In this document: positions 1 to 64,000 of the stretch, one piece after another | How the letters are laid out: each line of letters starts with the position of its first letter | Position numbering within the stretch: the stretch's first letter is position 1 | Sequence record: MN850609.1 | Source: Escherichia phage dhaeg | DNA: 64,000 bases | Strand: one strand, 5' to 3' | Translations under genes and position numbers: made by a program | The notes under the pieces: model-generated | Database searches by the model: none | Seen by the model: the letters and a program-made list of their open reading frames with translations, nothing else | What the model was told of the DNA's origin: nothing

Positions 1-16
1 CATTTATCTAACCTTA

Positions 17-511
17 ATGCACGCCTTCGCTGAACGCGCCATTGAACGTTTAGACTCAGACCAATATACCTGGTATGAACCTACTTCAAGAATGCAAGAG
101 TTTGGTACTCTTCGACTTGACGGTGGGCGTCAAACAGGTAAAACAAGTGCCATTGCCCAGTTCGCAGCTGATTGGGTTTCCAAGGGTAATGATGTGATTG
201 TTATGTCAAGTTCTTCGCACCGGTCACGCGAAATTTGTAATGTAATAAAAAGGGTTTCTAAGGCCCAACCACACCTTCAAGTAGAAGGTCCTGGGTTTGT
301 TGTATATGATACCGTACGTTCATTTTTAGACGAAGATAACTTCCATAAGTATCGTGGTCTATCAGTTACTCGATTATTGATTATTATCGAAGAGCCAATG
401 CGCCTTCCAGCGATGGATAAGTTCTATGAAGCTTACCAGGTAATGATGAATAAATTTATGTGCCAGGGTTCTAAACCTCTGCCGCTGTTCTTTGTGATAG
501 GAATGCAATGA
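17..511 (+). CDS. hypothetical protein with Walker A-like motif (GGRQTGKTS); frame open to window edge so N-terminus may lie upstream
   Basis: 164-codon ORF; GxxxxGKT motif; stop overlaps next start. Confidence 0.45.
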   Translation: MHAFAERAIERLDSDQYTWYEPTSRMQEFGTLRLDGGRQTGKTSAIAQFAADWVSKGNDVIVMSSSSHRSREICNVIKRVSKAQPHLQVEGPGFVVYDTVRSFLDEDNFHKYRGLSVTRLLIIIEEPMRLPAMDKFYEAYQVMMNKFMCQGSKPLPLFFVIGMQ

Positions 512-804
512 TGACTGATGAAGAGCTTTTTGAGTTCTGTTATTTCTCACGTAAGGTTCGAAGAGAGGACCTTACTACAAATTTCGAATATGCTTATTTC
601 TATCCATTAGAATATGTATTCATGTCAGGGCCCTTTAAGGGCTCTCGTTTTAGATGTCATGCCCCAAGCATCCGATTAATGAAACAGGTTCCTTACTTCA
701 CTCTCGAGTTCATCTCTGGGCCGTGTAAGGGTATTATTACTCGCAGTCTCTTGACGTATGACCAAGAGATTCATATGATTTCTGACTGGAAAAAATATGT
801 CTAA
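508..804 (+). CDS. hypothetical protein
   Basis: 98-aa ORF, ATGA overlap with upstream ORF. Confidence 0.4.
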   Translation: MMTDEELFEFCYFSRKVRREDLTTNFEYAYFYPLEYVFMSGPFKGSRFRCHAPSIRLMKQVPYFTLEFISGPCKGIITRSLLTYDQEIHMISDWKKYV

Positions 805-1015
805 ATTGACAATTGAAGGCTCTGATGAAGCTCTGAAGAGATTTGTTGAATGGTTTAATGGGCCGGGTGAACAAGACTTTCTGGAAGTCTGGGACGGCGG
901 CCAATGGAATGGTAAAGAAATTGTTTACCCAACTACTTATATCTCCGTGCAAGGTTGGACTGAAGGCCTTCGTTTGGTGGAATATGATATCGCAACTGGC
1001 GAGGAAGTGAAATGA
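797..1015 (+). CDS. hypothetical protein
   Basis: 72-aa ORF, overlapping start/stop with neighbours. Confidence 0.4.
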   Translation: MSKLTIEGSDEALKRFVEWFNGPGEQDFLEVWDGGQWNGKEIVYPTTYISVQGWTEGLRLVEYDIATGEEVK

Positions 1016-1290
1016 TTGAAGACATCAAAGGTTACAAGCCACATACCGACGATAAAATAGGTAAAGTGAATGCCATTAAAGATGCTGAAGTTCGATTGGG
1101 CTTAATCTTTAAAGCATTAGAAGAAGAATATGTTGAAGCCTTTACATGCTCCGGTGTTGATAAAATGAGTGATGAAGAATTCGACCTTACTCATGAACGC
1201 CTCGCCCAGATTCGTACGGCAATCGAACGCTTGAAAGAAGCATCCATGTGGGCCTGTCGTTCCGTTTTCCAACCGGAAGAGAAATACTAA
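1012..1290 (+). CDS. hypothetical protein
   Basis: 92-aa ORF, coupled to neighbours. Confidence 0.4.
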   Translation: MIEDIKGYKPHTDDKIGKVNAIKDAEVRLGLIFKALEEEYVEAFTCSGVDKMSDEEFDLTHERLAQIRTAIERLKEASMWACRSVFQPEEKY

Positions 1291-1499
1291 TGAAAATCGA
1301 AAGTTTGCAAGAATTCCAACGTATCATCAGTGAAGCCTGTACTGGCTACCACAAATACTTGCTTGACGACCAAATGGCTTGTATTGAAGAAGGTGAATTG
1401 CAGTACGCAGCCCAGCGCCTTGAACAGGTGAAAGAGTTTTATCCGGTGCTGGTAGAAATTTGTTCTGCTGTCGGAAAACTTACCCCATTCCAAGAATAA
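1290..1499 (+). CDS. hypothetical protein (start moved to internal ATG at TAATG overlap)
   Basis: ORF 1248-1499; ATG at 1290 overlaps upstream stop. Confidence 0.4.
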   Translation: MKIESLQEFQRIISEACTGYHKYLLDDQMACIEEGELQYAAQRLEQVKEFYPVLVEICSAVGKLTPFQE

Positions 1500-1503
1500 A
1501 GCA

Positions 1504-1532
1504 GTTTACATCTCCTGTAGACGTGGTACTAT
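1504..1532 (+). promoter_or_regulatory. early sigma70-type promoter (GTTTAC -35, TACTAT -10) with spacer/SD inverted repeat CTCCTGTAG/CTACAGGAG
   Basis: GTTTAC, 17-bp spacer, TACTAT; conserved AGACCTATCAACT block downstream. Confidence 0.65.
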
Positions 1533-1560
1533 AGACCTATCAACTACAGGAGATTACAAA

Positions 1561-2019
1561 ATGTCAGAAATTAATTCAGAAGTATTCATCCGCCGCAACA
1601 AATTACGTCGTCAGTTCGAAACCGAATTTCGTGAACTTAACGCGTCCATCAAAAAAGCCGCCATTAAGAGCGGTGTCCCAGCTTTCTTTATTAAGTACTC
1701 TAATCACTTGTTGGACCGTGCTATCCAACGTGAAATTGACGAAAAATATGTTTTCTCTTTGTTCAAGAAGCTCCATAATCATGTTAAAGAAATCCATGAA
1801 TTTTTAATCCAGGAGCCTCTTCCTGACATAGAATCTGAAATTGTCCCAGGTAAAGTGTATCGTCCACTGCGTCTCGAGATTACCGATAAAACCTTATGGT
1901 TGGGTATGACCGTAGATCGTAAACATCCTGATAAAGGATATTCATTAAAATGTCGTATGGCATTTGTTAATTCTAAACGTTTAGAAGGTAAAACCAGCAC
2001 GAAAGTAATCTATCTTTAA
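1561..2019 (+). CDS. regB: RegB endoribonuclease (cleaves GGAG in early mRNA Shine-Dalgarno regions)
   Basis: 152 aa; close match from memory to T4 RegB (EVFIRRNKLRR, HLLDRAIQREIDE, RLEITD); synteny upstream of tk. Confidence 0.85.
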   Translation: MSEINSEVFIRRNKLRRQFETEFRELNASIKKAAIKSGVPAFFIKYSNHLLDRAIQREIDEKYVFSLFKKLHNHVKEIHEFLIQEPLPDIESEIVPGKVYRPLRLEITDKTLWLGMTVDRKHPDKGYSLKCRMAFVNSKRLEGKTSTKVIYL

Positions 2020-2031
2020 TAATGAGGTCTC

Positions 2032-2571
2032 ATGAAAAAAGTATTAGCCACTTTACTATTGACAGTTAGTATGTCTGCCTATAGCGTAGAGCCTACTTTC
2101 AGTAATGAACAACTCGATAATTTACATTATGCGTATGCTTTCGGTGAACAATACCAAAAGTCGGGAAAGTTCAAAGAAAACCCTAATCAAAAAGGATTAG
2201 GATATATAATGGCCGGATTATTATGGCAGGAATCATCTGCTGGAATTAATCAAGGTTTAAATAAAGATAAGCACCATGCTTATGGCATGTTCCAAAATTA
2301 CTTGCCTACGTTAAGAAGTCGTGTTCAACAGGTAGGTTGGAAGATGTCAGACAAAGAAATAATTCGCATGGTCCAAAAACGACAGAACAGTGCCTCTTGG
2401 GCCTACATTGAGCTGTCTTATTGGATTGATGTTCACAAAGGTGACCTGAGAAAAGCGATTGCTTCTTATAATGCGGGCTGGAATGTCAAAGCAGGCAGTA
2501 AATATGCTTCCGAAGTTCTAGAAAAGGCCAATTACCTAAAATCTAAAAAGATGTTTGAGGCGGTATATTAA
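2032..2571 (+). CDS. secreted lytic transglycosylase (SLT domain) protein
   Basis: N-terminal signal peptide; SLT-like motifs WQESS, GMFQ, SYNAGW. Confidence 0.55.
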   Translation: MKKVLATLLLTVSMSAYSVEPTFSNEQLDNLHYAYAFGEQYQKSGKFKENPNQKGLGYIMAGLLWQESSAGINQGLNKDKHHAYGMFQNYLPTLRSRVQQVGWKMSDKEIIRMVQKRQNSASWAYIELSYWIDVHKGDLRKAIASYNAGWNVKAGSKYASEVLEKANYLKSKKMFEAVY

Positions 2572-2928
2572 ATGATTAAACAGATGACTATAGCGCTTAT
2601 GTTGATTGCTCCGGGAGTATTAGCATCACAGGTTGATGATACAAATAATTCAATTGTCGAGTATGCCACCCGTACAGCAAAAGATTATTGTCATCCGAGT
2701 AATACTGAATGTGTTATTGAATTCAGTTCAAAAATAACAGCTGCTTTTAAAGATGGACAGAACGACGTCGAGCATCGCCGAATGAAAGAGAAAACTCTTT
2801 CTAAAAGATACGAGCAACGTCTAAACGTTACTGAATGTGTTCCGTCTGATAAAAAGTACAAAGAAATGTGCGCGTCTATGGTAGACAGACTCGTTGACTC
2901 TTACAACCGAGGGCTAAACTCTAAATGA
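2572..2928 (+). CDS. secreted hypothetical protein
   Basis: 118 aa, signal-peptide-like N-terminus, cysteines. Confidence 0.45.
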   Translation: MIKQMTIALMLIAPGVLASQVDDTNNSIVEYATRTAKDYCHPSNTECVIEFSSKITAAFKDGQNDVEHRRMKEKTLSKRYEQRLNVTECVPSDKKYKEMCASMVDRLVDSYNRGLNSK

Positions 2929-3404
2929 TTATTGATTATATTAAGGGCGATATCGTCGCCCTGTTTCTTCAAGGTAATATTATTGCACACGGGTGCAACT
3001 GTTTTCATACTATGGGTTCAGGTGTGGCTGGTCAATTAGCAAAGGCCTATCCTAAAATATTAGAAATTGATAAGACCACTACTGAATATGGTTCTCGTGA
3101 TAAATTGGGTGATATGTCTATTGTTTTTAAACATAAGCCTAATGGATTTGCAATGTGCTATAATTTATACACCCAATACGAACCAGGCCCTAATCTTGAT
3201 TACGGTGCTTTAGTAAACTGTATGATAGAATTAAATCTACAAGCAAATGACCTTTTGTTTAAACCAAGAATTTATATTCCTCGCATTGGTTGTGGTATTG
3301 CTGGTGGTGATTGGGACAAGGTTTCTAAATTAATCGACATGTTTACTCCTGATATTGATTTAATAGTGGTGGATTATGAAAGCACATTACCCACATCCGT
3401 TTGA
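2925..3404 (+). CDS. macro domain protein (ADP-ribose binding / ADP-ribosylhydrolase fold)
   Basis: 159 aa; Gly-rich macro motif NCFHTMGSGVAGQLAKAYP; ATGA overlap upstream. Confidence 0.6.
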   Translation: MIIDYIKGDIVALFLQGNIIAHGCNCFHTMGSGVAGQLAKAYPKILEIDKTTTEYGSRDKLGDMSIVFKHKPNGFAMCYNLYTQYEPGPNLDYGALVNCMIELNLQANDLLFKPRIYIPRIGCGIAGGDWDKVSKLIDMFTPDIDLIVVDYESTLPTSV

Positions 3405-3588
3405 CCCTAAAAATAAAGCTGAAATTATTCGGCGCTGGACTGAAACTCGAGTAACCAAATGCCCTATAAAAAGTCAGCATAACACCGATAAATGGTATAT
3501 TGGTGAATATGTTGAATATACTTTTATAGATAAAAATAAACGTAAACAGCATGTAGAAGAATATTGCTTAAAGGTACAATGGTTATGA
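3376..3588 (+). CDS. hypothetical protein
   Basis: 70-aa ORF overlapping macro gene end; GGTGG RBS. Confidence 0.3.
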   Translation: MKAHYPHPFDPKNKAEIIRRWTETRVTKCPIKSQHNTDKWYIGEYVEYTFIDKNKRKQHVEEYCLKVQWL

Positions 3589-3791
3589 GCCAAGCCCGAA
3601 TTCTTAAAACAGCCAAATGTGAAAAATGCGAATGGCCGGTAATCGCAGCTTTATGCAACGATGAAATGAATTGCGAATATGATTACTGGTGGTACTGTTC
3701 TAATAAAGGATGTTCTAATCATAAAGGTGAAGGTTTTCATTCTGGTTATTGCGAACATCCTAAATTTGTGCGATATGGTGAACCTAAATGA
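3585..3791 (+). CDS. Cys-rich small protein (putative zinc-binding)
   Basis: ATGA overlap at 3585; CxxC and several Cys/His. Confidence 0.4.
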   Translation: MSQARILKTAKCEKCEWPVIAALCNDEMNCEYDYWWYCSNKGCSNHKGEGFHSGYCEHPKFVRYGEPK

Positions 3792-3973
3792 GTTTGAGTA
3801 AAGAACAGAAAGACAAATTGTTTGAGCTTATCCATGAGCTTTTGGATGAACATGCCGAAGCAAACGCTTTTTACGATGAATATGGCCCGATAGATGCCGA
3901 CCATCAGGAAGAATTTGCTAATCGATTTGATGAGAAAGAAAACGAATTAATTGCTTATGTGAATAGTCTTTAA
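3788..3973 (+). CDS. hypothetical acidic protein
   Basis: 61-aa ORF, ATGA overlap. Confidence 0.4.
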   Translation: MSLSKEQKDKLFELIHELLDEHAEANAFYDEYGPIDADHQEEFANRFDEKENELIAYVNSL

Positions 3974-3982
3974 GAAGGTAAT

Positions 3983-4555
3983 ATGGCTCAACTTTATTTT
4001 CACTATGCGGCAATGAACTCAGGTAAGACAGCTTCATTGCTAACGGCGGCTCATAACTACAAAGAACGTGGTATGGGCGTGCTCCTTTTAAAGCCTGCGA
4101 TAGACAATAGAGAATCAAGCCATACCATTTCGTCTCGTATAGGGATTAGTCAAGAGGCTAATGCAGTGACTCCGGATATGGACCTATACGAGTTCTATCG
4201 TTGGGCTGAATCTCAAAAAGATATCCACTGTGTGTTTGTGGATGAAGCACAGTTCTTAGAACCTGCACAGATAAAACAACTGGCAAAGATAGTAGACAAT
4301 TATAATGTTCCAGTTATGTGTTATGGACTAAGAACTGATTTTCAGGGTAAACTGTTTCCTGGTTCTGCCGAATTACTCGCTACGGCAGATAAACTCGTTG
4401 AGTACAAAGGTGTGTGCCATTGTGGCCGTAAAGCTACTATGACTGCTAGGGTCCAAGATGGTATCGCAATTAAGGACGGAGCCCAAGTTTCTATAGGTGG
4501 CAACGATTCTTACGTGTCATTGTGCAGGAAGCACTGGATAGAAATAACGAGTTGA
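3983..4555 (+). CDS. tk: thymidine kinase
   Basis: 190 aa; P-loop MNSGKT; C-terminal Cys zinc motif; TK1-family signature. Confidence 0.9.
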   Translation: MAQLYFHYAAMNSGKTASLLTAAHNYKERGMGVLLLKPAIDNRESSHTISSRIGISQEANAVTPDMDLYEFYRWAESQKDIHCVFVDEAQFLEPAQIKQLAKIVDNYNVPVMCYGLRTDFQGKLFPGSAELLATADKLVEYKGVCHCGRKATMTARVQDGIAIKDGAQVSIGGNDSYVSLCRKHWIEITS

Positions 4556-4562
4556 GGGTACT

Positions 4563-4841
4563 ATGGACCTAAATTCAAAGATTTTAATTCTAGCGTTCGC
4601 TGTGGCCATCTCTTATATTGTTCTTTCGCCCATCATGGATGATGTGGCTTACAAAAGAGAGATAGAAGTTGTAGCAGCGACGTATAATGCTAATAATAAA
4701 GAATGTCCTAATAAAAATGGAATGGATTTAATTAAAGCGCATTATATGCTTTCCATTACCTCGCCTATACAGAGGAATTGGGTTGAATATAATTTTAACG
4801 ACGTGTTCTATTCTTATTGTCGTAAGCTTAAAAAGCTATAA
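4563..4841 (+). CDS. small membrane-anchored protein
   Basis: 92 aa, N-terminal transmembrane helix. Confidence 0.45.
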   Translation: MDLNSKILILAFAVAISYIVLSPIMDDVAYKREIEVVAATYNANNKECPNKNGMDLIKAHYMLSITSPIQRNWVEYNFNDVFYSYCRKLKKL

Positions 4842-4844
4842 ATA
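4837..4844 (+). promoter_or_regulatory. candidate T4-type late promoter TATAAATA
   Basis: exact TATAAATA octamer about 90 nt upstream of rI-like gene. Confidence 0.3.
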
Positions 4845-4934
4845 GTAATACTAACCGTAGAGCTTTAGCTTTTGGTAATCGCTATCGGTTAAGGCCGAAA
4901 GGCAAATTCGTATAAAATAACAAAGGACTTTTGT

Positions 4935-5228
4935 ATGGGTATTTTCCGTACAGTGGCTTGTATCCTTATGATTGGATGTTTAAGCCCGACATCTTCACTA
5001 GCAAACAAATCCGACCCTAAATTGATGGATGCCTTTGCTAGTAGTGCGATGCCAGTTTATGCGCAAATGAGTAAACCTAGTGTAAAGGCTTCCGAAGACT
5101 ACTGGGCTTATGTAACTGCTTCTTGGAAAATTTCAAATTGCAATACAATAGAGTCTTGCTCGATTGAAGGTCGGGCTATCGGAGAACGATACGCTAAACT
5201 AATGAAGGTAGATGATGAAATTCAATGA
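4935..5228 (+). CDS. rI: rI-like lysis inhibition regulator (periplasmic, signal-anchor)
   Basis: 97 aa; N-terminal TM/signal; C-terminal similarity recalled to T4 rI; synteny next to tk. Confidence 0.5.
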   Translation: MGIFRTVACILMIGCLSPTSSLANKSDPKLMDAFASSAMPVYAQMSKPSVKASEDYWAYVTASWKISNCNTIESCSIEGRAIGERYAKLMKVDDEIQ

Positions 5229-5598
5229 TTTCGTACTTAGTCGAGGGACTGAAGTAGATTCTTATATTGGCTGGCTGTTGGTTTCTTTAGCCTATTTTAA
5301 GTCAGCCCATTTGGAAACCAAAAGCTATGCAAGACACAAAGCATATGACTTCTATTATACAGAAGTTCAAGGACCACTAGACCAGTTCAGTGAACAGTAT
5401 TTAGGATTTAGTGGCAAAGAATATAAAGCATCACTACCGTCTGCTTCAGAACTGCCTAAAGACCCCATAGATTTTCTTGATGAACTTATTAAAGCGTCTG
5501 ATAAAATCTACAAAAATCTTCCTAAGGCCATCCAATCGACTTTGGACGACATCACTGGTGTCTTTTACCAGACTAAGTATTTGTTAACGTTAGAATAA
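5212..5598 (+). CDS. hypothetical protein
   Basis: 128-aa ORF followed by terminator. Confidence 0.45.
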   Translation: MMKFNDFVLSRGTEVDSYIGWLLVSLAYFKSAHLETKSYARHKAYDFYYTEVQGPLDQFSEQYLGFSGKEYKASLPSASELPKDPIDFLDELIKASDKIYKNLPKAIQSTLDDITGVFYQTKYLLTLE

Positions 5599-5603
5599 TC
5601 AAA

Positions 5604-5629
5604 GGTCTCACTTCGGTGGGACCTTTTTT
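5604..5629 (+). terminator. rho-independent terminator
   Basis: GGTCTCAC-TTCG-GTGGGACC hairpin plus T6. Confidence 0.75.
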
Positions 5630-5638
5630 CGTTTTAGT

Positions 5639-5667
5639 GTTTACATCCTCTAGGAACGTGATACTAT
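5639..5667 (+). promoter_or_regulatory. early promoter (GTTTAC / TACTAT)
   Basis: GTTTAC, 17-bp spacer, TACTAT, AGACCTATCAACT block. Confidence 0.65.
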
Positions 5668-5695
5668 AGACCTATCAACTAATGAGGAGAATAAA

Positions 5696-5926
5696 ATGAA
5701 AACCATCACCAACCTGAAAGTTATCGATATCGCTAAAGCTTCTAAAGCACTTAAAGTTAAAGCTGAAGATTTTGAAAACGCTACCTTTGCTATTATCGAA
5801 CAAAACGGTAAAGTAACTGGTTTAGAAGTTTATGAAGCTACTAAGTTCCAATCACAGCCTAAAATGGTTATTGGTACTAAATCTGTAGCTATCGAAAAAG
5901 CTTTGGCATTATTCGAAAAAATTTAA
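5696..5926 (+). CDS. hypothetical protein
   Basis: 76 aa; GAGGAG RBS. Confidence 0.5.
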   Translation: MKTITNLKVIDIAKASKALKVKAEDFENATFAIIEQNGKVTGLEVYEATKFQSQPKMVIGTKSVAIEKALALFEKI

Positions 5927-5939
5927 TGAGGAAAATATT

Positions 5940-6122
5940 ATGTTAACTACCGAACAGATTGAGAAAATTATCAAACTCGCCCAGCACATTGAAAACGCAT
6001 CCAATGACCTGGCTGTTGAATATTGTGAAGGTTATTCGTATTCCGGAATAGAGCAGTGTAAACGAGATTTGGCTAACTCTAAAGCAGCCTTGGTTGAGTA
6101 TCTTAATGGGTTGAAAGCATAG
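5940..6122 (+). CDS. hypothetical protein
   Basis: 60 aa; GAGGAAAA RBS. Confidence 0.45.
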   Translation: MLTTEQIEKIIKLAQHIENASNDLAVEYCEGYSYSGIEQCKRDLANSKAALVEYLNGLKA

Positions 6123-6379
6123 TGGCCGTTGGATTTGCTAAGGACGGGGCCGAACAGCTCGAAATGGAAGCGGTCGTACAGGCCGCTATAGTACACGCCC
6201 GTAAGCAAGTAGCAGTTGAACGTGAATCGGCTAAATATTGTTTTGATTGTGATGAAGAGATTCCTGAAGCACGACGTCAAGCTATTAAGGGTGTGATATA
6301 CTGTGTAGGTTGTCAGTCAATGCATGATGAAATTTTTAAACGTGAGCCACGTAACTGTTGGCATAGGAGCATGAGATGA
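6122..6379 (+). CDS. TraR/DksA-family C4 zinc-finger protein (likely RNA polymerase secondary-channel binder)
   Basis: CFDCDEEIPEARRQAIKGVIYCVGCQ matches TraR/DksA zinc-finger signature; GTG start overlapping upstream stop. Confidence 0.6.
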   Translation: MAVGFAKDGAEQLEMEAVVQAAIVHARKQVAVERESAKYCFDCDEEIPEARRQAIKGVIYCVGCQSMHDEIFKREPRNCWHRSMR

Positions 6380-6470
6380 TTTACTATCTTGAACCTTGGG
6401 CTTGGCTTACAATGCTTATTGGTCCAGTTTTAATAGGTTTATTCTTTTCACGGTTAGCGAGGAAACTGTA

Positions 6471-6680
6471 ATGTTATACGACCCGAGTGGTAATTCTGAA
6501 GATGGTGTTATTGTTTTGAAACCTGAAACATTAGCAGGTTCAGGTGATGATATGACTGTTGAAGTGGTAGAGTGGAATCTTATTAAAGGCGGAATTGTCC
6601 TGGAACAAGATGACGAGGTCATTTATCTGGATGCAAGCCAAGTCGAAGAGCTTTATAGTATTTTAAAACATAACCGGTGA
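6471..6680 (+). CDS. hypothetical protein
   Basis: internal ATG with GAGGAA RBS in ORF 6396-6680. Confidence 0.4.
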   Translation: MLYDPSGNSEDGVIVLKPETLAGSGDDMTVEVVEWNLIKGGIVLEQDDEVIYLDASQVEELYSILKHNR

Positions 6681-6683
6681 TTT

Positions 6684-6866
6684 ATGAAAACCAAAGAAAA
6701 GCACTTAAAGCTTGAAGAGCTTATCGAGGCCTATGCTGGTACAGTTGCCAGATTCGAAACAGCATTTTGTCACCATTACTCGGTTGATGATTGTACTAGG
6801 CTTTCTAAAGAAGAAGATAAAGCCCTTAAAGAATTGCTAAATTTTATTAAACAAAATGTGAAATGA
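6684..6866 (+). CDS. hypothetical protein
   Basis: 60-aa ORF. Confidence 0.4.
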   Translation: MKTKEKHLKLEELIEAYAGTVARFETAFCHHYSVDDCTRLSKEEDKALKELLNFIKQNVK

Positions 6867-6876
6867 GGAACGGAAA

Positions 6877-7437
6877 ATGATTATTGAAACATCTGGGCTG
6901 TTTGGTGACCTGACTGCTGAAGTAGTTGATAATGCAATTGTGCTTTCACAAGAAGACGATAAAATCGTACTGACTATCCAAGATATCAAGCCGCTTTATG
7001 ATTTAAAGGTTTTGGACAAACACGAATATCTTAATGGCAGATTTAGAGGTGTATTTGATATTAATGATGGTTTATGGGCCCAGATTTATAACCATGACAA
7101 AGGGTTTAATTTGGAAACAGACGGAGAATGTCTGAGCATTAGCGATTCTAGTAATTTCTTTAAATGTATTTTTAAACTGTTCCAGGAAGAATGCAAGCCG
7201 GAAGTTGAATGGAAAGTCCCTGGTCAAGATGCCGTAATTCGTTCTAGTGAAACATTTGAAGGTGATGAAGAAGAAATGGATTATGATACCGAACTAACCG
7301 TGTATCAACACCAGGGCCGTGATTTGCTATCCTTGGTCCAAAGACACGACGGTGAAAATGAAGTTGTATTTACGAAGGACGAGCTAAAAGTTTTAGTATC
7401 TTATCTGAACTCTGTTATCCCAACTATGAACTCTTAA
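6877..7437 (+). CDS. hypothetical acidic protein
   Basis: 186-aa ORF with GAGGAACGGAAA RBS. Confidence 0.5.
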   Translation: MIIETSGLFGDLTAEVVDNAIVLSQEDDKIVLTIQDIKPLYDLKVLDKHEYLNGRFRGVFDINDGLWAQIYNHDKGFNLETDGECLSISDSSNFFKCIFKLFQEECKPEVEWKVPGQDAVIRSSETFEGDEEEMDYDTELTVYQHQGRDLLSLVQRHDGENEVVFTKDELKVLVSYLNSVIPTMNS

Positions 7438-7446
7438 GGAAATATT

Positions 7447-7899
7447 ATGATTATCAATGAAAACTCTTGGCATGTTAAATTACATGACCGCTTTTATGCC
7501 AGTTATTCGCGTCCGCGATCATTATGCGCATACTTCTGGAAAATGGTTTGGGTGTGCTTTATGTGTTCTGTGCTTGCAGGTAGTACTATTTTCGGCTTAA
7601 CTGTTGCAGGTGCCGGTATATTGGAGCAGTTCTTTGTATTGAGTACTCCTGTTGGTTTAAGTTTAGGTTTTATTTTAGGACTGATTATAATAGCCCTTAT
7701 TCTAGCGGTAGCTTTTGGTTTGGTGTATGGTCTAATGAATTTATGGGCCCGGTACGATTTACGTAAAGAAGAAAAAGAATGGGAACGCATTAAAGCTAAA
7801 CGTGAAGGAAAGGAAATTAAAGAAAATGTTTTCATTCAATATATTAAAGCTCGTAAATCTAAGATGTGTCCGGTAATCCATTTTGAGGCTAAGAAATGA
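7447..7899 (+). CDS. integral membrane protein
   Basis: 150 aa, two or three hydrophobic helices, basic C-terminus. Confidence 0.5.
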   Translation: MIINENSWHVKLHDRFYASYSRPRSLCAYFWKMVWVCFMCSVLAGSTIFGLTVAGAGILEQFFVLSTPVGLSLGFILGLIIIALILAVAFGLVYGLMNLWARYDLRKEEKEWERIKAKREGKEIKENVFIQYIKARKSKMCPVIHFEAKK

Positions 7900-8906
7900 G
7901 AACAGTTATGAAAGGCTACTTCGGTAGCCACCTTTATGGAACAAGTACTCCGGAATCTGATGTCGATTTTAAAGAAATCTTTGTTCCACATCCGCGTGAT
8001 ATTCTGTTAGGTACGGCAATGAACCATACCAACCTGAACACGAATAACACTGCTTCCAAAAACACTAAAGATGATGTTGACCATGAGCTTTACAGTCTGA
8101 AATATTTCTTTAAACTAGCTGCTGAAGGCGAAACCGTTGCTCTGGATATGCTCCACACTCCGCCTGAAATGGTGGTTAAATCTGATTTACCTGATGTATG
8201 GAAATTTATCCAAGATAACCGTTCGCGTTTCTATACAACCAACATGAAAGCCTATTTAGGGTACGTCCGTAAGCAAGCTTCTAAATATGGTGTTAAGGGT
8301 TCTCGACTGGCTGCTTTACGTGGTGTACTGGCAATTGTTAACCAGATTCCTGAACAGTGGGTTGATTATCAAGAAGATGGTTCTACTAAGCAACGACGTA
8401 CTAAGGTAGAAGATATTAAGCACCGGCTCCCTGAAAATGAGTTCTGTGAATGGGTATTTCATAACCACGAGAAAACAGGTCCTCAAACGTTCTATACCGT
8501 CCTCGGTCGTAAATACCAAACTACTTTGTCATTAATCGAGCTCAAGCAATCTCTGAATAAACTTGATGCCGAATATGGTGAACGTGCTCGTAAGGCCGAA
8601 GCCAATGAAGGTATTGACTGGAAAGCTCTGAGCCACGCTTATCGTGCTGGATATCAGTTGAAGGAAATCTATCAAACAGGCGATTTGGTTTATCCACTTA
8701 AAAATGCTTCTATTATTAAAGCAATAAAAGCAGGTGATATGCCTTTTAAAGTGGTCCAAGGGCTGCTAGAAAACATTGTTGATGAAGTTGAAGTCCTGGC
8801 TGTACAAGCTCATAAGAACGGTATACCTGAGAAGGTGGACATGAAGTTCTGGGACAAGTTCGTCGAAGAGGTGTATCTTGACAACCACAACTCTTATTAC
8901 CGCTAA
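7896..8906 (+). CDS. nucleotidyltransferase-fold protein (Pol-beta superfamily motif GS...DVD)
   Basis: 336 aa; GSHLYGTSTPESDVDF motif; ATGA overlap upstream. Confidence 0.5.
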   Translation: MRTVMKGYFGSHLYGTSTPESDVDFKEIFVPHPRDILLGTAMNHTNLNTNNTASKNTKDDVDHELYSLKYFFKLAAEGETVALDMLHTPPEMVVKSDLPDVWKFIQDNRSRFYTTNMKAYLGYVRKQASKYGVKGSRLAALRGVLAIVNQIPEQWVDYQEDGSTKQRRTKVEDIKHRLPENEFCEWVFHNHEKTGPQTFYTVLGRKYQTTLSLIELKQSLNKLDAEYGERARKAEANEGIDWKALSHAYRAGYQLKEIYQTGDLVYPLKNASIIKAIKAGDMPFKVVQGLLENIVDEVEVLAVQAHKNGIPEKVDMKFWDKFVEEVYLDNHNSYYR

Positions 8907-9102
8907 AGAAGAAATCAAGGTTTTCCTGTCATATGGAAGACCTCATAAAACCTGTCGTTGGTATCTTGAAGTAGTTTGTAGAGAAACCGGTAGACGAATC
9001 AATTTCAAGTACGTATGCAAGCCTACGTCTAAGCAGATAAGACGGTGTATTAACTGGGCTATCAATAATATCCGCTTCCATAATTATTGGAGCGCAATTT
9101 AG
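8878..9102 (+). CDS. hypothetical basic Cys-containing protein
   Basis: 74-aa ORF overlapping end of upstream gene; stop abuts terminator. Confidence 0.3.
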   Translation: MTTTTLITAKEEIKVFLSYGRPHKTCRWYLEVVCRETGRRINFKYVCKPTSKQIRRCINWAINNIRFHNYWSAI

Positions 9103-9124
9103 GAACCTTCGGGTTCCTTTTTTT
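9102..9124 (+). terminator. rho-independent terminator (GGAACC-TTCG-GGTTCC + T7), copy 1 of repeated cassette
   Basis: perfect hairpin plus T-tract; identical hairpin at about 43401 and 63909. Confidence 0.8.
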
Positions 9125-9143
9125 GGGTTCAGCACAAAAAAGT

Positions 9144-9172
9144 GTTTACAACCTAGTAGAGCATGTTATTAT
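9144..9172 (+). promoter_or_regulatory. early promoter (GTTTAC / TATTAT)
   Basis: AAAAAAGTGTTTAC, 17-bp spacer, TATTAT. Confidence 0.6.
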
Positions 9173-9209
9173 GGACCTATCAAATCTACTGAGTGAAACG
9201 GAGAATATA

Positions 9210-10190
9210 ATGTTAACTATCAAAATCAACAAAGGTATCTATCGAGGTAATGAAATCTCTGGTACGTTCATGAGTTCAGGTAAAACCTGGTTCCCTAATA
9301 AAATTCATGAATCCGAAGCTCACCTCGGTGACGGCAAGGTATTTGTACAGATTGATGGTGTTGAACGTGGTGTGTGGGTGTTCAAATGTGACATCGAAAT
9401 GGAAGGTGCTGAAGCTCCTGCAATGGTCACCGAATCCGCTGAAGAAATGAAACACCGCATCAACAAACGTTTTAAAGTAATGAACATGATGACTAACGGA
9501 ATCATCGATGGTAAAATTCGTTCCCTTATCATCTCTGGTGCCGCAGGTATTGGTAAAACATACTCTTTGGATAAAGCATTACAAAATGCCCATGAAAATG
9601 AAACTATCGAATATAAATCAATCAACGGAAAGATTAGTGGAATCGGTCTTTACGAGCAGCTTTGGAATAACCGCGGCCCTAATAGTGTTCTTCTTATTGA
9701 TGATGTTGATGTATTCTCTGACATGGATATCCTGAACCTTCTGAAAGCCGCATTGGATACTGGTGAAAAACGTAAGGTGTGTTGGAGCACTTCAAGTTCT
9801 TACCTCGACGATAAAAATATCGATAAAGAATTCGAATACGAAGGCACCATCGTGTTCATCACCAACGTTGATATTGACCGTGAATTAGAGCGTGGAACTA
9901 AACTTGCTCCACACCTCCAGGCTTTAGTATCTCGTTCCGTTTATCTCGACTTGGGTGTTCACTCAAACGAAGAGATTATGGTTCGGGTTGAAGACGTTAT
10001 CCTGTCCACTGATATGATGCAAAACCGAGGTCTGACCGATGCCGAGACTTATCAAGCTTTAGCATGGATGAAGGCTAATGTATCTCGTCTTCGTAACGTA
10101 TCATTACGTACAGCTCTTTATCTGGCGGACTTCATTGCCACCGATAAAAATGACTGGAGCGAAATCGCTGAAGTTACACTTCTGAAATAA
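9210..10190 (+). CDS. AAA+/P-loop ATPase
   Basis: Walker A GAAGIGKT, Walker B LLIDDVD; start placed at ATG after promoter (listed ORF start 9087 spans terminator and promoter). Confidence 0.6.
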   Translation: MLTIKINKGIYRGNEISGTFMSSGKTWFPNKIHESEAHLGDGKVFVQIDGVERGVWVFKCDIEMEGAEAPAMVTESAEEMKHRINKRFKVMNMMTNGIIDGKIRSLIISGAAGIGKTYSLDKALQNAHENETIEYKSINGKISGIGLYEQLWNNRGPNSVLLIDDVDVFSDMDILNLLKAALDTGEKRKVCWSTSSSYLDDKNIDKEFEYEGTIVFITNVDIDRELERGTKLAPHLQALVSRSVYLDLGVHSNEEIMVRVEDVILSTDMMQNRGLTDAETYQALAWMKANVSRLRNVSLRTALYLADFIATDKNDWSEIAEVTLLK

Positions 10191-10200
10191 AGGTGAAATT

Positions 10201-10542
10201 ATGTTCGAACAATTTAGTTATGACCTTATAAAAACAGAGTTGAAATACTCTAATGCCATGAAACAGTCTATTGAAGACTATGATAATGAATTTAAACACC
10301 AATTCGCCGAGAAGGTTTACAAAACCGATTGTGAAGAAGGAGACTACAAGAGACTGGCCTTGGCCGCGAAGACCCAAGCCTTAATAAATCTAGACCGTAA
10401 GCAGGTTAAGTTGGCAGGCGACTTCAGAGATGAACTCTGCGCCATCAGGAACGAATACCTTATTCGTATTAAACACCAACGGAAAGAGAACACCCAATCC
10501 GCATGGTTTAGTGGGCAAGCCGGTGAAAAAAGTTTTTATTAG
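10201..10542 (+). CDS. hypothetical protein
   Basis: 113-aa ORF. Confidence 0.45.
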   Translation: MFEQFSYDLIKTELKYSNAMKQSIEDYDNEFKHQFAEKVYKTDCEEGDYKRLALAAKTQALINLDRKQVKLAGDFRDELCAIRNEYLIRIKHQRKENTQSAWFSGQAGEKSFY

Positions 10543-10544
10543 TT

Positions 10545-10573
10545 GTTTACATCTCCAGTAGAAATGATACTAT
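10545..10573 (+). promoter_or_regulatory. early promoter (GTTTAC / TACTAT) with spacer/SD inverted repeat
   Basis: GTTTAC, 17 bp, TACTAT; CTCCAGTAG vs CTAATGGAG. Confidence 0.65.
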
Positions 10574-10599
10574 AGACCTATCAACTAATGGAGGTTATC

Positions 10600-11124
10600 A
10601 TGAACGCTAAAGATATTTTTTCACTGATTAATTTTAACAATGGTAATTTCAAATCTGAAAAACAAAGCAAGTTCTTTAACGACGTTGCTTGTGGTAATGA
10701 GATTACCGTATCTGGAGGAGAGATTTACAAAAGCCGTTGGAACTGGATTGTTATCATCGATTCAGTTGGTATTGTAGAGCTCTATAAAAACACTAACAAA
10801 AAACGTACTCTTCACTGGAGTCGTGAAACCAATCAAGCTTATCAAGCCGAGCGTAATAAACGTTTAATGCCTACTGAATCTGACCTGGCAAACGTTAAAT
10901 CAGATATCGCTTATTTTGATAACTTGATTGCCGAACAACAAGCGGTTATTGATAAGTTTGACGAAATCAAAGCTTGTAAAGAGATTCCTGAATTTATGCG
11001 GGAATCAGTAAACGAACAGTATGCCCTCACTTCAGGTCGTATCGAGCAGTACAAATCACAACGAGCTGAACGCCAAGCTCTGCTTCAGAAATTTGAAGAG
11101 CGTTTAAAGACGGTTCTCGCATAA
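10600..11124 (+). CDS. hypothetical protein with C-terminal coiled-coil tail
   Basis: ATG after GGAGG RBS; heptad-like C-terminus. Confidence 0.5.
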   Translation: MNAKDIFSLINFNNGNFKSEKQSKFFNDVACGNEITVSGGEIYKSRWNWIVIIDSVGIVELYKNTNKKRTLHWSRETNQAYQAERNKRLMPTESDLANVKSDIAYFDNLIAEQQAVIDKFDEIKACKEIPEFMRESVNEQYALTSGRIEQYKSQRAERQALLQKFEERLKTVLA

Positions 11125-11125
11125 A

Positions 11126-11150
11126 CGCTTTATACCAAGGATGGTATAAT
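11126..11150 (+). promoter_or_regulatory. candidate middle-type promoter (MotA-box-like CGCTTTA, 12 bp, TATAAT)
   Basis: GCTTTA motif 12 nt upstream of TATAAT. Confidence 0.35.
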
Positions 11151-11187
11151 GGTTCTAGGTTCTTAATTACTTACTGAGGAAATTATT

Positions 11188-12033
11188 ATGTCACAAGCAA
11201 TTAATCAAATTCGTTCTGAAGTTAAAAAAGTTGTTAAATTTGGTCGTATTCCTAGTTCTAAAGAAGTGGTTGAAAAGGTCCTATATATGATGTGGGACAA
11301 GTTCAATGTTTGTACTGTTAAAGATGACTTTATTAAAATCTTTGACAAGACTAAAGGTTCGTTTACGTTAGAAGACCGGGTCATGAAAACTCTTCGTAAA
11401 ACAGGTATGTTGTCTCGTGCTAATGCCAAAATTATTCTTAAAAATTATAACAAAGGCTACGACCTTTATGGTCGTTTAATCCCGGCGATGTCATTTGGTG
11501 AAGTTGTTCAAGACCTTCATGCCAACCAACGACGTTTACTGGCTCTTGGCGCTCGACTTGCAAAAGGTCTTGATAAACAAATGACATTTAAGACTAACGG
11601 TTCAGGTGATTGGATTATCTTTAATATTGTTAACCACCCTGGAAATGAAAATGAGTATACCATTTCGACTTTTAGTGGTTGTCAATACGACAACTGGAAG
11701 TTCCATCTGCGCTTGGCCCTGTCTGAATTAGAACAACACGGTGTTCTTAGTTTTGGTGATGCTGAAACTGGAGTAGGTCAGCGTATTAAACTTTATAAAA
11801 TTAAAGACCTGGCTGAAGAGCATTCAGAACAAGCTCCTAAAATGGAACCTGTACCAGTGCGCAGCAATGAGAAACATCAGGCCCAGATTGAGTATTTTAG
11901 CAATTTGCTTACTTGCTTGAATGTTACAATCCAACAACAAGATGATGAGATTTTCCGACTCTCTGGTCTTAATGCCAAAGCTAAGGCTGAACGCCAGAAA
12001 TATATCGATATCCTAAATCTTCTTAAGGATTAA
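11188..12033 (+). CDS. hypothetical protein with C-terminal coiled-coil tail
   Basis: 281 aa; conserved TIR ACTGAGGAAATTATTATG. Confidence 0.5.
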   Translation: MSQAINQIRSEVKKVVKFGRIPSSKEVVEKVLYMMWDKFNVCTVKDDFIKIFDKTKGSFTLEDRVMKTLRKTGMLSRANAKIILKNYNKGYDLYGRLIPAMSFGEVVQDLHANQRRLLALGARLAKGLDKQMTFKTNGSGDWIIFNIVNHPGNENEYTISTFSGCQYDNWKFHLRLALSELEQHGVLSFGDAETGVGQRIKLYKIKDLAEEHSEQAPKMEPVPVRSNEKHQAQIEYFSNLLTCLNVTIQQQDDEIFRLSGLNAKAKAERQKYIDILNLLKD

Positions 12034-12117
12034 TTATGGAATGGCTCGCTGTTCTTGGTTATGTAATCGTAGCCACGGGTGTTCTGTGGCTAATTTTCTC
12101 AAACATTATAGGTTAAT

Positions 12118-12333
12118 ATGGAAATCTTAGGTTTTATTCTCCTTTACTTTGTGCTAGGATTTATGACGACCTTTATCATTCATAAATCAGGTGATTGGAA
12201 TCCGATCGAAATTGAATCAAGCTATGATGCAGTATTCATTACACTAGTATGGCCCCTACTTTGGGTTGTTTTGGTCATTATGATGGTGTTTTGGCCTATC
12301 GCTAAATTCTATGAAAAATTATTTGGACTTTAA
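12118..12333 (+). CDS. small membrane protein
   Basis: 71 aa, two hydrophobic helices. Confidence 0.45.
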   Translation: MEILGFILLYFVLGFMTTFIIHKSGDWNPIEIESSYDAVFITLVWPLLWVVLVIMMVFWPIAKFYEKLFGL

Positions 12334-12334
12334 T

Positions 12335-13204
12335 ATGAACATTAAAACACGTAAAGAATACTCTATATACGACCATGACACAACTCGTCGTATCGCTATT
12401 GACAGGTTAGCCGACTTTGGTCATATTTGTAATGGTAATTATACTTATGGCGTAGGTCGTAAAGGAACTTATATTTCTTCTTTGAACGATTATTGCCGTC
12501 GCCCAGCCCACCTGTTTGGTGCAACATTACGAGCTAATATCAAAGACCTCTTGGCTACTGCAGGACGTATTTCTACGGTTCCTGTTAATATCAAGAATAT
12601 TAATTTTACGGCCCGTAACCTAGTCATTAATATTCTGTCTGACGGTATTCAAGTTCGTTTTCGCCCCACCTCAAAAGGTAATAAGGCCCTTCGTGAAGCA
12701 TTCGAAACCTTATTCAGAGAAGCAATGACTCGTATTAAGGCCGTAGAATCATATAAAGTTACAACCGATGAATATGCTGATTGTTCCGGGCAAGCCGATG
12801 CAGTGTATATCAGAGTTAAACTAACTAGCGAATATCTTTTATCTTATGCCCCTTATCAACCCCAACAAAAGGACCCACAAATGGAACGTCGTATCTCTGC
12901 AGTATCATGTGACAGCGTAGGCCAGTATGCAGCCTATGACAAATTCAAAACCACCGCTGTGCCTAGTCCATTCAATTCCGAACCGTATCATTGGAAAATT
13001 AAACCTGATAATTCTTTGGTTGTTACTAACCCTACGATGAAACCTATTGAGACCTATTATGCAGATAGCATTCAGGAATCAATCCATCGTTTAAATGGTC
13101 AGATTGAAGATGAGAAAAAGAGCATTCAAGACGTTCTTAATCGCATCAAGAATATGGAAAACCAGCGTGACAAGCTTCGCGCGGCACTATTAGCTCTAAA
13201 ATAA
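12335..13204 (+). CDS. hypothetical protein with C-terminal coiled-coil tail
   Basis: ATG immediately after upstream stop. Confidence 0.5.
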   Translation: MNIKTRKEYSIYDHDTTRRIAIDRLADFGHICNGNYTYGVGRKGTYISSLNDYCRRPAHLFGATLRANIKDLLATAGRISTVPVNIKNINFTARNLVINILSDGIQVRFRPTSKGNKALREAFETLFREAMTRIKAVESYKVTTDEYADCSGQADAVYIRVKLTSEYLLSYAPYQPQQKDPQMERRISAVSCDSVGQYAAYDKFKTTAVPSPFNSEPYHWKIKPDNSLVVTNPTMKPIETYYADSIQESIHRLNGQIEDEKKSIQDVLNRIKNMENQRDKLRAALLALK

Positions 13205-13205
13205 T

Positions 13206-13235
13206 GTTTACATCCAAGGACGGATGGAGTATAAT
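13206..13235 (+). promoter_or_regulatory. early promoter (GTTTAC / TATAAT)
   Basis: GTTTAC, 18-bp spacer, TATAAT. Confidence 0.55.
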
Positions 13236-13263
13236 CCTTTTATCAACTACTGAGGAGAATATC

Positions 13264-14274
13264 ATGACCCGTACTGAATACATCAATGCCTTTACTACGT
13301 ATATCACTGACAATACCCCTCCATTAACCCCATATGAGGTGATAGTTTCCAATATCAATAAATGGGTAGACCAAATTGATGAAGATTTGTCGCTGTATTT
13401 TAAATCTGAAATAGAAAAGATTGCAGGGCGTTTGTTTATCCCTGATATCATAGATACATTTAAAGGTTCTCGACTTCTTTCGCGGCTGGTTAATAAGGAT
13501 ATCCTTTCAGAGTTTGGCAAAGAGAAACACCCAGGTTCCAGCCACGTTGTTAGCTACCAATGGTTTGGTGATGTTTTAAAAAGCTATATCAAAATGAAAG
13601 GTATGGATCCTAGTGGTCTATTTCCACAGCGTTGGACTAGTGAATTTAAGGCTAACTCTGCATTAATTCTCAAAGCGGCCTCTAAAACCATAGTTTCTGG
13701 TGATTCCCGTACTATTCACCCTATGGCTAATTGCATGATTAAAACAAATAGTTATAAAGGAAAAGCAATTATTTCTGTTATTTGGTCACCTAATAGGAAA
13801 CCTAAAGATGACGCGGAAGTTGTAAAGTATCAAGATATTGCTTACGACACCTTGAATATTATCGAACAAGCCTTAGCTTTTATGGATACAGTAGAGAAAT
13901 ATGAGACTCAAGAAGTAAAACATTTCTATGGCTGGAAAGGATACGAGGTCTTAGTAAAAGTTCGCGAAATCAAATGCCATGTTCCAAAAACTGACGCTGA
14001 AATTTACCAAGAAAAATGTGAGGAAATTGTGAACACTGATAAAGAGCCTGCTACATTAGAAGACTTGATTAACGACTTGAATAGCCCTATCATGGCTCCT
14101 ACACCAATTACTAAATCCAAGTTACCGGAAATCGTTGCCTTAGAAAAAGCGTATAAAGATGCCCTTGCTATTAACAAAAAACTGACTGGCCAATATACCG
14201 CTGCCAAGAAACTTTGGGAAGAGTCTACCAATCGTTTAGACCGTCTTGAACAAGCTCTGGAGCTGTTGAAATGA
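13264..14274 (+). CDS. hypothetical protein with C-terminal coiled-coil tail
   Basis: start at ATG after promoter and GAGGAG RBS (listed ORF start spans promoter). Confidence 0.5.
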   Translation: MTRTEYINAFTTYITDNTPPLTPYEVIVSNINKWVDQIDEDLSLYFKSEIEKIAGRLFIPDIIDTFKGSRLLSRLVNKDILSEFGKEKHPGSSHVVSYQWFGDVLKSYIKMKGMDPSGLFPQRWTSEFKANSALILKAASKTIVSGDSRTIHPMANCMIKTNSYKGKAIISVIWSPNRKPKDDAEVVKYQDIAYDTLNIIEQALAFMDTVEKYETQEVKHFYGWKGYEVLVKVREIKCHVPKTDAEIYQEKCEEIVNTDKEPATLEDLINDLNSPIMAPTPITKSKLPEIVALEKAYKDALAINKKLTGQYTAAKKLWEESTNRLDRLEQALELLK

Positions 14275-14492
14275 AATATCAATTAGCCGATGATATCGAC
14301 CAAACTATTCCTGATTGGAATCAAATTATTAAAATTGTCGAACGTCGTGAAAAAGCTTCTAAGAACGTTCCTAACTGTCCTGAGTGCGGAACTGAACAAG
14401 TCCAGTTGACTCAATGGCGTCATAATCCGCTTCAGTATAAATGCCGTCATTGTAAACACCGATTTGAGCGAGATGAAAATGGCAAAGCGTAA
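14271..14492 (+). CDS. zinc-ribbon protein
   Basis: 73 aa; CPECG ... CRHCKH motif. Confidence 0.45.
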
Positions 14493-14715
14493 AGAATATG
14501 TAGAGGCCGCTGATAAGGCGGTCCGTGAACTTACTTTGGCTTATTATAAAGAGCACGGTAAATTTCCGGACAGTTATTCAGTATTGAAATCTGCTTTAAC
14601 TCGTTCGTATAATAATATACTATCTGATGTATATGATTTAAAATACGAACACCTCGAAAAATACGGAACAGAACTTGACCGTTCTGAAGCATTCAAACAA
14701 GTATTAGGAATTTAA
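14464..14715 (+). CDS. hypothetical protein
   Basis: 83-aa ORF, start ambiguous (ATGs at 14464/14473/14479). Confidence 0.4.
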
Positions 14716-14716
14716 A

Positions 14717-14980
14717 ATGTTTAAAGTTTATGGTTACGATTCAAATATTCACCGTTGTGTTTTCTGTGATAATGCCAAACGTCTACTTGATGTTAAGAAA
14801 CAACCTTACGAATTCATTAACGTGATGCCGGAAAAAGGTGTATTTGATGATAAGAAGATTGCTGAACTCTTGGCTGCTCTTGGTCGTGAATCTCAAGTAG
14901 GTTTGACCATGCCTCAGGTATTTGCTCCTGACGGAACTTCTATTGGTGGCTTTGACCAACTGCGAGCATATTTCAAATGA
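14717..14980 (+). CDS. nrdC: glutaredoxin (NrdC-like)
   Basis: 87 aa; CVFC active site; C-terminal GGFDQL typical of glutaredoxins. Confidence 0.75.
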   Translation: MFKVYGYDSNIHRCVFCDNAKRLLDVKKQPYEFINVMPEKGVFDDKKIAELLAALGRESQVGLTMPQVFAPDGTSIGGFDQLRAYFK

Positions 14981-15144
14981 TTGAATTATTGTTGGGTATT
15001 TTGTATCTTATCATCGGTATTGGTTATGCTAAGACCCTAGCTAAATTAGATGATTTCGGTGCAGGTGACTTTTGTTGGTGGCTGACGTCTATGATTTGTT
15101 GGCCTTTATTTCTGGTTGGTGCTTCATTCTGGAACTTTAAATGA
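14977..15144 (+). CDS. small hydrophobic membrane protein (unlisted ORF)
   Basis: 55 codons read by hand; ATGA overlaps at both ends. Confidence 0.35.
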   Translation: MIELLLGILYLIIGIGYAKTLAKLDDFGAGDFCWWLTSMICWPLFLVGASFWNFK

Positions 15145-15449
15145 TTGGATTAAATGAACAGACCATTTTTCTAGGTGATGGTACTGAAGACGACCTAGAA
15201 TATAAACTATACGAATATATGGTTTGGTTGGCTAAAGCAGAAGGTATTGATTTTGTTGTGGCTAACCCGTATGGCGAGAATACTGTTGTAATCGGTGGCA
15301 CTGCTTATGAAGTCCAATGGCAATACGTTGGGCTAGAATCTGAAGAATTTGAAGAAGATGAGCATGGTGATTGGCATCCGGTTGGCCCTTGGTATTGGGA
15401 AAACGGCGAGCCTGATTTTGAAGTAAGTAGTTGGTGGTGTGACCGTTAA
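15141..15449 (+). CDS. hypothetical acidic protein
   Basis: 102-aa ORF. Confidence 0.45.
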   Translation: MIGLNEQTIFLGDGTEDDLEYKLYEYMVWLAKAEGIDFVVANPYGENTVVIGGTAYEVQWQYVGLESEEFEEDEHGDWHPVGPWYWENGEPDFEVSSWWCDR

Positions 15450-15495
15450 GCCATGGTATGTCGCTCGGTGGGAAACTACCGAGCCAGAGGAACCG

Positions 15496-15525
15496 GTTTA
15501 CAACGATTCCGAAATAGAGTATAAT
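15496..15525 (+). promoter_or_regulatory. early promoter (GTTTAC / TATAAT)
   Basis: GTTTAC, 18 bp, TATAAT. Confidence 0.5.
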
Positions 15526-15565
15526 GAACCTTCAAACAATGATTTAATCGATATGGAGTTTGGAT

Positions 15566-15739
15566 ATGAGTACCAAAATTGAAGTTGGCCGTCACAAAGG
15601 CCGTCTGATTGAGCATTCGCTTTACGAGTTGTCGGATTCGGGTTCTTTACCTGACCTAGAATCCGATTTGATTAAAGCTGCTGCTGACTATATCCATTGG
15701 CTTGAAGCTCAACTTCGCTTTGCTGATAAGGCGTTCTGA
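15566..15739 (+). CDS. hypothetical small protein (unlisted ORF)
   Basis: 57 codons read by hand; GGAG RBS. Confidence 0.35.
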   Translation: MSTKIEVGRHKGRLIEHSLYELSDSGSLPDLESDLIKAAADYIHWLEAQLRFADKAF

Positions 15740-15815
15740 TGAAAACTTCTACTGTAATCTTGTGCTTATGGGGAATTTTTAATTTGGGTATGCTTGTTTA
15801 CTTGGTGGGTCAATT

Positions 15816-15992
15816 ATGAAAACTAAATTAGTCTATACTGAAAAGTTAAATGGTGACAAGGTCTGGAAACTTCTTATCAAAGGAAGTCCTACCGACCAGT
15901 TTATGGCCACCTGTATAGGGTTGTATACCCGTCCTACCAAAAAGATGATTCGTCAATTTAAACGGTTGCATCGCTCATTTTATAATGTTTAA
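15816..15992 (+). CDS. hypothetical small basic protein (unlisted ORF)
   Basis: 58 codons read by hand; coupled via 26-codon hydrophobic mini-ORF 15739-15819. Confidence 0.3.
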   Translation: MKTKLVYTEKLNGDKVWKLLIKGSPTDQFMATCIGLYTRPTKKMIRQFKRLHRSFYNV

Positions 15993-15998
15993 TAAATA

Positions 15999-16021
15999 CC
16001 CTTATCTAATAATGGTAAGGG
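15999..16021 (+). promoter_or_regulatory. RNA hairpin sequestering the gene 49 Shine-Dalgarno
   Basis: CCCTTA / TAAGGG stem with AAGGG SD in the 3' arm, 6 nt before ATG; TAATAAATA just upstream. Confidence 0.5.
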
Positions 16022-16027
16022 TTTATT

Positions 16028-16501
16028 ATGTTGCTGACTGGCAAATTATACAAAGAAGAAAAACAAAATCTTTATGATGCACAACATGGTAAGTGTTTGA
16101 TTTGTAAACGTGAATTAAACCCTGATGTTCAAAGTAACCACCTTGACCACGACCATGAATTGAATGGGCCAAAAGCCGGTAAGGTTCGTGGTTTACTATG
16201 TAATCTGTGCAATGCTGCAGAAGGACAAATGAAGCATAAGTTCAACCGTTCTGGTTTGAAAGGTCAAAACGTTGACTACCTCGAATGGTTAGAGAATTTG
16301 CTGGTCTATCTGAAAGCTGATTATACCGAAAATAATATCCATCCTAATTTCGTTCCTGATAAAACCAAAGAGTTCAGTAGATTAGGTAAGGAAGAAATGA
16401 TTGCTGAAATGCTTTCACATGGAATGACTTATAATGAATCTGACACAAAGAAACAAATGGTCGATTCATTTAAAAAACAACTGAGGAAATCGCTTAAATG
16501 A
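16028..16501 (+). CDS. 49: endonuclease VII (Holliday-junction resolvase, gp49)
   Basis: 157 aa; CLIC ... HLDHDHELNG ... CNLCN motif typical of T4 Endo VII. Confidence 0.8.
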   Translation: MLLTGKLYKEEKQNLYDAQHGKCLICKRELNPDVQSNHLDHDHELNGPKAGKVRGLLCNLCNAAEGQMKHKFNRSGLKGQNVDYLEWLENLLVYLKADYTENNIHPNFVPDKTKEFSRLGKEEMIAEMLSHGMTYNESDTKKQMVDSFKKQLRKSLK

Positions 16502-16610
16502 TTAATTTTTATGGCTACACATTCTATGCTTTAGCCGAATCAGTGAATGATGCTGTACGTCTTATGGGTGTTGAGTATCCTGCTCAATGGTTATTTGTTG
16601 TAACTAACAT

Positions 16611-16838
16611 GTGGGTTCTTTAATGAATAAATTTCGTAATGCAGTTTCTGATATCTTGGCCAATATTACATTTGTCTTGTTTATTGTGTGCCTTTTAATC
16701 CTAGTCATCCCATTTGGATTGCTGTTCGTTATTATTGGTGCGCTGAGTACTGAAAAGGGTCTCGAAGAGTCTGAGTTCGAAAAACGAATCCAGTCTGTCC
16801 ATAGTGTTATTTCTAAAATGATGAAGGTGAAAGAATGA
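16611..16838 (+). CDS. small membrane protein
   Basis: 75 aa, one long hydrophobic segment. Confidence 0.45.
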   Translation: MGSLMNKFRNAVSDILANITFVLFIVCLLILVIPFGLLFVIIGALSTEKGLEESEFEKRIQSVHSVISKMMKVKE

Positions 16839-17131
16839 AACGTTTTGAAGAATATGTAGCTACTGATTGGGGTGCCTGGGACAAGTTCGGTCAAGAATGG
16901 TATTTCCATGATTGCGACCTTAACCCGGAATTCTTTAAAGATAAGGAAGATGACCTCAAGGACATCTATGCTCTATCAGAGATTCACGGTATTAAACCTA
17001 CTGTCTACTTCTCTTTTGATGATATGGGATTCCTTATCCAGATTTACGTCCCGTATGGAACTAATGAAGACGAAGTTATCAAAACTTGGGACTACCAAGG
17101 AGTTATTTCCTGTGGACCAAAAGTTAACTAA
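16835..17131 (+). CDS. hypothetical acidic protein
   Basis: 98-aa ORF, ATGA overlap. Confidence 0.45.
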   Translation: MKRFEEYVATDWGAWDKFGQEWYFHDCDLNPEFFKDKEDDLKDIYALSEIHGIKPTVYFSFDDMGFLIQIYVPYGTNEDEVIKTWDYQGVISCGPKVN

Positions 17132-17429
17132 AATTGAGATTTACGGTATCCCTGAGACAGTCATGCGCTGTCCAGGGTGCATTGCAGTTCTATCGCTCCT
17201 AAATTCCCTTTCTATCCCACATACTTTCTATCCTGTGATTAACCAGACGCCGTCAGGCGCAGTATATGACAAGCCTCTTATAGTATCATTGGCCAAACGC
17301 GCCGGCTTCAAGAGCTTAGCTATACGCTATCCTGTCATCTTTGTTGATAATAAGAAAATAGAAAATATTCCTGCTTTTAAAGCACTTTTGATTGAACTTG
17401 GTTATGACCGAGATTTAATTGAAGATTAG
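17112..17429 (+). CDS. glutaredoxin/NrdH-like redoxin (CPGC), proposed GTG start
   Basis: C-terminal 105 codons of ORF 16872-17429 have a thioredoxin-fold pattern; AAGGAG 9 nt upstream of GTG. Confidence 0.35.
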   Translation: MDQKLTKIEIYGIPETVMRCPGCIAVLSLLNSLSIPHTFYPVINQTPSGAVYDKPLIVSLAKRAGFKSLAIRYPVIFVDNKKIENIPAFKALLIELGYDRDLIED

Positions 17430-17430
17430 T

Positions 17431-17459
17431 GTTTACTTCCTCTCCTCACGTGTTATAGT
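17431..17459 (+). promoter_or_regulatory. early promoter (GTTTAC / TATAGT) with 13-bp spacer/SD inverted repeat
   Basis: TCTCCTCACGTGT vs ACACATGAGGAGA. Confidence 0.6.
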
Positions 17460-17488
17460 CTATCCTATCAACACATGAGGAGAACATT

Positions 17489-17665
17489 ATGACTATCCAA
17501 GATAAAGAAATTAAAGTCCACCAGTATTATTCAATCAACGGCAAAGCTGTTCTAGTAACTGAAATATCTAGCCTGGACGTGTGGTATACCATAATTGACC
17601 TTAATATTAAAATGATTTGTGACCGTGGTGTATTTTGTTCGATAGCTAAGGAAATTAAATTATGA
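17489..17665 (+). CDS. hypothetical small protein (unlisted ORF)
   Basis: 58 codons read by hand; GAGGAG RBS; ATGA overlap downstream. Confidence 0.4.
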   Translation: MTIQDKEIKVHQYYSINGKAVLVTEISSLDVWYTIIDLNIKMICDRGVFCSIAKEIKL

Positions 17666-17916
17666 GCCTGAAATTACATTCAATGAAAAATGTCATCACC
17701 CTTAATCTGGATGATGAGCGCCTAATTTTTCTCACCGTCACTGATAAGAATATTGAAATTGCAAATGGTCCTAAGACTTATTGCTGCCCAGTGAAGAATT
17801 GGAAGCATGTAACCTTTTTGACCCTGGCCGACCGTCTGAAAGACCTTAAGTTGGATTTGGATATCAAAGATATCCAGTACATTAAAAATCTTATTGGATA
17901 CAAACTGTTGAGGTAA
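17662..17916 (+). CDS. hypothetical protein
   Basis: 84-aa ORF. Confidence 0.45.
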   Translation: MSLKLHSMKNVITLNLDDERLIFLTVTDKNIEIANGPKTYCCPVKNWKHVTFLTLADRLKDLKLDLDIKDIQYIKNLIGYKLLR

Positions 17917-17918
17917 CT

Positions 17919-18212
17919 ATGGGTAAAACTATCCGTCGTAAAGAATTGCCTGTAAAAGATTTTTATTATTCCGGACGCCGTAAAGCACCATACGGCGTAA
18001 GTCAGGAAAGAGTTGAAGAAAATATCTTCCGTTCTGACAAGTGGAAACGTATGCGTGGCGTTGATTCTGAAGTTAAGAATGAAATGAACCGCCAACTTCG
18101 TAAAGAAGTAAGAAAACTGAAAAAAGATGTTTACAGCGACGATGAACCTGATTACAATACTTCTCATCGAGTTGCAAAACGTAAATCAAACGAATGCTAT
18201 CGTTACAGCTGA
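17919..18212 (+). CDS. hypothetical basic protein
   Basis: 97 aa, Lys/Arg-rich. Confidence 0.45.
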   Translation: MGKTIRRKELPVKDFYYSGRRKAPYGVSQERVEENIFRSDKWKRMRGVDSEVKNEMNRQLRKEVRKLKKDVYSDDEPDYNTSHRVAKRKSNECYRYS

Positions 18213-18219
18213 GGAAAAT

Positions 18220-18351
18220 ATGAATATCAAACGTATGCTTTTTAAACAAGGATTATACACTTTAAATGTTGCTCCAAAAGGCGATACGACTAAGTGGTCA
18301 GTAAATGACTGGATTGAATTTATTGATGAAAACGGTAACTGGAAAATTTAA
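18220..18351 (+). CDS. hypothetical small protein
   Basis: internal ATG with GAGGAAAA RBS in ORF 18127-18351. Confidence 0.35.
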   Translation: MNIKRMLFKQGLYTLNVAPKGDTTKWSVNDWIEFIDENGNWKI

Positions 18352-18552
18352 ATGAATCCTGAATCTAAATTATCACAACGAATTGCTGAAGCCCGTCGTC
18401 AGTTCTTTGAAAATATGATAGCCCAAGGTATTGATGACGAAGTTTTTCTAAACTGGTTTTGGAATAACAAATATTCAAAATGCTCAGGAGCAATATTGAT
18501 ATCAGCCGCGATGATGTATGAAGGCTGGAAAGGCGCCAAAGCACAAAAATAG
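18352..18552 (+). CDS. hypothetical protein
   Basis: 66-aa ORF. Confidence 0.4.
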   Translation: MNPESKLSQRIAEARRQFFENMIAQGIDDEVFLNWFWNNKYSKCSGAILISAAMMYEGWKGAKAQK

Positions 18553-18581
18553 TTTACAAACTCTTGGGACCAGAGTATAAT
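18552..18581 (+). promoter_or_regulatory. early promoter (GTTTAC / TATAAT) with palindrome GGGACCA/TGGTCCC bracketing the -10
   Basis: GTTTAC, 18 bp, TATAAT; perfect 7-bp inverted repeat. Confidence 0.6.
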
Positions 18582-18620
18582 GGTCCCACGGATTATAAAT
18601 TTTAAACTGAGGAAATTATT

Positions 18621-18950
18621 ATGTCACAAGCTATTAAAAACGTACTGAACTCTTTCGCTTTCGATAAAGTTAACGAACTGATGAAAACCGGCTTTGTAAC
18701 TCCTCAGGTTCTTGACCAATGGGTTGCTGAACTGTTACCAATCATGCACTCTAAAGACCAAAAAATTGGTAAGAACGGTATTCGTGAAATCCTGGTTCAA
18801 TATATTCTCGACGAGTTTGATGTGGCCGCCTTTGGTGTCGAATCTAAAGCTTGGCAGCCGGGTGAAATCACAGACAAAACCATCCGTCGTATGAAGAATC
18901 AACGTAAGAAAAAATTCGTTGACCTGAAAATTGTTAAGGCTGCTAAATGA
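18621..18950 (+). CDS. hypothetical protein
   Basis: 109 aa; shares TIR and first codons (MSQAI) with gene at 11188. Confidence 0.5.
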   Translation: MSQAIKNVLNSFAFDKVNELMKTGFVTPQVLDQWVAELLPIMHSKDQKIGKNGIREILVQYILDEFDVAAFGVESKAWQPGEITDKTIRRMKNQRKKKFVDLKIVKAAK

Positions 18951-19195
18951 GTAATTTGCCTGAAGATGTATCGGTTATAATAGTCCTTAAAGCTTTAGCC
19001 GGTTTCCAACGTACCCCTATGATGAATAATAGCGAAACTATTATAAAAGCGGCTAATATGTTAAGTGGAAGTCATCGCGATTTCAGGATATTTCCTATAA
19101 GCTCTAAGACCACTTATATGAAAATGCCCGATCCTAAAATAGCTTGGGACGAAGGCATGACATTAAATGAATTTGAGGATTATTTAAATGATTAA
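18947..19195 (+). CDS. hypothetical protein
   Basis: 82-aa ORF, ATGA overlap. Confidence 0.4.
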   Translation: MSNLPEDVSVIIVLKALAGFQRTPMMNNSETIIKAANMLSGSHRDFRIFPISSKTTYMKMPDPKIAWDEGMTLNEFEDYLND

Positions 19196-19454
19196 AATAA
19201 AACTCTCTAATTACGATAAAAACTTGGAAATGATTGCTATGAAAGAAGAACTCCTGAATGATGTCCGCTTTACTGGTTATGCAGTTCAATTTAATAGTGA
19301 TGGGGTTCTCCAGATTGAGGGTGACCACTTTATTATTGAATATGAATTTAAACAGTACTGGCTATACGCTAAAGATGAGGTCGGCGGTATTGATTACGTT
19401 GATGAGTTTGATAATCTTGATGATGCACTAGAAGGAGCCCGATTCCTACAATGA
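19188..19454 (+). CDS. hypothetical acidic protein
   Basis: 88-aa ORF. Confidence 0.4.
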   Translation: MIKIKLSNYDKNLEMIAMKEELLNDVRFTGYAVQFNSDGVLQIEGDHFIIEYEFKQYWLYAKDEVGGIDYVDEFDNLDDALEGARFLQ

Positions 19455-19714
19455 CGCCTGTATCCATAACATTAGCTTATGAAGGCTTAGGATTTTTCTT
19501 AATAGATAACTATATGAATGTTGAGTTTATTTGCGGAGAGACTTCTGAAGTGTGGAAGTCTCATATTTCCAAATACAACCAATCCGAATATTTAGTCCTT
19601 TACCAACAATTCTGCCTTTATATTCAAAGCCAAGGATTTGAAGGAGCCCCTTCCTTCGAAGAGTTCAAAAAAATTCTTGAAACAGTATTTCAGGCTTATT
19701 GCTTACTCCGTTGA
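19451..19714 (+). CDS. hypothetical protein
   Basis: 87-aa ORF. Confidence 0.4.
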   Translation: MTPVSITLAYEGLGFFLIDNYMNVEFICGETSEVWKSHISKYNQSEYLVLYQQFCLYIQSQGFEGAPSFEEFKKILETVFQAYCLLR

Positions 19715-19741
19715 TGCTTTAAACGGGTCTTCAAATACTAT
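19715..19741 (+). promoter_or_regulatory. candidate middle-type promoter (TGCTTTA box + TACTAT)
   Basis: MotA-box-like TGCTTTA about 14 nt upstream of TACTAT. Confidence 0.35.
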
Positions 19742-19780
19742 GATATAATAGACCTATGATTTGAGTTATCTGAGGTAACA

Positions 19781-20338
19781 ATGACCGAAATTAAACTGAC
19801 TAAAAATAACTATGTAAATAATAAGGAGCTTCTGAAAGCCATTACCCAGTGGAAAACAGAGCTCCGAGAAAATACCGATCCTAATAAAATAGTTCGTCAG
19901 AACGATGTTATCGGCTTGGCTATTATGCTCATTGCTGAAGGCCTTTCTAAGCGTTTCAACTTCTCCGGGTATACCCAATCTTGGAAGCAAGAAATGATTG
20001 CTGATGGAATCGAAGCTTCTATTAAAGGCCTTCACAACTTCGACGAAACAAAATACGACAACCCACATGCATATATCACTATGGCTTGTTTTAATGCCTT
20101 TGTTCAGCGTATCAAGAAAGAACGTAAAGAAATGGCAAAGAAATACAGCTACTTCGTCCATAACGTTTATGACGCTAATGACGACGACATGGTAGGTATC
20201 GCAGATGAAACTTTTATCCAGGATATTTACGACAAAATGACTCAGTATGAAACCTCTTTAGTTAAAGCGCCAGGGTCTGATAAGAGCGCCGAATCTAAAG
20301 TTGGTGAGCTGGATTTTTTATATGGAACTCAAGATTAA
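19781..20338 (+). CDS. 55: late-transcription sigma factor gp55
   Basis: 185 aa; near-identity recalled to T4 gp55 ([34 protein letters not shown]). Confidence 0.85.
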
Positions 20339-20549
20339 CCTGGTAGGCCTTTTAGAAGAAGTAGATGGAGAGTATTCGGCAATTCCTTATGTTCTTAAAA
20401 TGTATCTTAAGGATATTGCCAAGCTTCCTATTGTAATAGACCCAAAACACCCTGATTCGGTAGAAATTAAAGCTGAAAAAGGAACATTAACTTATAACTA
20501 TCACGTTACCGACGAAGATTTTTATATAAAACTGAATTACAAGGATTAA
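20322..20549 (+). CDS. hypothetical protein
   Basis: internal ATG of ORF 20301-20549, overlaps gp55 end. Confidence 0.4.
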
Positions 20550-20550
20550 T

Positions 20551-20862
20551 ATGCAAAGCACCGACATTTCTCAATTGACCGAAGAGCAAATTGAAGAAGC
20601 CCAGAAGCGTTTAGAAGAGAATAATGCTAAAGAAGCCGCTTCTCAAGCTGCCAAAATTCTTAAAAAGAATGCCCGTGAAATTAAGCGTCTTAATACACAT
20701 GCTCAGGGCGCTGTTCTCGAAAACAATTTCGAAGCTTACAAATATGCTATAATTAAATTACGTGGTATTTACCGTCAACCAACTACTGACGAAATCGTTA
20801 GAGTTATGTGGGAAACTACGCGTAAACAGATTTGGGAAATTATCAATGGCGCTAGTAAATAA
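20551..20862 (+). CDS. hypothetical protein
   Basis: 103-aa ORF. Confidence 0.45.
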   Translation: MQSTDISQLTEEQIEEAQKRLEENNAKEAASQAAKILKKNAREIKRLNTHAQGAVLENNFEAYKYAIIKLRGIYRQPTTDEIVRVMWETTRKQIWEIINGASK

Positions 20863-21049
20863 ACCCTTTAAACGGCTTCTTATTGGAGCCGCCTTCAGAC
20901 TTCGCTCATACGGTAATATTTGTATTAAGCAGACTGAAACCGAATATAAAATGGTTGGGCAATATTCCGATGAAATTTTTCGGATTGAGCCTGTAGCCAA
21001 GGTTTGGGTGGATTCTCATCAACTTAAGAAATGGTGGAAACGATGGTAG
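20846..21049 (+). CDS. hypothetical basic protein
   Basis: internal ATG of ORF 20762-21049. Confidence 0.35.
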   Translation: MALVNKPFKRLLIGAAFRLRSYGNICIKQTETEYKMVGQYSDEIFRIEPVAKVWVDSHQLKKWWKRW

Positions 21050-21151
21050 GATTTTATGAAAGCGGATGTAACGAAGACGAACATCCGGATTTTTAAGCTT
21101 ATGAATGACGAATACGAAAAAGTTTAAGAGGTCGTATGAATGACGAATTCG

Positions 21152-21313
21152 ATGGATTTTGATAAGATTAAATCTGACAAAAATGAGATGATACTTAAAT
21201 TTGAAGCTGCTCGTATTAAAGCGGAAAATGAAGGTACTATTACTTATAAGAAAATCAAGTTCAGGTCTTCTCATGAACCTCTGTATGGCGTATTAATTGG
21301 TAAAGGAGCTTAG
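21152..21313 (+). CDS. hypothetical small protein (unlisted ORF), preceded by two tandem 8-codon mini-ORFs
   Basis: 53 codons read by hand; stop lies in terminator stem. Confidence 0.3.
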   Translation: MDFDKIKSDKNEMILKFEAARIKAENEGTITYKKIKFRSSHEPLYGVLIGKGA

Positions 21314-21324
21314 GCTCCTTTTTT
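21303..21324 (+). terminator. rho-independent terminator
   Basis: GGAGC-TTAG-GCTCC plus T6. Confidence 0.7.
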
Positions 21325-21337
21325 GCTTTCTGAATGG
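21314..21337 (+). promoter_or_regulatory. candidate middle-type promoter for gene 47 (TGCTTTC box + TAAAAT)
   Basis: MotA-box-like motif 11 nt upstream of TAAAAT. Confidence 0.3.
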
Positions 21338-21370
21338 ATGATAAAATAGATTTAATTAAGCGAGGATATT

Positions 21371-22393
21371 ATGAAAATATTAAACACAGGTGACTGGCAC
21401 CTTGGAGTTAAGAACGACGACCCTTGGGTCCAAAACATTCAATTGACCGGCATTAAAGATGCTATCAATTATTCTAAAGCAAATGGTATTACTGTATGGA
21501 TTCAATACGGTGATATTTTTGATGTCCGTAAAGCCATTACTCATAAGTGTATGGAATTTGCTAGACATATTTCAGATTTGCTTAAAGAAAACGGCATTAC
21601 CATGTATACCGTTGTTGGTAACCATGATGCCCACTACAAAAATACCTTGACTCCTAATGCTGCTTCTGAAGTTCTCGGTAAATATGACCATATCAAGGTT
21701 ATTGAAAAACCTACTACGGTTAACTTTGATGGCACCGAAATTGATTTGATTCCATGGATGTGTGAAGAAAACACGACTGATATCATGGACCATATCAAAA
21801 ATACCACAGCAGATTTCTGTGTTGGTCATTGGGAATTAAATGGTTTCTATTTCTATAAAGGAATGAAATCCCATGGTTTAGAACCTGATTTCCTTAAAAA
21901 GTATAAGCAAGTTTGGTCTGGTCACTTCCACACTATTTCTGATGCAGCAAATGTTAAGTACATTGGTACTCCATGGACCCTGACTGCAGGTGATGAGAAC
22001 GACCCTCGTGGTTTCTGGATTTTCGATACCGAAACCCATAAAATGGATTTCATCATTAATGAAACCTGTTGGCATCGTAAGATTCATTATCCTAATGCGA
22101 CTATCGATTACAAAGATTTTACCAACATAGCAGTTCGTGTTATAGTCGATAAAATTGATGATGGCCTTACTAAGTTCGAATCAGAGCTTGAAAAGGTTGT
22201 TCACTCTTTACGTATTGTGTCTAAGGTAGATAATAGTGTTGATATCGATGATTCTGAAGAGGAAGATGAAGTTAAATCTCTCTTGGATATGATGTATGAT
22301 TATATCGACGCCCTTCCTGATGGCCACACTGAAGCCGATGTTAAAGCCCTTAAGACTATGGCTGCACAACTTTATAATGAGGTTACACGATGA
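21371..22393 (+). CDS. 47: recombination endonuclease subunit gp47 (Mre11-like)
   Basis: 340 aa; phosphoesterase motifs GDWHLG, GNHD, GHWE; strong similarity recalled to T4 gp47. Confidence 0.85.
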   Translation: MKILNTGDWHLGVKNDDPWVQNIQLTGIKDAINYSKANGITVWIQYGDIFDVRKAITHKCMEFARHISDLLKENGITMYTVVGNHDAHYKNTLTPNAASEVLGKYDHIKVIEKPTTVNFDGTEIDLIPWMCEENTTDIMDHIKNTTADFCVGHWELNGFYFYKGMKSHGLEPDFLKKYKQVWSGHFHTISDAANVKYIGTPWTLTAGDENDPRGFWIFDTETHKMDFIINETCWHRKIHYPNATIDYKDFTNIAVRVIVDKIDDGLTKFESELEKVVHSLRIVSKVDNSVDIDDSEEEDEVKSLLDMMYDYIDALPDGHTEADVKALKTMAAQLYNEVTR

Positions 22394-22653
22394 CTTTAGA
22401 TGAATTCAAAAAATCGGGACTTGAACTGGAACACGACTGTATAGTTATTGATGATGATGGTCAACCTAGTACAATTAAGTTCTGGTTTGAAGCCGTGAGC
22501 ACTCGTGATACCGGCGAGCTTATTAAAGTTTATGTTGCTACCGATTGGGCTGTAGAATTTAGTTTTAATGTAATGGAAGATGATACTCCAGAGGCATTAA
22601 TTCATATGGCTGAATCATGCATCAAGGATGCTTATAACGATGAAGACTTTTAA
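22390..22653 (+). CDS. hypothetical acidic protein
   Basis: 87-aa ORF between 47 and 46. Confidence 0.4.
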   Translation: MTLDEFKKSGLELEHDCIVIDDDGQPSTIKFWFEAVSTRDTGELIKVYVATDWAVEFSFNVMEDDTPEALIHMAESCIKDAYNDEDF

Positions 22654-24322
22654 GTTAAAGAAAGTAACGTATAAAAATATTATGTCGGTAGGGCAGCAGC
22701 CTATTACAATCCAACTTGACAAGGTCCAAAAGACCTTAGTCACTGGTAAAAATGGTGCAGGGAAATCAACATTCCTTGAAGCTGTAACATTTGCTCTGTT
22801 CGGTAAGCCTTTTCGCGATGTTAAGAAAGGGCAGTTGATTAACTCAAGTAACAAGAAAGACCTTTTGGTCGAACTGTGGATGGAATATGATGGCAAAGAA
22901 TACTATATCAAACGCGGGCAAAAACCCAACGTTTTTGAAATCTCTTGTGACGGTGAACGTCTTGATGAATCTGCCAGCAGTAAAGACTTCCAAGCGGAAT
23001 TTGAACAGCTTATCGGAATGTCCTACGCAAGCTTTAAACAAATTGTCGTACTCGGCACAGCTGGATATACCCCTTTTATGGGCCTATCCACTCCTGCAAG
23101 AAGAAAACTCGTCGAAGACCTCTTAGAGGTTTCTGTATTAGCGGATATGGATAAGTTGAACAAATCTTTGATTCGTGAGACTAATAGCCAAATCCAAGTA
23201 ATAGACGTTAAGCAAGATTCTATTACCCAACAAATTAAAATTTATAACGACAACGAAGAACGTCAACGTAAATTATCCGGCGAGAACGCTGCCCGTCTAC
23301 AATTAATGTATGATGAGCTCGTTAAAGAAGCCAGGACTGCGAAGGCGAGCATAGAATCCCTGACTGATGAATTACTCAATGTTATCGTAGATGATGACCC
23401 TAGCAACTCCATGAGTGACCTGAGTAATAAAGGATTTGCAATCAAAAATGATATGGCAACCTTTACAAAGGTAATTAAGTTATACGAAACCGGTGGCCAT
23501 TGTCCTACGTGTATGCAAGGGTTAGAAGAGCATGGTAATATCCTTACTAAAATTAAGGATAAAAACTTTGAGCTTCAAAAATCTTTGGATAAGATTAATG
23601 AGCAATACCAAGAACTCAAGCTCATTAAAGACCAAGTAACCGAACAACGCAATAAAGCTTTGGCTATTAAATCTCAGATAGCTACTCATAAGCAGCAAGC
23701 CATTACTGCTGTAGAGAAAGCTAAAAAGGTTAAGGTATTAATTGACCAGGCAGCAGCTGAGTTCGTAAGTAATGCCGAAGAGATTGCTGCGCTTCAAGCA
23801 GAGCTTGATAAAATCGTCTCTACCAAATCGTCCTTGGTAATGGAAAAATATCATCGTGGAATTCTGACAGAAATGTTGAAGGATACTGGTATTAAAGGTT
23901 CCATTATTAAGAAATACATTCCTATCTTTAATAAGCAGATTAATTCTTATTTGAAGATTATGGAAGCGGACTACGTCTTTACCCTAGACGAAGAATTCAA
24001 TGAGACGATTAAATCACGTGGACGTGAAGACTTTAGTTATGCTTCATTTTCACAGGGTGAGAAAGCACGTATTGATATCGCACTACTTTTTACATGGCGT
24101 GATATTGCTTCTAGGGTATCAGGTGTTAATATATCCACACTGATTCTTGATGAGGTATTTGACAGTGCAACTGACGCTGAAGGCGTTAAGAGCATTGCAA
24201 CCATCTTGAATAGCCTTGAGGATACGAACGTGTTCATTATCTCTCACCGAGACCATGACCCACAAGCTTATGGCCAACATCTTCAAATGAAGAAAGTTGG
24301 ACGATTCACGGTGATGGAATGA
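22640..24322 (+). CDS. 46: recombination endonuclease subunit gp46 (Rad50/SbcC-like ATPase)
   Basis: Walker A GKNGAGKST, coiled-coil middle with CPTC zinc hook, Walker B LILDE; start at MKTFKL by alignment with T4. Confidence 0.85.
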   Translation: MKTFKLKKVTYKNIMSVGQQPITIQLDKVQKTLVTGKNGAGKSTFLEAVTFALFGKPFRDVKKGQLINSSNKKDLLVELWMEYDGKEYYIKRGQKPNVFEISCDGERLDESASSKDFQAEFEQLIGMSYASFKQIVVLGTAGYTPFMGLSTPARRKLVEDLLEVSVLADMDKLNKSLIRETNSQIQVIDVKQDSITQQIKIYNDNEERQRKLSGENAARLQLMYDELVKEARTAKASIESLTDELLNVIVDDDPSNSMSDLSNKGFAIKNDMATFTKVIKLYETGGHCPTCMQGLEEHGNILTKIKDKNFELQKSLDKINEQYQELKLIKDQVTEQRNKALAIKSQIATHKQQAITAVEKAKKVKVLIDQAAAEFVSNAEEIAALQAELDKIVSTKSSLVMEKYHRGILTEMLKDTGIKGSIIKKYIPIFNKQINSYLKIMEADYVFTLDEEFNETIKSRGREDFSYASFSQGEKARIDIALLFTWRDIASRVSGVNISTLILDEVFDSATDAEGVKSIATILNSLEDTNVFIISHRDHDPQAYGQHLQMKKVGRFTVME

Positions 24323-24510
24323 GTGATTTTATAACAGGCCAGCATTTGTTGGCCGTTCCAGAAATAAAGAGATACGTTTTAGTTAACAACTTCTCTGGAG
24401 ATGAACATCTTGTTACTGAAGAATATCTCCAAAATGCTTTTAAGTCAGAATATGATAAAATCATGTCAAATAGAAATCCAGCATGGTTTGTCTACGAGTA
24501 CTTTGATTAA
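24319..24510 (+). CDS. hypothetical protein
   Basis: 63-aa ORF, ATGA overlap. Confidence 0.4.
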   Translation: MSDFITGQHLLAVPEIKRYVLVNNFSGDEHLVTEEYLQNAFKSEYDKIMSNRNPAWFVYEYFD

Positions 24511-24512
24511 AT

Positions 24513-24536
24513 TGCTTTAAAATATTGATTTATAAT
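24513..24536 (+). promoter_or_regulatory. candidate middle-type promoter (TTGCTTTA box, 11 bp, TATAAT)
   Basis: MotA-box consensus-like motif with canonical spacing. Confidence 0.4.
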
Positions 24537-24566
24537 ACATTTACCAACCAAATGAGAGAAAATATT

Positions 24567-24986
24567 ATGTTTGCTACTTCTAATGGCGTTACCGTTAAAG
24601 ATATCCAAGTTAAAACCATCCGTACTGATTCCAACCCACATAATCAGAACCGTATTCGTAAATCATGGGTACTGAATATTGATACCAACTCTGCACGTCG
24701 ATTGCAGTCTCTTCCACAAGAAACTAAGTTCATGCTCTACGGTATTATTGATAACGACGTATCTGATAAGTGGGTAGAAATCATGCGTCGCCATTATAAT
24801 GATTCACTGGCTGCAGGTGCTAAACTTGTTATCGACCGCGACGGTTCTGAACGTTTAGAAGATGATTATTGCGTCGACCCTGATGAGCAGTTGCTTGAAG
24901 CCGGTGCTATTGTTGCTTCCCAGATTCCAGAGTATATTGAATCTCTGCCTGAATCCATTCGTAAACAAATGATCGTAATTGCTTAA
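24567..24986 (+). CDS. hypothetical protein at the rpbA position between 46 and 45
   Basis: internal ATG of ORF 24525-24986; identity by position only. Confidence 0.3.
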   Translation: MFATSNGVTVKDIQVKTIRTDSNPHNQNRIRKSWVLNIDTNSARRLQSLPQETKFMLYGIIDNDVSDKWVEIMRRHYNDSLAAGAKLVIDRDGSERLEDDYCVDPDEQLLEAGAIVASQIPEYIESLPESIRKQMIVIA

Positions 24987-25011
24987 TAATTTGACTTGAT
25001 AAGGAAACATT

Positions 25012-25710
25012 ATGAAATTCTCTAAAGAAACCCTGAATATTCTTAAAAACTTCTCCGGTATTAACCCAGGCATTATGCTTAAACCAGGTAACACCATTCT
25101 GACCCGATCTGTTACCGGTGCAAGTTATGGTGAAGCTACTGTAAGTGATACATTCGATATCGAAGCAGCCATCTATGATTTGAACGGCTTCTTAAGTATT
25201 CTGTCTTTGGTATCGGAAAGTGCTGAAGTTTCAGTAAGTGAAGACCAAACCACATTAATTATTAAAGACCAACGTTCAACAATTAAGTGGCCTATTGCTG
25301 ACCCAAGCACAATCGCATTCCCAAGTAAAGCTATCCCGTTCCCTGTGGCTGAAGTTATTTTCGATTTGAAAGCCGAAGATTATCAACAGTTGATGCGTGT
25401 GTCCTCTGGTCTGAGTATTGATACATTTGCAATCACTGTAGACGATGGTAAAATTGTTATCAACGGTTATAAACAAGTCGACGATAAAGAATTAACTCGT
25501 CCATTGTATTCTCTGGTCGTGGCTGACCATGATGGTCCTGACTTTAAGTTCATCATTAACAAAACCAATATGAAAATGATGCCAGCCGATTATCATGTAT
25601 TGCTATGGGCGCGCGGTGAAGGTCAGGATGCTCGATTTGCAGCTAAGTTTGAAGGTACACAAGCTTCTTATGTATTAGCTATGGAAGCAGGCTCAAGCCA
25701 CTCGTTCTAA
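25012..25710 (+). CDS. 45: sliding clamp gp45
   Basis: 232 aa; high similarity recalled to T4 gp45 throughout. Confidence 0.9.
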   Translation: MKFSKETLNILKNFSGINPGIMLKPGNTILTRSVTGASYGEATVSDTFDIEAAIYDLNGFLSILSLVSESAEVSVSEDQTTLIIKDQRSTIKWPIADPSTIAFPSKAIPFPVAEVIFDLKAEDYQQLMRVSSGLSIDTFAITVDDGKIVINGYKQVDDKELTRPLYSLVVADHDGPDFKFIINKTNMKMMPADYHVLLWARGEGQDARFAAKFEGTQASYVLAMEAGSSHSF

Positions 25711-25716
25711 AGCATA

Positions 25717-25733
25717 GGGAGGAATTTCCTCCC
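25717..25733 (+). other. stem-loop GGGAGGA-ATT-TCCTCCC between clamp and clamp-loader genes
   Basis: perfect 7-bp inverted repeat, no T-tract, directly before TATAAT. Confidence 0.45.
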
Positions 25734-25771
25734 TTGGAGTATAATGTAAAAACAAACCTGAGGAAATTAAT

Positions 25772-26731
25772 ATGCTTACAGTAAATAATAATGAATTCAT
25801 GTTCGAACAGAAATATCGTCCAGGTACTTTATCTGAATGTATTCTGCCTGCTCATGATAAAGAAACTCTCCAAGCCATTGTTAATAAGGGCCTAATCCCT
25901 AACATTATCCTAGTCTCTGCTTCACCAGGCACAGGTAAAACTACCGTGGCTAAAGCATTGTGTGCTGATACAAATTCAGACATGTTGTTTGTTAACGGTT
26001 CCGACTGTCGTATTGATTTCGTTCGTAACGAACTTACTCGTTTTGCATCTTCTAAATCTATCGAAGGTAAACGTAAGGTAATTGTTATTGACGAATTCGA
26101 CCGTGCTGGTGTAGCTGAAGCTCAACGCCACCTTCGTTCATTCTTAGAGGCCTATTCCTCAAACTGTTCTGTAATTATTACAGCAAACAATATTGATGGT
26201 ATCATCGGTCCACTTCAATCTCGTTGTCGCGTAATTAAATTTGGTGAAGCCACTCCAGCTGACCAAACAGCCATGATGAAAGAAATGATTCATCGTGCTG
26301 TAGCAATTTGTAAAAACGAAAATATCGAAGTCGAAGACCTTAAAGTTATTGCTGCTTTAGTTAAACAAAACTTCCCTGACTTCCGTAAAACAGTTAACCA
26401 ACTAGACCGTTATTCCTCAAGTGGTAAAATCGATGCAGGCATTTTGAGTATTGTAATGAATACCAATTCGCCTATTGATGAAGTAGTGGCTGCACTGAAA
26501 GATAAAAACTTTAAAGAACTCCGTGCATTAGCTCCTCGTCATGTCAATGATTACGCCAACTTTATTATGGCACTGGCTAACGAACTCTATGGTAAATTGC
26601 CTGGACCGAGCATTGTTAGAATGTATGAAATCGTCGGTGAAAATAACCAATACCATGGTATTGCTGCTAACCCAGAAATTCACCTGACTTATCTTTTTAT
26701 CCAACTTGCTCTGGAGCTCCAATGGCTATAA
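25772..26731 (+). CDS. 44: clamp loader large subunit gp44 (AAA+)
   Basis: 319 aa; Walker A SPGTGKTT; near-identity recalled to T4 gp44. Confidence 0.9.
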   Translation: MLTVNNNEFMFEQKYRPGTLSECILPAHDKETLQAIVNKGLIPNIILVSASPGTGKTTVAKALCADTNSDMLFVNGSDCRIDFVRNELTRFASSKSIEGKRKVIVIDEFDRAGVAEAQRHLRSFLEAYSSNCSVIITANNIDGIIGPLQSRCRVIKFGEATPADQTAMMKEMIHRAVAICKNENIEVEDLKVIAALVKQNFPDFRKTVNQLDRYSSSGKIDAGILSIVMNTNSPIDEVVAALKDKNFKELRALAPRHVNDYANFIMALANELYGKLPGPSIVRMYEIVGENNQYHGIAANPEIHLTYLFIQLALELQWL

Positions 26732-27294
26732 GTCTTTTTGATGATGACGTTGAACTGAATGAACATGAAGTTGCTTGGAAACAACGTAACGACGCTGCTA
26801 TTCAAGCCTTAGCCGATTCATTTAAAGAAAAGGCTGAAAACGAATTGTTTGCCATTATGAACGATATCACATACGGTAAAAAACAACGTAACTTAGCTCA
26901 ATCAGAAAACTATAATCAATTTTGGCTAGATAATAGTTTGAGCCAACACGTAGATTGCATTATGCAAGCCGCGATGGTTAACTGTCTTAAACTTGACGAC
27001 CAAAGCCACTTCAACTATCTTTTACATGCTGTTCCTAAGGGTAAGAGATTTGGTAAATGGGCTAAGGCCCATGATGATGAAGTTAGTGTAGTTTTTATTA
27101 CTCGTTTATTAATGAAATACCATTCAATTAATAATGATGACGCTTATCGTTATCTCGAGACTTATAAAATTAAAGGCCATCTTCCGGCGATGCTTAAGAA
27201 GATGAAAGGGTTGGTTACGGACGAGTTCCTGAAATCCGTAACTAAAAATGTGAAAGAACAAAAAGACTTGAAAAAGAAAGCATTGGAATGGTAA
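26722..27294 (+). CDS. 62: clamp loader small subunit gp62
   Basis: 190 aa; similarity recalled to T4 gp62; overlaps gp44 stop. Confidence 0.85.
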   Translation: MAISLFDDDVELNEHEVAWKQRNDAAIQALADSFKEKAENELFAIMNDITYGKKQRNLAQSENYNQFWLDNSLSQHVDCIMQAAMVNCLKLDDQSHFNYLLHAVPKGKRFGKWAKAHDDEVSVVFITRLLMKYHSINNDDAYRYLETYKIKGHLPAMLKKMKGLVTDEFLKSVTKNVKEQKDLKKKALEW

Positions 27295-27300
27295 ATTAAA

Positions 27301-27663
27301 ATGATTGAAATTACTCTGAAGCAACCTGAAGACTTCCTAAAAGTGAAAGAGACCCTGACTCGTATGGGTATCGCTAATAATAAAGAAAAGAAACTATATC
27401 AATCCTGCCACATTTTGCAAAAGCAAGGACGGTATTATATTGTCCACTTTAAAGAGATGTTGCGTATGGACGGTCGCCAGGTAGATATCGATGGTGAAGA
27501 CTACCAACGCCGCGATTCTATCGCCCAGCTTCTTAAGGATTGGGGACTTATTGATATTGTAGACGATTCTGAATTGTTCGAAATTACTAATAATTTCCGT
27601 GTCATTTCCTTTAAACAGAAAAATGACTGGGAACTATTGTCTAAGTATACCATTGGTAATTAA
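27301..27663 (+). CDS. regA: translational repressor RegA
   Basis: 120 aa; similarity recalled to T4 RegA. Confidence 0.85.
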   Translation: MIEITLKQPEDFLKVKETLTRMGIANNKEKKLYQSCHILQKQGRYYIVHFKEMLRMDGRQVDIDGEDYQRRDSIAQLLKDWGLIDIVDDSELFEITNNFRVISFKQKNDWELLSKYTIGN

Positions 27664-27664
27664 T

Positions 27665-27880
27665 ATGATTCTTGAAATTGAAATGTGTGAACGTCTTAAA
27701 GAGGTGTACGGGCTTTCACCAACTCAAACTGTTTTTGACCTTTCCGAAGAGCTCCAAATAGAATTTCAAAAGGACCTCCATAAGTTACTACATCCAGGTC
27801 AGCAAGTCTTCCAGGCTATGATTAGAACTAAAGGCGAAGATGGCAATCCGACTATTAAACGTTTGACAATAGAAATTTAA
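27665..27880 (+). CDS. hypothetical protein
   Basis: internal ATG of ORF 27599-27880 directly after regA stop. Confidence 0.35.
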   Translation: MILEIEMCERLKEVYGLSPTQTVFDLSEELQIEFQKDLHKLLHPGQQVFQAMIRTKGEDGNPTIKRLTIEI

Positions 27881-27884
27881 GCAA

Positions 27885-27905
27885 AGGGACTTCGGTCCCT
27901 TTTTT
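27885..27905 (+). terminator. rho-independent terminator
   Basis: AGGGAC-TTCG-GTCCCT plus T5; overlaps -35 region of polymerase promoter. Confidence 0.7.
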
Positions 27906-27963
27906 GGAGTATAATGATTCATCAACAAACAAAAGACAATCACTCGTCTATAAAGGAAATGAA

Positions 27964-30675
27964 ATGCAAGAATTCTATTTGACAGTCGAACAAATCGGTG
28001 ATAATATTCTCGAACGTTACATCGATAAAAATGGTAACGAACGTAGTCGTGAAGTTCCTTACAAGCCTACAATGTTTATGCATGCTAACCCAGAGCAAGC
28101 CGTAAAATATATTGACATCTACGGTAAGGGCTGTGTTAAGAAAGAATTCGATTCAATGCGCGATGCTTCTCAGTGGATGAAGCGCATGGACGATATGGGT
28201 CTCGAAGCCCTTGGTATGGATGACTATAAATTAGCCTATTTGTCTGATACCTATCGTAAAGAAATCAAGTATGATTCTTCTAAGATTCGTATTGCTAACT
28301 TCGACATCGAGGTAACATCTCCTGATGGATTCCCTGAACCTGCCCAGGCTAAACATCCTATCGATGCCATTACTCACTACGACTCGATTGATGATAAATT
28401 CTATGTATTCGACCTTTTAGTTTCACCTTATGGTACGGTCGAAGAGTGGTCGATTAAAATCGCTGAGAAACTCCAAGACGAAGGTGGTGACGAAGTTCCA
28501 CAGGAAATCATTGACAAAATCGTTTATCTTCCGTTTAATTCTGAAGAAGAAATGATGCTTGAGTATCTTAATTTCTGGCAACAAAAAACTCCTGTGATTT
28601 TGACTGGATGGAACGTTGAATCATTTGACGTGCCATACGTTTATAACCGTCTGAAAAATCTGTTTGGTGAGAACACTGCTAAGCGATTAAGCCCGCATCG
28701 TAAGACTCGTGTTAAAGTTATCGAGAACATGTACGGCGCTCGCGAAATTATTACACTGTTCGGTATCTCTGTTCTGGATTATATCGACCTTTATAAAAAA
28801 TTCAGCTTTACTAACCAGCCTTCTTATTCTCTGGATTACGTTTCTGAATATGAATTGAAAGTAGGTAAGTTGAAATATGATGGTCCTATCTCCAAGTTAC
28901 GTGAGACGAACCACCAACGATATATTTCCTATAACATTATCGACGTATATCGTGTTGTGCAGATTGATATGAAACGCCAGTTCATTCTTCTTAGTCTGGA
29001 CATGGGTTACTATGCCAAGATGCAGATTCAGTCGGTGTTCAGTCCAATTAAGACTTGGGACGCTATTATCTTTAATAGCCTTAAAGAACAGGGTAAAGTT
29101 ATTCCTCAGGCCAAATCGCATGCGGTTCAACCTTATCCAGGCGCTTTCGTTAAGGAACCTATTCCTAACGCGTACAAATATGTAATGAGTTTCGACCTTA
29201 CATCTCTGTACCCGAGTATCATTCGACAAGTGAATATAAGCCCAGAGACCATCGCAGGGACATTCGCAAACGCGCCGATACATGAATATATTGCCGGAAC
29301 TGCTCCGCGTCCTAGCGACACCTACAGTTGCTCTCCTAACGGCATGATGTACTATAAAGACCGTGATGGTGTGATTCCTACAGAAATCACGAAGGTGTTC
29401 TTACAACGTAAAGAACATAAAGGTTATATGCTTGCAGCTCAACGTAATGGTGAGTTAATTAAAGAAGCATTAGAAAATCCTAATCTGTCTGTTGATAGTC
29501 CATTGGATGTTGATTATCGTTTCGACTTCTCTGACGAAGTCAAAGCCCAGATTAAAAAATTGTCAGCCTCTTCTTTAAAAGAAATGTTGTTCAAAGCCGA
29601 ACGTACTGAAGTCGCAGGTATGACTGCTCAGATTAACCGTAAATTGCTTATCAACTCCCTTTATGGTGCACTTGGTAACGTATGGTTCCGTTACTATGAC
29701 CTCAGGAACGCAACTGCAATAACATTGTTTGGTCAAATGGCCCTCCAATGGATTGAACGTAAGGTTAACGAATATCTGAATGGTGTGTGCAAGACTGAAA
29801 ACCAGAAGTTCGTGCTCTATGGTGATACCGACTCCATTTATGTTAAGGCCGATGCAATCATCAATAAAGTAGGCGAAGACAAATTCCGTGATACCAACCA
29901 CTGGGTCGACTTCTTAGATAAATTTGCACGTGAACGTATGGAACCAGCTATTGATGCAGGCTTCCGTGAGATGTGTGAATACATGAACAATAAACAGCAC
30001 TTGATGTTCATGGACCGAGAAGCTATCGCTGGTCCTCCACTTGGTTCTAAAGGTCTTGGTGGATTCTGGACAGGCAAGAAACGTTATGCACTGAACGTTT
30101 GGGACATGGAAGGTACTCGCTATGCCGAACCACACTTGAAAATCATGGGTCTCGAAACCCAGAAATCAAGTACACCTAAAGCGGTTCAGAAAGCTCTGAA
30201 AGAATGTATCCGACGTATGCTTCAAGAAGGCGAGGCCTCTTTGCAAGAATATTTCAAACAGTTTAATAAGGAATTTAACGAACTAGACTATGTAAGCATT
30301 GCTGCAGTATCCAGTGCTAACAACATCGAGAAATATAATGAAGGCGGTTTCCCTGGTTCTAAATGTCCGTACCACATCAAAGGTTGCTTAGCTTACATGC
30401 GTGCTTCTGCCGGTGATTTGACTATGCCTCGTATCGTTGATGGTGAAAAGGTATATGTACTGCCACTTAAAGAAGGCAACCCGTTCGGTGAAGCTTGTAT
30501 GGCATGGCCGTCAGGTATTGAACTTCCGATTCAGATTCGTGACCAAGTCCTCCGTTGGATGGACTACAATGTACTGTTCCAAAAGACCTTTATCAAACCT
30601 CTGACCGGTTTTACTGAGTCTGCTAAAATCGACTACGAGAAAAAAGCAACATTATTTGACATGTTTGACTTTTAA
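27964..30675 (+). CDS. 43: DNA polymerase gp43 (family B, 3'-5' exonuclease proofreading)
   Basis: 903 aa from MQEFYLTVEQIG; Exo motifs, KxxxNSxYG, YGDTDS; listed ORF start 27904 spans the TATAAT. Confidence 0.95.
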   Translation: MQEFYLTVEQIGDNILERYIDKNGNERSREVPYKPTMFMHANPEQAVKYIDIYGKGCVKKEFDSMRDASQWMKRMDDMGLEALGMDDYKLAYLSDTYRKEIKYDSSKIRIANFDIEVTSPDGFPEPAQAKHPIDAITHYDSIDDKFYVFDLLVSPYGTVEEWSIKIAEKLQDEGGDEVPQEIIDKIVYLPFNSEEEMMLEYLNFWQQKTPVILTGWNVESFDVPYVYNRLKNLFGENTAKRLSPHRKTRVKVIENMYGAREIITLFGISVLDYIDLYKKFSFTNQPSYSLDYVSEYELKVGKLKYDGPISKLRETNHQRYISYNIIDVYRVVQIDMKRQFILLSLDMGYYAKMQIQSVFSPIKTWDAIIFNSLKEQGKVIPQAKSHAVQPYPGAFVKEPIPNAYKYVMSFDLTSLYPSIIRQVNISPETIAGTFANAPIHEYIAGTAPRPSDTYSCSPNGMMYYKDRDGVIPTEITKVFLQRKEHKGYMLAAQRNGELIKEALENPNLSVDSPLDVDYRFDFSDEVKAQIKKLSASSLKEMLFKAERTEVAGMTAQINRKLLINSLYGALGNVWFRYYDLRNATAITLFGQMALQWIERKVNEYLNGVCKTENQKFVLYGDTDSIYVKADAIINKVGEDKFRDTNHWVDFLDKFARERMEPAIDAGFREMCEYMNNKQHLMFMDREAIAGPPLGSKGLGGFWTGKKRYALNVWDMEGTRYAEPHLKIMGLETQKSSTPKAVQKALKECIRRMLQEGEASLQEYFKQFNKEFNELDYVSIAAVSSANNIEKYNEGGFPGSKCPYHIKGCLAYMRASAGDLTMPRIVDGEKVYVLPLKEGNPFGEACMAWPSGIELPIQIRDQVLRWMDYNVLFQKTFIKPLTGFTESAKIDYEKKATLFDMFDF

Positions 30676-30677
30676 GT

Positions 30678-30707
30678 GTTTACATACCACATGGAACGTG
30701 GTAGTAT
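30678..30707 (+). promoter_or_regulatory. early promoter (GTTTAC / TAGTAT)
   Basis: GTTTAC, 18 bp, TAGTAT, CCTATCAACT block. Confidence 0.55.
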
Positions 30708-30737
30708 CCTTCCTATCAACTACATGAGGAAATTATA

Positions 30738-30974
30738 ATGGAAGCTTTAATCGTTAGTGCTGGTGTTTTAGGATTCGGTTCTCTGGTTATTATGTTCATT
30801 GGTTACTTTTTACCATGGATTCTGGCTCTTCTGCGAGGCACTCGTAGCAATGTCGGAATCTTCTTCCTTAATCTCCTGTTAGGATGGACGATGATTGGTT
30901 GGGTAGTGGCTTTAATCTGGGCTATCGTCGCTGAACGTAAATCAAACGCACAAATCATTATCGTTAAACAATGA
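30738..30974 (+). CDS. imm: superinfection immunity protein Imm (membrane)
   Basis: 78 aa; two TM helices; LLGWT.IGW..ALIWA motif; position after gene 43. Confidence 0.65.
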   Translation: MEALIVSAGVLGFGSLVIMFIGYFLPWILALLRGTRSNVGIFFLNLLLGWTMIGWVVALIWAIVAERKSNAQIIIVKQ

Positions 30975-31108
30975 AGATAATTATTTTATTTCTTATAATG
31001 GTTGCCTTTACCATTTATTGGGCAGTGGCAATTCCTCCAATGATTCCAACATTAATCATGGGATGGATTATTCTTATAGCACAAATTAAGTATAACTGTT
31101 TTAATTGA
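30971..31108 (+). CDS. small hydrophobic membrane peptide (unlisted ORF)
   Basis: 45 codons read by hand; ATGA overlap with imm. Confidence 0.35.
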   Translation: MKIIILFLIMVAFTIYWAVAIPPMIPTLIMGWIILIAQIKYNCFN

Positions 31109-31115
31109 GGATATT

Positions 31116-31616
31116 ATGAAAAAGTTAATTATCGCAATGAGTATGCTCCTATCAGGTTGCGCGGTCCAATACGGCGATGCAGTTTCGGCTGATGAAGTTG
31201 GTAAAGCTCGTATTGCAGCTGAACAGAAACAATTCGACGGCGAAATGAAATTCCGTGCTGGTTCTGGACTTGTGTATACCCGAGCTAATAATCAATGTGG
31301 TAATAACTGTGCAAAATATGCTCAAAGGGAAATCGAATTCCAACGTGAACAAGAGTCTAAGCGTGAAGCGGTACTAGCCAAACACCAGGCAGAAATGAAG
31401 CGCCAAGATGATTTGTACAAAAAGCAGAAACTGTACGCGATGTGTGTAAACCATATCAATCTACAGATTTCCGTCCACGAGGCCCGTTATTACGAAATGC
31501 TCGAAACCGAGAGCTTCGATAAGGCGCGCGATTATAAGAAACAAATCAACAAGCTTAAGACCAAAGTGCCTGCTGCAGTAGAACAGTGCATGGAATACGG
31601 TAAAGATAAGATTTAA
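31116..31616 (+). CDS. lipoprotein
   Basis: 166 aa; signal peptide with lipobox LLSGC. Confidence 0.5.
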   Translation: MKKLIIAMSMLLSGCAVQYGDAVSADEVGKARIAAEQKQFDGEMKFRAGSGLVYTRANNQCGNNCAKYAQREIEFQREQESKREAVLAKHQAEMKRQDDLYKKQKLYAMCVNHINLQISVHEARYYEMLETESFDKARDYKKQINKLKTKVPAAVEQCMEYGKDKI

Positions 31617-31676
31617 GCAATAGAAATTTATTAAAAATAGTGTATAATGTATCTACATTCACTTGAGGAACAGATA

Positions 31677-33350
31677 ATGAAAAAGGTTGTTATTTTAGGC
31701 GCAGGTCTTGGCTCACGGTTGTATCCAATTACTAACGAAATCCCGAAGGTATTGGTTAACTACAAACAACATACTGTATTAAAACATTTGTATGATTTGT
31801 ATAGTAACCAATCAGATGAAATTATTCTGGTTATCCACAGCAAATTTAACGACCTCGTTAAAGGCTATATTAAATCCATTAACATGATTACTGGCGATAA
31901 GCCTAAATTCACTATTCGTAACGTTGATGTTGCTAATGGTTCGGCCCATGCTATCGATTGCATTGCCGAAGATATCATTGGCCATAATGTCTTGTTTAAC
32001 TGGTGTGACATCATTCCTATCGGTCATAAAGTTGAATGGGGTAACGACTACTGTTATACCTATGGAACCGACTGTCGTTTTACATTCGAAGAACCATATT
32101 TACGTGAAATTGGTACTGGTGGTGGCGTAGTTGGTTTGTATCAGGTGGCTAACTGGACAGGTTTCGACCGTTCTAATTATGGTGAAGACCTTGCTGATAA
32201 CCTGGATTCAATGGTCTATTTGACCGAACGTAAACTAGACTTTGTAGTTGATGTCGGTGACAAATTGAAACTGGCTAAGGCCCATGAAGAATCTGAAATC
32301 AATCGTGAATTTAATAAATTAGAATTCACTGAGAATCTGGCCATTAAAGTACCAACTAACGAATTAGGTAAAGAAATTCAATCTAAAGAAATCAATTGGT
32401 ATAATTCTATTGATTCTGAATTTGTTCCTAGTATTGTGGACTTTTCTCCAGGCGAATTCATTAAAATGGAACGTATCTTTGGTCGTACCATGGCAGATGC
32501 CTACCGCTTTATGTCCAAAGAAACTAAAGTCCTCATGGTTTATAAGGTCATTAGTGCATTACGTTCATTTGGTGGAACTATCGATAATCCGTCCGATGAA
32601 CAATGGTATTCTGATGTTAAGAAAGAAGTATTGGACAAGGTCCTTATTCGTAATGCTTCTATTGCTGGATTGATTGAAGGCTTTGCTCCACAAGGCATTA
32701 CCCACGTTAACGATTTCAAAGTAGGCGACCCTGAAAAACTTCTCCGCCATGCACTAGAAATTCTGTCTGAACATAAAGAACCATACCAACTTATTCATGG
32801 CGACCCGCACTACAGTAATATTATGCTGTCGGACGAAGGTGATATTAAAATCATCGACCCACGCGGTTATTTCGGTAATAGTTCTAAAGGCCCTGCGATT
32901 TATGATGAAGCTAAGGTGCTTTATTCTATCGATGGCTATGATAAATTTAACTCAGACCCTCTATGGGGTGGATTAACTCGTAACGGAACTCGTGTATTCG
33001 TTGATATCGAAAAGGTTATGCCTTTAGACGATATCCCTATGTGCACATTTAAGCACAAGCTCTGGATTGCCGTTATTTGGATGGCTCTGGCAGGTTACTT
33101 TAAGAATAACCCTCTGAAAGCTCTGGGTGCTTATTATAATGGTTTGTATCAACTGAGTGTGCTGCTGAAGCGGCATCCTCGTAAGCGTAAGCTTATTACG
33201 GGTGAATTTGTCGATGAAGTTCGTGACCCTATTACGGCTCAAATTATTACTCGTTGTCCTGATAAGTGGGTTTTGCTTGACCAGGAAACTGGTGTAAAAT
33301 ATAAACCTACAGGTTCTACTGAACTCCACAAACAATGGAAGAAAATTTAA
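31677..33350 (+). CDS. bifunctional LicC-like nucleotidyltransferase / APH(LicA)-like kinase fusion
   Basis: N-terminal ILGAGLGSRLYPITNEIPKVLV (sugar- or alcohol-phosphate NTP-transferase G-loop); C-terminal HGDPHYSNIML...IKIIDPRG (kinase catalytic loop); GAGGAA RBS; extended -10 TGTATAAT upstream. Confidence 0.65.
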   Translation: MKKVVILGAGLGSRLYPITNEIPKVLVNYKQHTVLKHLYDLYSNQSDEIILVIHSKFNDLVKGYIKSINMITGDKPKFTIRNVDVANGSAHAIDCIAEDIIGHNVLFNWCDIIPIGHKVEWGNDYCYTYGTDCRFTFEEPYLREIGTGGGVVGLYQVANWTGFDRSNYGEDLADNLDSMVYLTERKLDFVVDVGDKLKLAKAHEESEINREFNKLEFTENLAIKVPTNELGKEIQSKEINWYNSIDSEFVPSIVDFSPGEFIKMERIFGRTMADAYRFMSKETKVLMVYKVISALRSFGGTIDNPSDEQWYSDVKKEVLDKVLIRNASIAGLIEGFAPQGITHVNDFKVGDPEKLLRHALEILSEHKEPYQLIHGDPHYSNIMLSDEGDIKIIDPRGYFGNSSKGPAIYDEAKVLYSIDGYDKFNSDPLWGGLTRNGTRVFVDIEKVMPLDDIPMCTFKHKLWIAVIWMALAGYFKNNPLKALGAYYNGLYQLSVLLKRHPRKRKLITGEFVDEVRDPITAQIITRCPDKWVLLDQETGVKYKPTGSTELHKQWKKI

Positions 33351-33733
33351 TGTCGCATCGAGTAGAAAATAAGCCACATTTATGTTTTGATATCGATAAC
33401 ACAATCACGATTTGGAACCATGACCGTGATTATGAGAACTTTAAACCGGACACCGAAATGGTGTCCATGATTAATAAGCTTTATGATGAAGGGTACGAGA
33501 TTACATTGTTCACTGCCCGTGGCATGACTTCATGTGGCCCAGGTCGAATCTTGGTTGAAGTAGTTCCTGCATTGGTTAAGAATCTTGAAAAAATTGGATT
33601 GAAATATCACAATTTGCTTACACACAAGCCGAGTTATACTTTTATCATCGATGACCGAGCAATCCGTCCTGACCACTTTAAAGAATTGGTTCGTGAAGGA
33701 ACTCTTGATAGTTATAAGGCCTATCATCCATGA
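33335..33733 (+). CDS. small cap-less HAD-superfamily phosphatase
   Basis: motif I CFDIDNTIT, motif II ITLFTAR, motif III/IV K...IIDDR; start may be 33335 or 33350. Confidence 0.6.
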   Translation: MEENLMSHRVENKPHLCFDIDNTITIWNHDRDYENFKPDTEMVSMINKLYDEGYEITLFTARGMTSCGPGRILVEVVPALVKNLEKIGLKYHNLLTHKPSYTFIIDDRAIRPDHFKELVREGTLDSYKAYHP

Positions 33734-34266
33734 ATCCAAAAATCATTGTTATAGACGGCCCGGATAATTCCGGGAAGTCCACTTTAATTAAAAATCTGTT
33801 ATCCAATAAGAAATACCGCCTTATTGATTTTCCTAAAAAGATTAATGGCAAGTGTATTTCATTAGGAACTGATAACGATAAGGCTTTAGTTGAAACTCTG
33901 TATAAGTTTTTAGACCCTAATTTCGTTTATATCCTTGACCGTGGTTATCCAAGTAATATTGTTTACTCAGGATTCCTTCGTGGTGAAATGGACCCTTATG
34001 TAGAACTGGAAGATTGGAAAGGGTTTAAATCTGAATTTAACGTTATCGAGGTTATTTTAACTCGCAACCCATTAGACGAAGACTTCGAAGATGACCTTAT
34101 TAAATTAACCAAAGATGAGTTCAACCTAACTATCCAGCAATACGAAACATGTTTTGAAAACGTGTTTAAAATCTTAAATCATGACGGTCATAATAATTTG
34201 CTTAATGTTGATATGGTAGAATTAAAACGTCTGAACGAATATATTGAAAATAAGGTGAATAAATGA
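33730..34266 (+). CDS. thymidylate-kinase-like P-loop (d)NMP kinase
   Basis: IVIDGPDNSGKST P-loop and LDRGYPSNIVYSG (TMPK DRY-like motif); ATGA overlap. Confidence 0.55.
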   Translation: MNPKIIVIDGPDNSGKSTLIKNLLSNKKYRLIDFPKKINGKCISLGTDNDKALVETLYKFLDPNFVYILDRGYPSNIVYSGFLRGEMDPYVELEDWKGFKSEFNVIEVILTRNPLDEDFEDDLIKLTKDEFNLTIQQYETCFENVFKILNHDGHNNLLNVDMVELKRLNEYIENKVNK

Positions 34267-34961
34267 AACACATTACCGCTGTTAGTTTTGAAAACGCATT
34301 TAAACAAATGAACGAAGAAATCCTGGAAGCTCCACAGTTTGCAGTTGATTCTCGTATCGGACGCTGTTATGAAATTGGTTCTGCTTCAGTAGAAGTACTG
34401 GATGCCAGCACCTATAAATTCACCGACCCACGTATCAATCGTATCAGTTATGAATATGCCGAATCCTTTTGGAAATTTATGATTTCTGGTGGTACTGACG
34501 CTGCCGAAGCATTTAAGGAATACCCTAATGTTGCTAAGTTCATTGATAAGCCGAAAAGTGACGTATTGCCTGCAAACTTCAACACTTTCTATGGACCTCG
34601 AATTGTGGCCCAGCTCCCAGCCCTACTTAAAGAGCTTAAAGAAAAGGCTAACTCGCGAAGAGTTGTGTTCCAGATTCTCCAAGAACAAGACCAAGCCCTC
34701 CTTGATTCTGACGAATCCTTAGAATACCCGTGCACCGATTCAGTAACGTATTATATTCGTGATGGTCGTTTGTATGCACATACCCATATGCGTTCACAAA
34801 ACTGCGCTGTTGTTATGCAGCTGGATTTCTATCTGCAGGGTAAACTGATGGCATTTATTGCCGAACAGTGTGGTGTCGGTTTAGGTACGTATTCCCACAC
34901 CATGGTAAGTGCACACGTGTTTGAACGTGATTTTGACTACGTCCGAGGTTTCCTGAAATGA
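34263..34961 (+). CDS. 42: dCMP hydroxymethylase (thymidylate-synthase fold; gene 42 homolog)
   Basis: 232 aa; TS/dCMP-HMase family motifs (HMRSQN-like); synteny with imm and uvsX. Confidence 0.75.
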   Translation: MKHITAVSFENAFKQMNEEILEAPQFAVDSRIGRCYEIGSASVEVLDASTYKFTDPRINRISYEYAESFWKFMISGGTDAAEAFKEYPNVAKFIDKPKSDVLPANFNTFYGPRIVAQLPALLKELKEKANSRRVVFQILQEQDQALLDSDESLEYPCTDSVTYYIRDGRLYAHTHMRSQNCAVVMQLDFYLQGKLMAFIAEQCGVGLGTYSHTMVSAHVFERDFDYVRGFLK

Positions 34962-35851
34962 GTTTGTTTATCGTTCCTATTTTCAGTATGCGTAGTTACG
35001 AAACAGGTGAATATGCCGTCCTTAAGGACGGTAATTTTCAACTCCATTTAAATCGTGCTCGTCCAGGTGATTATCTGGCTTATCCTAGAAATTCGAGCGA
35101 TATCAAAGAATGCATTGAATTATTCCCAGAACTGAATTTCGTACCACTTTGGTATAAAGAAAATGCTTATGAAACCCGTAAACATTTCTGGTCCGAAAAT
35201 GAGTTTGTAGTCGATTCACTAATCGAATACTATGATTGCTCAGGACTGGTAACCGATATCACCGGTTATGATGGTGCTCATACTGTACAATTCAACTTTA
35301 ATATCACAATGGACCCTGAAGTTCCTCGTTATTATATCGACGAGTTCATTGATATTGATGTGGCTTCAGTTGAACGTTCACTTTATACTACAGTCCTGAA
35401 TCAATGCCAGAAAGACGTCCTGGTGTCACGAGGTGCATCCTCTGATAAGATTTTTGTAGACCAAAAGGTAATTAATCCTGCAGTAATTGAGCGTTACTCT
35501 GATGGTCTAGCGCCTATTAAAATTGATGGTATTTTCCATCCATTCCGTATTTCGGATAAGTGCTATCAATTCGAAAGAGTTGTAGACCAAGCTGCCGCTG
35601 AAGGTGCTCGTCTTTATATCACCGACCCGAATGATTCATTTAAGCGTGAAGACTATCGTCCTGATGTAGAGATTGTTAAATTCAAACCGAGTAAGGTTGA
35701 ATATTATCAGATTCTGAAATCAAGACCACATATCATTTATCATGAGAACCCAGGTTTAGTATTCCATCCTGGTCTGGCTGAATTCATTTATTTCGGTGCC
35801 CATATTCATTCTGAGTACGAAATGCCACGTTATGAGGACGTAGTATGCTAG
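34958..35851 (+). CDS. hypothetical protein at the beta-glucosyltransferase position; putative DNA base glycosyltransferase
   Basis: 297 aa; occupies beta-gt locus between 42 and uvsX; coupled to 42 by ATGA; no clear similarity to T4 beta-gt recalled. Confidence 0.35.
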   Translation: MSLFIVPIFSMRSYETGEYAVLKDGNFQLHLNRARPGDYLAYPRNSSDIKECIELFPELNFVPLWYKENAYETRKHFWSENEFVVDSLIEYYDCSGLVTDITGYDGAHTVQFNFNITMDPEVPRYYIDEFIDIDVASVERSLYTTVLNQCQKDVLVSRGASSDKIFVDQKVINPAVIERYSDGLAPIKIDGIFHPFRISDKCYQFERVVDQAAAEGARLYITDPNDSFKREDYRPDVEIVKFKPSKVEYYQILKSRPHIIYHENPGLVFHPGLAEFIYFGAHIHSEYEMPRYEDVVC

Positions 35852-35976
35852 GTCCTCTATTGCTTTTTATAGGTTTGTTATTATTCTCTTTCGGAGCCCT
35901 TCTAGTATTATGCTGGCTCGAGAAACGAGAAGTTCGGAAGATAGTCGATAAGGCTATCAACCGAGGAATTAAGTAA
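35845..35976 (+). CDS. small membrane peptide (unlisted ORF)
   Basis: 43 codons read by hand; hydrophobic N-terminus. Confidence 0.3.
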   Translation: MLGPLLLFIGLLLFSFGALLVLCWLEKREVRKIVDKAINRGIK

Positions 35977-36001
35977 TGCTATAGCTGTGAAGTGATATAA
36001 T
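35977..36001 (+). promoter_or_regulatory. candidate middle-type promoter for uvsX (TGCTATA box, 12 bp, extended -10 TGATATAAT)
   Basis: MotA-box-like motif plus TGnTATAAT. Confidence 0.4.
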
Positions 36002-36054
36002 TACCCTATCTTAAAAACGTGAGAAAAATATAATGGTGCCTATGGAAAAATATA

Positions 36055-37227
36055 ATGTCCGATTTAAAATCCCGTTTGATTAAAGCTTCTACTTCTAAAA
36101 TGACTGCCGATCTGACCAAATCTAAATTGTTTAATGGTCGTGACGAAGTTCCTACTCGTATTCCTATGCTTAATATTGCATTGGGTGGTGCGTTGAATGC
36201 AGGCTTACAATCAGGTTTGACAATCTTTGCTGCACCGTCTAAACACTTTAAAACGTTGTTTGGATTAACTATGGTTGCGGCATATATGAAGAAATATCCA
36301 GACGCAATTTGCTTGTTCTATGACTCTGAGTTCGGTGCTTCAGAATCTTATTTCCGTTCAATGGGTGTTGACCTGGAACGTGTGGTTCATACGCCAATCC
36401 AGTCAGTCGAACAACTGAAGGTTGACATGACCAACCAATTAGAAGAAATTACTCGTGGCGAAAAGGTTATTATCTTTATCGACTCCATCGGTAATACTGC
36501 TTCTAAGAAAGAAACCGAAGATGCTTTGAACGAGAAAGTTGTAGGTGATATGACTCGTGCTAAGTCTCTGAAATCTCTGTTCCGTATCGTAACACCTTAT
36601 TTGACTATCAAGGATATTCCTTGCGTAGCAATTAACCATACGGCTATGGAAATTGGTGGAATGTATCCTAAAGAGATTATGGGTGGTGGTACTGGTATTC
36701 TGTACTCTGCTTCTACCGTATTCTTTATCTCTAAACGTCAGGTTAAAGATGGTACCGAGCTCACTGGTTATGACTTCACCCTTAAGGCCGAAAAATCTCG
36801 TACTGTTAAAGAGAAATCAACGTTCCCAATTACTGTGAACTTTGAAGGTGGTATCGACCCGTTTAGTGGTCTGCTCGAAATGGCTACTGATATTGGCTTT
36901 GTCGTGAAACCTAAAGCTGGTTGGTATAATCGTGCATTCCTTGACGAAACTACAGGTGAAATGGTTCAAGAAGAAAAATCATGGCGTGCTAAAGCTACCG
37001 ATTGTGTCGAGTTCTGGGGACCGCTGTTTAAACATGCCCCGTTCCGTGAAGCAATCGAGAATAAGTATAAGCTTGGTGCAATTAATTCTATTAAAGAAGT
37101 CGATGATGCCGTGAACGACCTTATTAACTCTCGTGTCTCTAAGAACGTTGCAGTTAAATTGAGTGGTGACGCTCAAAGTGCTGCTGATATCGAAAACGAT
37201 TTAGAAGAGATGGATTTAGATGACTGA
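36055..37227 (+). CDS. uvsX: UvsX recombinase (RecA-like)
   Basis: 390 aa; N-terminus MSDLKSRLIKASTSK as recalled for T4 UvsX; RecA-fold motifs. Confidence 0.9.
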   Translation: MSDLKSRLIKASTSKMTADLTKSKLFNGRDEVPTRIPMLNIALGGALNAGLQSGLTIFAAPSKHFKTLFGLTMVAAYMKKYPDAICLFYDSEFGASESYFRSMGVDLERVVHTPIQSVEQLKVDMTNQLEEITRGEKVIIFIDSIGNTASKKETEDALNEKVVGDMTRAKSLKSLFRIVTPYLTIKDIPCVAINHTAMEIGGMYPKEIMGGGTGILYSASTVFFISKRQVKDGTELTGYDFTLKAEKSRTVKEKSTFPITVNFEGGIDPFSGLLEMATDIGFVVKPKAGWYNRAFLDETTGEMVQEEKSWRAKATDCVEFWGPLFKHAPFREAIENKYKLGAINSIKEVDDAVNDLINSRVSKNVAVKLSGDAQSAADIENDLEEMDLDD

Positions 37228-37549
37228 TTTATCTGATTTAGATAATTTTGTTAAAGATACTGAAGAGGGTCCTAGTGACCCTCGTTATTATGAGAAATCG
37301 TTAGATATAATCCGTAAGTCAATGGGTTCTGTTAAGCAGGAAATTATGCTTACATTACCCGATGGCACTGCTCACATCATTTATGTGATGAATATTGTTA
37401 TTGAGAAAGATGGAAAAGTGTCGGTTGATTTCGGAACTCCTTCCGAAGACCGAAAAGAAGAGCTAGCGCTTCATGTAGAAAAATGTGTTACAATGCAAAT
37501 ACAAGAAGAACTGGATAAAATTAAATCTAAGAGGTGGTGGAAGTGGTAG
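37220..37549 (+). CDS. gene 40-like protein (by position between uvsX and 41)
   Basis: 109 aa; synteny only. Confidence 0.35.
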   Translation: MTDLSDLDNFVKDTEEGPSDPRYYEKSLDIIRKSMGSVKQEIMLTLPDGTAHIIYVMNIVIEKDGKVSVDFGTPSEDRKEELALHVEKCVTMQIQEELDKIKSKRWWKW

Positions 37550-38973
37550 AAACTATTTTGGCTCAACTGCTAGGCAATAGTGATTATTTCACTAAGGTCT
37601 GGCCTTATATGAATGATTCTTATTTTGACCAGGGTCCGGCAAAGACCCTTTTCAAAGAAATAAAAAAACATGTCAATGAATATAATGCGGTGCCTTCTAA
37701 AAATGCTTTGAGTATTGCATTAGATAACAGCACCCTTTCAGAAGTTGAACACCAAGGAGCTAAAGAGCTTTTAAATTCTCTGAATGCAGGCCCTGAAGAC
37801 CAAGAATGGTTGGTTAAAGAGACAGAGAAATATGTTCAGAAGGCAGCGATGTATAATGCCACTTCAAAAATTATTGAAATTCAAACTAATGCCGACCTTC
37901 CGGTTGAGCAACAAAATAGAAAACTCCCAGGTATTGGTGCCATTCCGGATATCATGCGCGATGCATTATCGATTTGTTTCGATTCTGAATTAGGCCATGA
38001 CTGGATGGATGACTATGAAGAACGTTTTAAAAGTTATTCTGATAAAGCCCGTAAGGTTCCATTCCGTCTTAATATTCTGAATAAGATTACCAAGGGTGGC
38101 GCTGAGTTTGGTACTGAAAACGTATTGTTGGCAGGAACAAACGTAGGTAAGTCTCTTGGACTATGTTCATTGGCTGCTGATTACCTTCAATCCGGTTATG
38201 ATGTTCTTTATATCTCCATGGAGATGGCAGAGGAAGTATGTGCTAAGCGTATCGATGCCAACCTTCTGGATGTATCACTGGATGATATTGATGATGGTCA
38301 CGTCTCATGGCCTGAATATAAAGCTAAGATGGATAAGTGGCGTTCAACTGCTACTTTAGGTCGTTTAAAGATTAAACAGTACCCTACTGGTGGTGCTAAT
38401 GCCGATACATTCCGTGCATTATTAAACGAATACAAGCTCAAACAAAACTTTGTCCCACAGGTCGTTATCGTCGACTACTTGGCTATCTGTGCTTCATCTC
38501 GTACGAAAGTTTTCTCTGAAAACAGTTACGGATTGATTAAGATGGTTGCCGAAGAACTACGTGGCCTTGCAGTAGAGAAGAAATTATTGCTGTGGACTGC
38601 AGCCCAGACTACTCGTGGTGCGAATGTTGCGGCCGAAATCGATATGGCCGATATTGCTGAATCCTTTGGTATTGCACATACGGCAGACTTCATGTTAGGT
38701 GTGGTCGAGACAGAAGAGTTTGCTCAGATGGGTATGCAGATGGTTAAGCAGCTTAAATCTCGTTATGGCGATAAGAGCTACTACAACAAATTTAAGATTG
38801 GTGTTAAGAAAGGAAACCAGCGTTGGTATGAAGTTGAAGACGATTCTAACCCAGGTCCAGTGAACACCGTTCGTGAGGCTACAGGTGAAATGAACCGCCA
38901 AGCAGAGGTCAATCGCCAGTCGCGTGTTAATAGAAGCGATTTAGACGATTTAGCAGCATCTATCAAATTTTAA
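37543..38973 (+). CDS. 41: replicative DNA helicase gp41 (DnaB-like)
   Basis: Walker A GTNVGKS; similarity recalled to T4 gp41; GTG start after GAGGTGG RBS (listed ORF begins 37534). Confidence 0.85.
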   Translation: MVETILAQLLGNSDYFTKVWPYMNDSYFDQGPAKTLFKEIKKHVNEYNAVPSKNALSIALDNSTLSEVEHQGAKELLNSLNAGPEDQEWLVKETEKYVQKAAMYNATSKIIEIQTNADLPVEQQNRKLPGIGAIPDIMRDALSICFDSELGHDWMDDYEERFKSYSDKARKVPFRLNILNKITKGGAEFGTENVLLAGTNVGKSLGLCSLAADYLQSGYDVLYISMEMAEEVCAKRIDANLLDVSLDDIDDGHVSWPEYKAKMDKWRSTATLGRLKIKQYPTGGANADTFRALLNEYKLKQNFVPQVVIVDYLAICASSRTKVFSENSYGLIKMVAEELRGLAVEKKLLLWTAAQTTRGANVAAEIDMADIAESFGIAHTADFMLGVVETEEFAQMGMQMVKQLKSRYGDKSYYNKFKIGVKKGNQRWYEVEDDSNPGPVNTVREATGEMNRQAEVNRQSRVNRSDLDDLAASIKF

Positions 38974-38993
38974 GGAGCTTCGGCTCCTTTTTT
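38974..38993 (+). terminator. rho-independent terminator
   Basis: GGAGC-TTCG-GCTCC plus T6. Confidence 0.75.
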
Positions 38994-39002
38994 GTTTTAA
39001 GG

Positions 39003-39031
39003 GTTTACTTCTCCTGTAGGCATGATACTAT
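39003..39031 (+). promoter_or_regulatory. early promoter (GTTTAC / TACTAT)
   Basis: GTTTAC, 17 bp, TACTAT, AGACCTATCAACT. Confidence 0.65.
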
Positions 39032-39055
39032 AGACCTATCAACTTGGAGAACAAA

Positions 39056-39373
39056 ATGAAAACCATCGACTGTAAAGCAGAATATAAAGTGTATTATCAT
39101 GGAAGTTGTAGTGTTGCTAATATTGGTAATATGCTTTGTCCTCCTGAGGAAACAGGAGTTCTGTCTGAAACTGGTCGTAAGAAAAACCTAAATCGTGTGT
39201 TCTTTACTGAGGACATTGGTTTGGCTAAGATTTATGCTGGACGAGCTGCTCGTTCGGTGGGAGGAGAACCTCGTCTTTATCGTGTAATTGCTCCGGTAGA
39301 TGTGGTTTGTTTAAATGATACCAAAGGCGCTACGGTTTATCACGCTGAATGGGCCTTCTGTGAGGAAATCTAA
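39056..39373 (+). CDS. hypothetical protein
   Basis: internal ATG with GGAG RBS in ORF 39044-39373. Confidence 0.45.
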   Translation: MKTIDCKAEYKVYYHGSCSVANIGNMLCPPEETGVLSETGRKKNLNRVFFTEDIGLAKIYAGRAARSVGGEPRLYRVIAPVDVVCLNDTKGATVYHAEWAFCEEI

Positions 39374-39577
39374 ATGTATAAATTAGAGAACGTAGTGTTT
39401 ATTGGTTGGTTTGAAAACGGTAATATGTTTACCAAAGAAACTGCGCTGGATGTTAGTGACCAAAAAATGATTGAATGGGTTACAGTGCAGTATGCAGAAG
39501 TGAATAATGCACTGGTGAAAGCCTTTGTTAATGACAATAAAGTTTTTGAATATGATGCCCGCATTGAGGAAATCTAA
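39374..39577 (+). CDS. hypothetical protein
   Basis: 67-aa ORF, TAAATG junction. Confidence 0.4.
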   Translation: MYKLENVVFIGWFENGNMFTKETALDVSDQKMIEWVTVQYAEVNNALVKAFVNDNKVFEYDARIEEI

Positions 39578-39718
39578 ATGGAAGAGGTTGAATGTGTAGT
39601 ATGTGGTTGTTCGGTATGTGAAGACCAGGCGGTATTTGATGCTTGGGACAACGCAACTTGTTTAGACTGCGATAGCGAATACGAAGAAATTGCTCATAAA
39701 CATGAAGACGAGGAATAA
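39578..39718 (+). CDS. small acidic zinc-ribbon-like protein (unlisted ORF)
   Basis: 46 codons read by hand; CVVCGC...CLDC; GAGGAA RBS. Confidence 0.4.
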   Translation: MEEVECVVCGCSVCEDQAVFDAWDNATCLDCDSEYEEIAHKHEDEE

Positions 39719-39958
39719 ATGAATATCGTACTAATGAAGCCAACCCCTAGCTCTTTTTGGAATAAATCTTTTGGTAAGCATAATATGTTTATCCAACGCA
39801 CCGTAAGCAGCTGGGAACTAGTTCTTTCAGTCGGTCACAACGATTATGAACAAGAATATGTAGAGTTCTTCGAATTTCCTGTGAAGCCTACTAAGCGTCA
39901 GATTCGTCAGACCAAACGTAAATTCCGTAAAATTTATTTGGAAGATTCGTTAAAATAA
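39719..39958 (+). CDS. hypothetical basic protein
   Basis: 79-aa ORF. Confidence 0.4.
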   Translation: MNIVLMKPTPSSFWNKSFGKHNMFIQRTVSSWELVLSVGHNDYEQEYVEFFEFPVKPTKRQIRQTKRKFRKIYLEDSLK

Positions 39959-39959
39959 A

Positions 39960-39989
39960 GTTTACATCGGTCTATGGTAGTGATACTAT
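39960..39989 (+). promoter_or_regulatory. early promoter (GTTTAC / TACTAT)
   Basis: GTTTAC, 18 bp, TACTAT, AGACCTATCAACT. Confidence 0.65.
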
Positions 39990-40017
39990 AGACCTATCAA
40001 CTAATGAGGAGTTAAAA

Positions 40018-40311
40018 ATGAAAAAGTTATTAATCGCAGCAATCCTTACAGTAGCATCATGTGGCACGGCTCCGGTAACTGCCGGATTGGATAAAGACCT
40101 TTGTGAATGGTCTATGACTGCAGACCAAGAGTCAGTTGAACATCAGATTTACGCTGATATCATGAACATCACTAAACGCGACCGTCCTGATATGGTTAAA
40201 GAAGTATCTGACCAATTGGCTTCTAGTGGTGTTATGCAGTATAACTATGTTCTGTACTGTGATGCTAATTTCGATAACAAAAATATTGTTAAAGAGGTGA
40301 CAGGTGAATAA
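40018..40311 (+). CDS. sp: periplasmic lipoprotein, spackle (Sp)-like superinfection exclusion candidate
   Basis: 97 aa; signal peptide with lipobox VASC; position between 41 and 61; resemblance to T4 Sp recalled with uncertainty. Confidence 0.4.
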   Translation: MKKLLIAAILTVASCGTAPVTAGLDKDLCEWSMTADQESVEHQIYADIMNITKRDRPDMVKEVSDQLASSGVMQYNYVLYCDANFDNKNIVKEVTGE

Positions 40312-40744
40312 GATTAACAGAAATTTAGTTATCAAAAAGCTTCGTTGTAAAAATCCAAATGCACAAGCATACAGGATGTTTTGGAGCGACGACCACCAGT
40401 ACCTAGGTTATTTTCTTGTTGATAGTGATGATAGGATTATATTTGCCCATAAACTTCTTAATAGAGAATTAAACCACTGGGAAGAACTTATTGCAGTGAA
40501 GTCTAAATTATTTTCATGTAATACAATGCACCAATTGGTTTATTTTTTCTCTGATGGTATTCCTGACAAGGTTGAGTTTGAAGGGTTTGAATTTAAAGAT
40601 ATCCTCCGGGACAACGAATTGAATGATGCCGTTAATATGGATATCCCTAGCAAGTATATCAAAAACAGTCTGTTGAAAATTCTGGAAGCTCCGGTTTATT
40701 CAATCGACGACCAGATTTTTAATGCCTTTATGAACCGAGGTTAA
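40304..40744 (+). CDS. hypothetical protein
   Basis: 146-aa ORF. Confidence 0.45.
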   Translation: MNKINRNLVIKKLRCKNPNAQAYRMFWSDDHQYLGYFLVDSDDRIIFAHKLLNRELNHWEELIAVKSKLFSCNTMHQLVYFFSDGIPDKVEFEGFEFKDILRDNELNDAVNMDIPSKYIKNSLLKILEAPVYSIDDQIFNAFMNRG

Positions 40745-40745
40745 T

Positions 40746-40937
40746 ATGACTGCAATGTGTACAGGCTCTAAGATTTCTGTATTCGAACTGTTCGAAGAAT
40801 ATGAAATCGTATCAAAAGACCAAGAAGCTATCCATATTATTGCAGGTGATGGCTTAACTTGGATTATTCCACTTTACCACGAAGATACGTATGAAGTCAC
40901 TGATGCAAATGGTGATAAAGCTATTTTCGTAATATAA
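40746..40937 (+). CDS. hypothetical acidic protein
   Basis: 63-aa ORF. Confidence 0.4.
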   Translation: MTAMCTGSKISVFELFEEYEIVSKDQEAIHIIAGDGLTWIIPLYHEDTYEVTDANGDKAIFVI

Positions 40938-40940
40938 ATA
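40933..40940 (+). promoter_or_regulatory. candidate T4-type late promoter TATAAATA
   Basis: exact TATAAATA octamer 13 nt upstream of small ORF 40954. Confidence 0.35.
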
Positions 40941-40953
40941 AGGCCAGGAGCCT

Positions 40954-41115
40954 ATGAAATCTTTTAAAGAAGTTATGAACGAAGATATGGTCGCAGGCGA
41001 TGCTGATGGAAATCCATCTAATATTGCCTCCGGAACTACCTCAGGCGCAGTCGTCAACAAAGGGCCTGAACAAATCCCATCTAAAAAGCGTAAAGAAAAA
41101 TCCGAAAACGAATGA
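40954..41115 (+). CDS. hypothetical small protein (unlisted ORF)
   Basis: 53 codons read by hand; AGGAG RBS. Confidence 0.35.
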   Translation: MKSFKEVMNEDMVAGDADGNPSNIASGTTSGAVVNKGPEQIPSKKRKEKSENE

Positions 41116-41141
41116 TATAATGGCTCTATTAATTTAGAGCC
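41116..41141 (+). promoter_or_regulatory. extended -10 promoter (TGATATAAT) followed by hairpin GGCTCTA/TAGAGCC upstream of primase
   Basis: TGnTATAAT then 7-bp inverted repeat. Confidence 0.45.
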
Positions 41142-41153
41142 CAAGGAAAAATA

Positions 41154-42182
41154 ATGTCATATGTCGATAGAGAATTTGCTGTACGTGCCTTGAATTACCA
41201 ACCTAAATTCAGACAAGTAACTGGTAGTGATTTTAAATTAAACTGTCGTTGCCGTGTATGTGGTGACTCCCAAAAAGATGAAAACAAAGCTCGATTCTGG
41301 GCCTATCCGGCCAATGACGGCTCTGTAATGCTACACTGTTTTAACTGTGATTATTCGGCAGGAATTAAGAAGTACCTATACGAATACGAACCTGATTTAT
41401 ATCGGGAATATATTCTTGAGAAACATAAAGAGCAATCGTTCGGGAGACAAGCTGCACCTAAGGTGGAGATATCTGAAAAAATTAAAGCTAAGATGCCTGT
41501 AATCGAAAAGCTTAATTTCTGTGAACGATTAGATAGAATGCCGAAGGACCATCCTATTATCAAATATGTGACGTTACGTTGCATTCCTGAAAATAAATGG
41601 AATCGTCTATGGTTTACTAAAGAATGGCCTGCATTGGTTAACTCAGTTAATCCAGGAACCTATTCTAAAGAAATGCCTGAGCCCCGTTTGGTTATTCCTA
41701 TTTTCAATAAGGATAAACAAATAGAAAGTTTCCAGGGTCGAGCCTTGCGTAAAGATGCCCCACAAAAATATATTACAATAAAAGCTCATGACCAAGCTAC
41801 AAAAATATATGGAATGGATACGGTTGACGAACGTCAATTGGTATGGGTTATGGAAGGGCCTATTGATTCTTTATTTGTCCCTAATGCCATAGCAATTACT
41901 GGTGGGTCATTAGACTTATCAGTAGTTCCATGTAAAGAAACAAGAGCGTGGGTAATGGACAATGAACCCCGTCATCCTGACACAATTAAGCGTATGCAAC
42001 GCCTAGTTGATGCTGGCGAAAGGGTTCTATTCTGGGACAAGGCTCCGTGGCCTTCTAAAGATATAAATGATATGGTTATGAAAGATAAAGCTGATATAAA
42101 TGATGTATTGGCATATATGAAAGCTAATATAGCCCAAGGGTTAATGGCAAAAATGAGGCTTTCAAAATATTCTAAAATTTAG
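41154..42182 (+). CDS. 61: DNA primase gp61 (zinc finger + Toprim)
   Basis: 342 aa; CRCRVCGDS...HCFNC zinc-binding region; Toprim-like EGPIDSL, DNEPR. Confidence 0.8.
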   Translation: MSYVDREFAVRALNYQPKFRQVTGSDFKLNCRCRVCGDSQKDENKARFWAYPANDGSVMLHCFNCDYSAGIKKYLYEYEPDLYREYILEKHKEQSFGRQAAPKVEISEKIKAKMPVIEKLNFCERLDRMPKDHPIIKYVTLRCIPENKWNRLWFTKEWPALVNSVNPGTYSKEMPEPRLVIPIFNKDKQIESFQGRALRKDAPQKYITIKAHDQATKIYGMDTVDERQLVWVMEGPIDSLFVPNAIAITGGSLDLSVVPCKETRAWVMDNEPRHPDTIKRMQRLVDAGERVLFWDKAPWPSKDINDMVMKDKADINDVLAYMKANIAQGLMAKMRLSKYSKI

Positions 42183-42379
42183 ACAGGAACTCCGCTAAAG
42201 AATCCAATTATGCTTAACACGTGTTCCATTGTAACCGCTGGTAAAATTACCCCTTGGCTAGCGGCTACAGGGACTACTAGAAGATTCCAAAGGAATACGT
42301 CTAGCGCAAGAAAACCTAACATCATTTTCTTGTCTTTCTTTTCTGCCAATTTCCAGATTTGGTAAAAAATACTGCCCAT
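42179..42379 (-). CDS. small membrane protein on the opposite strand (convergent with primase)
   Basis: 66 aa; AGGAGG RBS 6 nt upstream of ATG on minus strand; no competing + strand ORF across 42183-42470. Confidence 0.55.
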   Translation of the reverse strand: MGSIFYQIWKLAEKKDKKMMLGFLALDVFLWNLLVVPVAASQGVILPAVTMEHVLSIIGFFSGVPV

Positions 42380-42408
42380 GTTATCCTCCTGTTAAATTAA
42401 TATTTATT

Positions 42409-42432
42409 CGCTTTAGTCTAACAGTTTATAAT
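42409..42432 (+). promoter_or_regulatory. candidate middle-type promoter for gene 56 (CGCTTTA box, 11 bp, TATAAT)
   Basis: MotA-box-like motif and TATAAT. Confidence 0.35.
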
Positions 42433-42470
42433 TATCTAACTTATTAATGAATTGAAAAAGGAAAAATATA

Positions 42471-42992
42471 ATGGCTCATTTTAATGAATGTTCTCAACTT
42501 ATTGCTGGTGCTGATAAAGCTGAAGAAGCTTATTTTAATGCTCTGATTCACGAAGATAAAGACCCTCTGCAAGTTATGCTTGATATGCAGAAATCATTAC
42601 AGGTTCGTCTGGCCACTGAAAAATCGGAATTCAACACCAATCCTGATGAACTAGCTACAGCAGGTCAAGTTGTTGATTGGCTTCGCAACCAGAAAGATTA
42701 TATTGATGATGAATTCCGTGAACTGCTGACTTCTCTTGGCGGTATGAGTAATGGCGAAAAAGCTGCCTCTAGTGTGTGGAAGCCTTGGAAAGCCCAACAT
42801 GCTGAATTCCGTAATCGTCGTATTGACGAGTTGTCTCCTGAAGACCAGCTCGAAATCAAATTCGAGATGATTGATATTCTGCACTTTGTTCTTAATATGT
42901 TCCAGGGTCTTGGACTGACCGCTGAAGAAATCTTTAAACTGTATTATCTGAAAAATGCCGAGAACTTTGCTCGTCAAGACCGAGGTTATTAA
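42471..42992 (+). CDS. 56: dCTP pyrophosphatase (dCTPase/dUTPase, gp56, MazG-like)
   Basis: 173 aa; near-identity recalled to T4 gp56 at both termini. Confidence 0.85.
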   Translation: MAHFNECSQLIAGADKAEEAYFNALIHEDKDPLQVMLDMQKSLQVRLATEKSEFNTNPDELATAGQVVDWLRNQKDYIDDEFRELLTSLGGMSNGEKAASSVWKPWKAQHAEFRNRRIDELSPEDQLEIKFEMIDILHFVLNMFQGLGLTAEEIFKLYYLKNAENFARQDRGY

Positions 42993-43160
42993 TGCCTCGT
43001 TTAAATAAACGTCAACTCAAAAAGTTGAATAAGAAAAGGGCTTCGGCCGCTATTTTATTACGTAACGAAATAACTAAAGAAATAGACAGAGAAATCATTG
43101 AAGCTTTGGCGAATTCAAAGTAATAAATACGCCTGTAATTAAACAACAAAGGAGTTAATT

Positions 43161-43394
43161 ATGGGTGGTTTCGTTAATATAAAAACCTTTACGCATCCAG
43201 CTGGTGAAGGTAAAGAAGTTAAAGGTACTGAGGTTTCGGTTCCGTTTGAAATCTATTCTAATGAGCATCGTATCGCTAATTCTCATTATCAGACTTTCCC
43301 TTCTGCAGTTGCGGCCTACTCAACCGTAGTTACTGATGCTGCTGATTGGCGAACTAAGAACGCGGCGATGTTTACGCCAACTGATATTGTTTAA
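43161..43394 (+). CDS. soc: small outer capsid protein Soc
   Basis: 77 aa; GFVNIKTF...HYQTFPS...AAYSTV as recalled for T4 Soc. Confidence 0.7.
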   Translation: MGGFVNIKTFTHPAGEGKEVKGTEVSVPFEIYSNEHRIANSHYQTFPSAVAAYSTVVTDAADWRTKNAAMFTPTDIV

Positions 43395-43400
43395 TTATAA

Positions 43401-43422
43401 GGAACCTTCGGGTTCCTTTTTT
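43401..43422 (+). terminator. rho-independent terminator (GGAACC-TTCG-GGTTCC + T6), copy 2
   Basis: identical hairpin to those at 9102 and 63909. Confidence 0.8.
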
Positions 43423-43433
43423 CGTTTTTAATG

Positions 43434-43463
43434 GTTTACTTTCTTATTGGACCGAGTTAAGAT
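43434..43463 (+). promoter_or_regulatory. early promoter (GTTTAC, weak -10)
   Basis: GTTTAC, about 17 bp, TAAGAT; GAGGAG RBS downstream. Confidence 0.45.
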
Positions 43464-43489
43464 AGACCTATCTTATAGAGGAGAACACT

Positions 43490-43699
43490 ATGTTAAATCG
43501 TTGGATTAAACCAAATAAAACTTTGGATGAAATTATCGCTAATCACGTATTGAAAAAGTACTTCTATACTCCTTGGTATACCGAAGTTATTGTCCATTCA
43601 TTTATGATGCATGAAGACGGTTCTGTCGAATTTAATGCCGAAATCCGTCACGAGACTGATGATATTGATAAAGTTGAATTTAAACGAGGTTTCCTATGA
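43490..43699 (+). CDS. hypothetical protein
   Basis: 69-aa ORF. Confidence 0.45.
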   Translation: MLNRWIKPNKTLDEIIANHVLKKYFYTPWYTEVIVHSFMMHEDGSVEFNAEIRHETDDIDKVEFKRGFL

Positions 43700-44013
43700 T
43701 TCGTTGGCTTAAGAATTTTTTCAAGACCAAACCTGGTGAAGGGATGGTTCCTATCTCGGGCCCAAAGGAATACGTTTACATGGGTGATGGTATGATGGAA
43801 GAAGTTATCCGTCAGCCTGAAAAAGCAGGTAATGTTGGTGTTGGTGCGTTACCACTGAATTCTAAAAAGTTAAAAGAACACCTAGAAACTCGTCGTACAA
43901 ACCATATTGATACCACTCCTATTATGGTTGCGGCTGCCGTTAGTTCTTGGACCGGCGATTCGTCTTATTCTGACTCAGGAAGCTGTGACTCTTCGTCAAG
44001 CTCGTGTGATTAA
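43696..44013 (+). CDS. hypothetical protein with Ser/Cys-rich C-terminal tail
   Basis: 105 aa; low-complexity SSYSDSGSCDSSSSSCD end. Confidence 0.4.
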   Translation: MIRWLKNFFKTKPGEGMVPISGPKEYVYMGDGMMEEVIRQPEKAGNVGVGALPLNSKKLKEHLETRRTNHIDTTPIMVAAAVSSWTGDSSYSDSGSCDSSSSSCD

Positions 44014-44213
44014 TGAAACCTTTATCATGGCTTAAAGATTGGCTAGACCGTCCTGGTGATTATCTTGATGACGGTTGGTTAGACCAAGCTAACGCAGAAA
44101 TGAAACATGAATCTGAGGAATGGATTCTTAAAGGTATCCGTGAAGAACGCGAAAAGAAATTAGAACGCGAGGCCCTTAGGATTATGCGTGATATCTATGG
44201 GGATAAATCATGA
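44013..44213 (+). CDS. hypothetical protein
   Basis: 66-aa ORF. Confidence 0.4.
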
Positions 44214-44377
44214 CTATTGAAGAAGCTGAAGCACGTACTAAAGAGGCAATGGATTTGCTTCTTAAAATTGGTAGTAAAATGATGGAAGAAAACGAGAAAT
44301 ACATCCAGGAAAATAAAATTCCGGATGGCCCTTTAGTAGGTAAACTAAAAAGAGGAAAACATAATGAAAGTTTATGA
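44210..44377 (+). CDS. hypothetical small protein (unlisted ORF)
   Basis: 55 codons read by hand; ATGA overlap upstream. Confidence 0.3.
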
Positions 44378-44855
44378 ACTAGAATTCCATGTGCGTGATT
44401 CATCCGGTCAAACGCGGCCTTATGATGCCACGGCTGCCCTTATCCTTGTTGACAACGGCATGAATTCTATCACCCAATTAGAAACACGATTAAAAGATAT
44501 TAAGCTGCCAGAAAATATTCTAATGAAGGCATATCATAATAAAAATGTTGATGTTGCTGAGGGGTGTCCTTTTAGCCTGGCTGAAGCATTACATATCAAG
44601 GGTTATCGTTATCCGGCGGACCCATATGCCGAAGGAACAATGGATATTTTCTATAAAGATACTGATAGAATGTCCAACGAACGTCTTAAAGGTCGTACAT
44701 ATTTGATTTCCACCACCGAAGACCTTACTGAAGTCGAACGACAGATTTGGAAACACTTTGATATTGGCTTACGTTTTACTATGACTGAAGAAGCTATTCG
44801 TGATGCTAAGTTACGAGCTCGTATGTATGGTTATGGTCCTATCGGTGGTTACTAA
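44364..44855 (+). CDS. hypothetical protein
   Basis: 163 aa; AGAGGAAAA RBS. Confidence 0.5.
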
Positions 44856-45043
44856 TGGACTTATTTGATATGTTCGTCATTCCGGACCCTGAGCCTGAAA
44901 CAACTCAGGAGCCGCCTATTGACCTTGTCAATGAACTTGATATGATTATACAGAAGCACGGCTTTAAGTTGCCTAAAGATGCCCTGGCCGACCTAGCTTC
45001 TTACTATCAAGACCCTCCACCATGGGCACCTTGGGTAAAATAA
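44855..45043 (+). CDS. hypothetical acidic protein
   Basis: 62-aa ORF. Confidence 0.4.
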   Translation: MDLFDMFVIPDPEPETTQEPPIDLVNELDMIIQKHGFKLPKDALADLASYYQDPPPWAPWVK

Positions 45044-45276
45044 TGAATTGGCTAACAAATATACCTACATCGGCATTAGATATAGACCGTAAACAAGCTC
45101 GTAAGGAAATCGAGCAAAAAAATATTCAGGCAAAAGCTCCTAAGATTATGACCAAGGCGCCGGAAATAAAAAGCTCTTATCAACCAAAAAGCTCTTATAC
45201 TTCATATACCCAATCCTTAACAGGCCAAGCTGCTGACATTGCAGTGTTTGGCGTCCCACTTGGTGTGTTTAAGTAG
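45043..45276 (+). CDS. hypothetical protein
   Basis: internal ATG at TAATG junction of ORF 45022-45276. Confidence 0.4.
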   Translation: MNWLTNIPTSALDIDRKQARKEIEQKNIQAKAPKIMTKAPEIKSSYQPKSSYTSYTQSLTGQAADIAVFGVPLGVFK

Positions 45277-45304
45277 TTTACACCTCCTCCCTTCATGTTA
45301 TAAT
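45276..45304 (+). promoter_or_regulatory. early promoter (GTTTAC / TATAAT)
   Basis: GTTTAC, 17 bp, TATAAT; ACCTCC in spacer complementary to downstream GGAGGT SD. Confidence 0.6.
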
Positions 45305-45328
45305 GACCTCTAAATCACTGGAGGTCAT

Positions 45329-45898
45329 ATGAACATCGAACAAAAATGTCTTTATCAAGACCGAATCAATTCTAAATTTTCAAAATCTGAACAAGCGTTG
45401 TTAGAGAAATGTCTGGATGCCAAAAAAGACCCTAACTTCCATTATGACCTAGACAAACTAGTTCGTAAGCATGTTACTTCGGTCGTTCCGGTAGAGCTTT
45501 ATCGTGGGATTACTCCAAGAGAACTTGAGCAACTTGAAGTTCTTTCTGTCGGATGCCAGTGGTCTCCCGGCCGTGTTACTTCTTTTAGTACACAATACTC
45601 TCAGGCTCGTCAGTTCGCAGGGGCGTGGGAATATGGAACTAAAACCATCTTAAGTCTCAGGAATGCACCGTTCATTTTCGACTACTACAATCATGCTATC
45701 GACCTTGTTCTTGCAGGGAATGTGGACGAACTTGAAATAGATGAAACCCGGATAGACCTCTATGATATGGTCGAAACTGAATGTGAGTTCATGGTCTCTA
45801 GTCTATCACGGTTCGAGATTGTGGAAATCGAAACTATCAAAAGAGACCCATACGAAATCGAGTACAAAATAATTCATTTAAAAATGTTAGATTTTTAG
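45329..45898 (+). CDS. modB: mono-ADP-ribosyltransferase, Mod family (modB position)
   Basis: 189 aa; R-S-ExE class motifs LYRG, SFS, ECEF; paralog of next gene; synteny between soc and dda. Confidence 0.6.
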   Translation: MNIEQKCLYQDRINSKFSKSEQALLEKCLDAKKDPNFHYDLDKLVRKHVTSVVPVELYRGITPRELEQLEVLSVGCQWSPGRVTSFSTQYSQARQFAGAWEYGTKTILSLRNAPFIFDYYNHAIDLVLAGNVDELEIDETRIDLYDMVETECEFMVSSLSRFEIVEIETIKRDPYEIEYKIIHLKMLDF

Positions 45899-45927
45899 TT
45901 TACAGGCAAGGATGCTTGTGGTACTAT
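45898..45927 (+). promoter_or_regulatory. early promoter (GTTTAC / TACTAT)
   Basis: GTTTAC, 18 bp, TACTAT. Confidence 0.6.
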
Positions 45928-45952
45928 CTTTCTATCAACTGAGGAGAATAAT

Positions 45953-46567
45953 ATGTTATATCCAAATCATAAATTATCAGAGTTCTATGACAATGTTAAA
46001 TGTGATGATTTCCGTGAAAACATTCAGGGTGAAATAGACGGGCAGTACTCTGATTTAGAACAGAGTGTCCTCTGGCAGTGCATGGAAAATAAACCTGATT
46101 CTATCCAAGAAACTTTGAACAAAATCATTCGTAAGAATCTAACTTCTGTAGTGCCTGACAAACTGTACCGTGGAATTTCTAAGAAAACTTTGAAATACCT
46201 CGAATCGGTAGGATGTGTTGGTGCCACAATTGAATTTGACAGAGTAATGAGCTTCTCTAAAGATTTTAAGGTGGCCCGTAACTTTGCTTCATATAATTTT
46301 TACGGAACCAAAAATATTTTCTGTATTAATGATGCACCTTTTGCATTTGATTACCAGGAAGCAATCTTTAAAATGATTTGTGGCGCTCCTCCCGAAGAGT
46401 TCAACGGGCCATATCCAGAAATAACTCGTACTTCAAACTTGCAATTAGTAAACGATGAAGATGAGATGATGTTCCCTGCGGGAACTACGCTACGCGTAGA
46501 CTCTATTGAGAGAGTTTGTGGATGGCAAGATTATACATTATGGAATCTTTCCGTTCTTTCTTACTGA
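45953..46567 (+). CDS. modA: mono-ADP-ribosyltransferase, Mod family (modA position)
   Basis: 204 aa; LYRG, SFS, EDEMMF; paralog of upstream gene. Confidence 0.6.
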   Translation: MLYPNHKLSEFYDNVKCDDFRENIQGEIDGQYSDLEQSVLWQCMENKPDSIQETLNKIIRKNLTSVVPDKLYRGISKKTLKYLESVGCVGATIEFDRVMSFSKDFKVARNFASYNFYGTKNIFCINDAPFAFDYQEAIFKMICGAPPEEFNGPYPEITRTSNLQLVNDEDEMMFPAGTTLRVDSIERVCGWQDYTLWNLSVLSY

Positions 46568-46636
46568 ACCACCCGGTTTAATTGAAAGGCAAAGTCCTTG
46601 ATTCATTATACCGTCGAAAATTTAAAGCAAAAAAGT

Positions 46637-46665
46637 GTTTACTTTATTAAGCAACATGATACTAT
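46637..46665 (+). promoter_or_regulatory. early promoter (GTTTAC / TACTAT)
   Basis: AAAAAAGTGTTTAC, 17 bp, TACTAT, AGACCTATCAACT. Confidence 0.65.
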
Positions 46666-46705
46666 AGACCTATCAACTAATCGTCCGTAAGATGAGAAAA
46701 ATATC

Positions 46706-47455
46706 ATGCCTACTATTAAAACTAACGATGAATTTGAGTTAAAGGTTTACAACCGCCGCAAACACACCAAAGCTTCTGCTTGTAAACGCGGTAAGGACTT
46801 CAATCTGTCTAGTAAGTATGTTCGTAGACTTCTCGAACAAAAAGTGTGCGCTTATTCGGGCGAGTACTTTGATGAAAATTCAGTTAATGACAAGATTTCA
46901 TTTGAACGTTTTAACAACGATATCGGCTATATTGAGGGTAATGTAATCCCAGTTAAAGTTAAGTATAACAGCTTACGTGCCGATTTGTCCCTTGATGAAC
47001 TGAAACGTGCTCAGACTCGTTTAGCAGTTCGTATTTCAGGTAGTTCTAAAATGCCTAATAGTTTTAAAGTTACTCCTGATAACTATTATAAAATCCGTAA
47101 AATCGTTAAAAATATAAAAGATACCCAAAGAGGTCTTAAAAAACGTGAAAAACGTCTTAAAGACCTTATTAAATCAGGAGCTACTGATAAGACTCCTTCT
47201 GTTATCGCAGTTAAGGCCCGTATCCACGGTTCTAACGCTTCAATCGGTACTATGGAAAAAGGTCTTAAATCTTTAATTGGTGGGCCTGATTGGCGTGTCA
47301 AGTTTAAATTGTCTGAAGCAGAAACGCGTTACGATATGTATGATAAAATTATTCAAGGTCTGGAGCGTTTAGAACACCTTTCTTTTATTGACAAATTGAA
47401 GTTGAAAAAAGGTCTTCCATTGAATGCTTCAATTTTTTCACTGATTAGAGGTTAA
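46706..47455 (+). CDS. Srd-like protein (by position between mod genes and dda)
   Basis: 249 aa; basic C-terminal half; synteny and size match T4 srd as recalled. Confidence 0.35.
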   Translation: MPTIKTNDEFELKVYNRRKHTKASACKRGKDFNLSSKYVRRLLEQKVCAYSGEYFDENSVNDKISFERFNNDIGYIEGNVIPVKVKYNSLRADLSLDELKRAQTRLAVRISGSSKMPNSFKVTPDNYYKIRKIVKNIKDTQRGLKKREKRLKDLIKSGATDKTPSVIAVKARIHGSNASIGTMEKGLKSLIGGPDWRVKFKLSEAETRYDMYDKIIQGLERLEHLSFIDKLKLKKGLPLNASIFSLIRG

Positions 47456-47456
47456 C

Positions 47457-47756
47457 GTGATGTACTATGCATACGTATTAGTTCACAAAGACAAAGATGG
47501 GTACGAACATCCGCTAGAATATGACGGAAAGGTGACCTTATACACCACAAAAGCGGGCGCAGAATATGAACTTGCCAACTATTCATATACTACAAACCGA
47601 TATTTACGCATGGGACGTATTGAAACAGTATGCACACCTAGAAAATGGTGGTTTGATAAGTGGGAAACAAAAACTGTTTTTCCGACTGAAGAACATGCAC
47701 GAGAATTGAAATTAGTTTTAGACACTTTATATGTTAAGCGAGTAAAATTGGCATGA
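47457..47756 (+). CDS. hypothetical protein
   Basis: 99-aa ORF. Confidence 0.45.
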   Translation: MMYYAYVLVHKDKDGYEHPLEYDGKVTLYTTKAGAEYELANYSYTTNRYLRMGRIETVCTPRKWWFDKWETKTVFPTEEHARELKLVLDTLYVKRVKLA

Positions 47757-49084
47757 TTACATTTGAAGACTTGAACATCGGCCAGAGGACGGCCTTTAAA
47801 GAAATCATTGAAGCTATTAAACGACGTAAGGGCGAATGGATTACATTGAATGGTCCTGCCGGTACAGGTAAAACGACCCTTACTAAATTTATTCTTGACC
47901 ACTTAGTCAAGAATGGCGAACTCGGAGTTATTTTGACCGCACCCACACACGCGGCCAAGAAGGTATTGTCGAAACTCGCAGGCCAAGAAGCATCGACAAT
48001 CCACCGAATCTTAAAGATTAACCCGACTACATACGAAGACCAGGATATTTTTGAACAGCGTGAAGCTCCTGACTTGAGCAAATGTAATGTTCTTGTGGTC
48101 GACGAAGGCTCAATGATTGACGGTAAGTTGTTTAAGATTATCGAAGCATCGGTTCCACCATGGTGCACTGTACTAGGGATTGGCGACCGAGCTCAGTTAC
48201 AGCCAGTAGAACCTGGAAGTGATGGTAGTCCTCAGTTGTCTCCATTCTTTACCCACCCTAAAATTAAACAGCTACACCTTACTGAAGTAATGCGTAGTAA
48301 TGCTCCTATCATTGAGGTTGCTACTGAAATCCGTAATGGTGGATGGTTCCGAGATTGTATATTCGAAGGCCATGGTGTCCATGGTTTCAAATCTCAAACA
48401 GCCTTAAAAGATTTTATGATGAATTATTTTTCCATCGTAAAAGATGCCGATGCCTTGTTTGAGAACCGGATGTTTGCTTATACGAATAAATCGGTTGAAA
48501 AGCTGAATAGCATTATTCGTAAAAAGCTTTATGAAACCGATGCGCCTTATATCAAGGGTGAAATCCTCGTGATGCAAGAGCCTTTTATGAAGGAGCTTGA
48601 ATACGACGGTAAGAAATTCTCTGAAACCATTTTTAATAACGGGCAAATGGTTCGTATTTTAGATGTGAACCATACCTCATTGTTCTTGTCTGCCAAGGAT
48701 GTAGGCACTCGCCAGATGATTAATTACTGGGACCTCCAGGTTGAATCTATCGATGAAGATGACGAGTACTACGTAGAACACTTGAAAGTTATTGATGAGG
48801 CTTCAGTTGAGAAGTTCCATTATTTCTTGGCTAAGGTGGCTACTGAGTACAAGGCTATGCGTGGAACCGGTAAGAAACCTAAGTGGGCTGATTTCTGGAA
48901 AGCCAAGAGAATGTTCACTAAGGTTAGAGCTCTTCCGGTGAGCACTGTTCATAAATCACAAGGCCTTACTGTCCAAAACAGTTTCATCTATACTCCGTGC
49001 ATGCACATGGCTGATGCGAATTTAGCTTCACAGCTGGCTTATGTTAGTATTACCCGTGCTCGTACTGATGCCTATTATGTTTGA
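47753..49084 (+). CDS. dda: Dda DNA helicase (SF1B)
   Basis: 443 aa; Walker A GPAGTGKTT; strong similarity recalled to T4 Dda throughout. Confidence 0.9.
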   Translation: MITFEDLNIGQRTAFKEIIEAIKRRKGEWITLNGPAGTGKTTLTKFILDHLVKNGELGVILTAPTHAAKKVLSKLAGQEASTIHRILKINPTTYEDQDIFEQREAPDLSKCNVLVVDEGSMIDGKLFKIIEASVPPWCTVLGIGDRAQLQPVEPGSDGSPQLSPFFTHPKIKQLHLTEVMRSNAPIIEVATEIRNGGWFRDCIFEGHGVHGFKSQTALKDFMMNYFSIVKDADALFENRMFAYTNKSVEKLNSIIRKKLYETDAPYIKGEILVMQEPFMKELEYDGKKFSETIFNNGQMVRILDVNHTSLFLSAKDVGTRQMINYWDLQVESIDEDDEYYVEHLKVIDEASVEKFHYFLAKVATEYKAMRGTGKKPKWADFWKAKRMFTKVRALPVSTVHKSQGLTVQNSFIYTPCMHMADANLASQLAYVSITRARTDAYYV

Positions 49085-49091
49085 GGAAAAT

Positions 49092-49331
49092 ATGATTAAA
49101 GTAACTAAAGACCAGTTTTATAAGTTGAAATTTGAGACGGAATATATTATTAAGGTCAATCAAGACAATACCAATATCCGTGGCAAGGCTCATAAGGTCT
49201 TGCATTCACTTAAAGAGATTGAAAGTGATTTTATTGCAGTGCAAAAACTGATGGACGACAATATCTCTTCGGTTTATATTGAAGACTATACGGTCGGCCA
49301 AATCCGAGACCTTATGAGGTATGTTAAATGA
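49092..49331 (+). CDS. hypothetical protein
   Basis: internal ATG with GAGGAAAA RBS in ORF 49041-49331. Confidence 0.45.
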   Translation: MIKVTKDQFYKLKFETEYIIKVNQDNTNIRGKAHKVLHSLKEIESDFIAVQKLMDDNISSVYIEDYTVGQIRDLMRYVK

Positions 49332-50002
49332 AAGATATAATTATTGACTTCGAAACCTTTGCTACTACTCAAAATGCGGCGGTTATTGACCTCGCCGTAA
49401 TTGCTTATGACCCCAATCCAGAGGTAGTAGAATCTTTTGAAGAGCTTACACAACGCGGCCTTCGTATTAAATTCGATTTGGCTTCTCAACGTGATAAACG
49501 TCTGTTCTCTAAAAGCACATTGCAGTGGTGGAAAGAACAAGGACCTGAAGCACGTAAAAACCTGGCTCCGTCTGAAATTGATGTGAGTACTTCTATCGGC
49601 CTTGGTAATTTCTTGGAATACTGCCGTAAAAACGAAGTGGACCAATGGAAATCCCAGATGTGGTGCCGTGGAATGTCCTTTGACTTTCCGATCTTAGTGG
49701 ACCTTATTCGCGATGCTTATCGTTCTGAAGGTGTTCCTGAGAACGAAATCGATACAACTAAGTTGGAACCGGTTAAATTCTGGAACCAACGTGATATCCG
49801 TACAGCTATTGAAGCGTATTCACTGACACGCGGATTGAGCATGTGCCCTCTGCCTAACGGAACCTTGAATGGCTTTGTTGCTCACGACTCTATCCATGAC
49901 TGTGCTAAGGATATCTTGATGCTGAAATATGCCCAACGATATGCTTTAAACCTGGAAGATGTTCCTGAGTATCCAGACCCATTAAGTATAAAAAATCGGT
50001 AA
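49328..50002 (+). CDS. dexA: exonuclease A DexA (DnaQ-like 3'-5' exonuclease)
   Basis: 224 aa; DEDD-type motifs FETF, HDSIHDC; synteny after dda. Confidence 0.7.
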   Translation: MKDIIIDFETFATTQNAAVIDLAVIAYDPNPEVVESFEELTQRGLRIKFDLASQRDKRLFSKSTLQWWKEQGPEARKNLAPSEIDVSTSIGLGNFLEYCRKNEVDQWKSQMWCRGMSFDFPILVDLIRDAYRSEGVPENEIDTTKLEPVKFWNQRDIRTAIEAYSLTRGLSMCPLPNGTLNGFVAHDSIHDCAKDILMLKYAQRYALNLEDVPEYPDPLSIKNR

Positions 50003-50006
50003 AAGT

Positions 50007-50035
50007 GTTTACTTCTCCTCATGACATGATACTAT
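50007..50035 (+). promoter_or_regulatory. early promoter (GTTTAC / TACTAT) with perfect spacer/SD inverted repeat CTCCTCATG/CATGAGGAG
   Basis: GTTTAC, 17 bp, TACTAT; 9-bp inverted repeat. Confidence 0.65.
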
Positions 50036-50061
50036 AACCCTATCAACATGAGGAGAACAAA

Positions 50062-50565
50062 ATGAAAATTTATCGAGTCGAGTCATCGTTCAGTATCTTA
50101 GATAATAGTGATGCTATCGCAATTACTCGCCAGCAATGCCGCCAATTAACACCTTATAGAGGCTCATTTGATGAATGGAGCGAAGGCTGGTTATTGGAAG
50201 TAGGTTTTGACAGGCCTAATTTTAGACACCATCATACTAATAATAAAAGCATCCCACTACCAAGTCAAGATGAATTGTTGGTTAAAAATTCTAATGCAGT
50301 AATTAAAACCAAATTCGAACATGAAGATTATAAAGGTGTAGATAACTATATCCCTGGTTGGTTTGTTAACCTCTACCATTTTGCTTTTGCCAGCGAGTAT
50401 GATATGATGCGCTGGTTCACTCGTGAAGAGCGTGCGGAATTATCTTCTAAAGGATTCTACCTTGCTGTTTACGAAATCCCTGAAGATGAGGTTGTCATTG
50501 GTGACCGCCAAGTAATGTTCCGCAAATCCCATGCTGAACTCGTAGATTTTATTGAAATGAGATAA
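50062..50565 (+). CDS. hypothetical protein
   Basis: 167-aa ORF. Confidence 0.5.
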   Translation: MKIYRVESSFSILDNSDAIAITRQQCRQLTPYRGSFDEWSEGWLLEVGFDRPNFRHHHTNNKSIPLPSQDELLVKNSNAVIKTKFEHEDYKGVDNYIPGWFVNLYHFAFASEYDMMRWFTREERAELSSKGFYLAVYEIPEDEVVIGDRQVMFRKSHAELVDFIEMR

Positions 50566-50567
50566 TT

Positions 50568-51119
50568 ATGAAATTTAATTATAATCCTAAATACACACCG
50601 AACCCAGCAGCCAAATTGATTGATTTTGATGTTTTAAGCACTTATGTGGCCCCTATTGAACCATTAGAAATTAAGGAAACCACTATGACTACTCAGACTA
50701 TCGAAATCGGCAAAACCTACAAACTGGTTGAACCTGAAATTAAAACTAAGGCCTTGATTTCTGGTTATAAAACTCTGACTGATGTTTTTGGCGAAGGCGA
50801 ATTTATTGTTGAAGAATTCGCCAAAAGTGACTGGTTTACTAAATCTTACGTAATCCACGGCCGCCGGTTAGATAATAATAGAATAGAGAAAACCCTAGTC
50901 TATGAAGCTGAATTTGGGCTTTTCCGTGAAGTCAGAGTCGAACAAGACCCTACCGACCTGTTGTGTGCTGCTGTGGCTATCCGTCGTCCTTTTGATAATC
51001 CTATCTGTGGTTGGGTAACAGACCAATGGATTGAAGATGGTGTTGAACTGCTGAACGTTGTACATGCTGGTGATTTTAGCATAGTACCTCGTAGTGCAGT
51101 GGTTAATGTATTGAATTAA
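50568..51119 (+). CDS. hypothetical protein, paralog family member A
   Basis: 183 aa; C-terminal TDQWIEDGVELLNVVHAGDF shared with next gene. Confidence 0.5.
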   Translation: MKFNYNPKYTPNPAAKLIDFDVLSTYVAPIEPLEIKETTMTTQTIEIGKTYKLVEPEIKTKALISGYKTLTDVFGEGEFIVEEFAKSDWFTKSYVIHGRRLDNNRIEKTLVYEAEFGLFREVRVEQDPTDLLCAAVAIRRPFDNPICGWVTDQWIEDGVELLNVVHAGDFSIVPRSAVVNVLN

Positions 51120-51121
51120 TA

Positions 51122-51150
51122 GTTTACTTTATCGAGAGCCATGTTATAAT
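51122..51150 (+). promoter_or_regulatory. early promoter (GTTTAC / TATAAT) with palindrome GAGAGCCAT/ATGGCTCTC bracketing the -10
   Basis: GTTTAC, 17 bp, TATAAT; perfect 9-bp inverted repeat. Confidence 0.6.
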
Positions 51151-51192
51151 GGCTCTCATGGATTATAAACCTTTAACCAAGAGAGAAAAATT

Positions 51193-51759
51193 ATGATTAC
51201 TATTTCCGATATCGGCAGTATCGTTCGTGTATCCAAAAAGTCTCGTTCAAAAGCTGCGGGCAGTTTAGTTGAAGTTGTTAGCATCCAACTTAAAGAAGGT
51301 GTCAGTGAAGAAAATTATGAAGTAAAAGTTCGTATCATTCCTAAAAATCGCCAGACTGAAACTCAATTCGGTTATGTGCGTGCTAAATTCTTGGAATCGA
51401 CTGAATTTACCGGATACATCGCTCCTGTAGTTGAAGAAGTTGAATCCCATGATGGGTATGTATGTGAAAGCAATGATATCCGTGGCGTAGTAGCTCAAGA
51501 CATTGAAACTATTGACCAATCTCATGTCGGCGTTGATTTCAAATGGAAATTAGGTCGAGGAGTGTGTTTTAATACTCCTAAACCGTTCAAATATGTTGAC
51601 GAACCTTTTGGTACTTACGAAACCAGTAGCATGTCTGGTTACATCACAGACCAGTGGGTTGAAGGTGGCGTTAAGCTCTATAACATCGTGTTCCTTGGAA
51701 CCTTTAAAGTGGTTCCTGAAAGCTTTATTGTTGAATATGCTAATATTCATCGTGCATAA
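51193..51759 (+). CDS. hypothetical protein, paralog family member B
   Basis: 188 aa; C-terminal TDQWVEGGVKLYNIVFLGTF shared with upstream gene. Confidence 0.5.
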   Translation: MITISDIGSIVRVSKKSRSKAAGSLVEVVSIQLKEGVSEENYEVKVRIIPKNRQTETQFGYVRAKFLESTEFTGYIAPVVEEVESHDGYVCESNDIRGVVAQDIETIDQSHVGVDFKWKLGRGVCFNTPKPFKYVDEPFGTYETSSMSGYITDQWVEGGVKLYNIVFLGTFKVVPESFIVEYANIHRA

Positions 51760-51772
51760 AGTTTAAAAACAG

Positions 51773-51801
51773 TATACAATACGGTAGGGTAGTGATACTA
51801 T
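51773..51801 (+). promoter_or_regulatory. early-type promoter with degenerate -35 and conserved TGATACTAT -10 block
   Basis: GTGATACTATTACCCTATCAAC. Confidence 0.35.
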
Positions 51802-51831
51802 TACCCTATCAACAAATGAGAGGAAAATAAA

Positions 51832-52050
51832 ATGGCTAAAGTTACTGTGAACTCGACTCGTGAAGAATTTGAAGATGTTCTGTTCAACCCTGATTTAATC
51901 GTGGTTCAAAAGGAACATTCTGATACGTTTTCTCATTTATCGTCGGTTTATGTATACGAAAATCAAGGTGATAAAAACCCTATATATGCAGTGTTCCGTG
52001 AAATCACTGCTGAAGGCACCGACTTCTGGAAGGAAACTTACAATGCTTAA
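51832..52050 (+). CDS. hypothetical protein
   Basis: 72-aa ORF. Confidence 0.45.
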   Translation: MAKVTVNSTREEFEDVLFNPDLIVVQKEHSDTFSHLSSVYVYENQGDKNPIYAVFREITAEGTDFWKETYNA

Positions 52051-52480
52051 TCAAGAACTCGAATTTGAAAAAGGTAAATGGTACTATTTTAAAGATGATG
52101 CTGCAGAAGCTGAATTCCGTAAGCTGAATTCCCATAATATTAGGACTCCTAATAATTCTTCTATAGCAGATATTATTGTCAATTCTGAAGGTTTTTGCCC
52201 TGTTAGATTAGCGGCAGGATATGTGATGAACGTAGACTTGGCTTATGGCGATAACATTGATATGGTTTTATATCCAAGCGAGCGTAAATTCTTTACGGAA
52301 ATGGTTGTAGTTGACAGTGAAGACGAATGGGCCGAAGATGGTTTCTCTGAAGACGAAGACCAGTCTGAAGATGCGGCTCCATTTGAACCGAGTGATTTCC
52401 CTTTGACTAAAATCACTATCTCTAATAATTCTGAAGCCTGGACTGTTTACCAGATGCTAAAAGCTCACTTTAAGGAATAA
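52043..52480 (+). CDS. hypothetical acidic protein
   Basis: internal ATG (ATGCTTAA overlap) of ORF 51950-52480. Confidence 0.45.
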   Translation: MLNQELEFEKGKWYYFKDDAAEAEFRKLNSHNIRTPNNSSIADIIVNSEGFCPVRLAAGYVMNVDLAYGDNIDMVLYPSERKFFTEMVVVDSEDEWAEDGFSEDEDQSEDAAPFEPSDFPLTKITISNNSEAWTVYQMLKAHFKE

Positions 52481-52481
52481 T

Positions 52482-52658
52482 ATGCCACTTTATGATTACA
52501 AATGCCAATCCGAAGACTGTGCAAAAGAATACGAAAAAATCAAGAAAATCTCTGAAAGAGATAATGATATTTGTCCTGATTGCCATAGGCTGGCTGTTCG
52601 GTTAGTCTCGGCCCCTAAACATGTTAATGGCGGTTTTTACGACCTGCTGACTAAGTGA
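52482..52658 (+). CDS. FmdB-family zinc-ribbon protein (unlisted ORF)
   Basis: 58 codons read by hand; MPLYDYKCQ...C...CPDC. Confidence 0.45.
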   Translation: MPLYDYKCQSEDCAKEYEKIKKISERDNDICPDCHRLAVRLVSAPKHVNGGFYDLLTK

Positions 52659-52664
52659 GAAATT

Positions 52665-52925
52665 ATGAAATACGTTAATCGTTCTATTGCAGCTCTGGTA
52701 CTAGCAGTTTCGTTGGTTGGTTGTACTGATGCCGATAATGCCGCCCGTGTATTGGATGCAAATGGCTACAAACAAATCCAAATCACAGGATACAACCTAT
52801 TTGGCTGTTCTGAAGATGATTTCCAACGTACAGGCTTTATTGCTGTAGGTCCGACAGGTAAAAGGGTTGAAGGAACAGTTTGTTCTGGGTTATTCTTTAA
52901 AAAGTCGACCATCCGATTTGATTAA
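52665..52925 (+). CDS. lipoprotein
   Basis: 86 aa; signal peptide with lipobox LVGC. Confidence 0.5.
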   Translation: MKYVNRSIAALVLAVSLVGCTDADNAARVLDANGYKQIQITGYNLFGCSEDDFQRTGFIAVGPTGKRVEGTVCSGLFFKKSTIRFD

Positions 52926-52941
52926 GGGCTTCGGCCCTTTT
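52926..52941 (+). terminator. terminator-like hairpin (GGGC-TTCG-GCCC + T4)
   Basis: short GC stem, UUCG loop, short T-tract. Confidence 0.5.
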
Positions 52942-52991
52942 ATGCTTTAAGTGAAATGGGATAATATTCTCCTACTACATGAGGAAATAAC

Positions 52992-54809
52992 ATGATTAAG
53001 AATGAAATTAAAGTACTGTCCGACATTGAACATATCAAAAAACGTAGTGGGATGTATATTGGCTCTAGTGCTAATGAAGCCCATGGTCGATTCCTGTTCG
53101 GTAATTTTACACAGGTGAACTATGTTCCAGGGCTAGTTAAATTAATTGATGAAATCATTGATAACTCTGTCGATGAAGCTATTCGTACTAATTTTAAATT
53201 CGCAAACAAAATTGATGTCCGAATTAAGAATAATCAGGTTTCAGTTTCTGATAATGGCCGTGGTATTCCACAAGCAATGGTTACTGACCAAAACGGTGAA
53301 CAAATTCCAGGTCCTGTAGCTGCATGGACTATTCCAAAGGCTGGTGGTAACTTTGGAGATGACGCAGAGCGTAAGACAGGTGGCATGAATGGTGTCGGTA
53401 GTAGTTTAACTAATATCTTCTCCGTTTTGTTCACAGGCATCACCTCTGATGGTGAGAATGAGATTACTGTTAACTGTTCTAACGGAATGGAAAACAAAGG
53501 TTGGACTACTAAGAAATCCAAAGATAAAGGCACTTCGGTTATATTCACTCCAGACTTTAACCATTTCGAAGAAAATAGTTTGACCCAAATTTATCTGGAT
53601 ATTACTTTAGATCGTCTTAAAACCCTAGCTGTAATTTATCCTAGTATCCAATTTACTTTTAATGGTAAAAAAGTAGATGGTAACTTTAAAAAGTATGCTA
53701 ATCAATTTGGTAAAGATGTAGTAATTCAAGAAACCGATAATGTCTCAATGGCATTTACTACATCTCCAGATGGTTTCCGTCAACTGACTTATGTAAACAA
53801 TATCCACACTAAGAATGGTGGTCACCACGTTGAATGCGTATTCGATGATATTTGTGAACACCTTCTGCCAGGCATTAAAAAGAAATATAGAGGAATTGAA
53901 GTAACAAAGGCTCGTGTTAAAGAATGCCTTACGATGGTAATGTTCATTCGTGATATGAGTAATATGCGTTTTGATTCCCAGACTAAAGAGCGTTTGACGT
54001 CACCATTCGGTGAAATTCGTAATCATATTCAAATTGATGCAAAGAAAATCTCACAGTATATTCTTAAAGACGAAGGGCTTATTATGCCTATCGTCGAAGC
54101 TGCTTTAGCACGTAAATTGGCAGCCGAAAAAGCAGCAGAAACAAAAGCCGCTAAGAAAGCTTTGAAAGCTAAGGTCCATAAGCATATTAAAGCCAATATG
54201 TACGGTAAAGATGCCGATACAACTCTGTTCTTGACTGAAGGTGATTCGGCGATGGGTCCTTTCATTGAAGTACGTAATAAAGACCTTCAAGGTGGTTATC
54301 CATTACGTGGTAAGGTTATGAATACCTGGGGTATGCCTGCAGTTGATATCATGAAGAACAAAGAATTGTTTGATATCTGTGCAATCACTGGACTGGTTAT
54401 TGGCGAACCTGCAGATAAAACTAACTATCGTAATATCGCTATTATGACCGATGCCGATGTGGATGGTACAGGCTCGATTTATCCATCATTGTTAGCCTTC
54501 TTTAGTCAATGGCCTGAATTATTCGAACAAGGCCGAGTACGATTCTGTAAAACTCCTGTAATTATTGCTCAGATTGGTAAAGAACAAGAATGGTTTTATG
54601 ATGTCCCTAGTTATACCAAAGCTAAGGACTCTCTACCAAAACATTCTATTCGTTATATCAAAGGACTAGGTTCTCTTGAGAAGGCTGAATACCGTCGAAT
54701 GATTCAAGACCCTAAATTTGATGTAGTTCAATTGCCTGAAGATTGGAAAGAACAGTTCGAAATGCTCCTCGGGAACGACCCTCAACTCCGTAAGGCCTGG
54801 ATGTCGTAA
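52992..54809 (+). CDS. 39: DNA topoisomerase II large subunit (gp39 with gp60-equivalent C-terminus as a single ORF)
   Basis: 605 aa; GHKL ATPase and Toprim motifs; N-terminus MIKNEIK.LSDIEHIKKRSGMYIGS as recalled for T4 gp39; continuous frame. Confidence 0.9.
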   Translation: MIKNEIKVLSDIEHIKKRSGMYIGSSANEAHGRFLFGNFTQVNYVPGLVKLIDEIIDNSVDEAIRTNFKFANKIDVRIKNNQVSVSDNGRGIPQAMVTDQNGEQIPGPVAAWTIPKAGGNFGDDAERKTGGMNGVGSSLTNIFSVLFTGITSDGENEITVNCSNGMENKGWTTKKSKDKGTSVIFTPDFNHFEENSLTQIYLDITLDRLKTLAVIYPSIQFTFNGKKVDGNFKKYANQFGKDVVIQETDNVSMAFTTSPDGFRQLTYVNNIHTKNGGHHVECVFDDICEHLLPGIKKKYRGIEVTKARVKECLTMVMFIRDMSNMRFDSQTKERLTSPFGEIRNHIQIDAKKISQYILKDEGLIMPIVEAALARKLAAEKAAETKAAKKALKAKVHKHIKANMYGKDADTTLFLTEGDSAMGPFIEVRNKDLQGGYPLRGKVMNTWGMPAVDIMKNKELFDICAITGLVIGEPADKTNYRNIAIMTDADVDGTGSIYPSLLAFFSQWPELFEQGRVRFCKTPVIIAQIGKEQEWFYDVPSYTKAKDSLPKHSIRYIKGLGSLEKAEYRRMIQDPKFDVVQLPEDWKEQFEMLLGNDPQLRKAWMS

Positions 54810-54852
54810 TAAATATGTATGGTACATGAGTGCCATACAATTAGGAGACTTT

Positions 54853-55005
54853 ATGAGAAAGTACTGGATAACGCTAGCCACCGGTGAATTTGGATACCTC
54901 TGGGCCGAGAAGAGACCTTTGTTCGCAGAGTATGTGACCATTATGGTAGAAACCTGGGAAGGCGAATTTTATCAAGTTCGAGGTCAAGTCTACAAAATTG
55001 AATAA
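54853..55005 (+). CDS. hypothetical small protein (unlisted ORF)
   Basis: 50 codons read by hand; AGGAGA RBS. Confidence 0.35.
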   Translation: MRKYWITLATGEFGYLWAEKRPLFAEYVTIMVETWEGEFYQVRGQVYKIE

Positions 55006-55009
55006 TTAA

Positions 55010-55027
55010 GGGCCTACGGGCCCTTTT
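55010..55027 (+). terminator. terminator-like hairpin (GGGCC-TACG-GGCCC + T4)
   Basis: GC-rich stem plus short T-tract. Confidence 0.55.
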
Positions 55028-55031
55028 CGGG

Positions 55032-55061
55032 GTTTACAACGGATTAAAAGTGTGATATGAT
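55032..55061 (+). promoter_or_regulatory. early promoter (GTTTAC, weak -10)
   Basis: GTTTAC, about 17 bp, GATATGA. Confidence 0.4.
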
Positions 55062-55079
55062 TCTCTAAGAGGTGAGAAT

Positions 55080-55403
55080 ATGATTATGCAAGATAACAGT
55101 ATAGTGAACACTGATAACTTGGCTTTATCCTTTATGGAAACCGCTATTCGTAACTGTAAAGATGAAGGAGTAGTGATTACAAGCGGTAAGGGGCTAGAAT
55201 ATCTTAAGGCTGTAAAATCTATTGCCTTAAAGATTAAAGATAACCAGGCGCTCTCTCCTGTTGTCCAGGAAAAGGTTCTGGAGATATTGTATCGCCACAG
55301 AGAGCACAAAAGTACAATGGGTTCTATGAGAAGAATTCTGGCCGAACTAGGTTCTACCAGAGAATATGTTCAACATGAGGTAGTTAAAAATGACAAACTT
55401 TAA
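55080..55403 (+). CDS. hypothetical protein
   Basis: 107 aa; GAGGTGAGAA RBS. Confidence 0.45.
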   Translation: MIMQDNSIVNTDNLALSFMETAIRNCKDEGVVITSGKGLEYLKAVKSIALKIKDNQALSPVVQEKVLEILYRHREHKSTMGSMRRILAELGSTREYVQHEVVKNDKL

Positions 55404-55593
55404 AGTCAACATTGATTTGTTCGATAAAGCTGTCCACAAAGAATTCCGGCTAATCCAGAGATTTTTTGATATCAATGCAGCCGAAGATTTTAAAGAACGC
55501 TTTAAGGAAATACGGTATAAAATACTCAACGACATCGCTACTAAGGAAGAGCTCCTTGAAGTAGCAGATATTTTTAAACGTAACCTGAATTGA
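55390..55593 (+). CDS. hypothetical protein
   Basis: 67-aa ORF. Confidence 0.4.
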   Translation: MTNFKVNIDLFDKAVHKEFRLIQRFFDINAAEDFKERFKEIRYKILNDIATKEELLEVADIFKRNLN

Positions 55594-55600
55594 GAAAAAT

Positions 55601-57811
55601 ATGATTATTGAAACCGAAAAAGAACAAATCATTGGTAATGGTGCTAAGTCCACAGGATTTACTATCCAGGCCTCGCCTAAGGTCTTTAAAATTCTTTCAT
55701 CAGACCTTTATAGTAATAAGGTGCGTGCTGTAGTTCGTGAACTAATTACCAACATGATTGATGCTCATATTCTGAACGGTAATAAAGAACGTTGGAAAGT
55801 GCAGGTTCCTGGTAAGCTAGACCCGCGTTTCGTATGTCGTGATTTCGGGCCGGGTATGAGTGATTTCCAGATTCGTGGTGATGAAAACGAAACGGGTTTG
55901 TATAACTCTTATTTCGCATCATCTAAAACTGCTTCTAACGATTTCATTGGTGGATTTGGACTTGGTTCTAAATCCCCGTTCAGTTATACAGAAACGTTTA
56001 ATATTACATCCTGGCATAATGGTGAAGTTCGCGGTTATGTAGCTTATATGGATGGTGACGGGCCGCAGATTAAACCCACATTCGTTGAACCGATGCAACC
56101 AGGCGACAAAACAGGTATCGAAATCACGGTTCCTGTCGACGAAGAAGATTTCCGTAAGTTTGAAACCGAAGTTCGTTATATCATGCGACCGTTCATTGGG
56201 CTTGGCGATGTTGATGGGGCCGAAGTTGATTATTTCCCTGAATTTGATGACTACTATGCTGTAACCGATACTGGTTACGGTGATTTTGAACGTTCAGGAC
56301 TTTATGCCGTTTATGGTGGTATTGTTTATCCATTGGATTCGGCTTATATTAAAGGCACATGGATGCGTACTCGCCATGATGTAGTTTATATTAAGTTCCC
56401 TATGGGTTCGTTAGATATTGCTCCATCTCGTGAAGTGTTGTCTCTTGATAAACGCACAATGGAAAATATTGCAACTCGTATCGAAGCCTTGGATGCCTTG
56501 GTCTTTAAAAACGATACACAGGAATGGGTTGAATCTGATAATCCACGTCATGTTTATCGTGACCTTTCTAACCTAGGTTATAGTGCTCGCGACTATCTTT
56601 CTAAAAGAGGCGTTACTAAAGAGTTCACAACTGAAAAATTAACATACGAGAAATTGTACCAACGTTATACACTTCAAAACGACCTTATTAATTTGGGTGT
56701 TGTTTACGAAGTTTGTATGGACCCACGTTTGAAACGAATTAAGCCGAGTGGTAATACTTCTTCGGTAGCAGGACTTAGTGGTTTATTAGGCATTAATAAT
56801 AAAGAAATCCATATTGTTTATGATGATGAAAAGGGTCGTGTGCCATTAGTTCGAGGACTTTGGGCTTTAGCAATGGACAATAGTGCTTCGGCTAAGAAAA
56901 TTGTTAAAGAGAACAATATTCCTAAATACAGAACAGACCTTATTTTCGTTGACCCGAATTCAATGTTGCAAATGCAACAACTTGAAAAGGTTAAAGAACT
57001 TTTTAAAGGCGATACAATTCATTTTTATAAAGTCTCTGAACTGAATAAAATTGTTAAACCATGGATTCCGGTTACTGTTCGTTCATCCGAACCTCGTCCT
57101 AAAACACCAAGTGCTTATCGTTGGTTCATTAAAGATGGGCGTTGGCAACAAGAGACCTTATACTTAACTGCTGCAGAAGCAGAAGAAATTACAGGGTACG
57201 TATTGTTTGGTAGTCGTTCTGATATCATGGGAATGGACGAAGCTTATGGTATCTTTGACATCAACACCACTACCATGTGCCGTATGGCTAATTTGATTGG
57301 TGCTACCGAATTCCATATCATTCGCCCTCAGATTGCCAAAAAGATTAAAAAGTTAGGCCAATGTGAATGCTTGATGGAAACCACATTAGAAGCTTATGCC
57401 GAAGCACTAGATGCTGTAGATATTGATGAATATATTGGTAGTAATACCCGTGCAAGGTATTATCTTGAAATCATTGCTAAGTTCCCTGAGCTTGGTTTTA
57501 TGACTAAATATTTCAGTGATAAGCCGGTGTCTGAAGCATATACTCGTCTGAGCAATTTCTATGATATATTCCGTTATATGAATTTCCATGGGTATATCAC
57601 TGATGACAAACTTTCTGTTATCAAGAAAATCTGTAACACGACGTTCAATACGTTAACCAATAATGCTTCAAGTAACAATGATAAAATGACTGTACAGTTT
57701 GAATCTGATTATCATTTAGTTTCGGACTACATGTATCGCCGTGGAACATCCATTACCGAGGCTTCTGTAGCTCAAATCGTTAAATTCATGAAAGCCGTGG
57801 AAGCGGCTTAA
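55601..57811 (+). CDS. rIIA: rIIA protein
   Basis: 736 aa; strong N-terminal similarity recalled to T4 rIIA (GHKL-like ATPase region). Confidence 0.9.
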   Translation: MIIETEKEQIIGNGAKSTGFTIQASPKVFKILSSDLYSNKVRAVVRELITNMIDAHILNGNKERWKVQVPGKLDPRFVCRDFGPGMSDFQIRGDENETGLYNSYFASSKTASNDFIGGFGLGSKSPFSYTETFNITSWHNGEVRGYVAYMDGDGPQIKPTFVEPMQPGDKTGIEITVPVDEEDFRKFETEVRYIMRPFIGLGDVDGAEVDYFPEFDDYYAVTDTGYGDFERSGLYAVYGGIVYPLDSAYIKGTWMRTRHDVVYIKFPMGSLDIAPSREVLSLDKRTMENIATRIEALDALVFKNDTQEWVESDNPRHVYRDLSNLGYSARDYLSKRGVTKEFTTEKLTYEKLYQRYTLQNDLINLGVVYEVCMDPRLKRIKPSGNTSSVAGLSGLLGINNKEIHIVYDDEKGRVPLVRGLWALAMDNSASAKKIVKENNIPKYRTDLIFVDPNSMLQMQQLEKVKELFKGDTIHFYKVSELNKIVKPWIPVTVRSSEPRPKTPSAYRWFIKDGRWQQETLYLTAAEAEEITGYVLFGSRSDIMGMDEAYGIFDINTTTMCRMANLIGATEFHIIRPQIAKKIKKLGQCECLMETTLEAYAEALDAVDIDEYIGSNTRARYYLEIIAKFPELGFMTKYFSDKPVSEAYTRLSNFYDIFRYMNFHGYITDDKLSVIKKICNTTFNTLTNNASSNNDKMTVQFESDYHLVSDYMYRRGTSITEASVAQIVKFMKAVEAA

Positions 57812-57825
57812 TCTAAGGAAATATT

Positions 57826-58794
57826 ATGTACAATATTAAGTGTCTGTCTAAATCCGAACAAGCCGATATCGTTGACCTTTATGCCACAGGTAATTATACT
57901 CAACAGGAACTAGCCGATTGGCATAGTGTTTCGGTTGACACCATCCGTAAAGTCCTGAAAAATGCTGAAGAAGCTAAACGTTCTCAAGTGGTTATTACCG
58001 GAAATATCAAAGTAACGGTTCCTAACGAACCTCGATTTGTTCCGGTGGATATTACTATCGGCGGTTCTCGTCCAGAAATTATCTGGAACGCCAGTTCTAA
58101 ATTCGTATCCATCACTGAAGGTCGTACAGTATGGAACACTACTAATAAGAACAAACATTTTGATGCCATCGTACAGGCTCTTAAAGAATCCCGTTTTGAT
58201 GATGCGATTAAACTGATTTCCATTAAAGAAGCTGTCAAGGCTTTCGTTAAAGGTAACGTTCGTATTGAAGGTGGACGTCTGGTTTATCAAGGTATTGAAT
58301 TACGTTCAGGGTTGATTGACCGTATTATCACCTCAATGGAAAATGGCGAAGATTTTGAATTCTACCTGCCGTTCCTTGAGAATCTGTTAGAAAACCCAAG
58401 CGAAAAAGCCGTACAGCGTCTGTTCGACTTCCTGGTCGCGAACGATATCAAAATCACTGAAGACGGCCATTTTATCACATGGAAAGTTGTTAACTCCGAT
58501 TACACCGACTGCCGTACCGGTACGTTTGATAACTCGCCAGGTAAGCCAGTTAAAATGCCTCGTTCGCGTGTAAATGATGACGACGAAGTAACTTGTTCAA
58601 CGGGTCTGCATGTTTGCTCTCGTAGCTATATCGGTCATTTTGGTAACTCTAACTGTAAAGTAGTTTCATGTAAAGTTAACCCACGTGATGTTGTTAGTAT
58701 CCCGGTCGATTACGGTGATGCTAAAATGCGTGTATGTTATTATGAAGTTCTGGAAGACGTCACTGAACAGTTCGCAAACGAATACAAATACTAA
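57826..58794 (+). CDS. rIIB: rIIB protein
   Basis: 322 aa; position and size match rIIB. Confidence 0.75.
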   Translation: MYNIKCLSKSEQADIVDLYATGNYTQQELADWHSVSVDTIRKVLKNAEEAKRSQVVITGNIKVTVPNEPRFVPVDITIGGSRPEIIWNASSKFVSITEGRTVWNTTNKNKHFDAIVQALKESRFDDAIKLISIKEAVKAFVKGNVRIEGGRLVYQGIELRSGLIDRIITSMENGEDFEFYLPFLENLLENPSEKAVQRLFDFLVANDIKITEDGHFITWKVVNSDYTDCRTGTFDNSPGKPVKMPRSRVNDDDEVTCSTGLHVCSRSYIGHFGNSNCKVVSCKVNPRDVVSIPVDYGDAKMRVCYYEVLEDVTEQFANEYKY

Positions 58795-58804
58795 ATTAAT
58801 AAAT

Positions 58805-58820
58805 GGAGGCTTCGGCCTCC
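58805..58820 (+). other. GC-rich UUCG stem-loop without T-tract directly abutting next RBS
   Basis: GGAGGC-TTCG-GCCTCC followed by TAATGAGGAATTATG. Confidence 0.5.
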
Positions 58821-58832
58821 TAATGAGGAATT

Positions 58833-59030
58833 ATGTTAGGTTTCCAAGCACGTGTAATTGAAGAATACGACCAACTGGTCTTGAAAATTAATGCTCTCGA
58901 AGAGTTTATTAAAGGTGGTGTTTTTGAAACTCTTGATATCCGTCAACAAGGGTTACTGATTGCACAACTGGATGCGATGGGTGCATATGCGCATTGTTTA
59001 GAGGTTCGTATTTCTTATTTCGGTGAGTAA
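58833..59030 (+). CDS. hypothetical protein
   Basis: 65-aa ORF. Confidence 0.45.
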   Translation: MLGFQARVIEEYDQLVLKINALEEFIKGGVFETLDIRQQGLLIAQLDAMGAYAHCLEVRISYFGE

Positions 59031-59331
59031 AATGATTAATTACCTAAATGTCGGTGAACGTGATATCAAGATTTCTAATTTGCGTGGGTTCCATCGAGCA
59101 GGTACTGTTTATTGTGCTAAGCTAGTTAAACATCCTGGCGATGTCCATTACGCTTTTCTAGAATGCGATGAGGTGGTCGAAGGTGAATTTCCTTTAATTG
59201 ATTCCGATATTTTAGAACCAAACGACCGGATTTATTATGGCGAACTTCATATTCGAGGCATTTATGGTGAAGACGAACCCGGGGTTACTCCGATTGGCAG
59301 CGATGCCGACATTTACCCTGAAGACATCTGA
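59023..59331 (+). CDS. hypothetical acidic protein
   Basis: 102-aa ORF. Confidence 0.45.
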   Translation: MSKMINYLNVGERDIKISNLRGFHRAGTVYCAKLVKHPGDVHYAFLECDEVVEGEFPLIDSDILEPNDRIYYGELHIRGIYGEDEPGVTPIGSDADIYPEDI

Positions 59332-59344
59332 TTTAACGGGTGAA

Positions 59345-59821
59345 ATGAAGGTCAAGATTAAGGATACAGTATTGTATTCCTTAAGCCAAGACCCATCCCA
59401 AGATAAGAAAGAAGTATTGACTAGGTGTGTTATTGCAACGTATGCAGAGTACATGGTTGCTGATTGGTTGAAAGGATACGTCAACAGTGGTCTGGAAGAC
59501 CATGACGACCCTTATACCTACGCCTGGGATGTTTTAGCCCATCCTATGTACTGTGGACTACGTGTAGAGGTCAAGACCCACCAATCTGATTCTAAGTGGA
59601 TTTCCTGCACTACAGGATACTCAGGTGACTTCCCTTATGGAACAGGGATAAACCTGGGACCGCTCTTGAATCATAAAGTTGCAGATTGTATAATTATATT
59701 CGACACTTCAGTAAATGAGGCAGGCGACGTCCTGTTCACTCCTAAGTTCTCTGGTGACAGAGAATCCATCAAAAAGCTAGTCCGTAAGAGTAATTACAAC
59801 GGCTGGTATCTCGCCTTATAA
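59345..59821 (+). CDS. hypothetical protein
   Basis: internal ATG of ORF 59237-59821 just after upstream stop. Confidence 0.4.
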   Translation: MKVKIKDTVLYSLSQDPSQDKKEVLTRCVIATYAEYMVADWLKGYVNSGLEDHDDPYTYAWDVLAHPMYCGLRVEVKTHQSDSKWISCTTGYSGDFPYGTGINLGPLLNHKVADCIIIFDTSVNEAGDVLFTPKFSGDRESIKKLVRKSNYNGWYLAL

Positions 59822-59835
59822 TTTTTAAAATAAGT

Positions 59836-59865
59836 GTTTACATACACCATGGATGGTGTTACTAT
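59836..59865 (+). promoter_or_regulatory. early promoter (GTTTAC / TACTAT) with internal palindrome ACACCATGGATGGTGT in spacer
   Basis: GTTTAC, 18 bp, TACTAT. Confidence 0.55.
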
Positions 59866-59893
59866 CTTCCTATCAACTAATGAGGAGAACAAA

Positions 59894-60160
59894 ATGGATA
59901 TCAAATTATATTACGCTAAACACAAAGTTACGGGTATGGTTGTTGCCGCTATGTATGATGCATCAGGTGAAGGTGATAATGTTACTACAGAGTTATCTCT
60001 TTCTGAATGTAAATTTCTTCGCCCGTTGATTGCATCAAAGGAAGATTTAAAAAAGCTTATTGATGGCAAGCTGGATAATGTTGATGGTATAGATATTCTT
60101 TATGACCTCCGCACTGCATTGCACCGTGGTTTGATTGAGATAAAAGAGGTTGTGTTTTGA
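59894..60160 (+). CDS. hypothetical protein
   Basis: ATG after promoter and GAGGAG RBS in ORF 59834-60160. Confidence 0.45.
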   Translation: MDIKLYYAKHKVTGMVVAAMYDASGEGDNVTTELSLSECKFLRPLIASKEDLKKLIDGKLDNVDGIDILYDLRTALHRGLIEIKEVVF

Positions 60161-60250
60161 GTAGCAAAACCTGGGGCTTTATTTGGATGACTTGTATTCC
60201 AATTATTTGTATATGCTTTAGTTTATTGTTGTGGAAATTAGCATAAATCA

Positions 60251-60280
60251 GTTTACATCTCAGATTTAGCATGTTATAGT
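60251..60280 (+). promoter_or_regulatory. early promoter (GTTTAC / TATAGT)
   Basis: GTTTAC, 18 bp, TATAGT. Confidence 0.55.
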
Positions 60281-60311
60281 ACTCATACACCAACAAACAA
60301 GGAACCCGAAA

Positions 60312-60503
60312 ATGATCCCAGTAACTATTATGATTTGGTTTGAACTTAACGGCGAACCACGTTATCGCGATTTAGAAACAAGGTTGTATGCTTTTGATGT
60401 TCAAGAAACTGCGGAGTTCTACGCATCCAGCCAGGTTAAAGGTCGGTGCAAAATCTTTGACAACCGCTCTAACCTTGAAATTGGGAGCGCAGGGTTTGAG
60501 TAG
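60312..60503 (+). CDS. hypothetical protein
   Basis: 63-aa ORF. Confidence 0.4.
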   Translation: MIPVTIMIWFELNGEPRYRDLETRLYAFDVQETAEFYASSQVKGRCKIFDNRSNLEIGSAGFE

Positions 60504-60558
60504 GTTCTGGCGCTTAATATGAGTGATATTATTTCCAGTAATAATGATAACAATCAAT

Positions 60559-60587
60559 GTTTACATCTCCATTAGACATGATATTAT
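60559..60587 (+). promoter_or_regulatory. early promoter (GTTTAC / TATTAT) with perfect spacer/SD inverted repeat CTCCATTAG/CTAATGGAG
   Basis: GTTTAC, 17 bp, TATTAT, AGACCTATCAACT. Confidence 0.65.
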
Positions 60588-60613
60588 AGACCTATCAACT
60601 AATGGAGATGATT

Positions 60614-60724
60614 ATGAAAAACTTACTTAAAGCAATTTGGAACATGTTTGTGTTATTGGTTGTATTGAGCATTTTCCCAATAGTTTTTATGATTGACCAT
60701 GTACGTGTATTCTTTAACTTCTGA
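60614..60724 (+). CDS. small membrane peptide (unlisted ORF)
   Basis: 36 codons read by hand; GGAG RBS. Confidence 0.35.
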   Translation: MKNLLKAIWNMFVLLVVLSIFPIVFMIDHVRVFFNF

Positions 60725-60734
60725 GGAAAATATT

Positions 60735-60980
60735 ATGAAACTTTTTAAAGATATCGCAGTTGGTGAAAAATTTGTCTTAGGTAATGGTCAACAATTGATT
60801 CGTATTTCTCCTTTAATGGATAATAGCGAGCGGCCTATTCGTACTGAAAACTGTTTGGATTATCCTTTTTATCAAAAGCGTTTTGCTATTGAAAATAATA
60901 CTGAGTGCTTCACAGTTGATGAACTGATGGAATCATCAGAAGAAGTTGACCTGTGGGATGGCGCAGTTGACCCTGAATAA
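60735..60980 (+). CDS. hypothetical protein
   Basis: internal ATG with CTGAGGAAAA RBS in ORF 60693-60980. Confidence 0.45.
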   Translation: MKLFKDIAVGEKFVLGNGQQLIRISPLMDNSERPIRTENCLDYPFYQKRFAIENNTECFTVDELMESSEEVDLWDGAVDPE

Positions 60981-60994
60981 TTGAGGAAATTATC

Positions 60995-61339
60995 ATGTCT
61001 AAAATCTTTTTTGGTAATGCTAAGGTAATGTTCTTTAAACAACTCAGCCTTCAGGATGCATCGGTGGCATTCAATCAAAGTATGATTCCCGGCGTACATT
61101 CAAAGATTATGACGAGTGCTGATTTCGTTTTCGTTCAAGACCCGGAAACAGGCTTTTATCGGTTCATTAAATTTCGTATGAGTATGGACCCTGGTTATCA
61201 TAGTGCTTACTACGTGAGTTATGAAAACGTTATCAAAGAACTACGTGATACTTACGGACAGGCTTTGAACCCACTGAACAAGGTTTATAATGCTCCCTTT
61301 TATACTAGCGGATTTATTTTAGAACAGCTACAAAAATAG
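60995..61339 (+). CDS. hypothetical protein
   Basis: 114 aa; GAGGAAATTATC RBS. Confidence 0.5.
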   Translation: MSKIFFGNAKVMFFKQLSLQDASVAFNQSMIPGVHSKIMTSADFVFVQDPETGFYRFIKFRMSMDPGYHSAYYVSYENVIKELRDTYGQALNPLNKVYNAPFYTSGFILEQLQK

Positions 61340-61367
61340 TTTACAACCTCGAGAATCATGTTATAAT
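61339..61367 (+). promoter_or_regulatory. early promoter (GTTTAC / TATAAT) with inverted repeat CGAGAATCAT/ATGGTTCTCG bracketing the -10
   Basis: GTTTAC, 17 bp, TATAAT; 10-bp repeat with one G-U-compatible mismatch. Confidence 0.6.
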
Positions 61368-61416
61368 GGTTCTCGTTGACTGGATAACAAAACATTAATC
61401 TACTGAGGAAATTGAT

Positions 61417-61866
61417 ATGAATACTTATATGACTCGTCGTAACGTTCTGTCTGCCGGTGCTACTACTGTTGCTTATGTTAAGAATGGCGAATACCAAAAT
61501 GGTAAGCCTTCTAAAGAAATCTCAGCCCAGCCAGGGTTCTACTTCTTTGTTAAAGGTGAAGCAGATTCTCGCGTCGTAGCTGCACGCTTTTATGTCGGCA
61601 ACCAACGTTCAGCTCAAGGTCTTGATGGTATCGTGGCTAACATTCGTAAGAAACGTTCACAATCAGCTCGCACTATGGCAGTGAATGGTGTTGTGTATGA
61701 AGTTCTTTATGTACCAGCTTCTAAAATGAAACCTCTGACTACAGGTTTTGGTAAGGGTCAAATTGCAATGGCTTTTACTCGCAACCATAGTTCCGACCTT
61801 CAGACACTGGAAGAAATGAACCGCATGTTGGCTGATAACTTTAAATTCGTTCTACAGAGTTATTAA
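61417..61866 (+). CDS. hypothetical protein
   Basis: 149 aa; conserved TIR ACTGAGGAAATTGATATG. Confidence 0.5.
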
Positions 61867-61867
61867 T

Positions 61868-62041
61868 ATGAGAACGTTCTTTGTAATGGGTTATCTATTT
61901 GTTTTAGCTTTATTAGTAGTTACCGGAGCCTTTATGGCTTTCGGTATGCCCTTTAATGATAAAGTTGCCGTCATGATGTGTTTATGTGGTGGTTATATCT
62001 GTTTTGAATGTTTATGCAAAATGTGTGGTATCTATGAGTAA
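61868..62041 (+). CDS. small Cys-rich membrane peptide (unlisted ORF)
   Basis: 57 codons read by hand. Confidence 0.3.
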
Positions 62042-62093
62042 TTTCCATAACGAACATGTGATGCAGTTCTATCGTAACAATCTTAAAACTAAA

Positions 62094-62108
62094 GGCGTCT
62101 TCGGACGC
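62094..62108 (+). other. UUCG stem-loop without T-tract abutting next RBS
   Basis: GGCGTC-TTCG-GACGC followed by TAATGAGGAAAATATG. Confidence 0.45.
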
Positions 62109-62121
62109 TAATGAGGAAAAT

Positions 62122-62286
62122 ATGGAACCGGTATTTAGATTCATTTATATGATTGCTGTAATGATATTGGTAATTCTTTTCGTCGCCGGTATTTTCGTTC
62201 CGCCTGTATGGTTTGCTTATTTCTTATGCGGATGGTTTACAATCGACGCTTTTGTTAAATTCATGGCTTCGTTGGTAGAAAAATGA
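62122..62286 (+). CDS. small membrane peptide (unlisted ORF)
   Basis: 54 codons read by hand; GAGGAAAA RBS. Confidence 0.35.
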   Translation: MEPVFRFIYMIAVMILVILFVAGIFVPPVWFAYFLCGWFTIDAFVKFMASLVEK

Positions 62287-62423
62287 TTAAGAAAATCTTG
62301 GGCTACTCTGTAGCCCTTGCTGCTTTATTAGTAGCGCTGTATTATGGAGTAATATTCGGTCTTATCCAAGTTGTGCTTTTTATTTCCGATGTTATTATGG
62401 TTATTCATTCACTAGTATGGTAA
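62283..62423 (+). CDS. small membrane peptide (unlisted ORF)
   Basis: 46 codons read by hand; ATGA overlap. Confidence 0.3.
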   Translation: MIKKILGYSVALAALLVALYYGVIFGLIQVVLFISDVIMVIHSLVW

Positions 62424-62427
62424 AATT

Positions 62428-63807
62428 ATGGCTGATGTAATTGATACCCTTTTTAAACAATCCTTAGATGTTTACGATGATGCTTTTACTCGTCGTGACT
62501 TAAAAAGCATTATCGACAATGAAGCGCTGGCTTATGCAATGTATACTGTCGAAAACCGCGCCATTCCAAATATGATTGATGGTTTTAAACCTGTACAACG
62601 TTTTGTAGTTGCTCGTTGTCTTGATATGGCTCGTGGTAATAAAGAAAAATTCCACAAACTAGCTTCTATTGCAGGTGGTGTAGCCGACCTTGGATATCAC
62701 CATGGTGAAGGTTCTGCTCAGGAAGCAGGGGCTTTGATGGCTAACACATGGAACAACAACTTCCCACTGTTGGATGGCCAAGGTAACTTTGGTTCTCGAT
62801 TAGTTCAAAAGGCTGCAGCCTCTCGTTATATTTTTGCACGAATTGGAACTAATTTCGCAAAGGTTTATAAGGATACAGAATATGCTCCGGTTCATGCGGA
62901 TGTCGAACATAAGCCACCAGCTTTTTATCTGCCTATTATTCCTACTGTTCTTCTTAATGGTATTTCCGGTATTGCAACTGGTTATGCAACTAATATTCTT
63001 CCTCATAGTTTTGATTCTGTTAAGAAAGCTGTATTGCAGGTTCTTCAAGAAAAACGCGTAACCAAGCCTAAGGTAGCTTATCCGGAATTCCTTGGTGAAG
63101 TTGTTGAGATTGAACCTGGAAGTTATGAGATTCGTGGAACGTATAAGTTCACCTCTCGAACCCAAATGCATATTACAGAAATCCCGTACAAATATGACCG
63201 TGAAACATACGTGGCTAAGGTGTTGGACCCTTTAGAAGACAAAGGGTATATCACGTATGATGACGACTGTGACGAGAATGGTTTCGGCTTCAAGGTTAAG
63301 ATTCGTAAAGAATATGAATTGCCTACTGAAGAAAATAAGAAGCACGAAAAAATCATGAAGGACTTCGGGTTAATCGAACGTCGTTCGCAAAACCTGACCG
63401 TCATTAATGAGAAAGGTAAACTTAAGGTTTACGAAGATGCAGTTGAACTGATTCGTGATTTCGTTGAGGTCCGTAAGACCTTTGTACAAAAACGTATTGA
63501 TGGTAAAATCATCGAAACCGAAGAAGCTTTCAAATTGGCACTGGCCAAAGCTACATTCATTAAAGATGTTATTGATGGCGTAGTGGTTATCCAAGGTAAG
63601 ACCCGTAAGGTTTTAACCGAAGAATTGGCCAGCAATAAAGTCTATGGTGAATATGCTGATAAACTCGTAACAATGAACATTTTCCATATCACTTCCGATG
63701 AAGCTAAGAAACTGGCTTTGGAAGCCAAGGCCAAGAAAGAAGAGCATCAATACTGGAAAACCACTGATGTTGTAACCGAGTATGTTAAAGATTTGGAGGC
63801 TTTATGA
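62428..63807 (+). CDS. 52: DNA topoisomerase II medium subunit gp52 (GyrA-like)
   Basis: 459 aa; strong similarity recalled to T4 gp52 (RDLKSIIDNEALAYAMYTVENRAIPNMIDGFKPVQRF). Confidence 0.9.
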   Translation: MADVIDTLFKQSLDVYDDAFTRRDLKSIIDNEALAYAMYTVENRAIPNMIDGFKPVQRFVVARCLDMARGNKEKFHKLASIAGGVADLGYHHGEGSAQEAGALMANTWNNNFPLLDGQGNFGSRLVQKAAASRYIFARIGTNFAKVYKDTEYAPVHADVEHKPPAFYLPIIPTVLLNGISGIATGYATNILPHSFDSVKKAVLQVLQEKRVTKPKVAYPEFLGEVVEIEPGSYEIRGTYKFTSRTQMHITEIPYKYDRETYVAKVLDPLEDKGYITYDDDCDENGFGFKVKIRKEYELPTEENKKHEKIMKDFGLIERRSQNLTVINEKGKLKVYEDAVELIRDFVEVRKTFVQKRIDGKIIETEEAFKLALAKATFIKDVIDGVVVIQGKTRKVLTEELASNKVYGEYADKLVTMNIFHITSDEAKKLALEAKAKKEEHQYWKTTDVVTEYVKDLEAL

Positions 63808-63908
63808 GCCTTGGAATCGAGTTCTTGTTACTCTGTATCTTTGCTGTTATCCTAGGCCTGGCGACAGGCTTAGCTATAGGTTTAATAGCAGCTCACTTTA
63901 AAAAGTAA
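63804..63908 (+). CDS. small membrane peptide (unlisted ORF)
   Basis: 34 codons read by hand; ATGA overlap with gp52. Confidence 0.3.
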   Translation: MSLGIEFLLLCIFAVILGLATGLAIGLIAAHFKK

Positions 63909-63931
63909 GGAACCTTCGGGTTCCTTTTTTT
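63909..63931 (+). terminator. rho-independent terminator (GGAACC-TTCG-GGTTCC + T7), copy 3
   Basis: identical to hairpins at 9102 and 43401. Confidence 0.8.
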
Positions 63932-63950
63932 GGGTTTAGTGCAAAAAAGT

Positions 63951-63979
63951 GTTTACTTCTGCTTTAAACATGATACTAT
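63951..63979 (+). promoter_or_regulatory. early promoter (GTTTAC / TACTAT)
   Basis: AAAAAAGTGTTTAC, 17 bp, TACTAT, AGACCTATCAA. Confidence 0.65.
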
Positions 63980-64000
63980 AGACCTATCAAAACAACAGAG

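Follow-up and report, generated by a model that had tools for sequence, protein, structure and literature searches.

The genes 55 and 47 of T4 flank an interval that contains the alpha-glucosyltransferase gene a-gt. A preliminary description of Escherichia phage dhaeg (sequence record MN850609.1) held that a-gt has been replaced in this phage, at positions 20322–21370, by small ORFs, and that the phage does not glucosylate hydroxymethylcytosine (hmC) in the manner of T4. The locus poses two questions, namely what the small ORFs are and how a phage of this type modifies its DNA. We addressed both in a 64-kb stretch of the genome (the window), in which the parts of the 55–47 interval and of the modification gene cluster described below lie on the + strand. 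Judged by its sequence, the window comes from a Dhakavirus, a JS98-like relative of T4, and it is 99.3% identical to Dhakavirus dhabil across 25 kb.

The interval is bordered on the left by gene 55 (19781–20338), whose 185-aa product is gp55, the sigma factor of late transcription (phrog_234, E 2.7e-68; 79% identity to T4 gp55), and on the right by gene 47 (21371–22393), which encodes an SbcD/Mre11-like nuclease subunit (340 aa; phrog_100, E 1.5e-135; 74% identity to T4 gp47). The longest ORF between them on the coding strand has 103 codons, and the interval contains four small genes and two mini-ORFs, together with a hairpin that is followed by a run of T. As an inventory, the preliminary description was accurate: position 20322 is the first small-gene ATG, gene 47 starts at 21371, and the small ORFs and tandem mini-ORFs that it listed are all present, as is a terminator-like hairpin in the place of its terminator. 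An Rfam search of the interval returned nothing meaningful and no structured RNA, and the late promoter motif TATAAATA was not found in the interval or nearby.

Homology scores identify the four small genes as orthologues of T4 a-gt.5, a-gt.4, a-gt.3, and a-gt.2. When the T4 proteins were used as tblastn queries, matches were obtained with E values of 5e-14 to 2e-21, and three of the four ORFs pass the gathering cut-off of a Pfam family. The a-gt.5 orthologue (20322–20549; 75 aa) reaches 68 bits for DUF5491 (20325–20549; E 9e-19), where the cut-off is 27, matches phrog_1169 (E 5e-29), and is 51% identical to T4 a-gt.5 (tblastn E 2e-17). Its ATG lies exactly at 20322 and produces a 17-nt overlap with the end of gene 55, as in T4. 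The a-gt.4 orthologue (20551–20862; 103 aa) is predicted to be all-helical and scores 86.9 bits for DUF2654, whose cut-off is 25 (E 1e-24). The a-gt.3 orthologue (20846–21049; 67 aa), which shares its first 17 nt with the end of a-gt.4, has no Pfam family above the gathering cut-off, and is recognized by phrog_1648 (E 2.7e-28), by tblastn with RB69 a-gt.3 (E 7e-15 at 20846–21043), and by its 44% identity to T4 a-gt.3. Finally, the a-gt.2 orthologue (21140–21313; 57 aa) scores 75.1 bits for DUF5486 (cut-off 27; E 4e-21), matches phrog_2140 (E 6.6e-32), and is 56% identical to full-length RB69 a-gt.2 (E 3e-15). These assignments are already present in GenBank, where the annotation of JS98 names the ORF equivalent to 20322–20549 a-gt.5, and those of JS98, JS10, and IME08 name all four ORFs a-gt.5, a-gt.4, a-gt.3, and a-gt.2. 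A full-text literature search on the function of a-gt.2 to a-gt.5 turned up one passing mention. We take the four products to be early/middle accessory proteins without enzymatic activity, made from a transcript shared with gene 55 and playing no part in glycosylation.

If novel small ORFs had been inserted in the place of a-gt and had displaced it, the interval would look much as it does, with small ORFs alone and a-gt missing. However, T4 itself keeps all four orthologues, in the same order, beside a-gt, and the four ORFs are also carried by RB69 and by Klebsiella phage Mineola. The site occupied in T4 by mobB, a-gt, and 47.1 corresponds in dhaeg to the spacer between a-gt.2 and gene 47, which is 57 bp long (21314–21370) and contains just a conserved hairpin and promoter-like module. 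The T4 annotation and the homology scores together refute a replacement, to which we assign almost no probability, and the word "replaced" in the preliminary description has to be given up. The interval is instead a compact form of a conserved T4-type early/middle block, consisting of gene 55, a-gt.5 to a-gt.2, the hairpin and middle-promoter-like module, and gene 47. The T4 cassette of mobB (a homing endonuclease gene), a-gt, and 47.1 is simply absent from dhaeg, its slot left unfilled.

Comparison with named phages places the differences precisely. Within Dhakavirus, JS98, JS10, IME08, dhabil, and CLB_P2 have the same genes in the same order between 55 and 47 at 91–97% nucleotide identity, and the a-gt.4 protein of CLB_P2 is identical to that of dhaeg. 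JS98 has an additional gene, 47.1, preceding gene 47, which dhaeg lacks. The interval of RB69 (Mosigvirus) is identical in architecture and is also devoid of a-gt, with the small proteins sharing 30–59% identity with those of dhaeg. T4 (Tequatrovirus) matches dhaeg in the order 55, a-gt.5, a-gt.4, a-gt.3, a-gt.2, and differs in the ∼2.2 kb of mobB, a-gt, and 47.1 that it carries between the module and gene 47. In Mineola (Jiaodavirus), a-gt.5 to a-gt.2 follow gene 55 and gene 47 lies further on, as in dhaeg, but a-gt.2 is immediately followed by an a-gt gene, whose product is 67% identical to T4 a-gt, and this in turn by 47, neither mobB nor 47.1 being present. Thus, the small-gene block after gene 55 is kept with or without a-gt, and where a-gt exists it is found between a-gt.2 and 47. 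When T4, RB69, Mineola, and dhaeg, which represent four genera, are compared in pairs, the identities of both gp55 and gp47 form a nearly star-like pattern. For gp55, RB69 is nearest to T4, whereas Mineola, which is farther off, has a-gt in the slot used by T4. This distribution hints that the a-gt cassette was lost or exchanged in arabinosylating lineages.

The absence of a-gt from the interval, as the preliminary description had it, extends beyond the interval. With T4 a-gt as a tblastn query, the best match in either the window or the full sequence of dhabil has an E value of 0.098 over 36 aa, which does not indicate a homologue, and no homologue of T4 b-gt is present in the 64-kb window or the complete dhabil genome. 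Petrov et al. 2010 (PMC2993671) had already reported that JS98 and RB69 are without glucosyltransferase genes, and this absence in JS98-type phages has been known since that publication. Because the window covers 64 kb of roughly 166–171 kb, an a-gt or b-gt gene could lie elsewhere in the dhaeg genome, and the dhabil genome was used to stand in for the phage beyond the window. That this close relative has neither gene, and that JS98 and JS10 are reported without them (PMC2993671), makes such a location extremely improbable. Homologues of a-gt occur in 657 phage records, and a sample of 40 spread over these points the same way, in that it contained no JS98-like phage. Sampled matches from Escherichia and Shigella phages have at least 90% identity to T4 a-gt and those from Klebsiella phages ∼66%, and the identity bands and organism counts in this sample agree with a split between these two host groups.

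How, then, might the DNA be protected? Between gene 43 and uvsX, 10–15 kb downstream of the interval and within the same window, dhaeg carries homologues of RB69 gp45, gp46:47, gp48, gp51, and gp52:53 at 38–80% identity. The gene at the position of gene 42 (34263–34961) encodes a 232-aa thymidylate-synthase homologue (Pfam Thymidylat_synt, E 3.6e-13) that shares 80% of its residues with RB69 gp48 (E 9e-129), versus ∼25% with T4 gp42 (E 1e-7). Among PDB entries, it matches 9iqu/9iqc with an E value of 2e-125, and the T4 dCMP hydroxymethylase 1b49 with 1.5e-4. RB69 gp48 makes 5-hydroxy-dCMP (5hodCMP) with oxygen from O2, and 5hodCMP synthase activity, a flavin- and O2-dependent hydroxylation of dCMP, has been demonstrated for both RB69 gp48 and DLP3 gp80 (PMC13326640). 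The 232-aa protein is predicted to belong to this 5-hydroxy-dCMP synthase type, represented by RB69 gp48, DLP3 gp80, and HY126.

A simpler reading would be that this protein is a true dCMP hydroxymethylase and that the DNA contains plain, unglycosylated hmC. Petrov et al. 2010 left that option open, giving JS98 a gene 42 allele and no gt genes (PMC2993671). The dhaeg enzyme also has an Asp where T4 gp42 has Asp (position matched by eye), at a site that sets dCMP specificity (PMC13326640). Nonetheless, the identity values place the enzyme with the 5hodCMP-making gp48 and far from gp42, and its gene is adjoined by genes for a sugar-nucleotide pathway and a high-confidence GT-B transferase. We therefore consider plain hmC very unlikely. 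Since the gene-42-position homologue is so much closer to gp48 than to gp42, the base itself is probably not hmC. The earlier statement that hmC is not glucosylated in the T4 manner thus stands insofar as a-gt and b-gt are absent from the window and from dhabil, and falls short in presupposing hmC.

The transferase gene (34958–35851) occupies the position of b-gt, its start overlapping the synthase stop (34961) by 4 nt. The 297-aa product has a GT-B fold, assigned with high confidence, that resembles UDP-sugar-dependent GT4-type enzymes. The preliminary description had taken the gene at this position for a divergent b-gt, but hhalign gives probabilities of 0.1–0.2% against T4 b-gt and a-gt, so that any relation is undetectable. 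The protein is 65–70% identical to RB69 gp47 and gp46, and this similarity makes it a member of the RB69 gp46:47 / DLP3 gp79 family of putative first DNA arabinosyltransferases. That RB69 gp46:47 acts as an arabinosyltransferase is still put forward as a hypothesis in PMC13326640. The family is represented in 352 phage records, and in most of 30 records sampled from these the match extends into a neighbouring gene that carries a thymidylate synthase or dCMP hydroxymethylase annotation.

Upstream of the synthase gene are three further members of the cluster. The first (31647–33350) encodes a 567-aa bifunctional sugar kinase/nucleotidyltransferase of the RB69 gp52:53 / HY126 AfhE type, with an NTP_transferase domain (Pfam; residues 13–110) and an APH kinase domain (356–427) in one polypeptide and 41–44% identity to full-length RB69 gp53 and gp52. 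Its predicted role is in UDP-arabinose synthesis. The second (33335–33733) encodes a 132-aa HAD-type sugar phosphatase of the RB69 gp51 / AfhF type (62% identity to RB69 gp51, E 1e-54; phrog_1238), and the third (33730–34266) a 178-aa P-loop nucleotide kinase of the RB69 gp45 type (38% identity, E 1e-30; phrog_761). The roles given to the AfhE-type enzyme and the AfhF-type phosphatase are those described in PMC13326640.

These enzymes suggest a route in three steps. The thymidylate-synthase homologue would yield 5-hydroxy-dCMP rather than hydroxymethyl-dCMP, the kinase/nucleotidyltransferase and the HAD phosphatase would supply UDP-arabinose, and the single GT-B transferase, whose gene holds the former place of b-gt, would add arabinose to 5-hydroxycytosine in DNA. 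The modification in dhaeg is most likely arabinosyl-5-hydroxycytosine and not hmC, in distinction to the glucosylated hmC of T4. We consider it highly probable that dhaeg combines a compact, conserved 55–47 block lacking the a-gt cassette with DNA protection by this arabinosyl-5-hydroxycytosine route. The route itself was worked out in 2025–2026, and Dhakaviruses were named at that time as carriers of the cluster. As regards annotation, the Dhakavirus "gene 42" homologue would be better named 5-hydroxy-dCMP synthase, and its neighbour in the place of b-gt would be better described as a putative DNA arabinosyltransferase.

The dhaeg cluster is smaller than that of RB69. No homologue was found of RB69 gp55 (arabinose-5-phosphate isomerase), gp50, or gp3 (second transferase), the last being absent from both the window and dhabil. 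A second DNA glycosyltransferase was likewise not detected: the family profile yields one gene per genome, and Pfam scans of nine further ORFs, a set that included several large ones with no assignment, revealed no glycosyltransferase domain. The site of RB69 gp55 is occupied in dhaeg by a 166-aa ORF (31116–31616) with just 11 close homologues. We considered this ORF as the missing isomerase and rejected it, as it encodes a lipoprotein signal peptide and lipobox and matches no enzyme family. E. coli produces its own arabinose-5-phosphate by means of KdsD and GutQ. Because there is one transferase and no phage isomerase, dhaeg may add one arabinose per base, drawn from host arabinose-5-phosphate.

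Alternatively, 5-hydroxycytosine could carry a sugar or chain unlike that of RB69, built from another pentose or fed by a different supply route. The sugar could differ from arabinose because the AfhE-like enzyme is just 41–44% identical to its RB69 counterpart, and the missing gp55, gp50, and gp3 homologues are compatible with such a difference. Our search of the literature found no chemical analysis of DNA from any Dhakavirus that would bear on the choice. Conversely, the transferase and the phosphatase are much closer to the RB69 proteins, the host can supply arabinose-5-phosphate, and Dhakaviruses are listed among the phages with a syntenic cluster that is treated as an arabinosylation cluster (PMC13326640). 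Overall, we judge a sugar or chain unlike RB69's to be unlikely, though less so than plain hmC. With arabinosyl-5-hydroxycytosine as the preferred reading, the narrower proposal that Dhakaviruses use a minimal pathway with one sugar per base and dependence on host KdsD/GutQ, or alternatively a different pentose, strikes us as evenly balanced. A single-arabinose modification, if true, would set these phages apart from RB69, whose DNA bears one and two arabinoses, and from DLP3, with up to three. It would also imply that glycosylase, type IV restriction, and other defences act on the DNA to a different degree. Such DNA may explain differences in defence sensitivity among Dhakavirus, Mosigvirus, and Tequatrovirus therapy phages.

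Two features of the 55–47 interval remain to be described. The terminator scan located a terminator-like hairpin, AAAGGAGC-TTAG-GCTCCTTT followed by a T-run (21302–21324), that overlaps the a-gt.2 stop codon. Its folding energy is −12.1 kcal/mol, modestly better than that of shuffled sequences (z −1.9). A hairpin is found at the same place after a-gt.2 in JS98, dhabil, T4, and RB69; its sequence varies by phage and its pairing is maintained, the stems being GGAGC-TTCG-GCTCC in T4 and GGAACTC-TTCG-GAGTTCC in RB69. A pattern scan then places a MotA-box-like TGCTTTC, 12 nt, and a −10-like TAAAAT at 21324–21347. This element is a candidate middle promoter for gene 47; MotA-dependent middle promoters combine a TGCTTtA box near −30 with a −10 element that follows 11–13 nt downstream. 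Across the window, TGCTTY-N12-14-TANNNT is present 19 times, ∼3-fold above the expected 5.8 ± 2.9, and none of 100 shuffles reaches 19. The module of hairpin and TGCTTT...TAAAAT is conserved after a-gt.2 in the same four phages (TGCTTTA...TAAAAT in T4), and T4 has a second hairpin/promoter-like module after a-gt.

The second feature is the spacer at 21056–21162, which contains a 35-bp direct repeat (21100–21117 and 21135–21152; repeat family D2, 94% identity, 35-nt spacing). The spacer also holds a 23-codon ORF (21056–21127), whose product has no PHROG match, and the adjacent segment 21049–21075 is unlike both JS98 and dhabil. The two mini-ORFs, of 8 codons each, are MNDEYEKV* (21101–21127) and MNDEFDGF* (21136–21162). 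JS98 has both copies of the repeat, as does dhaeg, whereas dhabil has a single copy. We infer that the mini-ORFs and the 23-codon ORF are by-products of the repeat, reflecting a slippage indel, and are not genes.

Nucleotides 19700–22500 of the window are 91–97% identical to JS98-like coliphages of the genus Dhakavirus, and the 25-kb stretch 20000–44999 shares 99.3% identity with phage dhabil, 98.7% with CLB_P2 and 96.6% with JS98. The genes run in the order 55, 47, 46, 45, 44, 62, regA, 43, uvsX and 41; the GenBank records show the opposite (reverse-complement) strand. Gene 55 (19781–20338; phrog_234, E = 2.7e-68), whose product is 79% identical to T4 gp55, and gene 47 (21371–22393; phrog_100, E = 1.5e-135) flank an interval whose coding strand carries four genes of 75, 103, 67 and 57 codons, the first with its ATG at 20322, and no ORF the size of the T4 alpha-glucosyltransferase gene (a-gt). 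Annotations of JS98, JS10 and IME08 name the four a-gt.5, a-gt.4, a-gt.3 and a-gt.2. The a-gt.5 product (20322–20549) matches Pfam DUF5491 with 68 bits (cut-off 27), that of a-gt.4 (20551–20862) matches DUF2654 with 86.9 bits (cut-off 25), that of a-gt.3 (20846–21049) belongs to phrog_1648 (E = 2.7e-28), and that of a-gt.2 (21140–21313) matches DUF5486 with 75.1 bits (cut-off 27).

The preliminary description had placed the interval accurately, with its small ORFs, two mini-ORFs and terminator, but had taken the small ORFs to replace a-gt. The observation is real and the description wrong, as an orthologous block is also present in T4, RB69 and Klebsiella phage Mineola. The order in T4 is 55, a-gt.5, a-gt.4, a-gt.3, a-gt.2, mobB, a-gt, 47.1, 47; RB69 has 55, a-gt.5, a-gt.4, a-gt.3, a-gt.2, 47, exactly the order in the window; and in Mineola gene 55 is followed by a-gt.5-like to a-gt.2-like genes, a-gt, a terminator and 47. 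The four small genes therefore constitute a block that is conserved with or without a-gt. Where a-gt occurs, its slot lies between a-gt.2 and 47, which in the window is a 57-bp spacer. JS98 has an extra 47.1 gene ahead of gene 47 that is absent from the window phage and dhabil.

Literature searches returned nothing on the function of a-gt.2 to a-gt.5. A confident model of the a-gt.4 product is a four-helix protein, with generic structural neighbours only. The four small proteins constantly accompany gene 55 even though the phages concerned modify their DNA differently, which argues that, their names notwithstanding, they are unrelated to glycosylation. The a-gt.5 protein is nearer to that of T4 (51% identity) than to that of RB69 (30%), while a-gt.4 (43% and 48%, respectively), a-gt.3 (44% and 47%) and a-gt.2 (59% and 59%) are approximately equidistant from both, which suggests gene-by-gene mosaicism inside the block. 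Nucleotides 21049–21075, after the a-gt.3 stop codon, are unlike both dhabil and JS98 despite the near-identity to dhabil over 25 kb; this segment and 21348–21370 are local mosaics.

Downstream of a-gt.3, a 90-nt spacer contains two 8-codon ORFs, each beginning MNDE. Both derive from a direct repeat, TATGAATGACGAAT(A/T)CGA, whose copies at 21100–21117 and 21135–21152 are 35 nt apart, such that the mini-ORFs lie upstream of and overlap the start of a-gt.2. The true a-gt.2 start (21140) is inside the second copy in another frame, and a 23-codon ORF spanning the first copy matches no family. JS98 has two copies and dhabil one. The repeat is most likely a small duplication/deletion polymorphism without coding meaning.

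A hairpin followed by a T-run (21302–21321; folding energy −12.1 kcal/mol, z = −1.9) overlaps the a-gt.2 stop codon. From the a-gt.2 stop to the gene 47 ATG, the sequence runs AAAGGAGC-TTAG-GCTCCTTT, TTTGCTTTC, 12 nt, TAAAAT and 23 nt. We read this arrangement as a putative terminator plus a candidate middle promoter that would serve gene 47. Across the window there are 19 instances of TGCTTY-N12-14-TANNNT, a pattern similar to MotA-dependent middle promoters (for example at 21324–21347, 24513–24536, 35861–35884 and 52943–52967), versus 5.8 ± 2.9 in shuffled sequences (approximately 3-fold); 14 of the 19 are on the gene strand. The late promoter consensus TATAAATA, found only twice in the 64 kb, is absent from the interval, as is any Rfam family. 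The same layout exists 3′ of a-gt.2 in RB69 (GGAACTC-TTCG-GAGTTCC, TTTTTTGCTTTA, GATGATAAAAT) and in T4 (GGAGC-TTCG-GCTCC, TATATTGCTTTA, GGTAAAAT), where mobB and a-gt come next; the stem varies in sequence among phages, with pairing preserved. In T4 another hairpin, GGGC-TTCG-GCCC, accompanied by TAGCTTTA and GATATAAT, lies between a-gt and 47.1. The T4 cassette is thus flanked by two module copies, as one would expect had its insertion or excision taken place at that regulatory junction. In T4 NC_000866 35500–41500, these copies of the hairpin with TGCTTTA/TAGCTTTA and a −10 element, one 3′ of a-gt.2 and one 3′ of a-gt, bracket mobB and a-gt at locus positions ~3180–3235 and ~1085–1130.

Identity to T4 gp55 is 90% for RB69, which has no a-gt, versus 78.5% for Mineola, which carries a-gt in T4's slot. 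Between T4 and Mineola, a-gt (67%) and gp47 (73%) are similarly conserved, and gp47 distances are nearly equal among T4, RB69, Mineola and the window phage. These comparisons hint, without constituting proof, that the a-gt cassette was lost or exchanged in arabinosylating lineages, the alternative being a gain in T-even phages.

The absence of T4-type glucosylation, proposed earlier, is correct. The best tblastn match of T4 a-gt in the window has E = 0.098 over 36 residues, and the genome-wide search that had been proposed, run on the window and on the complete dhabil genome (165,644 bp) with T4 a-gt and b-gt (beta-glucosyltransferase), yields no homologue of either. Homologues of T4 a-gt number 657 phage records. 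Among 40 spread across the ranking, matches from Escherichia and Shigella phages share 90% identity or more with T4 a-gt and those from Klebsiella phages ~66%, a split with which identity bands and organism counts agree; none of the 40 is a JS98-like phage. The finding is not new: RB69 and JS98 have long been known to carry gene 42 and gene 56 homologues and to lack glucosyltransferase genes, raising the question of another modification (Petrov et al. 2010, PMC2993671).

Five relevant genes lie between gene 43 (27904–30675) and uvsX (36055–37227). They encode a 567-aa protein with NTP_transferase and APH kinase domains (31647–33350; 41–44% identical to RB69 gp53/gp52), a 132-aa HAD-type phosphatase (33335–33733; gp51, 62%), a 178-aa P-loop kinase (33730–34266; gp45, 38%), a 232-aa thymidylate-synthase homologue (34263–34961; gp48, 80%) and a 297-aa GT-B fold protein (34958–35851; gp47 and gp46, 65–70%). 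Together they form a cluster (31647–35851) with homology to the RB69 arabinosyl-5-hydroxycytosine pathway. The 2007 JS98 annotation already labels these genes 'RB69 orf045c/047c/048c/051c/052c-like'. RB69 gp48 converts dCMP to 5-hydroxy-dCMP using O2, gp51 and gp52:53 correspond to HY126 AfhF and AfhE in UDP-arabinose synthesis, RB69 DNA bears mono- and poly-arabinosylated 5-hydroxycytosine, and the genera with syntenic clusters include Dhakaviruses (Lee et al. 2026, PMC13326640). The assumption that the phage makes hydroxymethylcytosine is probably mistaken, since the 232-aa protein is only ~25% identical to T4 gp42 and matches PDB 9iqu/9iqc with E = 2e-125 versus 1.5e-4 for T4 dCMP hydroxymethylase (1b49). 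Likewise, the gene described as a divergent b-gt is probably not one: the 297-aa protein matches no Pfam family and, in profile comparisons, resembles neither b-gt nor a-gt of T4. Its family comprises 352 phage records, and in most of 30 sampled the match extends into an adjacent thymidylate-synthase-type gene.

RB69 pathway proteins gp55 (arabinose-5-phosphate isomerase), gp50 and gp3 (a second transferase) have no homologue in the window or dhabil, and the transferase family is represented by a single gene per genome. Phage Thanatos, with a single transferase, is mono-arabinosylated (PMC13326640). By this analogy, and from the missing homologues, we predict one arabinose per base in the window phage. 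Arabinose-5-phosphate would be supplied by the E. coli host, which possesses KdsD and GutQ.

The ORF at the position of the RB69 isomerase gene (31116–31616; 166 aa, JS98 orf43, phrog_1754, no Pfam match) was rejected as an enzyme; it encodes a predicted lipoprotein adjoining imm, with a lipoprotein signal peptide (MKKLIIAMSMLLSGC), an invariant CGNNC motif and only 11 close homologues, and may function in the envelope or in superinfection exclusion. Among larger ORFs without assignment, those at 7896–8906, 9087–10190 and 12311–13204 encode an RlaP-like nucleotidyltransferase domain protein, an AAA/STAND-like NTPase and a DUF7235 protein. Outside the region corresponding to the window, dhabil encodes a 501-aa protein (45768–47273 of its locus) that combines collagen repeats with a carbohydrate-binding module of type CBM5/12.

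Follow-up and report, generated by a model that had tools for sequence, protein, structure and literature searches.

The five overlapping genes between imm and uvsX in Escherichia phage dhaeg very probably specify a JS98-like (Dhakavirus) pathway which replaces cytosine with arabinosyl-5-hydroxycytosine by the mechanism proposed below. The observations on the cassette itself concern its orthologues, signature residues, protein folds, and gene context; the predicted chemistry of ORF4 is carried over from RB69 gp48 and DLP3 gp80, and the predicted activities of ORF1 and ORF2 from HY126 AfhE and AfhF. Each of the five ORFs has an orthologue in the characterised clusters of RB69 and DLP3 alike, in agreement with the original prediction of a DNA hypermodification pathway. 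The pathway itself is not new: it appeared in the literature in 2025-2026, and a 2026 NAR paper (PMC13326640) lists Dhakaviruses among the lineages with conserved 5hodC biosynthesis. Our literature search turned up no report on the chemical composition of Dhakavirus virion DNA.

In the base branch of the proposed mechanism, the gp56 dCTPase would supply dCMP, which the flavin- and O2-dependent ORF4 would turn into 5-hydroxy-dCMP; a gp1-type dNMP kinase (phage-encoded, outside the window, that is, the 64,000-nucleotide stretch analyzed), and possibly ORF3, would phosphorylate the product to the triphosphate level for insertion in place of dC by the phage polymerase. In the sugar branch, the kinase domain of ORF1 would phosphorylate C1 of D-arabinose-5-phosphate, the ORF2 HAD phosphatase would strip the 5-phosphate, and the ORF1 nucleotidyltransferase would join arabinose-1-phosphate and UTP to give UDP-arabinofuranose. 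Finally, ORF5 (GT-B) would form an ether-type glycosidic bond between arabinose and the 5-hydroxyl.

Gene order and genomic context

The five overlapping ORFs lie on the plus strand where they had been described (Table 1), with overlaps of 16, 4, 4, and 4 nt at the successive junctions from ORF1 to ORF5. The upstream flank holds the gene 43 polymerase and then imm (Pfam Imm_superinfect, E = 5e-18), the downstream flank holds uvsX, and apart from the leader the genes follow one another without a gap. The promoter match in the leader (TAGAAA, a 16-nt spacer, and TATAAT at 31643-31648) is a consensus match only, in a region where 20 such sites were found and 18.4 were expected from shuffles. The GAGG ribosome-binding site lies 8 nt 5' of the ATG at 31677 and, together with alignment to DLP3 gp82 and RB69 gp53 from residue 1, supports this start for ORF1 over the alternative ATG at 31647, which falls within the TATAAT box.

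Table 1. Coordinates of the cassette and associated features in the window.
Feature	Coordinates	Strand	Length	Remarks
Cassette leader	31617-31676	+	60 nt	Intergenic; sigma-70-like promoter match and GAGG ribosome-binding site
ORF1	31677-33350	+	557 aa	567 aa from the upstream ATG at 31647
ORF2	33335-33733	+	132 aa	
ORF3	33730-34266	+	178 aa	
ORF4	34263-34961	+	232 aa	
ORF5	34958-35851	+	297 aa	
Small ORF after ORF5	35845-35976	+	43 aa	One hydrophobic helix; 7-nt overlap with the ORF5 stop
gp56 dCTPase/dUTPase	42471-42989	+		Outside the cassette; 173-aa match at 100% identity to dhabil_89 'dCTP pyrophosphatase'

Phage dhabil (Dhakavirus) carries the same cassette at 100% identity. ORF1, ORF4, and ORF5 are matched by homologues in comparable numbers of phage records (367, 363, and 352, respectively), and the 5.4-kb locus is covered to at least 80% in 51 records, which argues that the five-gene arrangement is not due to chance. 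The slot between gene 43 and uvsX likewise holds the cluster in RB69, DLP3, Marfa, CHI14, and Thanatos. The gp56 dCTPase was located within the window as predicted, and is a putative accessory function which would deplete dCTP and supply dCMP to ORF4. The small ORF after ORF5, left unannotated in dhabil, gave no PHROG or Pfam match and no tblastn match in the Marfa, PSTCR6, SdyM_006, CHI14, fHe-Yen9-01, RB69, and DLP3 loci; its membership of the pathway is uncertain.

ORF4 and the modified base

The sole descriptive error of the original prediction was to label ORF4 a dCMP hydroxymethylase. The protein does belong to the thymidylate-synthase (TS) superfamily (Pfam E = 4e-13), but it is 79.7% identical to RB69 gp48 and 71.1% identical to DLP3 gp80, both validated by experiment as 5-hydroxy-dCMP synthases (PMC13326640), versus 24.5% over 159 aa for T4 gp42. 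Its PDB matches include 9iqu/9iqc/9ir2 at E = 2e-125 and T4 gp42 (1b49) at E = 1.5e-4. Furthermore, ORF4 carries Glu143, Cys146, Asn169, and Asp177 in ThyA numbering (L143E, D169N, N177D), where T4 gp42 and ThyA both have Asp169, and D169N is diagnostic in the residue criterion for 5hodCMP synthases (PMC13326640). RB69 gp48 binds flavin, and the oxygen of its 5-hydroxy-dC derives from 18O2 (PMC13326640). On this orthology and these residues we identify ORF4 as a 5-hydroxy-dCMP synthase, predicted to hydroxylate dCMP at C5 with flavin (FMN) and O2, and the base made by the cassette as 5-hydroxycytosine instead of the 5-hmC first proposed.

Were ORF4 a dCMP hydroxymethylase after all, the cassette would add arabinose or another group to 5-hmC in the manner of T4 glucosyl-hmC, a reading in keeping with the superfamily assignment, with the annotation of the ORF4 homologue in many GenBank records, and with the initial report of arabinosyl-hmC in RB69 (PMC6024577), which the original prediction had repeated. 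That report, however, is called erroneous in two later papers and has been corrected to arabinosyl-5-hydroxycytosine (PMC13326640, PMC13390438); Asn169, the 80% identity to a flavin-binding enzyme, and the low, partial-length identity to gp42 speak against the hydroxymethylase, such that the 5-hmC reading is largely refuted and has a very slight chance of being correct. For the preferred 5-hydroxycytosine reading, the T4 gene 42/alpha-gt/beta-gt system, which occupies the same genomic slot, offers a shared logic (a dCTPase, a TS-superfamily enzyme acting on dCMP, a kinase, a polymerase, and a glycosyltransferase, of GT-B fold in both), whereas its base chemistry is folate-dependent hydroxymethylation (Asp169) as opposed to flavin/O2 hydroxylation (Asn169), and T4 draws on host UDP-glucose, needing no sugar-activation genes.

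Sugar activation and the choice of pentose

The domain assignments first made for ORF1 and ORF2 hold. The fusion of a LicC-like nucleotidyltransferase to an APH kinase was borne out in ORF1 by Pfam matches to NTP_transferase (residues 3-100, E = 3e-8) and APH (residues 346-417, E = 9e-6), a best PDB match to LicC (1jyk), and a full-length match to phrog_4098. ORF1 is 44% identical to DLP3 gp82 over its full length and 41-44% identical to RB69 gp53+gp52, and the motifs GAGLGSRL, IPKVLVNYKQH, IHGDPHYSN, and IDPRGYFG are kept in eight of eight orthologues. Its N-terminal domain (approximately residues 1-205) is a putative sugar-1-phosphate nucleotidyl(uridylyl)transferase and its C-terminal APH-fold kinase would convert D-arabinose-5-phosphate to arabinose-1,5-bisphosphate, making ORF1 an AfhE-type bifunctional enzyme and a predicted arabinose-5-phosphate kinase/uridylyltransferase, with activities carried over from HY126 AfhE through the account in PMC13326640. 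This orthology to AfhE-type enzymes also fits the predicted route from a kinase/nucleotidyltransferase fusion to an NDP-sugar.

ORF2 contains the predicted DIDNT sequence (HAD motif I), is 62% identical to RB69 gp51 and 64% identical to DLP3 gp81, and matches PDB 9iqw (E = 2.8e-54) and 1xpj (E = 9e-12) as well as phrog_1238 (E = 8e-42); against NCBIfam TIGR01689 'capsule biosynthesis phosphatase' it scored 55 bits, under the 162-bit cut-off. We identify it as an AfhF-type small cap-less HAD phosphatase which would convert arabinose-1,5-bisphosphate to arabinose-1-phosphate by removal of the 5-phosphate. In the account of HY126 AfhE/AfhF relayed in PMC13326640, the kinase step from Ara5P to Ara-1,5-P2 comes first, and AfhF then takes off the 5-phosphate to give Ara-1-P, which is uridylylated. 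The suggested tie of the HAD step to arabinose-5-phosphate is thus retained, but by this order ORF2 would not free arabinose for the kinase.

Related clusters differ from this one in their accessory genes. RB69 gp45-gp55/HY126 AfhA-F (Mosigvirus), which makes mono- and di-arabinosyl-5-hydroxycytosine, has the same slot, the same hydroxylase signature residues, and a dCTPase, but its kinase gene follows GT1 rather than the HAD gene, its bifunctional enzyme is of another clade, and it has isomerase gp55, U32-like gp50, gp49, and a second transferase, gp3. DLP3 gp76-gp83 (Acinetobacter phage, Lazarusvirus), which makes up to tri-arabinosyl-5-hydroxycytosine, is without a U32-like gene, as is this window, but has in addition isomerase gp83 and the GT-B transferases gp76 and gp77, which add the third arabinose on DNA. 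The closest architecture is that of Klebsiella phage Marfa (gp038-gp043, Marfavirus), in which a bifunctional enzyme of the same clade, HAD, kinase, TS homologue, and GT1 (80, 83, 84, 87, and 69% identical to ORF1 to ORF5, respectively) occur in this same order without an isomerase, the difference being a U32-family gene between kinase and TS homologue; we found no reported chemistry for Marfa. Shewanella phage Thanatos (TH1_060-TH1_065) places a single pentose on cytosine and, like this cassette, has one GT1-type transferase (52% identical to ORF5) in a cluster without an isomerase, although it also has a U32 gene, its kinase gene lies after GT1, and its bifunctional enzyme is clade-A-like. 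The Thanatos TS homologue (71% identical to ORF4) was shown to make 5hodC, and inactivation of the bifunctional gene nearly abolished propagation.

Neither the window nor the whole dhabil genome contains the isomerase, the U32-like gene, gp49, or gp3, and no homologue of T4 alpha-/beta-gt or DLP3 gp76/77 was found in the complete dhabil genome. KdsD and GutQ make arabinose-5-phosphate for Kdo synthesis in all the hosts of these phages, so a phage isomerase would be dispensable without any new substrate. The absence of isomerase, second transferase, and U32-like gene therefore predicts mono-arabinosylation fed by host arabinose-5-phosphate, with a single arabinose per modified cytosine, as against the di-arabosylated product of RB69.

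ORF1 falls in a divergent clade (B) which tracks isomerase loss: the dhabil, Marfa, and PSTCR6 enzymes are 71-81% identical to one another but share only 44-50% identity, in both domains, with any of the isomerase-associated enzymes. Since the clade is separate, with only 44-46% identity to the enzymes of characterised phages, the sugar specificity of ORF1 is extrapolated. A clade-B ORF1 which takes ribose-5-phosphate or a xylulose-derived pentose phosphate, leaving 5-hydroxycytosine in place but a pentose other than arabinose on the DNA, would account for a split that the TS homologue and the HAD enzyme do not share, and for the contrast between PSTCR6, with its dhabil-type ORF1, and its backbone relative SdyM_006, with the other type and an isomerase. 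The counts in the phage collection fit as well (80 records with an ORF1 homologue at 60% identity or above and 287 below, with 276 isomerase matches), and rigorous sugar identification has been restricted to isomerase-encoding phages. We consider such a change quite improbable, however, given that the two clades share the catalytic motifs and 160 of 527 columns without variation, that identity to the versions found in Enterobacterales phages with an isomerase is 62-72% for ORF2 and 64-69% for ORF5, two enzymes bound to work on the same sugar, that Thanatos pairs a clade-A-like enzyme with an isomerase-less cluster, and that hosts supply arabinose-5-phosphate. Arabinose, the sugar of the orthologous arabosyl-5-hydroxycytosine clusters of RB69 and DLP3, is still the likely one, as first suggested.

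ORF3, ORF5, and the stage of glycosylation

ORF3 has a P-loop and the thymidylate-kinase fold, as predicted, and is 38% and 40% identical to the RB69 and DLP3 kinases, respectively. Its substrate is probably 5-hydroxy-dCMP or a derivative, consistent with the earlier preference for a nucleotide kinase over a sugar enzyme. ORF5, proposed as a transferase from its position, has no sequence similarity to beta-gt; it is 66-70% identical to RB69 GT1 and 49.5% identical to its DLP3 orthologue, and T4 alpha-GT, which acts on DNA, is among its structural neighbours. These relationships point to a GT-B-fold glycosyltransferase orthologous to the proposed first (base-proximal, alpha) arabinosyltransferase. 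In vitro, UDP-xylose pyrophosphorylase activity was reported for the Thanatos orthologue TH1_063, and no transferase activity in isolation has been reported for ORF5 orthologues.

The genes for kinase, first transferase, and 5hodCMP synthase are adjacent or nearly adjacent in every cluster sampled, and the galactose user Rhizobium phage RL38J1 has the same trio (PMC13326640 Table 1). This would suit a scheme in which ORF5 arabinosylates 5-hydroxy-dCMP, ORF3 phosphorylates the bulky arabinosyl nucleotide beyond the reach of gp1, and the first sugar enters via the polymerase. ORF3 would otherwise be redundant with the RB69 gp1-type kinase, which already phosphorylates 5hodCMP to the diphosphate (PMC13326640), and the DLP3 glycosyltransferases showed no activity on 5hoC DNA when each was assayed alone; by their authors' account, the first arabinose could be added either to the nucleotide or to DNA. 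Addition at the nucleotide level is nonetheless unlikely, as DNA is the substrate of DLP3 gp76 and gp77 and ORF5 is structurally near a T4 enzyme which acts on DNA. To our knowledge, every characterised phage DNA glycosylation is post-replicative, as with T4 alpha- and beta-GT.

Layout of the cassette and probable chemistry of the base

The five ORFs of the cassette lie on the + strand between imm and uvsX, as the original prediction had it, with stop/start overlaps of 16, 4, 4, and 4 nt; the sole gap, a 60-nt leader, precedes ORF1 and contains a TATAAT box followed by a GAGG ribosome-binding site. The start of ORF1 is backed by orthologue alignments beginning at residue 1. Gene 43 polymerase lies upstream together with imm, GC across the cassette (33-44%) is of ordinary composition for the host phage genome, and the predicted dCTPase gp56 is present in the window. 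Pairwise comparison with the RB69 cluster, which the original prediction had proposed, identified orthologues of all five ORFs at 38-79.7% identity, and all five have orthologues in the cluster of Acinetobacter phage DLP3 as well.

Features of the cassette region and U32-family genes of related clusters (window coordinates, or those of loci L002, L010, and L016 for RB69, Marfa, and Thanatos-1)
Sequence	Feature	Coordinates	Strand	Remark
Window	45-aa hydrophobic ORF	30971-31108	+	between imm and cassette; 55% identity to RB69 gp54
Window	166-aa ORF, lipoprotein-type signal (LLSGC lipobox)	31116-31616	+	between imm and cassette; phrog_1754, function not known
Window	ORF1, nucleotidyltransferase/APH kinase fusion	31677-33350	+	
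Window	ORF2, HAD phosphatase	33335-33733	+	
Window	ORF3, TMPK-fold kinase	33730-34266	+	
Window	ORF4, thymidylate synthase homologue	34263-34961	+	
Window	ORF5, proposed first arabinosyltransferase	34958-35851	+	
Window	43-aa ORF, single hydrophobic helix (MLGPLLLFIGLLLFSFGALLVLCW...)	35845-35976	+	7-nt overlap with ORF5 stop, translationally coupled
Window	gp56 dCTPase	42471-42989		
RB69 (L002)	U32-family ("peptidase") gene	8493-9662	-	
Marfa (L010)	U32-family ("peptidase") gene	9787-10947		
Thanatos-1 (L016)	U32-family ("peptidase") gene	6927-8063		

Assignment of the base rests on ORF4, the thymidylate synthase (TS) homologue. The signature of 5-hydroxy-dCMP synthases consists, in ThyA positions, of Asn169, Asp177, an acidic residue at 143, and the catalytic Cys146 (PMC13326640). 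Alignment with the verified E. coli ThyA placed Asn169, Asp177, Glu143, and Cys146 in ORF4, whereas position 169 is Asp in ThyA and T4 gp42. ORF4 is 79.7% identical to RB69 gp48 and 71.1% identical to DLP3 gp80, both experimentally validated 5-hydroxy-dCMP synthases, and only 24.5% identical, over 159 residues, to T4 gp42. Among solved structures it matched 9iqu/9iqc/9ir2 at E = 2e-125, chains nearly identical to RB69 gp48 that presumably represent the enzyme of HY126, and T4 gp42 (1b49) at E = 1.5e-4. Taken together, Asn169, the low identity to gp42, and the 1b49 E-value argue strongly against a T4-type dCMP hydroxymethylase, and the hydroxymethylcytosine base originally proposed for this cassette is abandoned. 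Additionally, no beta-gt match of a T4-type system was obtained in the window or the complete genome of dhabil, a Dhakavirus with an identical cassette, and the alpha-gt gene is absent between genes 47 and 55 of dhabil.

Previous work showed that RB69 gp48 and DLP3 gp80 yield 5-hydroxy-dCMP, take up oxygen from 18O2, and co-purify with flavin, and that in both phages dC is wholly replaced by mono- to tri-arabinosylated 5-hydroxycytosine, with the sugar joined directly to C5 via oxygen (PMC13326640). The arabinosyl-hydroxymethylcytosine reported for RB69 (PMC6024577), which had been taken as established for RB69-like phages, is an error according to PMC13326640, with which PMC13390438 concurs, and is corrected to arabinosyl-5-hydroxycytosine. 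No chemistry of Dhakavirus virion DNA turned up in the literature searched, and the activities we propose for ORF4, ORF1, and ORF2 are extrapolated from their orthologues. The pathway itself is already known, having been published in 2025-2026 and extended in print to Dhakavirus, with the 2026 NAR paper naming Dhakaviruses among the lineages with a conserved cluster (PMC13326640). Its significance lies in a TS homologue that has exchanged folate chemistry for flavin/O2 chemistry and in a phage-encoded route to UDP-arabinofuranose, which result in DNA resistant to many restriction enzymes and CRISPR nucleases. In public records the cassette genes go by "capsule biosynthesis protein" (or "phosphoheptose isomerase"), "thymidylate kinase", "thymidylate synthase" (or "dCMP hydroxymethylase"), or simply hypothetical; these Dhakavirus annotations can now be corrected.

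Across the cassette region (30700-36100), identity is 100% to Escherichia phage dhabil (MN850621) and 97-99% to JS98, JS10, CLB_P2, and others. Outside the cassette, comparison of the window with MN850621 and OL770107 gave 94-99% identity to dhabil and, for 40000-64000, 99.3% identity to CLB_P2. This patchwork suggests that the window is a mosaic or recombinant, or else a separate close Dhakavirus relative. The small ORF that overlaps the end of ORF5 has no PHROG or Pfam match, is unannotated in dhabil, and has no counterpart in 7 related clusters. RB69 gp54, the relative of the 45-aa ORF, carries no annotation beyond "42-imm intercistronic region".

Proposed supply and transfer of activated arabinose

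ORF1 retains the motifs of both a nucleotidyltransferase and an APH kinase and adjoins an AfhF-type HAD gene, ORF2, reproducing the AfhE/AfhF pairing of phage HY126. Identities were 41-44% to RB69 (gp53+gp52) and 44% to DLP3 (gp82) for ORF1, and 62% to RB69 (gp51) and 64% to DLP3 (gp81) for ORF2, which also matched PDB entry 9iqw (E = 3e-54), of the same deposition series as 9iqu/9iqc/9ir2. The JS98-like phage IME08 had already been noted to carry the bifunctional enzyme as a full-length homologue (Thomas et al., 2018). According to PMC13326640, which cites He et al. (2026), AfhE of HY126 acts twice, first phosphorylating arabinose-5-P to give the 1,5-bisphosphate and then, as a uridylyltransferase, on arabinose-1-P; between these two steps AfhF, a Mg-dependent HAD phosphatase, strips the 5-phosphate. 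The proposal that the HAD enzyme frees the sugar ahead of the kinase is thus reversed by that account; the activated-sugar pathway, the choice of arabinose, and the transferase survive from the original prediction, and the base and the order of the sugar-phosphate steps do not.

By analogy with these orthologues, gp56 would supply dCMP for hydroxylation by ORF4, and kinases would bring 5-hydroxy-dCMP to the triphosphate for incorporation by the polymerase. In the sugar branch, the ORF1 kinase domain would convert arabinose-5-P to arabinose-1,5-P2, ORF2 would take this to arabinose-1-P, the N-terminal domain of ORF1 would form UDP-arabinofuranose, and ORF5 would join the arabinose to the 5-hydroxyl.

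ORF5 resembles GT1, the proposed first arabinosyltransferase, in its length (~300 aa), its position directly after the TS homologue, and its two-Rossmann-domain GT-B fold, which is like that of NDP-sugar-dependent (GT4-like) transferases; it is 66-70% identical to RB69 (gp47+gp46) and 49.5% identical to DLP3 (gp79). It matched no Pfam or NCBIfam glycosyltransferase family, and none of 117 homologue clusters contained a Pfam domain. Its role as first arabinosyltransferase is a published hypothesis, which we apply here by analogy. Single DLP3 transferases were inactive on 5-hydroxycytosine DNA, and the authors could not distinguish addition of the first sugar to DNA from addition to the nucleotide (PMC13326640).

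The in-cluster kinase bears upon this question. ORF3 has a TMPK fold with a P-loop and DR motif, and is 38% identical to RB69 (gp45) and 40% identical to DLP3 (gp78). It scored below the thymidylate kinase family thresholds (Pfam PF02223, 15.7 bits vs. 27; NCBIfam DTMP_kinase, TIGR00041, 18.5 vs. 83), and with a profile of nine orthologues the TMPK matches were weak (E = 1e-3 to 0.1). Its assignment comes from the fold search, sequence-only searches being uninformative: phmmer and the nine-orthologue profile returned P-loop matches from the PDB, including an artefactual RecA-repeat match. The RB69 gp1-type kinase already phosphorylates 5-hydroxy-dCMP (PMC13326640), and one explanation for a second, otherwise redundant nucleotide kinase in the cluster is that the first arabinose is added before replication, with ORF5 glycosylating 5-hydroxy-dCMP, ORF3 phosphorylating the product, and the polymerase incorporating a glycosylated dNTP. 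We consider this order of events improbable, although it would also explain the inactivity of isolated transferases on 5-hydroxycytosine DNA and the joint occurrence of kinase, GT1, and hydroxylase, which extends to a Rhizobium phage that uses galactose. Under the preferred pathway, ORF3 may be among the kinases acting on 5-hydroxy-dCMP itself.

In Dhakavirus, Marfa, PSTCR6, and SdyM_006, the kinase gene follows the HAD gene; in RB69, DLP3, CHI14, fHe-Yen9-01, and Thanatos, it follows GT1. Its product is the fastest-evolving protein of the cluster, with 36-50% identity between groups compared to 65-87% for the TS homologue.

Accessory genes and the minimal Dhakavirus layout

Searches for accessory genes were repeated on a window/dhabil composite and on the complete dhabil genome and were negative both times. 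A tblastn comparison of the window and of the entire dhabil genome with an arabinose-5-phosphate isomerase gave no match at E <= 1, and the gene is also missing from the Marfa, PSTCR6, and Thanatos clusters; the phage isomerase is therefore an accessory feature of this cluster type, not a universal one. Neither RB69 gp3 nor DLP3 gp76/77, GT4-like transferases associated with the second and third arabinose, had a match in the complete dhabil genome. The site between rIIA.1 and gene 39 holds two small ORFs only; these extra transferases define poly-arabinosyl subtypes only. Of 50,697 phage records, 367 contained the bifunctional enzyme, 363 the TS homologue, 352 GT1, 276 the isomerase, and 212 the gp3-type transferase. 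Since the last two are rarer than the core genes, the minimal layout is a common variant. We infer a single arabinose per modified cytosine, drawn from arabinose-5-phosphate made by host KdsD/GutQ. The prediction for JS98-like phages, which have a place in phage-therapy cocktails, is mono-arabinosyl-5-hydroxycytosine in the DNA and reliance on arabinose-5-phosphate from the host.

Furthermore, the complete dhabil genome contains no homologue of the U32-like gp50 or of gp49. No other gene of the related clusters is as conserved as the U32-family gene (79-89% identity across phages of hosts ranging from Klebsiella to Shewanella), which is missing from Dhakavirus and DLP3. Its sole NCBIfam match, a marginal one, is to the family of UbiU, an O2-independent hydroxylase. 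Given that 5-hydroxy-C/U in RNA is formed by the bacterial U32 proteins RlhA and TrhP with no need of O2, the phage gene could offer a way of making 5-hydroxycytosine anaerobically that would be unavailable to Dhakaviruses.

Clades of the bifunctional enzyme

Comparison of nine loci separated the bifunctional enzyme into an isomerase-associated clade (52-73% identity within) and an isomerase-less clade comprising the window, Marfa, and PSTCR6 (71-81% within), with 44-50% identity between clades in both domains and the catalytic motifs kept in both. The TS homologue and HAD proteins showed no matching split. PSTCR6 groups with the isomerase-bearing SdyM_006 by TS homologue, HAD protein, and kinase, and with dhabil and Marfa by the bifunctional enzyme, which points to module exchange.

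A strict tie between absence of the isomerase and the isomerase-less clade holds at eight of the nine loci and is broken by Thanatos, which has an enzyme like that of the isomerase-associated clade and no isomerase in its cluster. A disguised isomerase among the unannotated ORFs upstream of the Thanatos and PSTCR6 clusters was rejected, since Pfam assigned these nothing beyond an Imm domain and another TMPK-like paralogue. The modified nucleoside of Thanatos-1 was described as a deoxypentose on cytosine, with m/z 360.10 in positive mode, and Thanatos is called mono-arabinosylated in PMC13326640. A pentosyl-5-hydroxy-dC would be expected at ~376 as [M+H]+ (243 + 132 + 1; by arithmetic), and the two descriptions are not obviously in agreement on mass.

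Providencia phage PSTCR6 has two adjacent TMPK-like paralogues in its cluster (9021-9581 and 9666-10265), and its DNA polymerase gene is annotated as two pieces (2068-3585 and 5575-6474) with a reverse-strand ORF between them.

Follow-up and report, generated by a model that had tools for sequence, protein, structure and literature searches.

A Dhakavirus member of the AfhE family of phage nucleotidyltransferase-kinases and its reduced gene cluster

In the window, a stretch of 64,000 nucleotides from Escherichia phage dhaeg (MN850609.1), a Dhakavirus of the JS98 group, one gene joins a nucleotidyltransferase to a kinase in a single polypeptide, raising the question of what such a protein makes and what the phage does with it. 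The preliminary description of this locus regarded the fusion as unusual for a replication module, held its substrate to be unreadable from sequence and likened it to the simple salvage pairs AmgK/MurU and LicA/LicC. The analysis reported here, in which whole-genome searches were performed on Escherichia phage dhabil, a Dhakavirus taken as the phage of the window, shows that the fusion is already known, being a real and ordinary member of the published phage enzyme family AfhE / RB69 ORF53_52c.

The fusion protein and its family

A sequence check of the window found the open reading frame exactly as first described, with both of the folds assigned to it. Its parts are the following:

31677..33350, plus strand: AfhE-type bifunctional gene, 557 aa, with full-length homology; predicted D-arabinose-5-phosphate 1-kinase and UTP:D-arabinose-1-phosphate uridylyltransferase
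31677..32291, plus strand: N-terminal nucleotidyltransferase domain (aa 1-205), sugar-1-phosphate nucleotidyltransferase fold
31692-31757, plus strand: G-loop (aa 6-27), inside the nucleotidyltransferase domain
32292..33176, plus strand: C-terminal APH/choline-kinase-fold kinase domain (aa 206-500)
32796-32867, plus strand: catalytic loop HGDPHYSN and IDPRG motif (aa 374-397), inside the kinase domain
33177..33347, plus strand: conserved C-terminal tail (aa 501-557) with a KWVLxDxETG motif, 47% identical to AfhE over the tail

In the N-terminal domain the G-loop (GxGxRL...PK) and the acidic residues are intact, with G10, R14, K24, D111, D192, G194, D195 and K198 invariant, while the C-terminal kinase has the HxDxxxxN catalytic loop and the metal-binding Asp, with K224, E238, H374, G375, D376, N381 and D394 invariant. 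Across 39 homologues, neither domain shows any change in its catalytic motifs. Judged by these residues, both domains look catalytically competent, and the proposal that the kinase and nucleotidyl-transfer steps of one sugar-activation route are held in one protein is borne out to that extent. The tail is predicted to form short strands (pLDDT 69-85 in the predicted structure) and has no Pfam match.

The domain-wise profile searches and structure-model comparison suggested at the outset agreed with the folds but not with the named families. The model of the fusion protein matches GT-A-like and APH folds, of the MurU/LicC/RmlA type in the N-terminal half and the LicA/APH kinase type in the C-terminal half. 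The NCBIfam MurU equivalog model, nonetheless, scored 23.6 bits against a cut-off of 370, GlmU (TIGR01173) scored 21.8 bits against 366.85 over the N-terminal 100 residues only, and RmlA was likewise far below its cut-off; no choline-kinase Pfam family was matched at E up to 0.1, and the likeness to LicC and LicA is one of fold only. A GlmU C-terminal left-handed beta-helix acetyltransferase was ruled out, the C-terminal domain being a kinase, and curated cut-offs likewise disqualified the labels 'GlmU', 'capsule biosynthesis protein', 'phosphoheptose isomerase' and 'mannose-1-phosphate guanyltransferase'. When the fusion protein was searched against PDB sequences, nothing better than weak similarity to the G-loops of LicC, HddC and RmlA came up (E above 1e-3), the match for LicC being 1jyk (E 0.0011, 51 residues, a weak match to the G-loop only), from which it follows that no AfhE structure has been deposited.

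Family membership is far clearer at full length. The protein is 42.7% identical to AfhE of phage HY126 (a 562-aa ORF), collinear over 100% of both (E 4e-131), and over its whole length it also matches phrog_4098. This single polypeptide of about 560 aa is, by its sequence, a full-length Dhakavirus orthologue of AfhE (HY126), ORF53_52c (RB69) and gp82 (DLP3). The three are equated as the phage UDP-arabinose synthesis enzyme, the RB69 protein also being named gp52:53, and the two-domain architecture had been spotted in 2018 and characterised by 2026. [quoted passage not shown] 2026), with both activities reported for this protein alone and not for other family members. The substrate can thus be inferred after all, from an orthologue that acts on D-arabinose 5-phosphate to yield UDP-D-arabinose. 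Dhakaviruses and the JS98 relative IME08 have already been named in the literature. Most of the phage records listed still label the gene 'hypothetical protein', some homologues are misnamed 'GlmU' or 'UDP-glucose dehydrogenase' and the partner phosphatase is misnamed 'phosphoheptose isomerase'; these annotations could now be corrected.

The operon and the proposed route

The fusion gene is the first of a five-gene translationally coupled operon between the DNA polymerase gene (gene 43) and uvsX. In T4-like phages the interval between these two genes is occupied by the DNA-modification island (PMC8056088; PMC6024577). Considering this location and the 366 phage genomes that carry an intact fusion, the view that such a protein is unusual in a replication module does not hold. 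The remaining features of the locus are:

31621..31648, plus strand: best sigma-70-like promoter match of the region, TAGAAA-16-TATAAT, 10/12 matches, just 5' of the fusion gene
31664..31668, plus strand: Shine-Dalgarno GAGGA, 8 nt 5' of ATG 31677, read directly in the sequence
33350..33733, plus strand: HAD-IIIA phosphatase, AfhF-like, 127 aa, 63.2% identical to the HY126 homologue
33730..34266, plus strand: P-loop thymidylate-kinase-like protein, 178 aa, RB69 gp45 homologue, 37.6% identical to the HY126 homologue
34263..34961, plus strand: thymidylate-synthase-fold enzyme, 232 aa, homologue of the 5-hydroxy-dCMP synthase RB69 gp48, 80.1% identical to the HY126 homologue
34958..35851, plus strand: DNA glycosyltransferase homologue, 297 aa (RB69 gp46:47 / HY126 299-aa ORF), 67.2% identical to the HY126 homologue

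An upstream ATG at 31647 was rejected as the start of the fusion gene because it has no Shine-Dalgarno sequence and overlaps the TATAAT-like box, and because homologues start at the MKK position and the GenBank start codon is also 31677. The promoter match is suggestive only. Promoter-like sites in the region number 20, against 18.4 +/- 3.5 in shuffles, and neither promoter nor terminator counts in the scan of the region were higher than in shuffled sequence, so no regulatory claim is made past this best match.

The ATG of the AfhF-type HAD gene, directly 3' of the fusion, overlaps the fusion stop codon (TAATG, read in the sequence). Its product matches PDB 9IQW (E 3.6e-54) and TIGR01689 (5.4e-15) and is predicted to turn arabinose 1,5-bisphosphate into arabinose 1-phosphate, a function taken from PMC13326640, where the phage HAD protein is said to resemble heptose 1,7-bisphosphate phosphatase. 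The thymidylate-kinase-like protein matches phrog_761 (6.8e-40) and is annotated in JS98 as 'RB69 orf045c-like'. Homologues of a 5-hydroxy-dCMP synthase and of a DNA arabinosyltransferase are linked in the same interval. The former matches PDB 9IQC, 9IQU and 9IR2 (E 2e-125) and Pfam PF00303, the activity of RB69 gp48 having been shown in PMC13326640; the latter matches phrog_3891 (5e-159) and is the predicted first arabinosyltransferase, following the assignment of RB69 gp46:47 in the same paper.

Taken together, it is likely, with a probability of roughly 0.8, that the fusion makes the activated sugar donor for hypermodification of cytosines in the phage DNA, as the AfhE-type enzyme of a five-step route. 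D-arabinose 5-phosphate would be drawn from the host, presumably from the KdsD/GutQ pool that serves Kdo synthesis, given that no isomerase is encoded by the phage. The C-terminal APH-fold kinase would then transfer phosphate from ATP to C1, producing arabinofuranose 1,5-bisphosphate; the coupled HAD phosphatase would strip the 5-phosphate to leave arabinofuranose 1-phosphate; and the N-terminal nucleotidyltransferase would use UTP to form UDP-D-arabinofuranose. Lastly, the glycosyltransferase (34958-35851) would place arabinose on the 5-hydroxycytosine of replicated DNA, this base having entered as 5-hydroxy-dCMP from the ThyA-like enzyme (34263-34961). We infer the substrates, the reaction order, the use of UTP and the final DNA modification by homology; the order arabinose-5-P, 1,5-bisphosphate, 1-phosphate is that given in the text of PMC13326640, which cites the HY126 biochemistry.

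The enzyme would supply the sugar for arabinosyl-5-hydroxycytosine, a cytosine replacement in many T4-like phages that decides the outcome when they face restriction enzymes, CRISPR nucleases or type IV systems, helps them to evade host nucleases and matters when therapeutic phages are picked, for example in the JS98 group. Since the biology of arabinosyl hypermodification has already been published, no new principle follows from the window; the modest new points are the reduced make-up of its cluster and the two predictions that it allows, concerning the host and the modified base.

The reduced cluster and alternative readings

An arabinose-5-phosphate isomerase was sought across the whole dhabil genome and is absent (best E 3.9), as are a gp50-like gene, gp49 and an RB69-gp3-type transferase. 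The isomerase is also absent from 44/44 Escherichia/Enterobacteria-named Dhakavirus records (record counts); in RB69, HY126, DLP3 and the majority of the remaining carriers, by contrast, the fusion comes with a phage isomerase. Consisting of five genes with a single glycosyltransferase and neither an isomerase nor a gp50-like gene, the Dhakavirus cluster is the most reduced version among the clusters compared. The phage isomerase belongs to the accessory genes of the cluster and is not a feature of the fusion protein. E. coli makes arabinose 5-phosphate through KdsD and GutQ, and a phage isomerase is therefore dispensable; by the same token, the link to arabinose rests partly on host metabolism. 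The missing isomerase, gp50-like gene and second glycosyltransferase suggest that the phage of the window probably depends on host KdsD/GutQ and that its DNA product is probably a mono-arabinosyl base, the latter because only one glycosyltransferase is encoded.

The missing isomerase also bears on the best surviving alternative, namely that the proteins of Dhaka-, Marfa- and Providencia phages use another sugar phosphate, or a nucleotide other than UTP, and so make a hypermodification other than arabinosyl-5-hydroxycytosine. These proteins constitute a separate deep sub-clade, 71-81% identical among themselves and 44-50% identical to all other homologues, in which no member occurs together with a phage arabinose-5-phosphate isomerase, and the fusion is less conserved relative to HY126 (43%) than its HAD, ThyA-like and glycosyltransferase neighbours (63-80%). 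The searchable literature yielded neither a chemical analysis of Dhakavirus DNA nor a determination of the modified base of any Dhakavirus or JS98 DNA, but solely inference from genomes and, from 2010, a remark that the question was open. Nonetheless, the sub-clade keeps 94/103 of the columns conserved in other homologues, and the clade-fixed changes at conserved columns, searched for a specificity switch, number only five, all of them conservative hydrophobic swaps, so that nothing supports such a switch. The glycosyltransferase and the phosphatase, both of which have to accept the same sugar as the fusion, share 67% and 63% identity with their HY126 counterparts, the lack of an isomerase is explained by the host supply, and Dhakaviruses are placed among the arabinosylating phages in PMC13326640. 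A different product is thus unlikely, although 5-hydroxycytosine bearing a sugar other than D-arabinofuranose, or one delivered by another nucleotide carrier, would add a DNA hypermodification not yet described. More likely than a change of sugar or nucleotide is a milder variant, in which the product is the same and the five-gene operon relies wholly on KdsD/GutQ for its precursor and yields only a mono-arabinosyl base.

Somewhat less probable again is a two-step salvage, in which a free sugar or amino alcohol is phosphorylated at an anomeric or hydroxyl position and then directly nucleotidylated. The MurU/LicC and LicA/APH-type folds would suit it, and Table 1 of PMC13326640 words the route in a free-sugar variant, with the label 'phosphorylates Ara to Araf1p' for the C-terminal domain and 'dephosphorylates Araf5p to Ara' for the HAD protein. 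The text of that paper, however, gives the bisphosphate order described above, with a separate HAD phosphatase acting between the two steps; the phosphatase gene is translationally coupled to the fusion both here and in HY126; HAD and SIS isomerase domains are physically fused to the transferase-kinase unit in two homologues (P0067 and P0097); and the NCBIfam scores for MurU, GlmU and RmlA argue against these families. The early comparison with a simple free-sugar salvage is therefore abandoned. That the operon serves a surface glycan of host or phage (capsule or LPS) instead of DNA is very improbable, for the database names that suggest it ('capsule biosynthesis protein', 'GlmU', 'phosphoheptose isomerase') come from weak family similarities below curated cut-offs and, even if the cellular four-domain homologue P0067 lies among glycan glycosyltransferases, the operon has a 5-hydroxy-dCMP synthase homologue (80% to HY126; PDB 9IQC, E 2e-125), sits inside the DNA-modification island and has relatives in RB69 and DLP3, where the DNA cytosines carry arabinose (PMC13326640).

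Comparison with known systems

The closest described system is that of HY126, whose AfhE has a similar length (562 vs 557 aa) and the same domain order. In both phages the HAD gene overlaps the fusion stop codon, the ThyA-like and glycosyltransferase partners are the same and the locus lies between gene 43 and uvsX. The protein of the window differs in belonging to the sub-clade shared with Marfavirus and Providencia phage proteins, and the genes around it have been rearranged, the Tmk-like gene standing right after the HAD gene; relative to HY126 and RB69, the isomerase, gp50-like gene, gp49 and RB69-gp3-type second glycosyltransferase are missing. In Shewanella phage Thanatos, from another host and another phage lineage, TH1_060 (match P0020) has the same two domains at 43-46% identity, and this phage encodes a single ara-type glycosyltransferase, like dhabil. 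The Thanatos study, in which TH1_060 was complemented in trans, provides genetic evidence that the TH1_060 family is essential for propagation and reports that TH1_060 is inactive in vitro on xylose 1-phosphate with any NTP, a result that fits arabinose specificity without positively demonstrating it.

Butyrivibrio-type HAD-SIS-nucleotidyltransferase-kinase proteins (P0067, P0081, P0097), already noticed by Thomas et al. 2018, contain a transferase-kinase unit homologous to the fusion (31-32% identical, with 89% of the query aligned). They differ in carrying four pathway steps in one chain of about 920-946 aa, and P0067 adjoins glycan glycosyltransferases, not DNA-modification genes. AmgK/MurU and LicA/LicC, on the other hand, are separate proteins that act on a free sugar or choline, with no bisphosphate or phosphatase step.

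The nearest parallel in design is the ADP-heptose route of E. coli, comprising the SIS isomerase GmhA, the kinase/adenylyltransferase HldE and the HAD phosphatase GmhB. Its logic is identical: an isomerase yields a sugar phosphate, a kinase phosphorylates the anomeric position to give a bisphosphate, a HAD enzyme takes off the phosphate at the far end, and the NDP-sugar is made by a nucleotidyltransferase that shares a chain with the kinase. Nonetheless, HldE is composed of a ribokinase/PfkB-type kinase and a cytidylyltransferase-type transferase, folds unrelated to those of the fusion, with the domain order reversed, and neither Pfam family is among the matches of the fusion protein at E up to 0.1. 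The two pathway designs are convergent, not homologous.

Reading frame and domains of the fusion protein

The 1.7-kb region encoding the 557-residue fusion of a nucleotidyltransferase and an APH-fold kinase matches Escherichia phage dhabil (MN850621, Dhakavirus, JS98 group) at 100% identity and about 50 further Dhakavirus genomes at 94-99%. Within the open frame of the ORF listing (31647-33350), the proposed start at 31677 is confirmed by a correctly spaced upstream GAGGA and by GenBank, which uses the same ATG (dhabil_107, named 'hypothetical protein'). An alternative ATG at 31647, lying within a TATAAT-like box, was rejected. Of 50,697 phage records covered by a translated search, 367 have the protein, 366 of them as one full-length piece, and the splitting into fragments that the preliminary description had considered a possible refutation was not observed. 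The sole apparent split, RB69 ORF053c/ORF052c, is a one-base database error (Thomas et al., PMC6024577), in line with which the HY126 protein matches the RB69 record in two frames. Fusion codons show 47 synonymous differences and one non-synonymous between dhabil and JS98, and 222 synonymous-only and 102 non-synonymous between dhabil and Klebsiella phage Marfa.

The protein contains both peptide strings quoted in the preliminary description (residues 6-27 and 374-397). Pfam searches detected NTP_transferase at residues 13-110 (33.8 bits, cut-off 21.2) and APH at residues 356-427 (26.0 bits, cut-off 23.2). From 188 collected homologues, 39 were aligned (lowest identity 30%), revealing invariant residues in the nucleotidyltransferase part (G10, R14, K24, D111, D192, G194, D195 and K198) and in the kinase part (K224, E238, H374-G-D376, N381 and D394-P-R-G). 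Judged from the alignment, this is the set expected for an active sugar-1-phosphate nucleotidyltransferase and an active eukaryotic-like protein-kinase/APH-fold kinase. An AlphaFold2 model built from the homologue alignment is confident (pLDDT 92.6, pTM 0.88) and its Foldseek results agree with the domain assignments. Together with the Pfam matches and invariant residues, the model upholds the observation and the folds assigned earlier to both domains. The layout needs two minor corrections: the first domain has about 205 residues rather than the 240 initially estimated, and the kinase is followed by a conserved tail of about 55 residues. This tail (33177-33347, +; residues 501-557) carries a conserved KWVLxDxETG motif, shares 47% identity with AfhE (the HY126 counterpart), finds no match among known domains and has a lower model confidence (pLDDT 69-85). 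It may have a role in domain docking or oligomerisation.

The operon and its published counterparts

The fusion heads five plus-strand genes with overlapping stops and starts, its TAA stop (33348-33350) sharing bases with the ATG of the next gene (TAATG).

Genes of the operon (coordinates, strand, product, source)
31677-33350, +, fusion, ORF listing
33350-33733, +, HAD-IIIA phosphatase of 127 aa, start from GenBank and the stop/start overlap
33730-34266, +, P-loop thymidylate-kinase-like (Tmk-like) protein, ORF listing
34263-34961, +, thymidylate-synthase-fold (ThyA-like) protein, ORF listing
34958-35851, +, 297-aa protein (glycosyltransferase homologue), ORF listing

The JS98 annotation pairs these genes with RB69 orf052c, 051c, 045c, 048c and 047c. 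On one side the operon is bordered by DNA polymerase (gene 43), imm and two small ORFs, on the other by uvsX. Since the gene 43-uvsX interval is a recognised plastic DNA-modification region of T4-like phages (PMC6024577; PMC8056088), the location is expected, and the fusion cannot be called unusual there, its family and architecture being published as well.

Thomas et al. (2018, PMC6024577) showed that RB69 ORF053c and ORF052c make up a single protein of 561 residues, which they expressed, and noted full-length homologues in other phages; one of these is gp43 of IME08, a phage closely related to JS98 (PMC2993671). They suggested that the protein acts in UDP-arabinose formation and drew attention to Butyrivibrio proteins in which the unit is joined to an SIS isomerase domain. 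In RB69 and DLP3, cytosine is replaced by mono- or poly-arabinosylated 5-hydroxycytosine, with 5-hydroxy-dCMP made by a ThyA homologue; RB69 gp52:53 and DLP3 gp82 comprise an N-terminal nucleotidyltransferase and a C-terminal kinase, and Dhakaviruses are among the genera with a syntenic cluster (Lee et al., NAR 2026, PMC13326640). The structural neighbours 4y7t, 1jyk, 3ham and 6hwl are common to that study and ours. As cited there, the HY126 biochemistry was demonstrated by He et al. (Nat Chem Biol 2026), with AfhF described as a Mg-dependent phosphatase converting arabinose 1,5-bisphosphate to arabinose 1-phosphate. The homologue TH1_060 is required for propagation of Shewanella phage Thanatos (PMC12838424). 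As family, architecture, function and presence in the genus are all published, the protein is already known, and the earlier view that its substrate cannot be known gives way to the family function, from the HY126 work as cited.

In the HY126 cluster, taken from PP658200 of the phage collection, a 562-aa ORF corresponds to RB69 gp53 plus gp52 (99% and 95%). The dhabil fusion aligns with it over all residues (42.7% identity, E 4e-131), with 48% identity in the transferase domain, 34% in the kinase N-lobe region, 47% in the remaining kinase and 47% in the tail. The HAD (63%), ThyA-like (80%) and glycosyltransferase (67%) proteins are closer between the two phages than the fusion itself, whereas the Tmk-like protein (38%) is not. 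Close PDB homologues were found for the ThyA-like protein (9IQC, 9IQU, 9IR2; E 2e-125) and the HAD protein (9IQW; E 3.6e-54); the PDB sequence search returned none for the fusion or the glycosyltransferase. The folds, catalytic residues, orthology and operon are established by this analysis.

Two of the neighbouring genes merit separate mention. The HAD gene (33350-33733, +), identified as a HAD-IIIA phosphatase (TIGR01689, 5e-15), carries wrong names: 'phosphoheptose isomerase' in PHROG 1238 and the RefSeq entries for JS98, RB69 and Marfa, 'capsule biosynthesis protein' in PDB 9IQW and the dhabil record. The JS98 annotation also starts it 15 nt too early. The Tmk-like gene (33730-34266, +) occurs in every arabinosylation cluster examined (RB69 gp45, DLP3 gp78, HY126, Marfa and Providencia phage PSTCR6) and is assigned to none of the published pathway steps, with a dhabil-HY126 identity of just 37.6%.

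Features of dhabil and its sub-clade

The whole dhabil genome, assembled from the window and three fetched stretches, contains no arabinose-5-phosphate isomerase, gp49, RB69-gp3-type second glycosyltransferase or homologue of the 386-aa RB69 gp50 'peptidase' (best E values 0.6-5). A gp50-like gene is kept inside the cluster by Marfa (L010 8287-9447), PSTCR6 (L011 8993-10156), RB69 and HY126 and has been lost in dhabil. Counts over the records named Escherichia or Enterobacteria agree with the absence in dhabil: 184 have the fusion against 140 with the isomerase, and this gap of 44 matches how many Dhakavirus records bear those names. In Klebsiella phages, the corresponding counts are 25 and at most 2, and Marfa and PSTCR6 share the dhabil gene order with no isomerase at the locus. 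About where RB69 and HY126 have the isomerase, dhabil has a 166-aa ORF (31116-31616, +; phrog_1754) with a lipoprotein signal, MKKLIIAMSMLLSG followed directly by C, adjoining the superinfection-immunity gene imm; it may be a further exclusion or envelope protein. In PSTCR6 (L011 568-4974), the annotation divides the DNA polymerase gene into two parts, between which lie about 2 kb with a reverse-strand ORF; this is probably an intron or homing-endonuclease insertion.

The fusions of the dhabil, Marfa and Providencia phage lineages form a sub-clade, with 71-81% identity to one another and 44-50% to all others. When examined for altered specificity, it keeps 94 of the 103 columns conserved at 85% or more in the other 36 homologues; only five carry clade-fixed replacements, all conservative (V/L, V/I, F/L, A/P, F/C). 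E. coli has its own arabinose-5-phosphate isomerases, KdsD and GutQ. The simplest reading is that dhabil would perform the same chemistry with precursor from these host enzymes, giving a mono-arabinosyl base as in the single-transferase phage Thanatos. Dhakaviruses apparently depend on host arabinose 5-phosphate. The searchable literature yielded no report of base composition for any Dhakavirus.

Proposed route and related designs

The HY126 work, as cited by Lee et al., is the basis from which the substrates, step order and nucleotide of the pathway are inferred. The kinase domain would phosphorylate C1 of arabinose 5-phosphate, the downstream HAD enzyme would remove the 5-phosphate, the transferase domain would couple arabinose 1-phosphate with UTP, and the glycosyltransferase would attach arabinose to 5-hydroxycytosine in DNA. 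In three homologues of 920-946 residues, a single chain combines HAD, SIS, nucleotidyltransferase and kinase domains; one, P0097, is named arabinose-5-phosphate isomerase/HAD phosphatase by one source, and the gene of another, P0067, adjoins glycan glycosyltransferase genes. This Rosetta-stone arrangement gives the pathway independent support, tying the kinase-transferase unit to an isomerase and a phosphatase, both of which the published route needs. On a metagenome contig (L009 8001-10775, sample SRR33394798), the gene for a 924-aa HAD-SIS isomerase-nucleotidyltransferase-kinase protein adjoins genes for GT11/GT2/GT25 and GT1-type glycosyltransferases, a setting that points to a cellular NDP-arabinose route serving a glycan.

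In the ADP-heptose route (GmhA, HldE, GmhB), an isomerase is followed by a kinase fused to a transferase, with a HAD phosphatase acting between. The folds of the HldE domains are unrelated to those of the fusion, on which Pfam found no PfkB or cytidylyltransferase family match. In its combination of isomerase, fused kinase/transferase and intervening HAD phosphatase, this route is nonetheless the closest design analogy to the fusion pathway, closer than the AmgK/MurU and LicA/LicC pairs proposed in the preliminary description.
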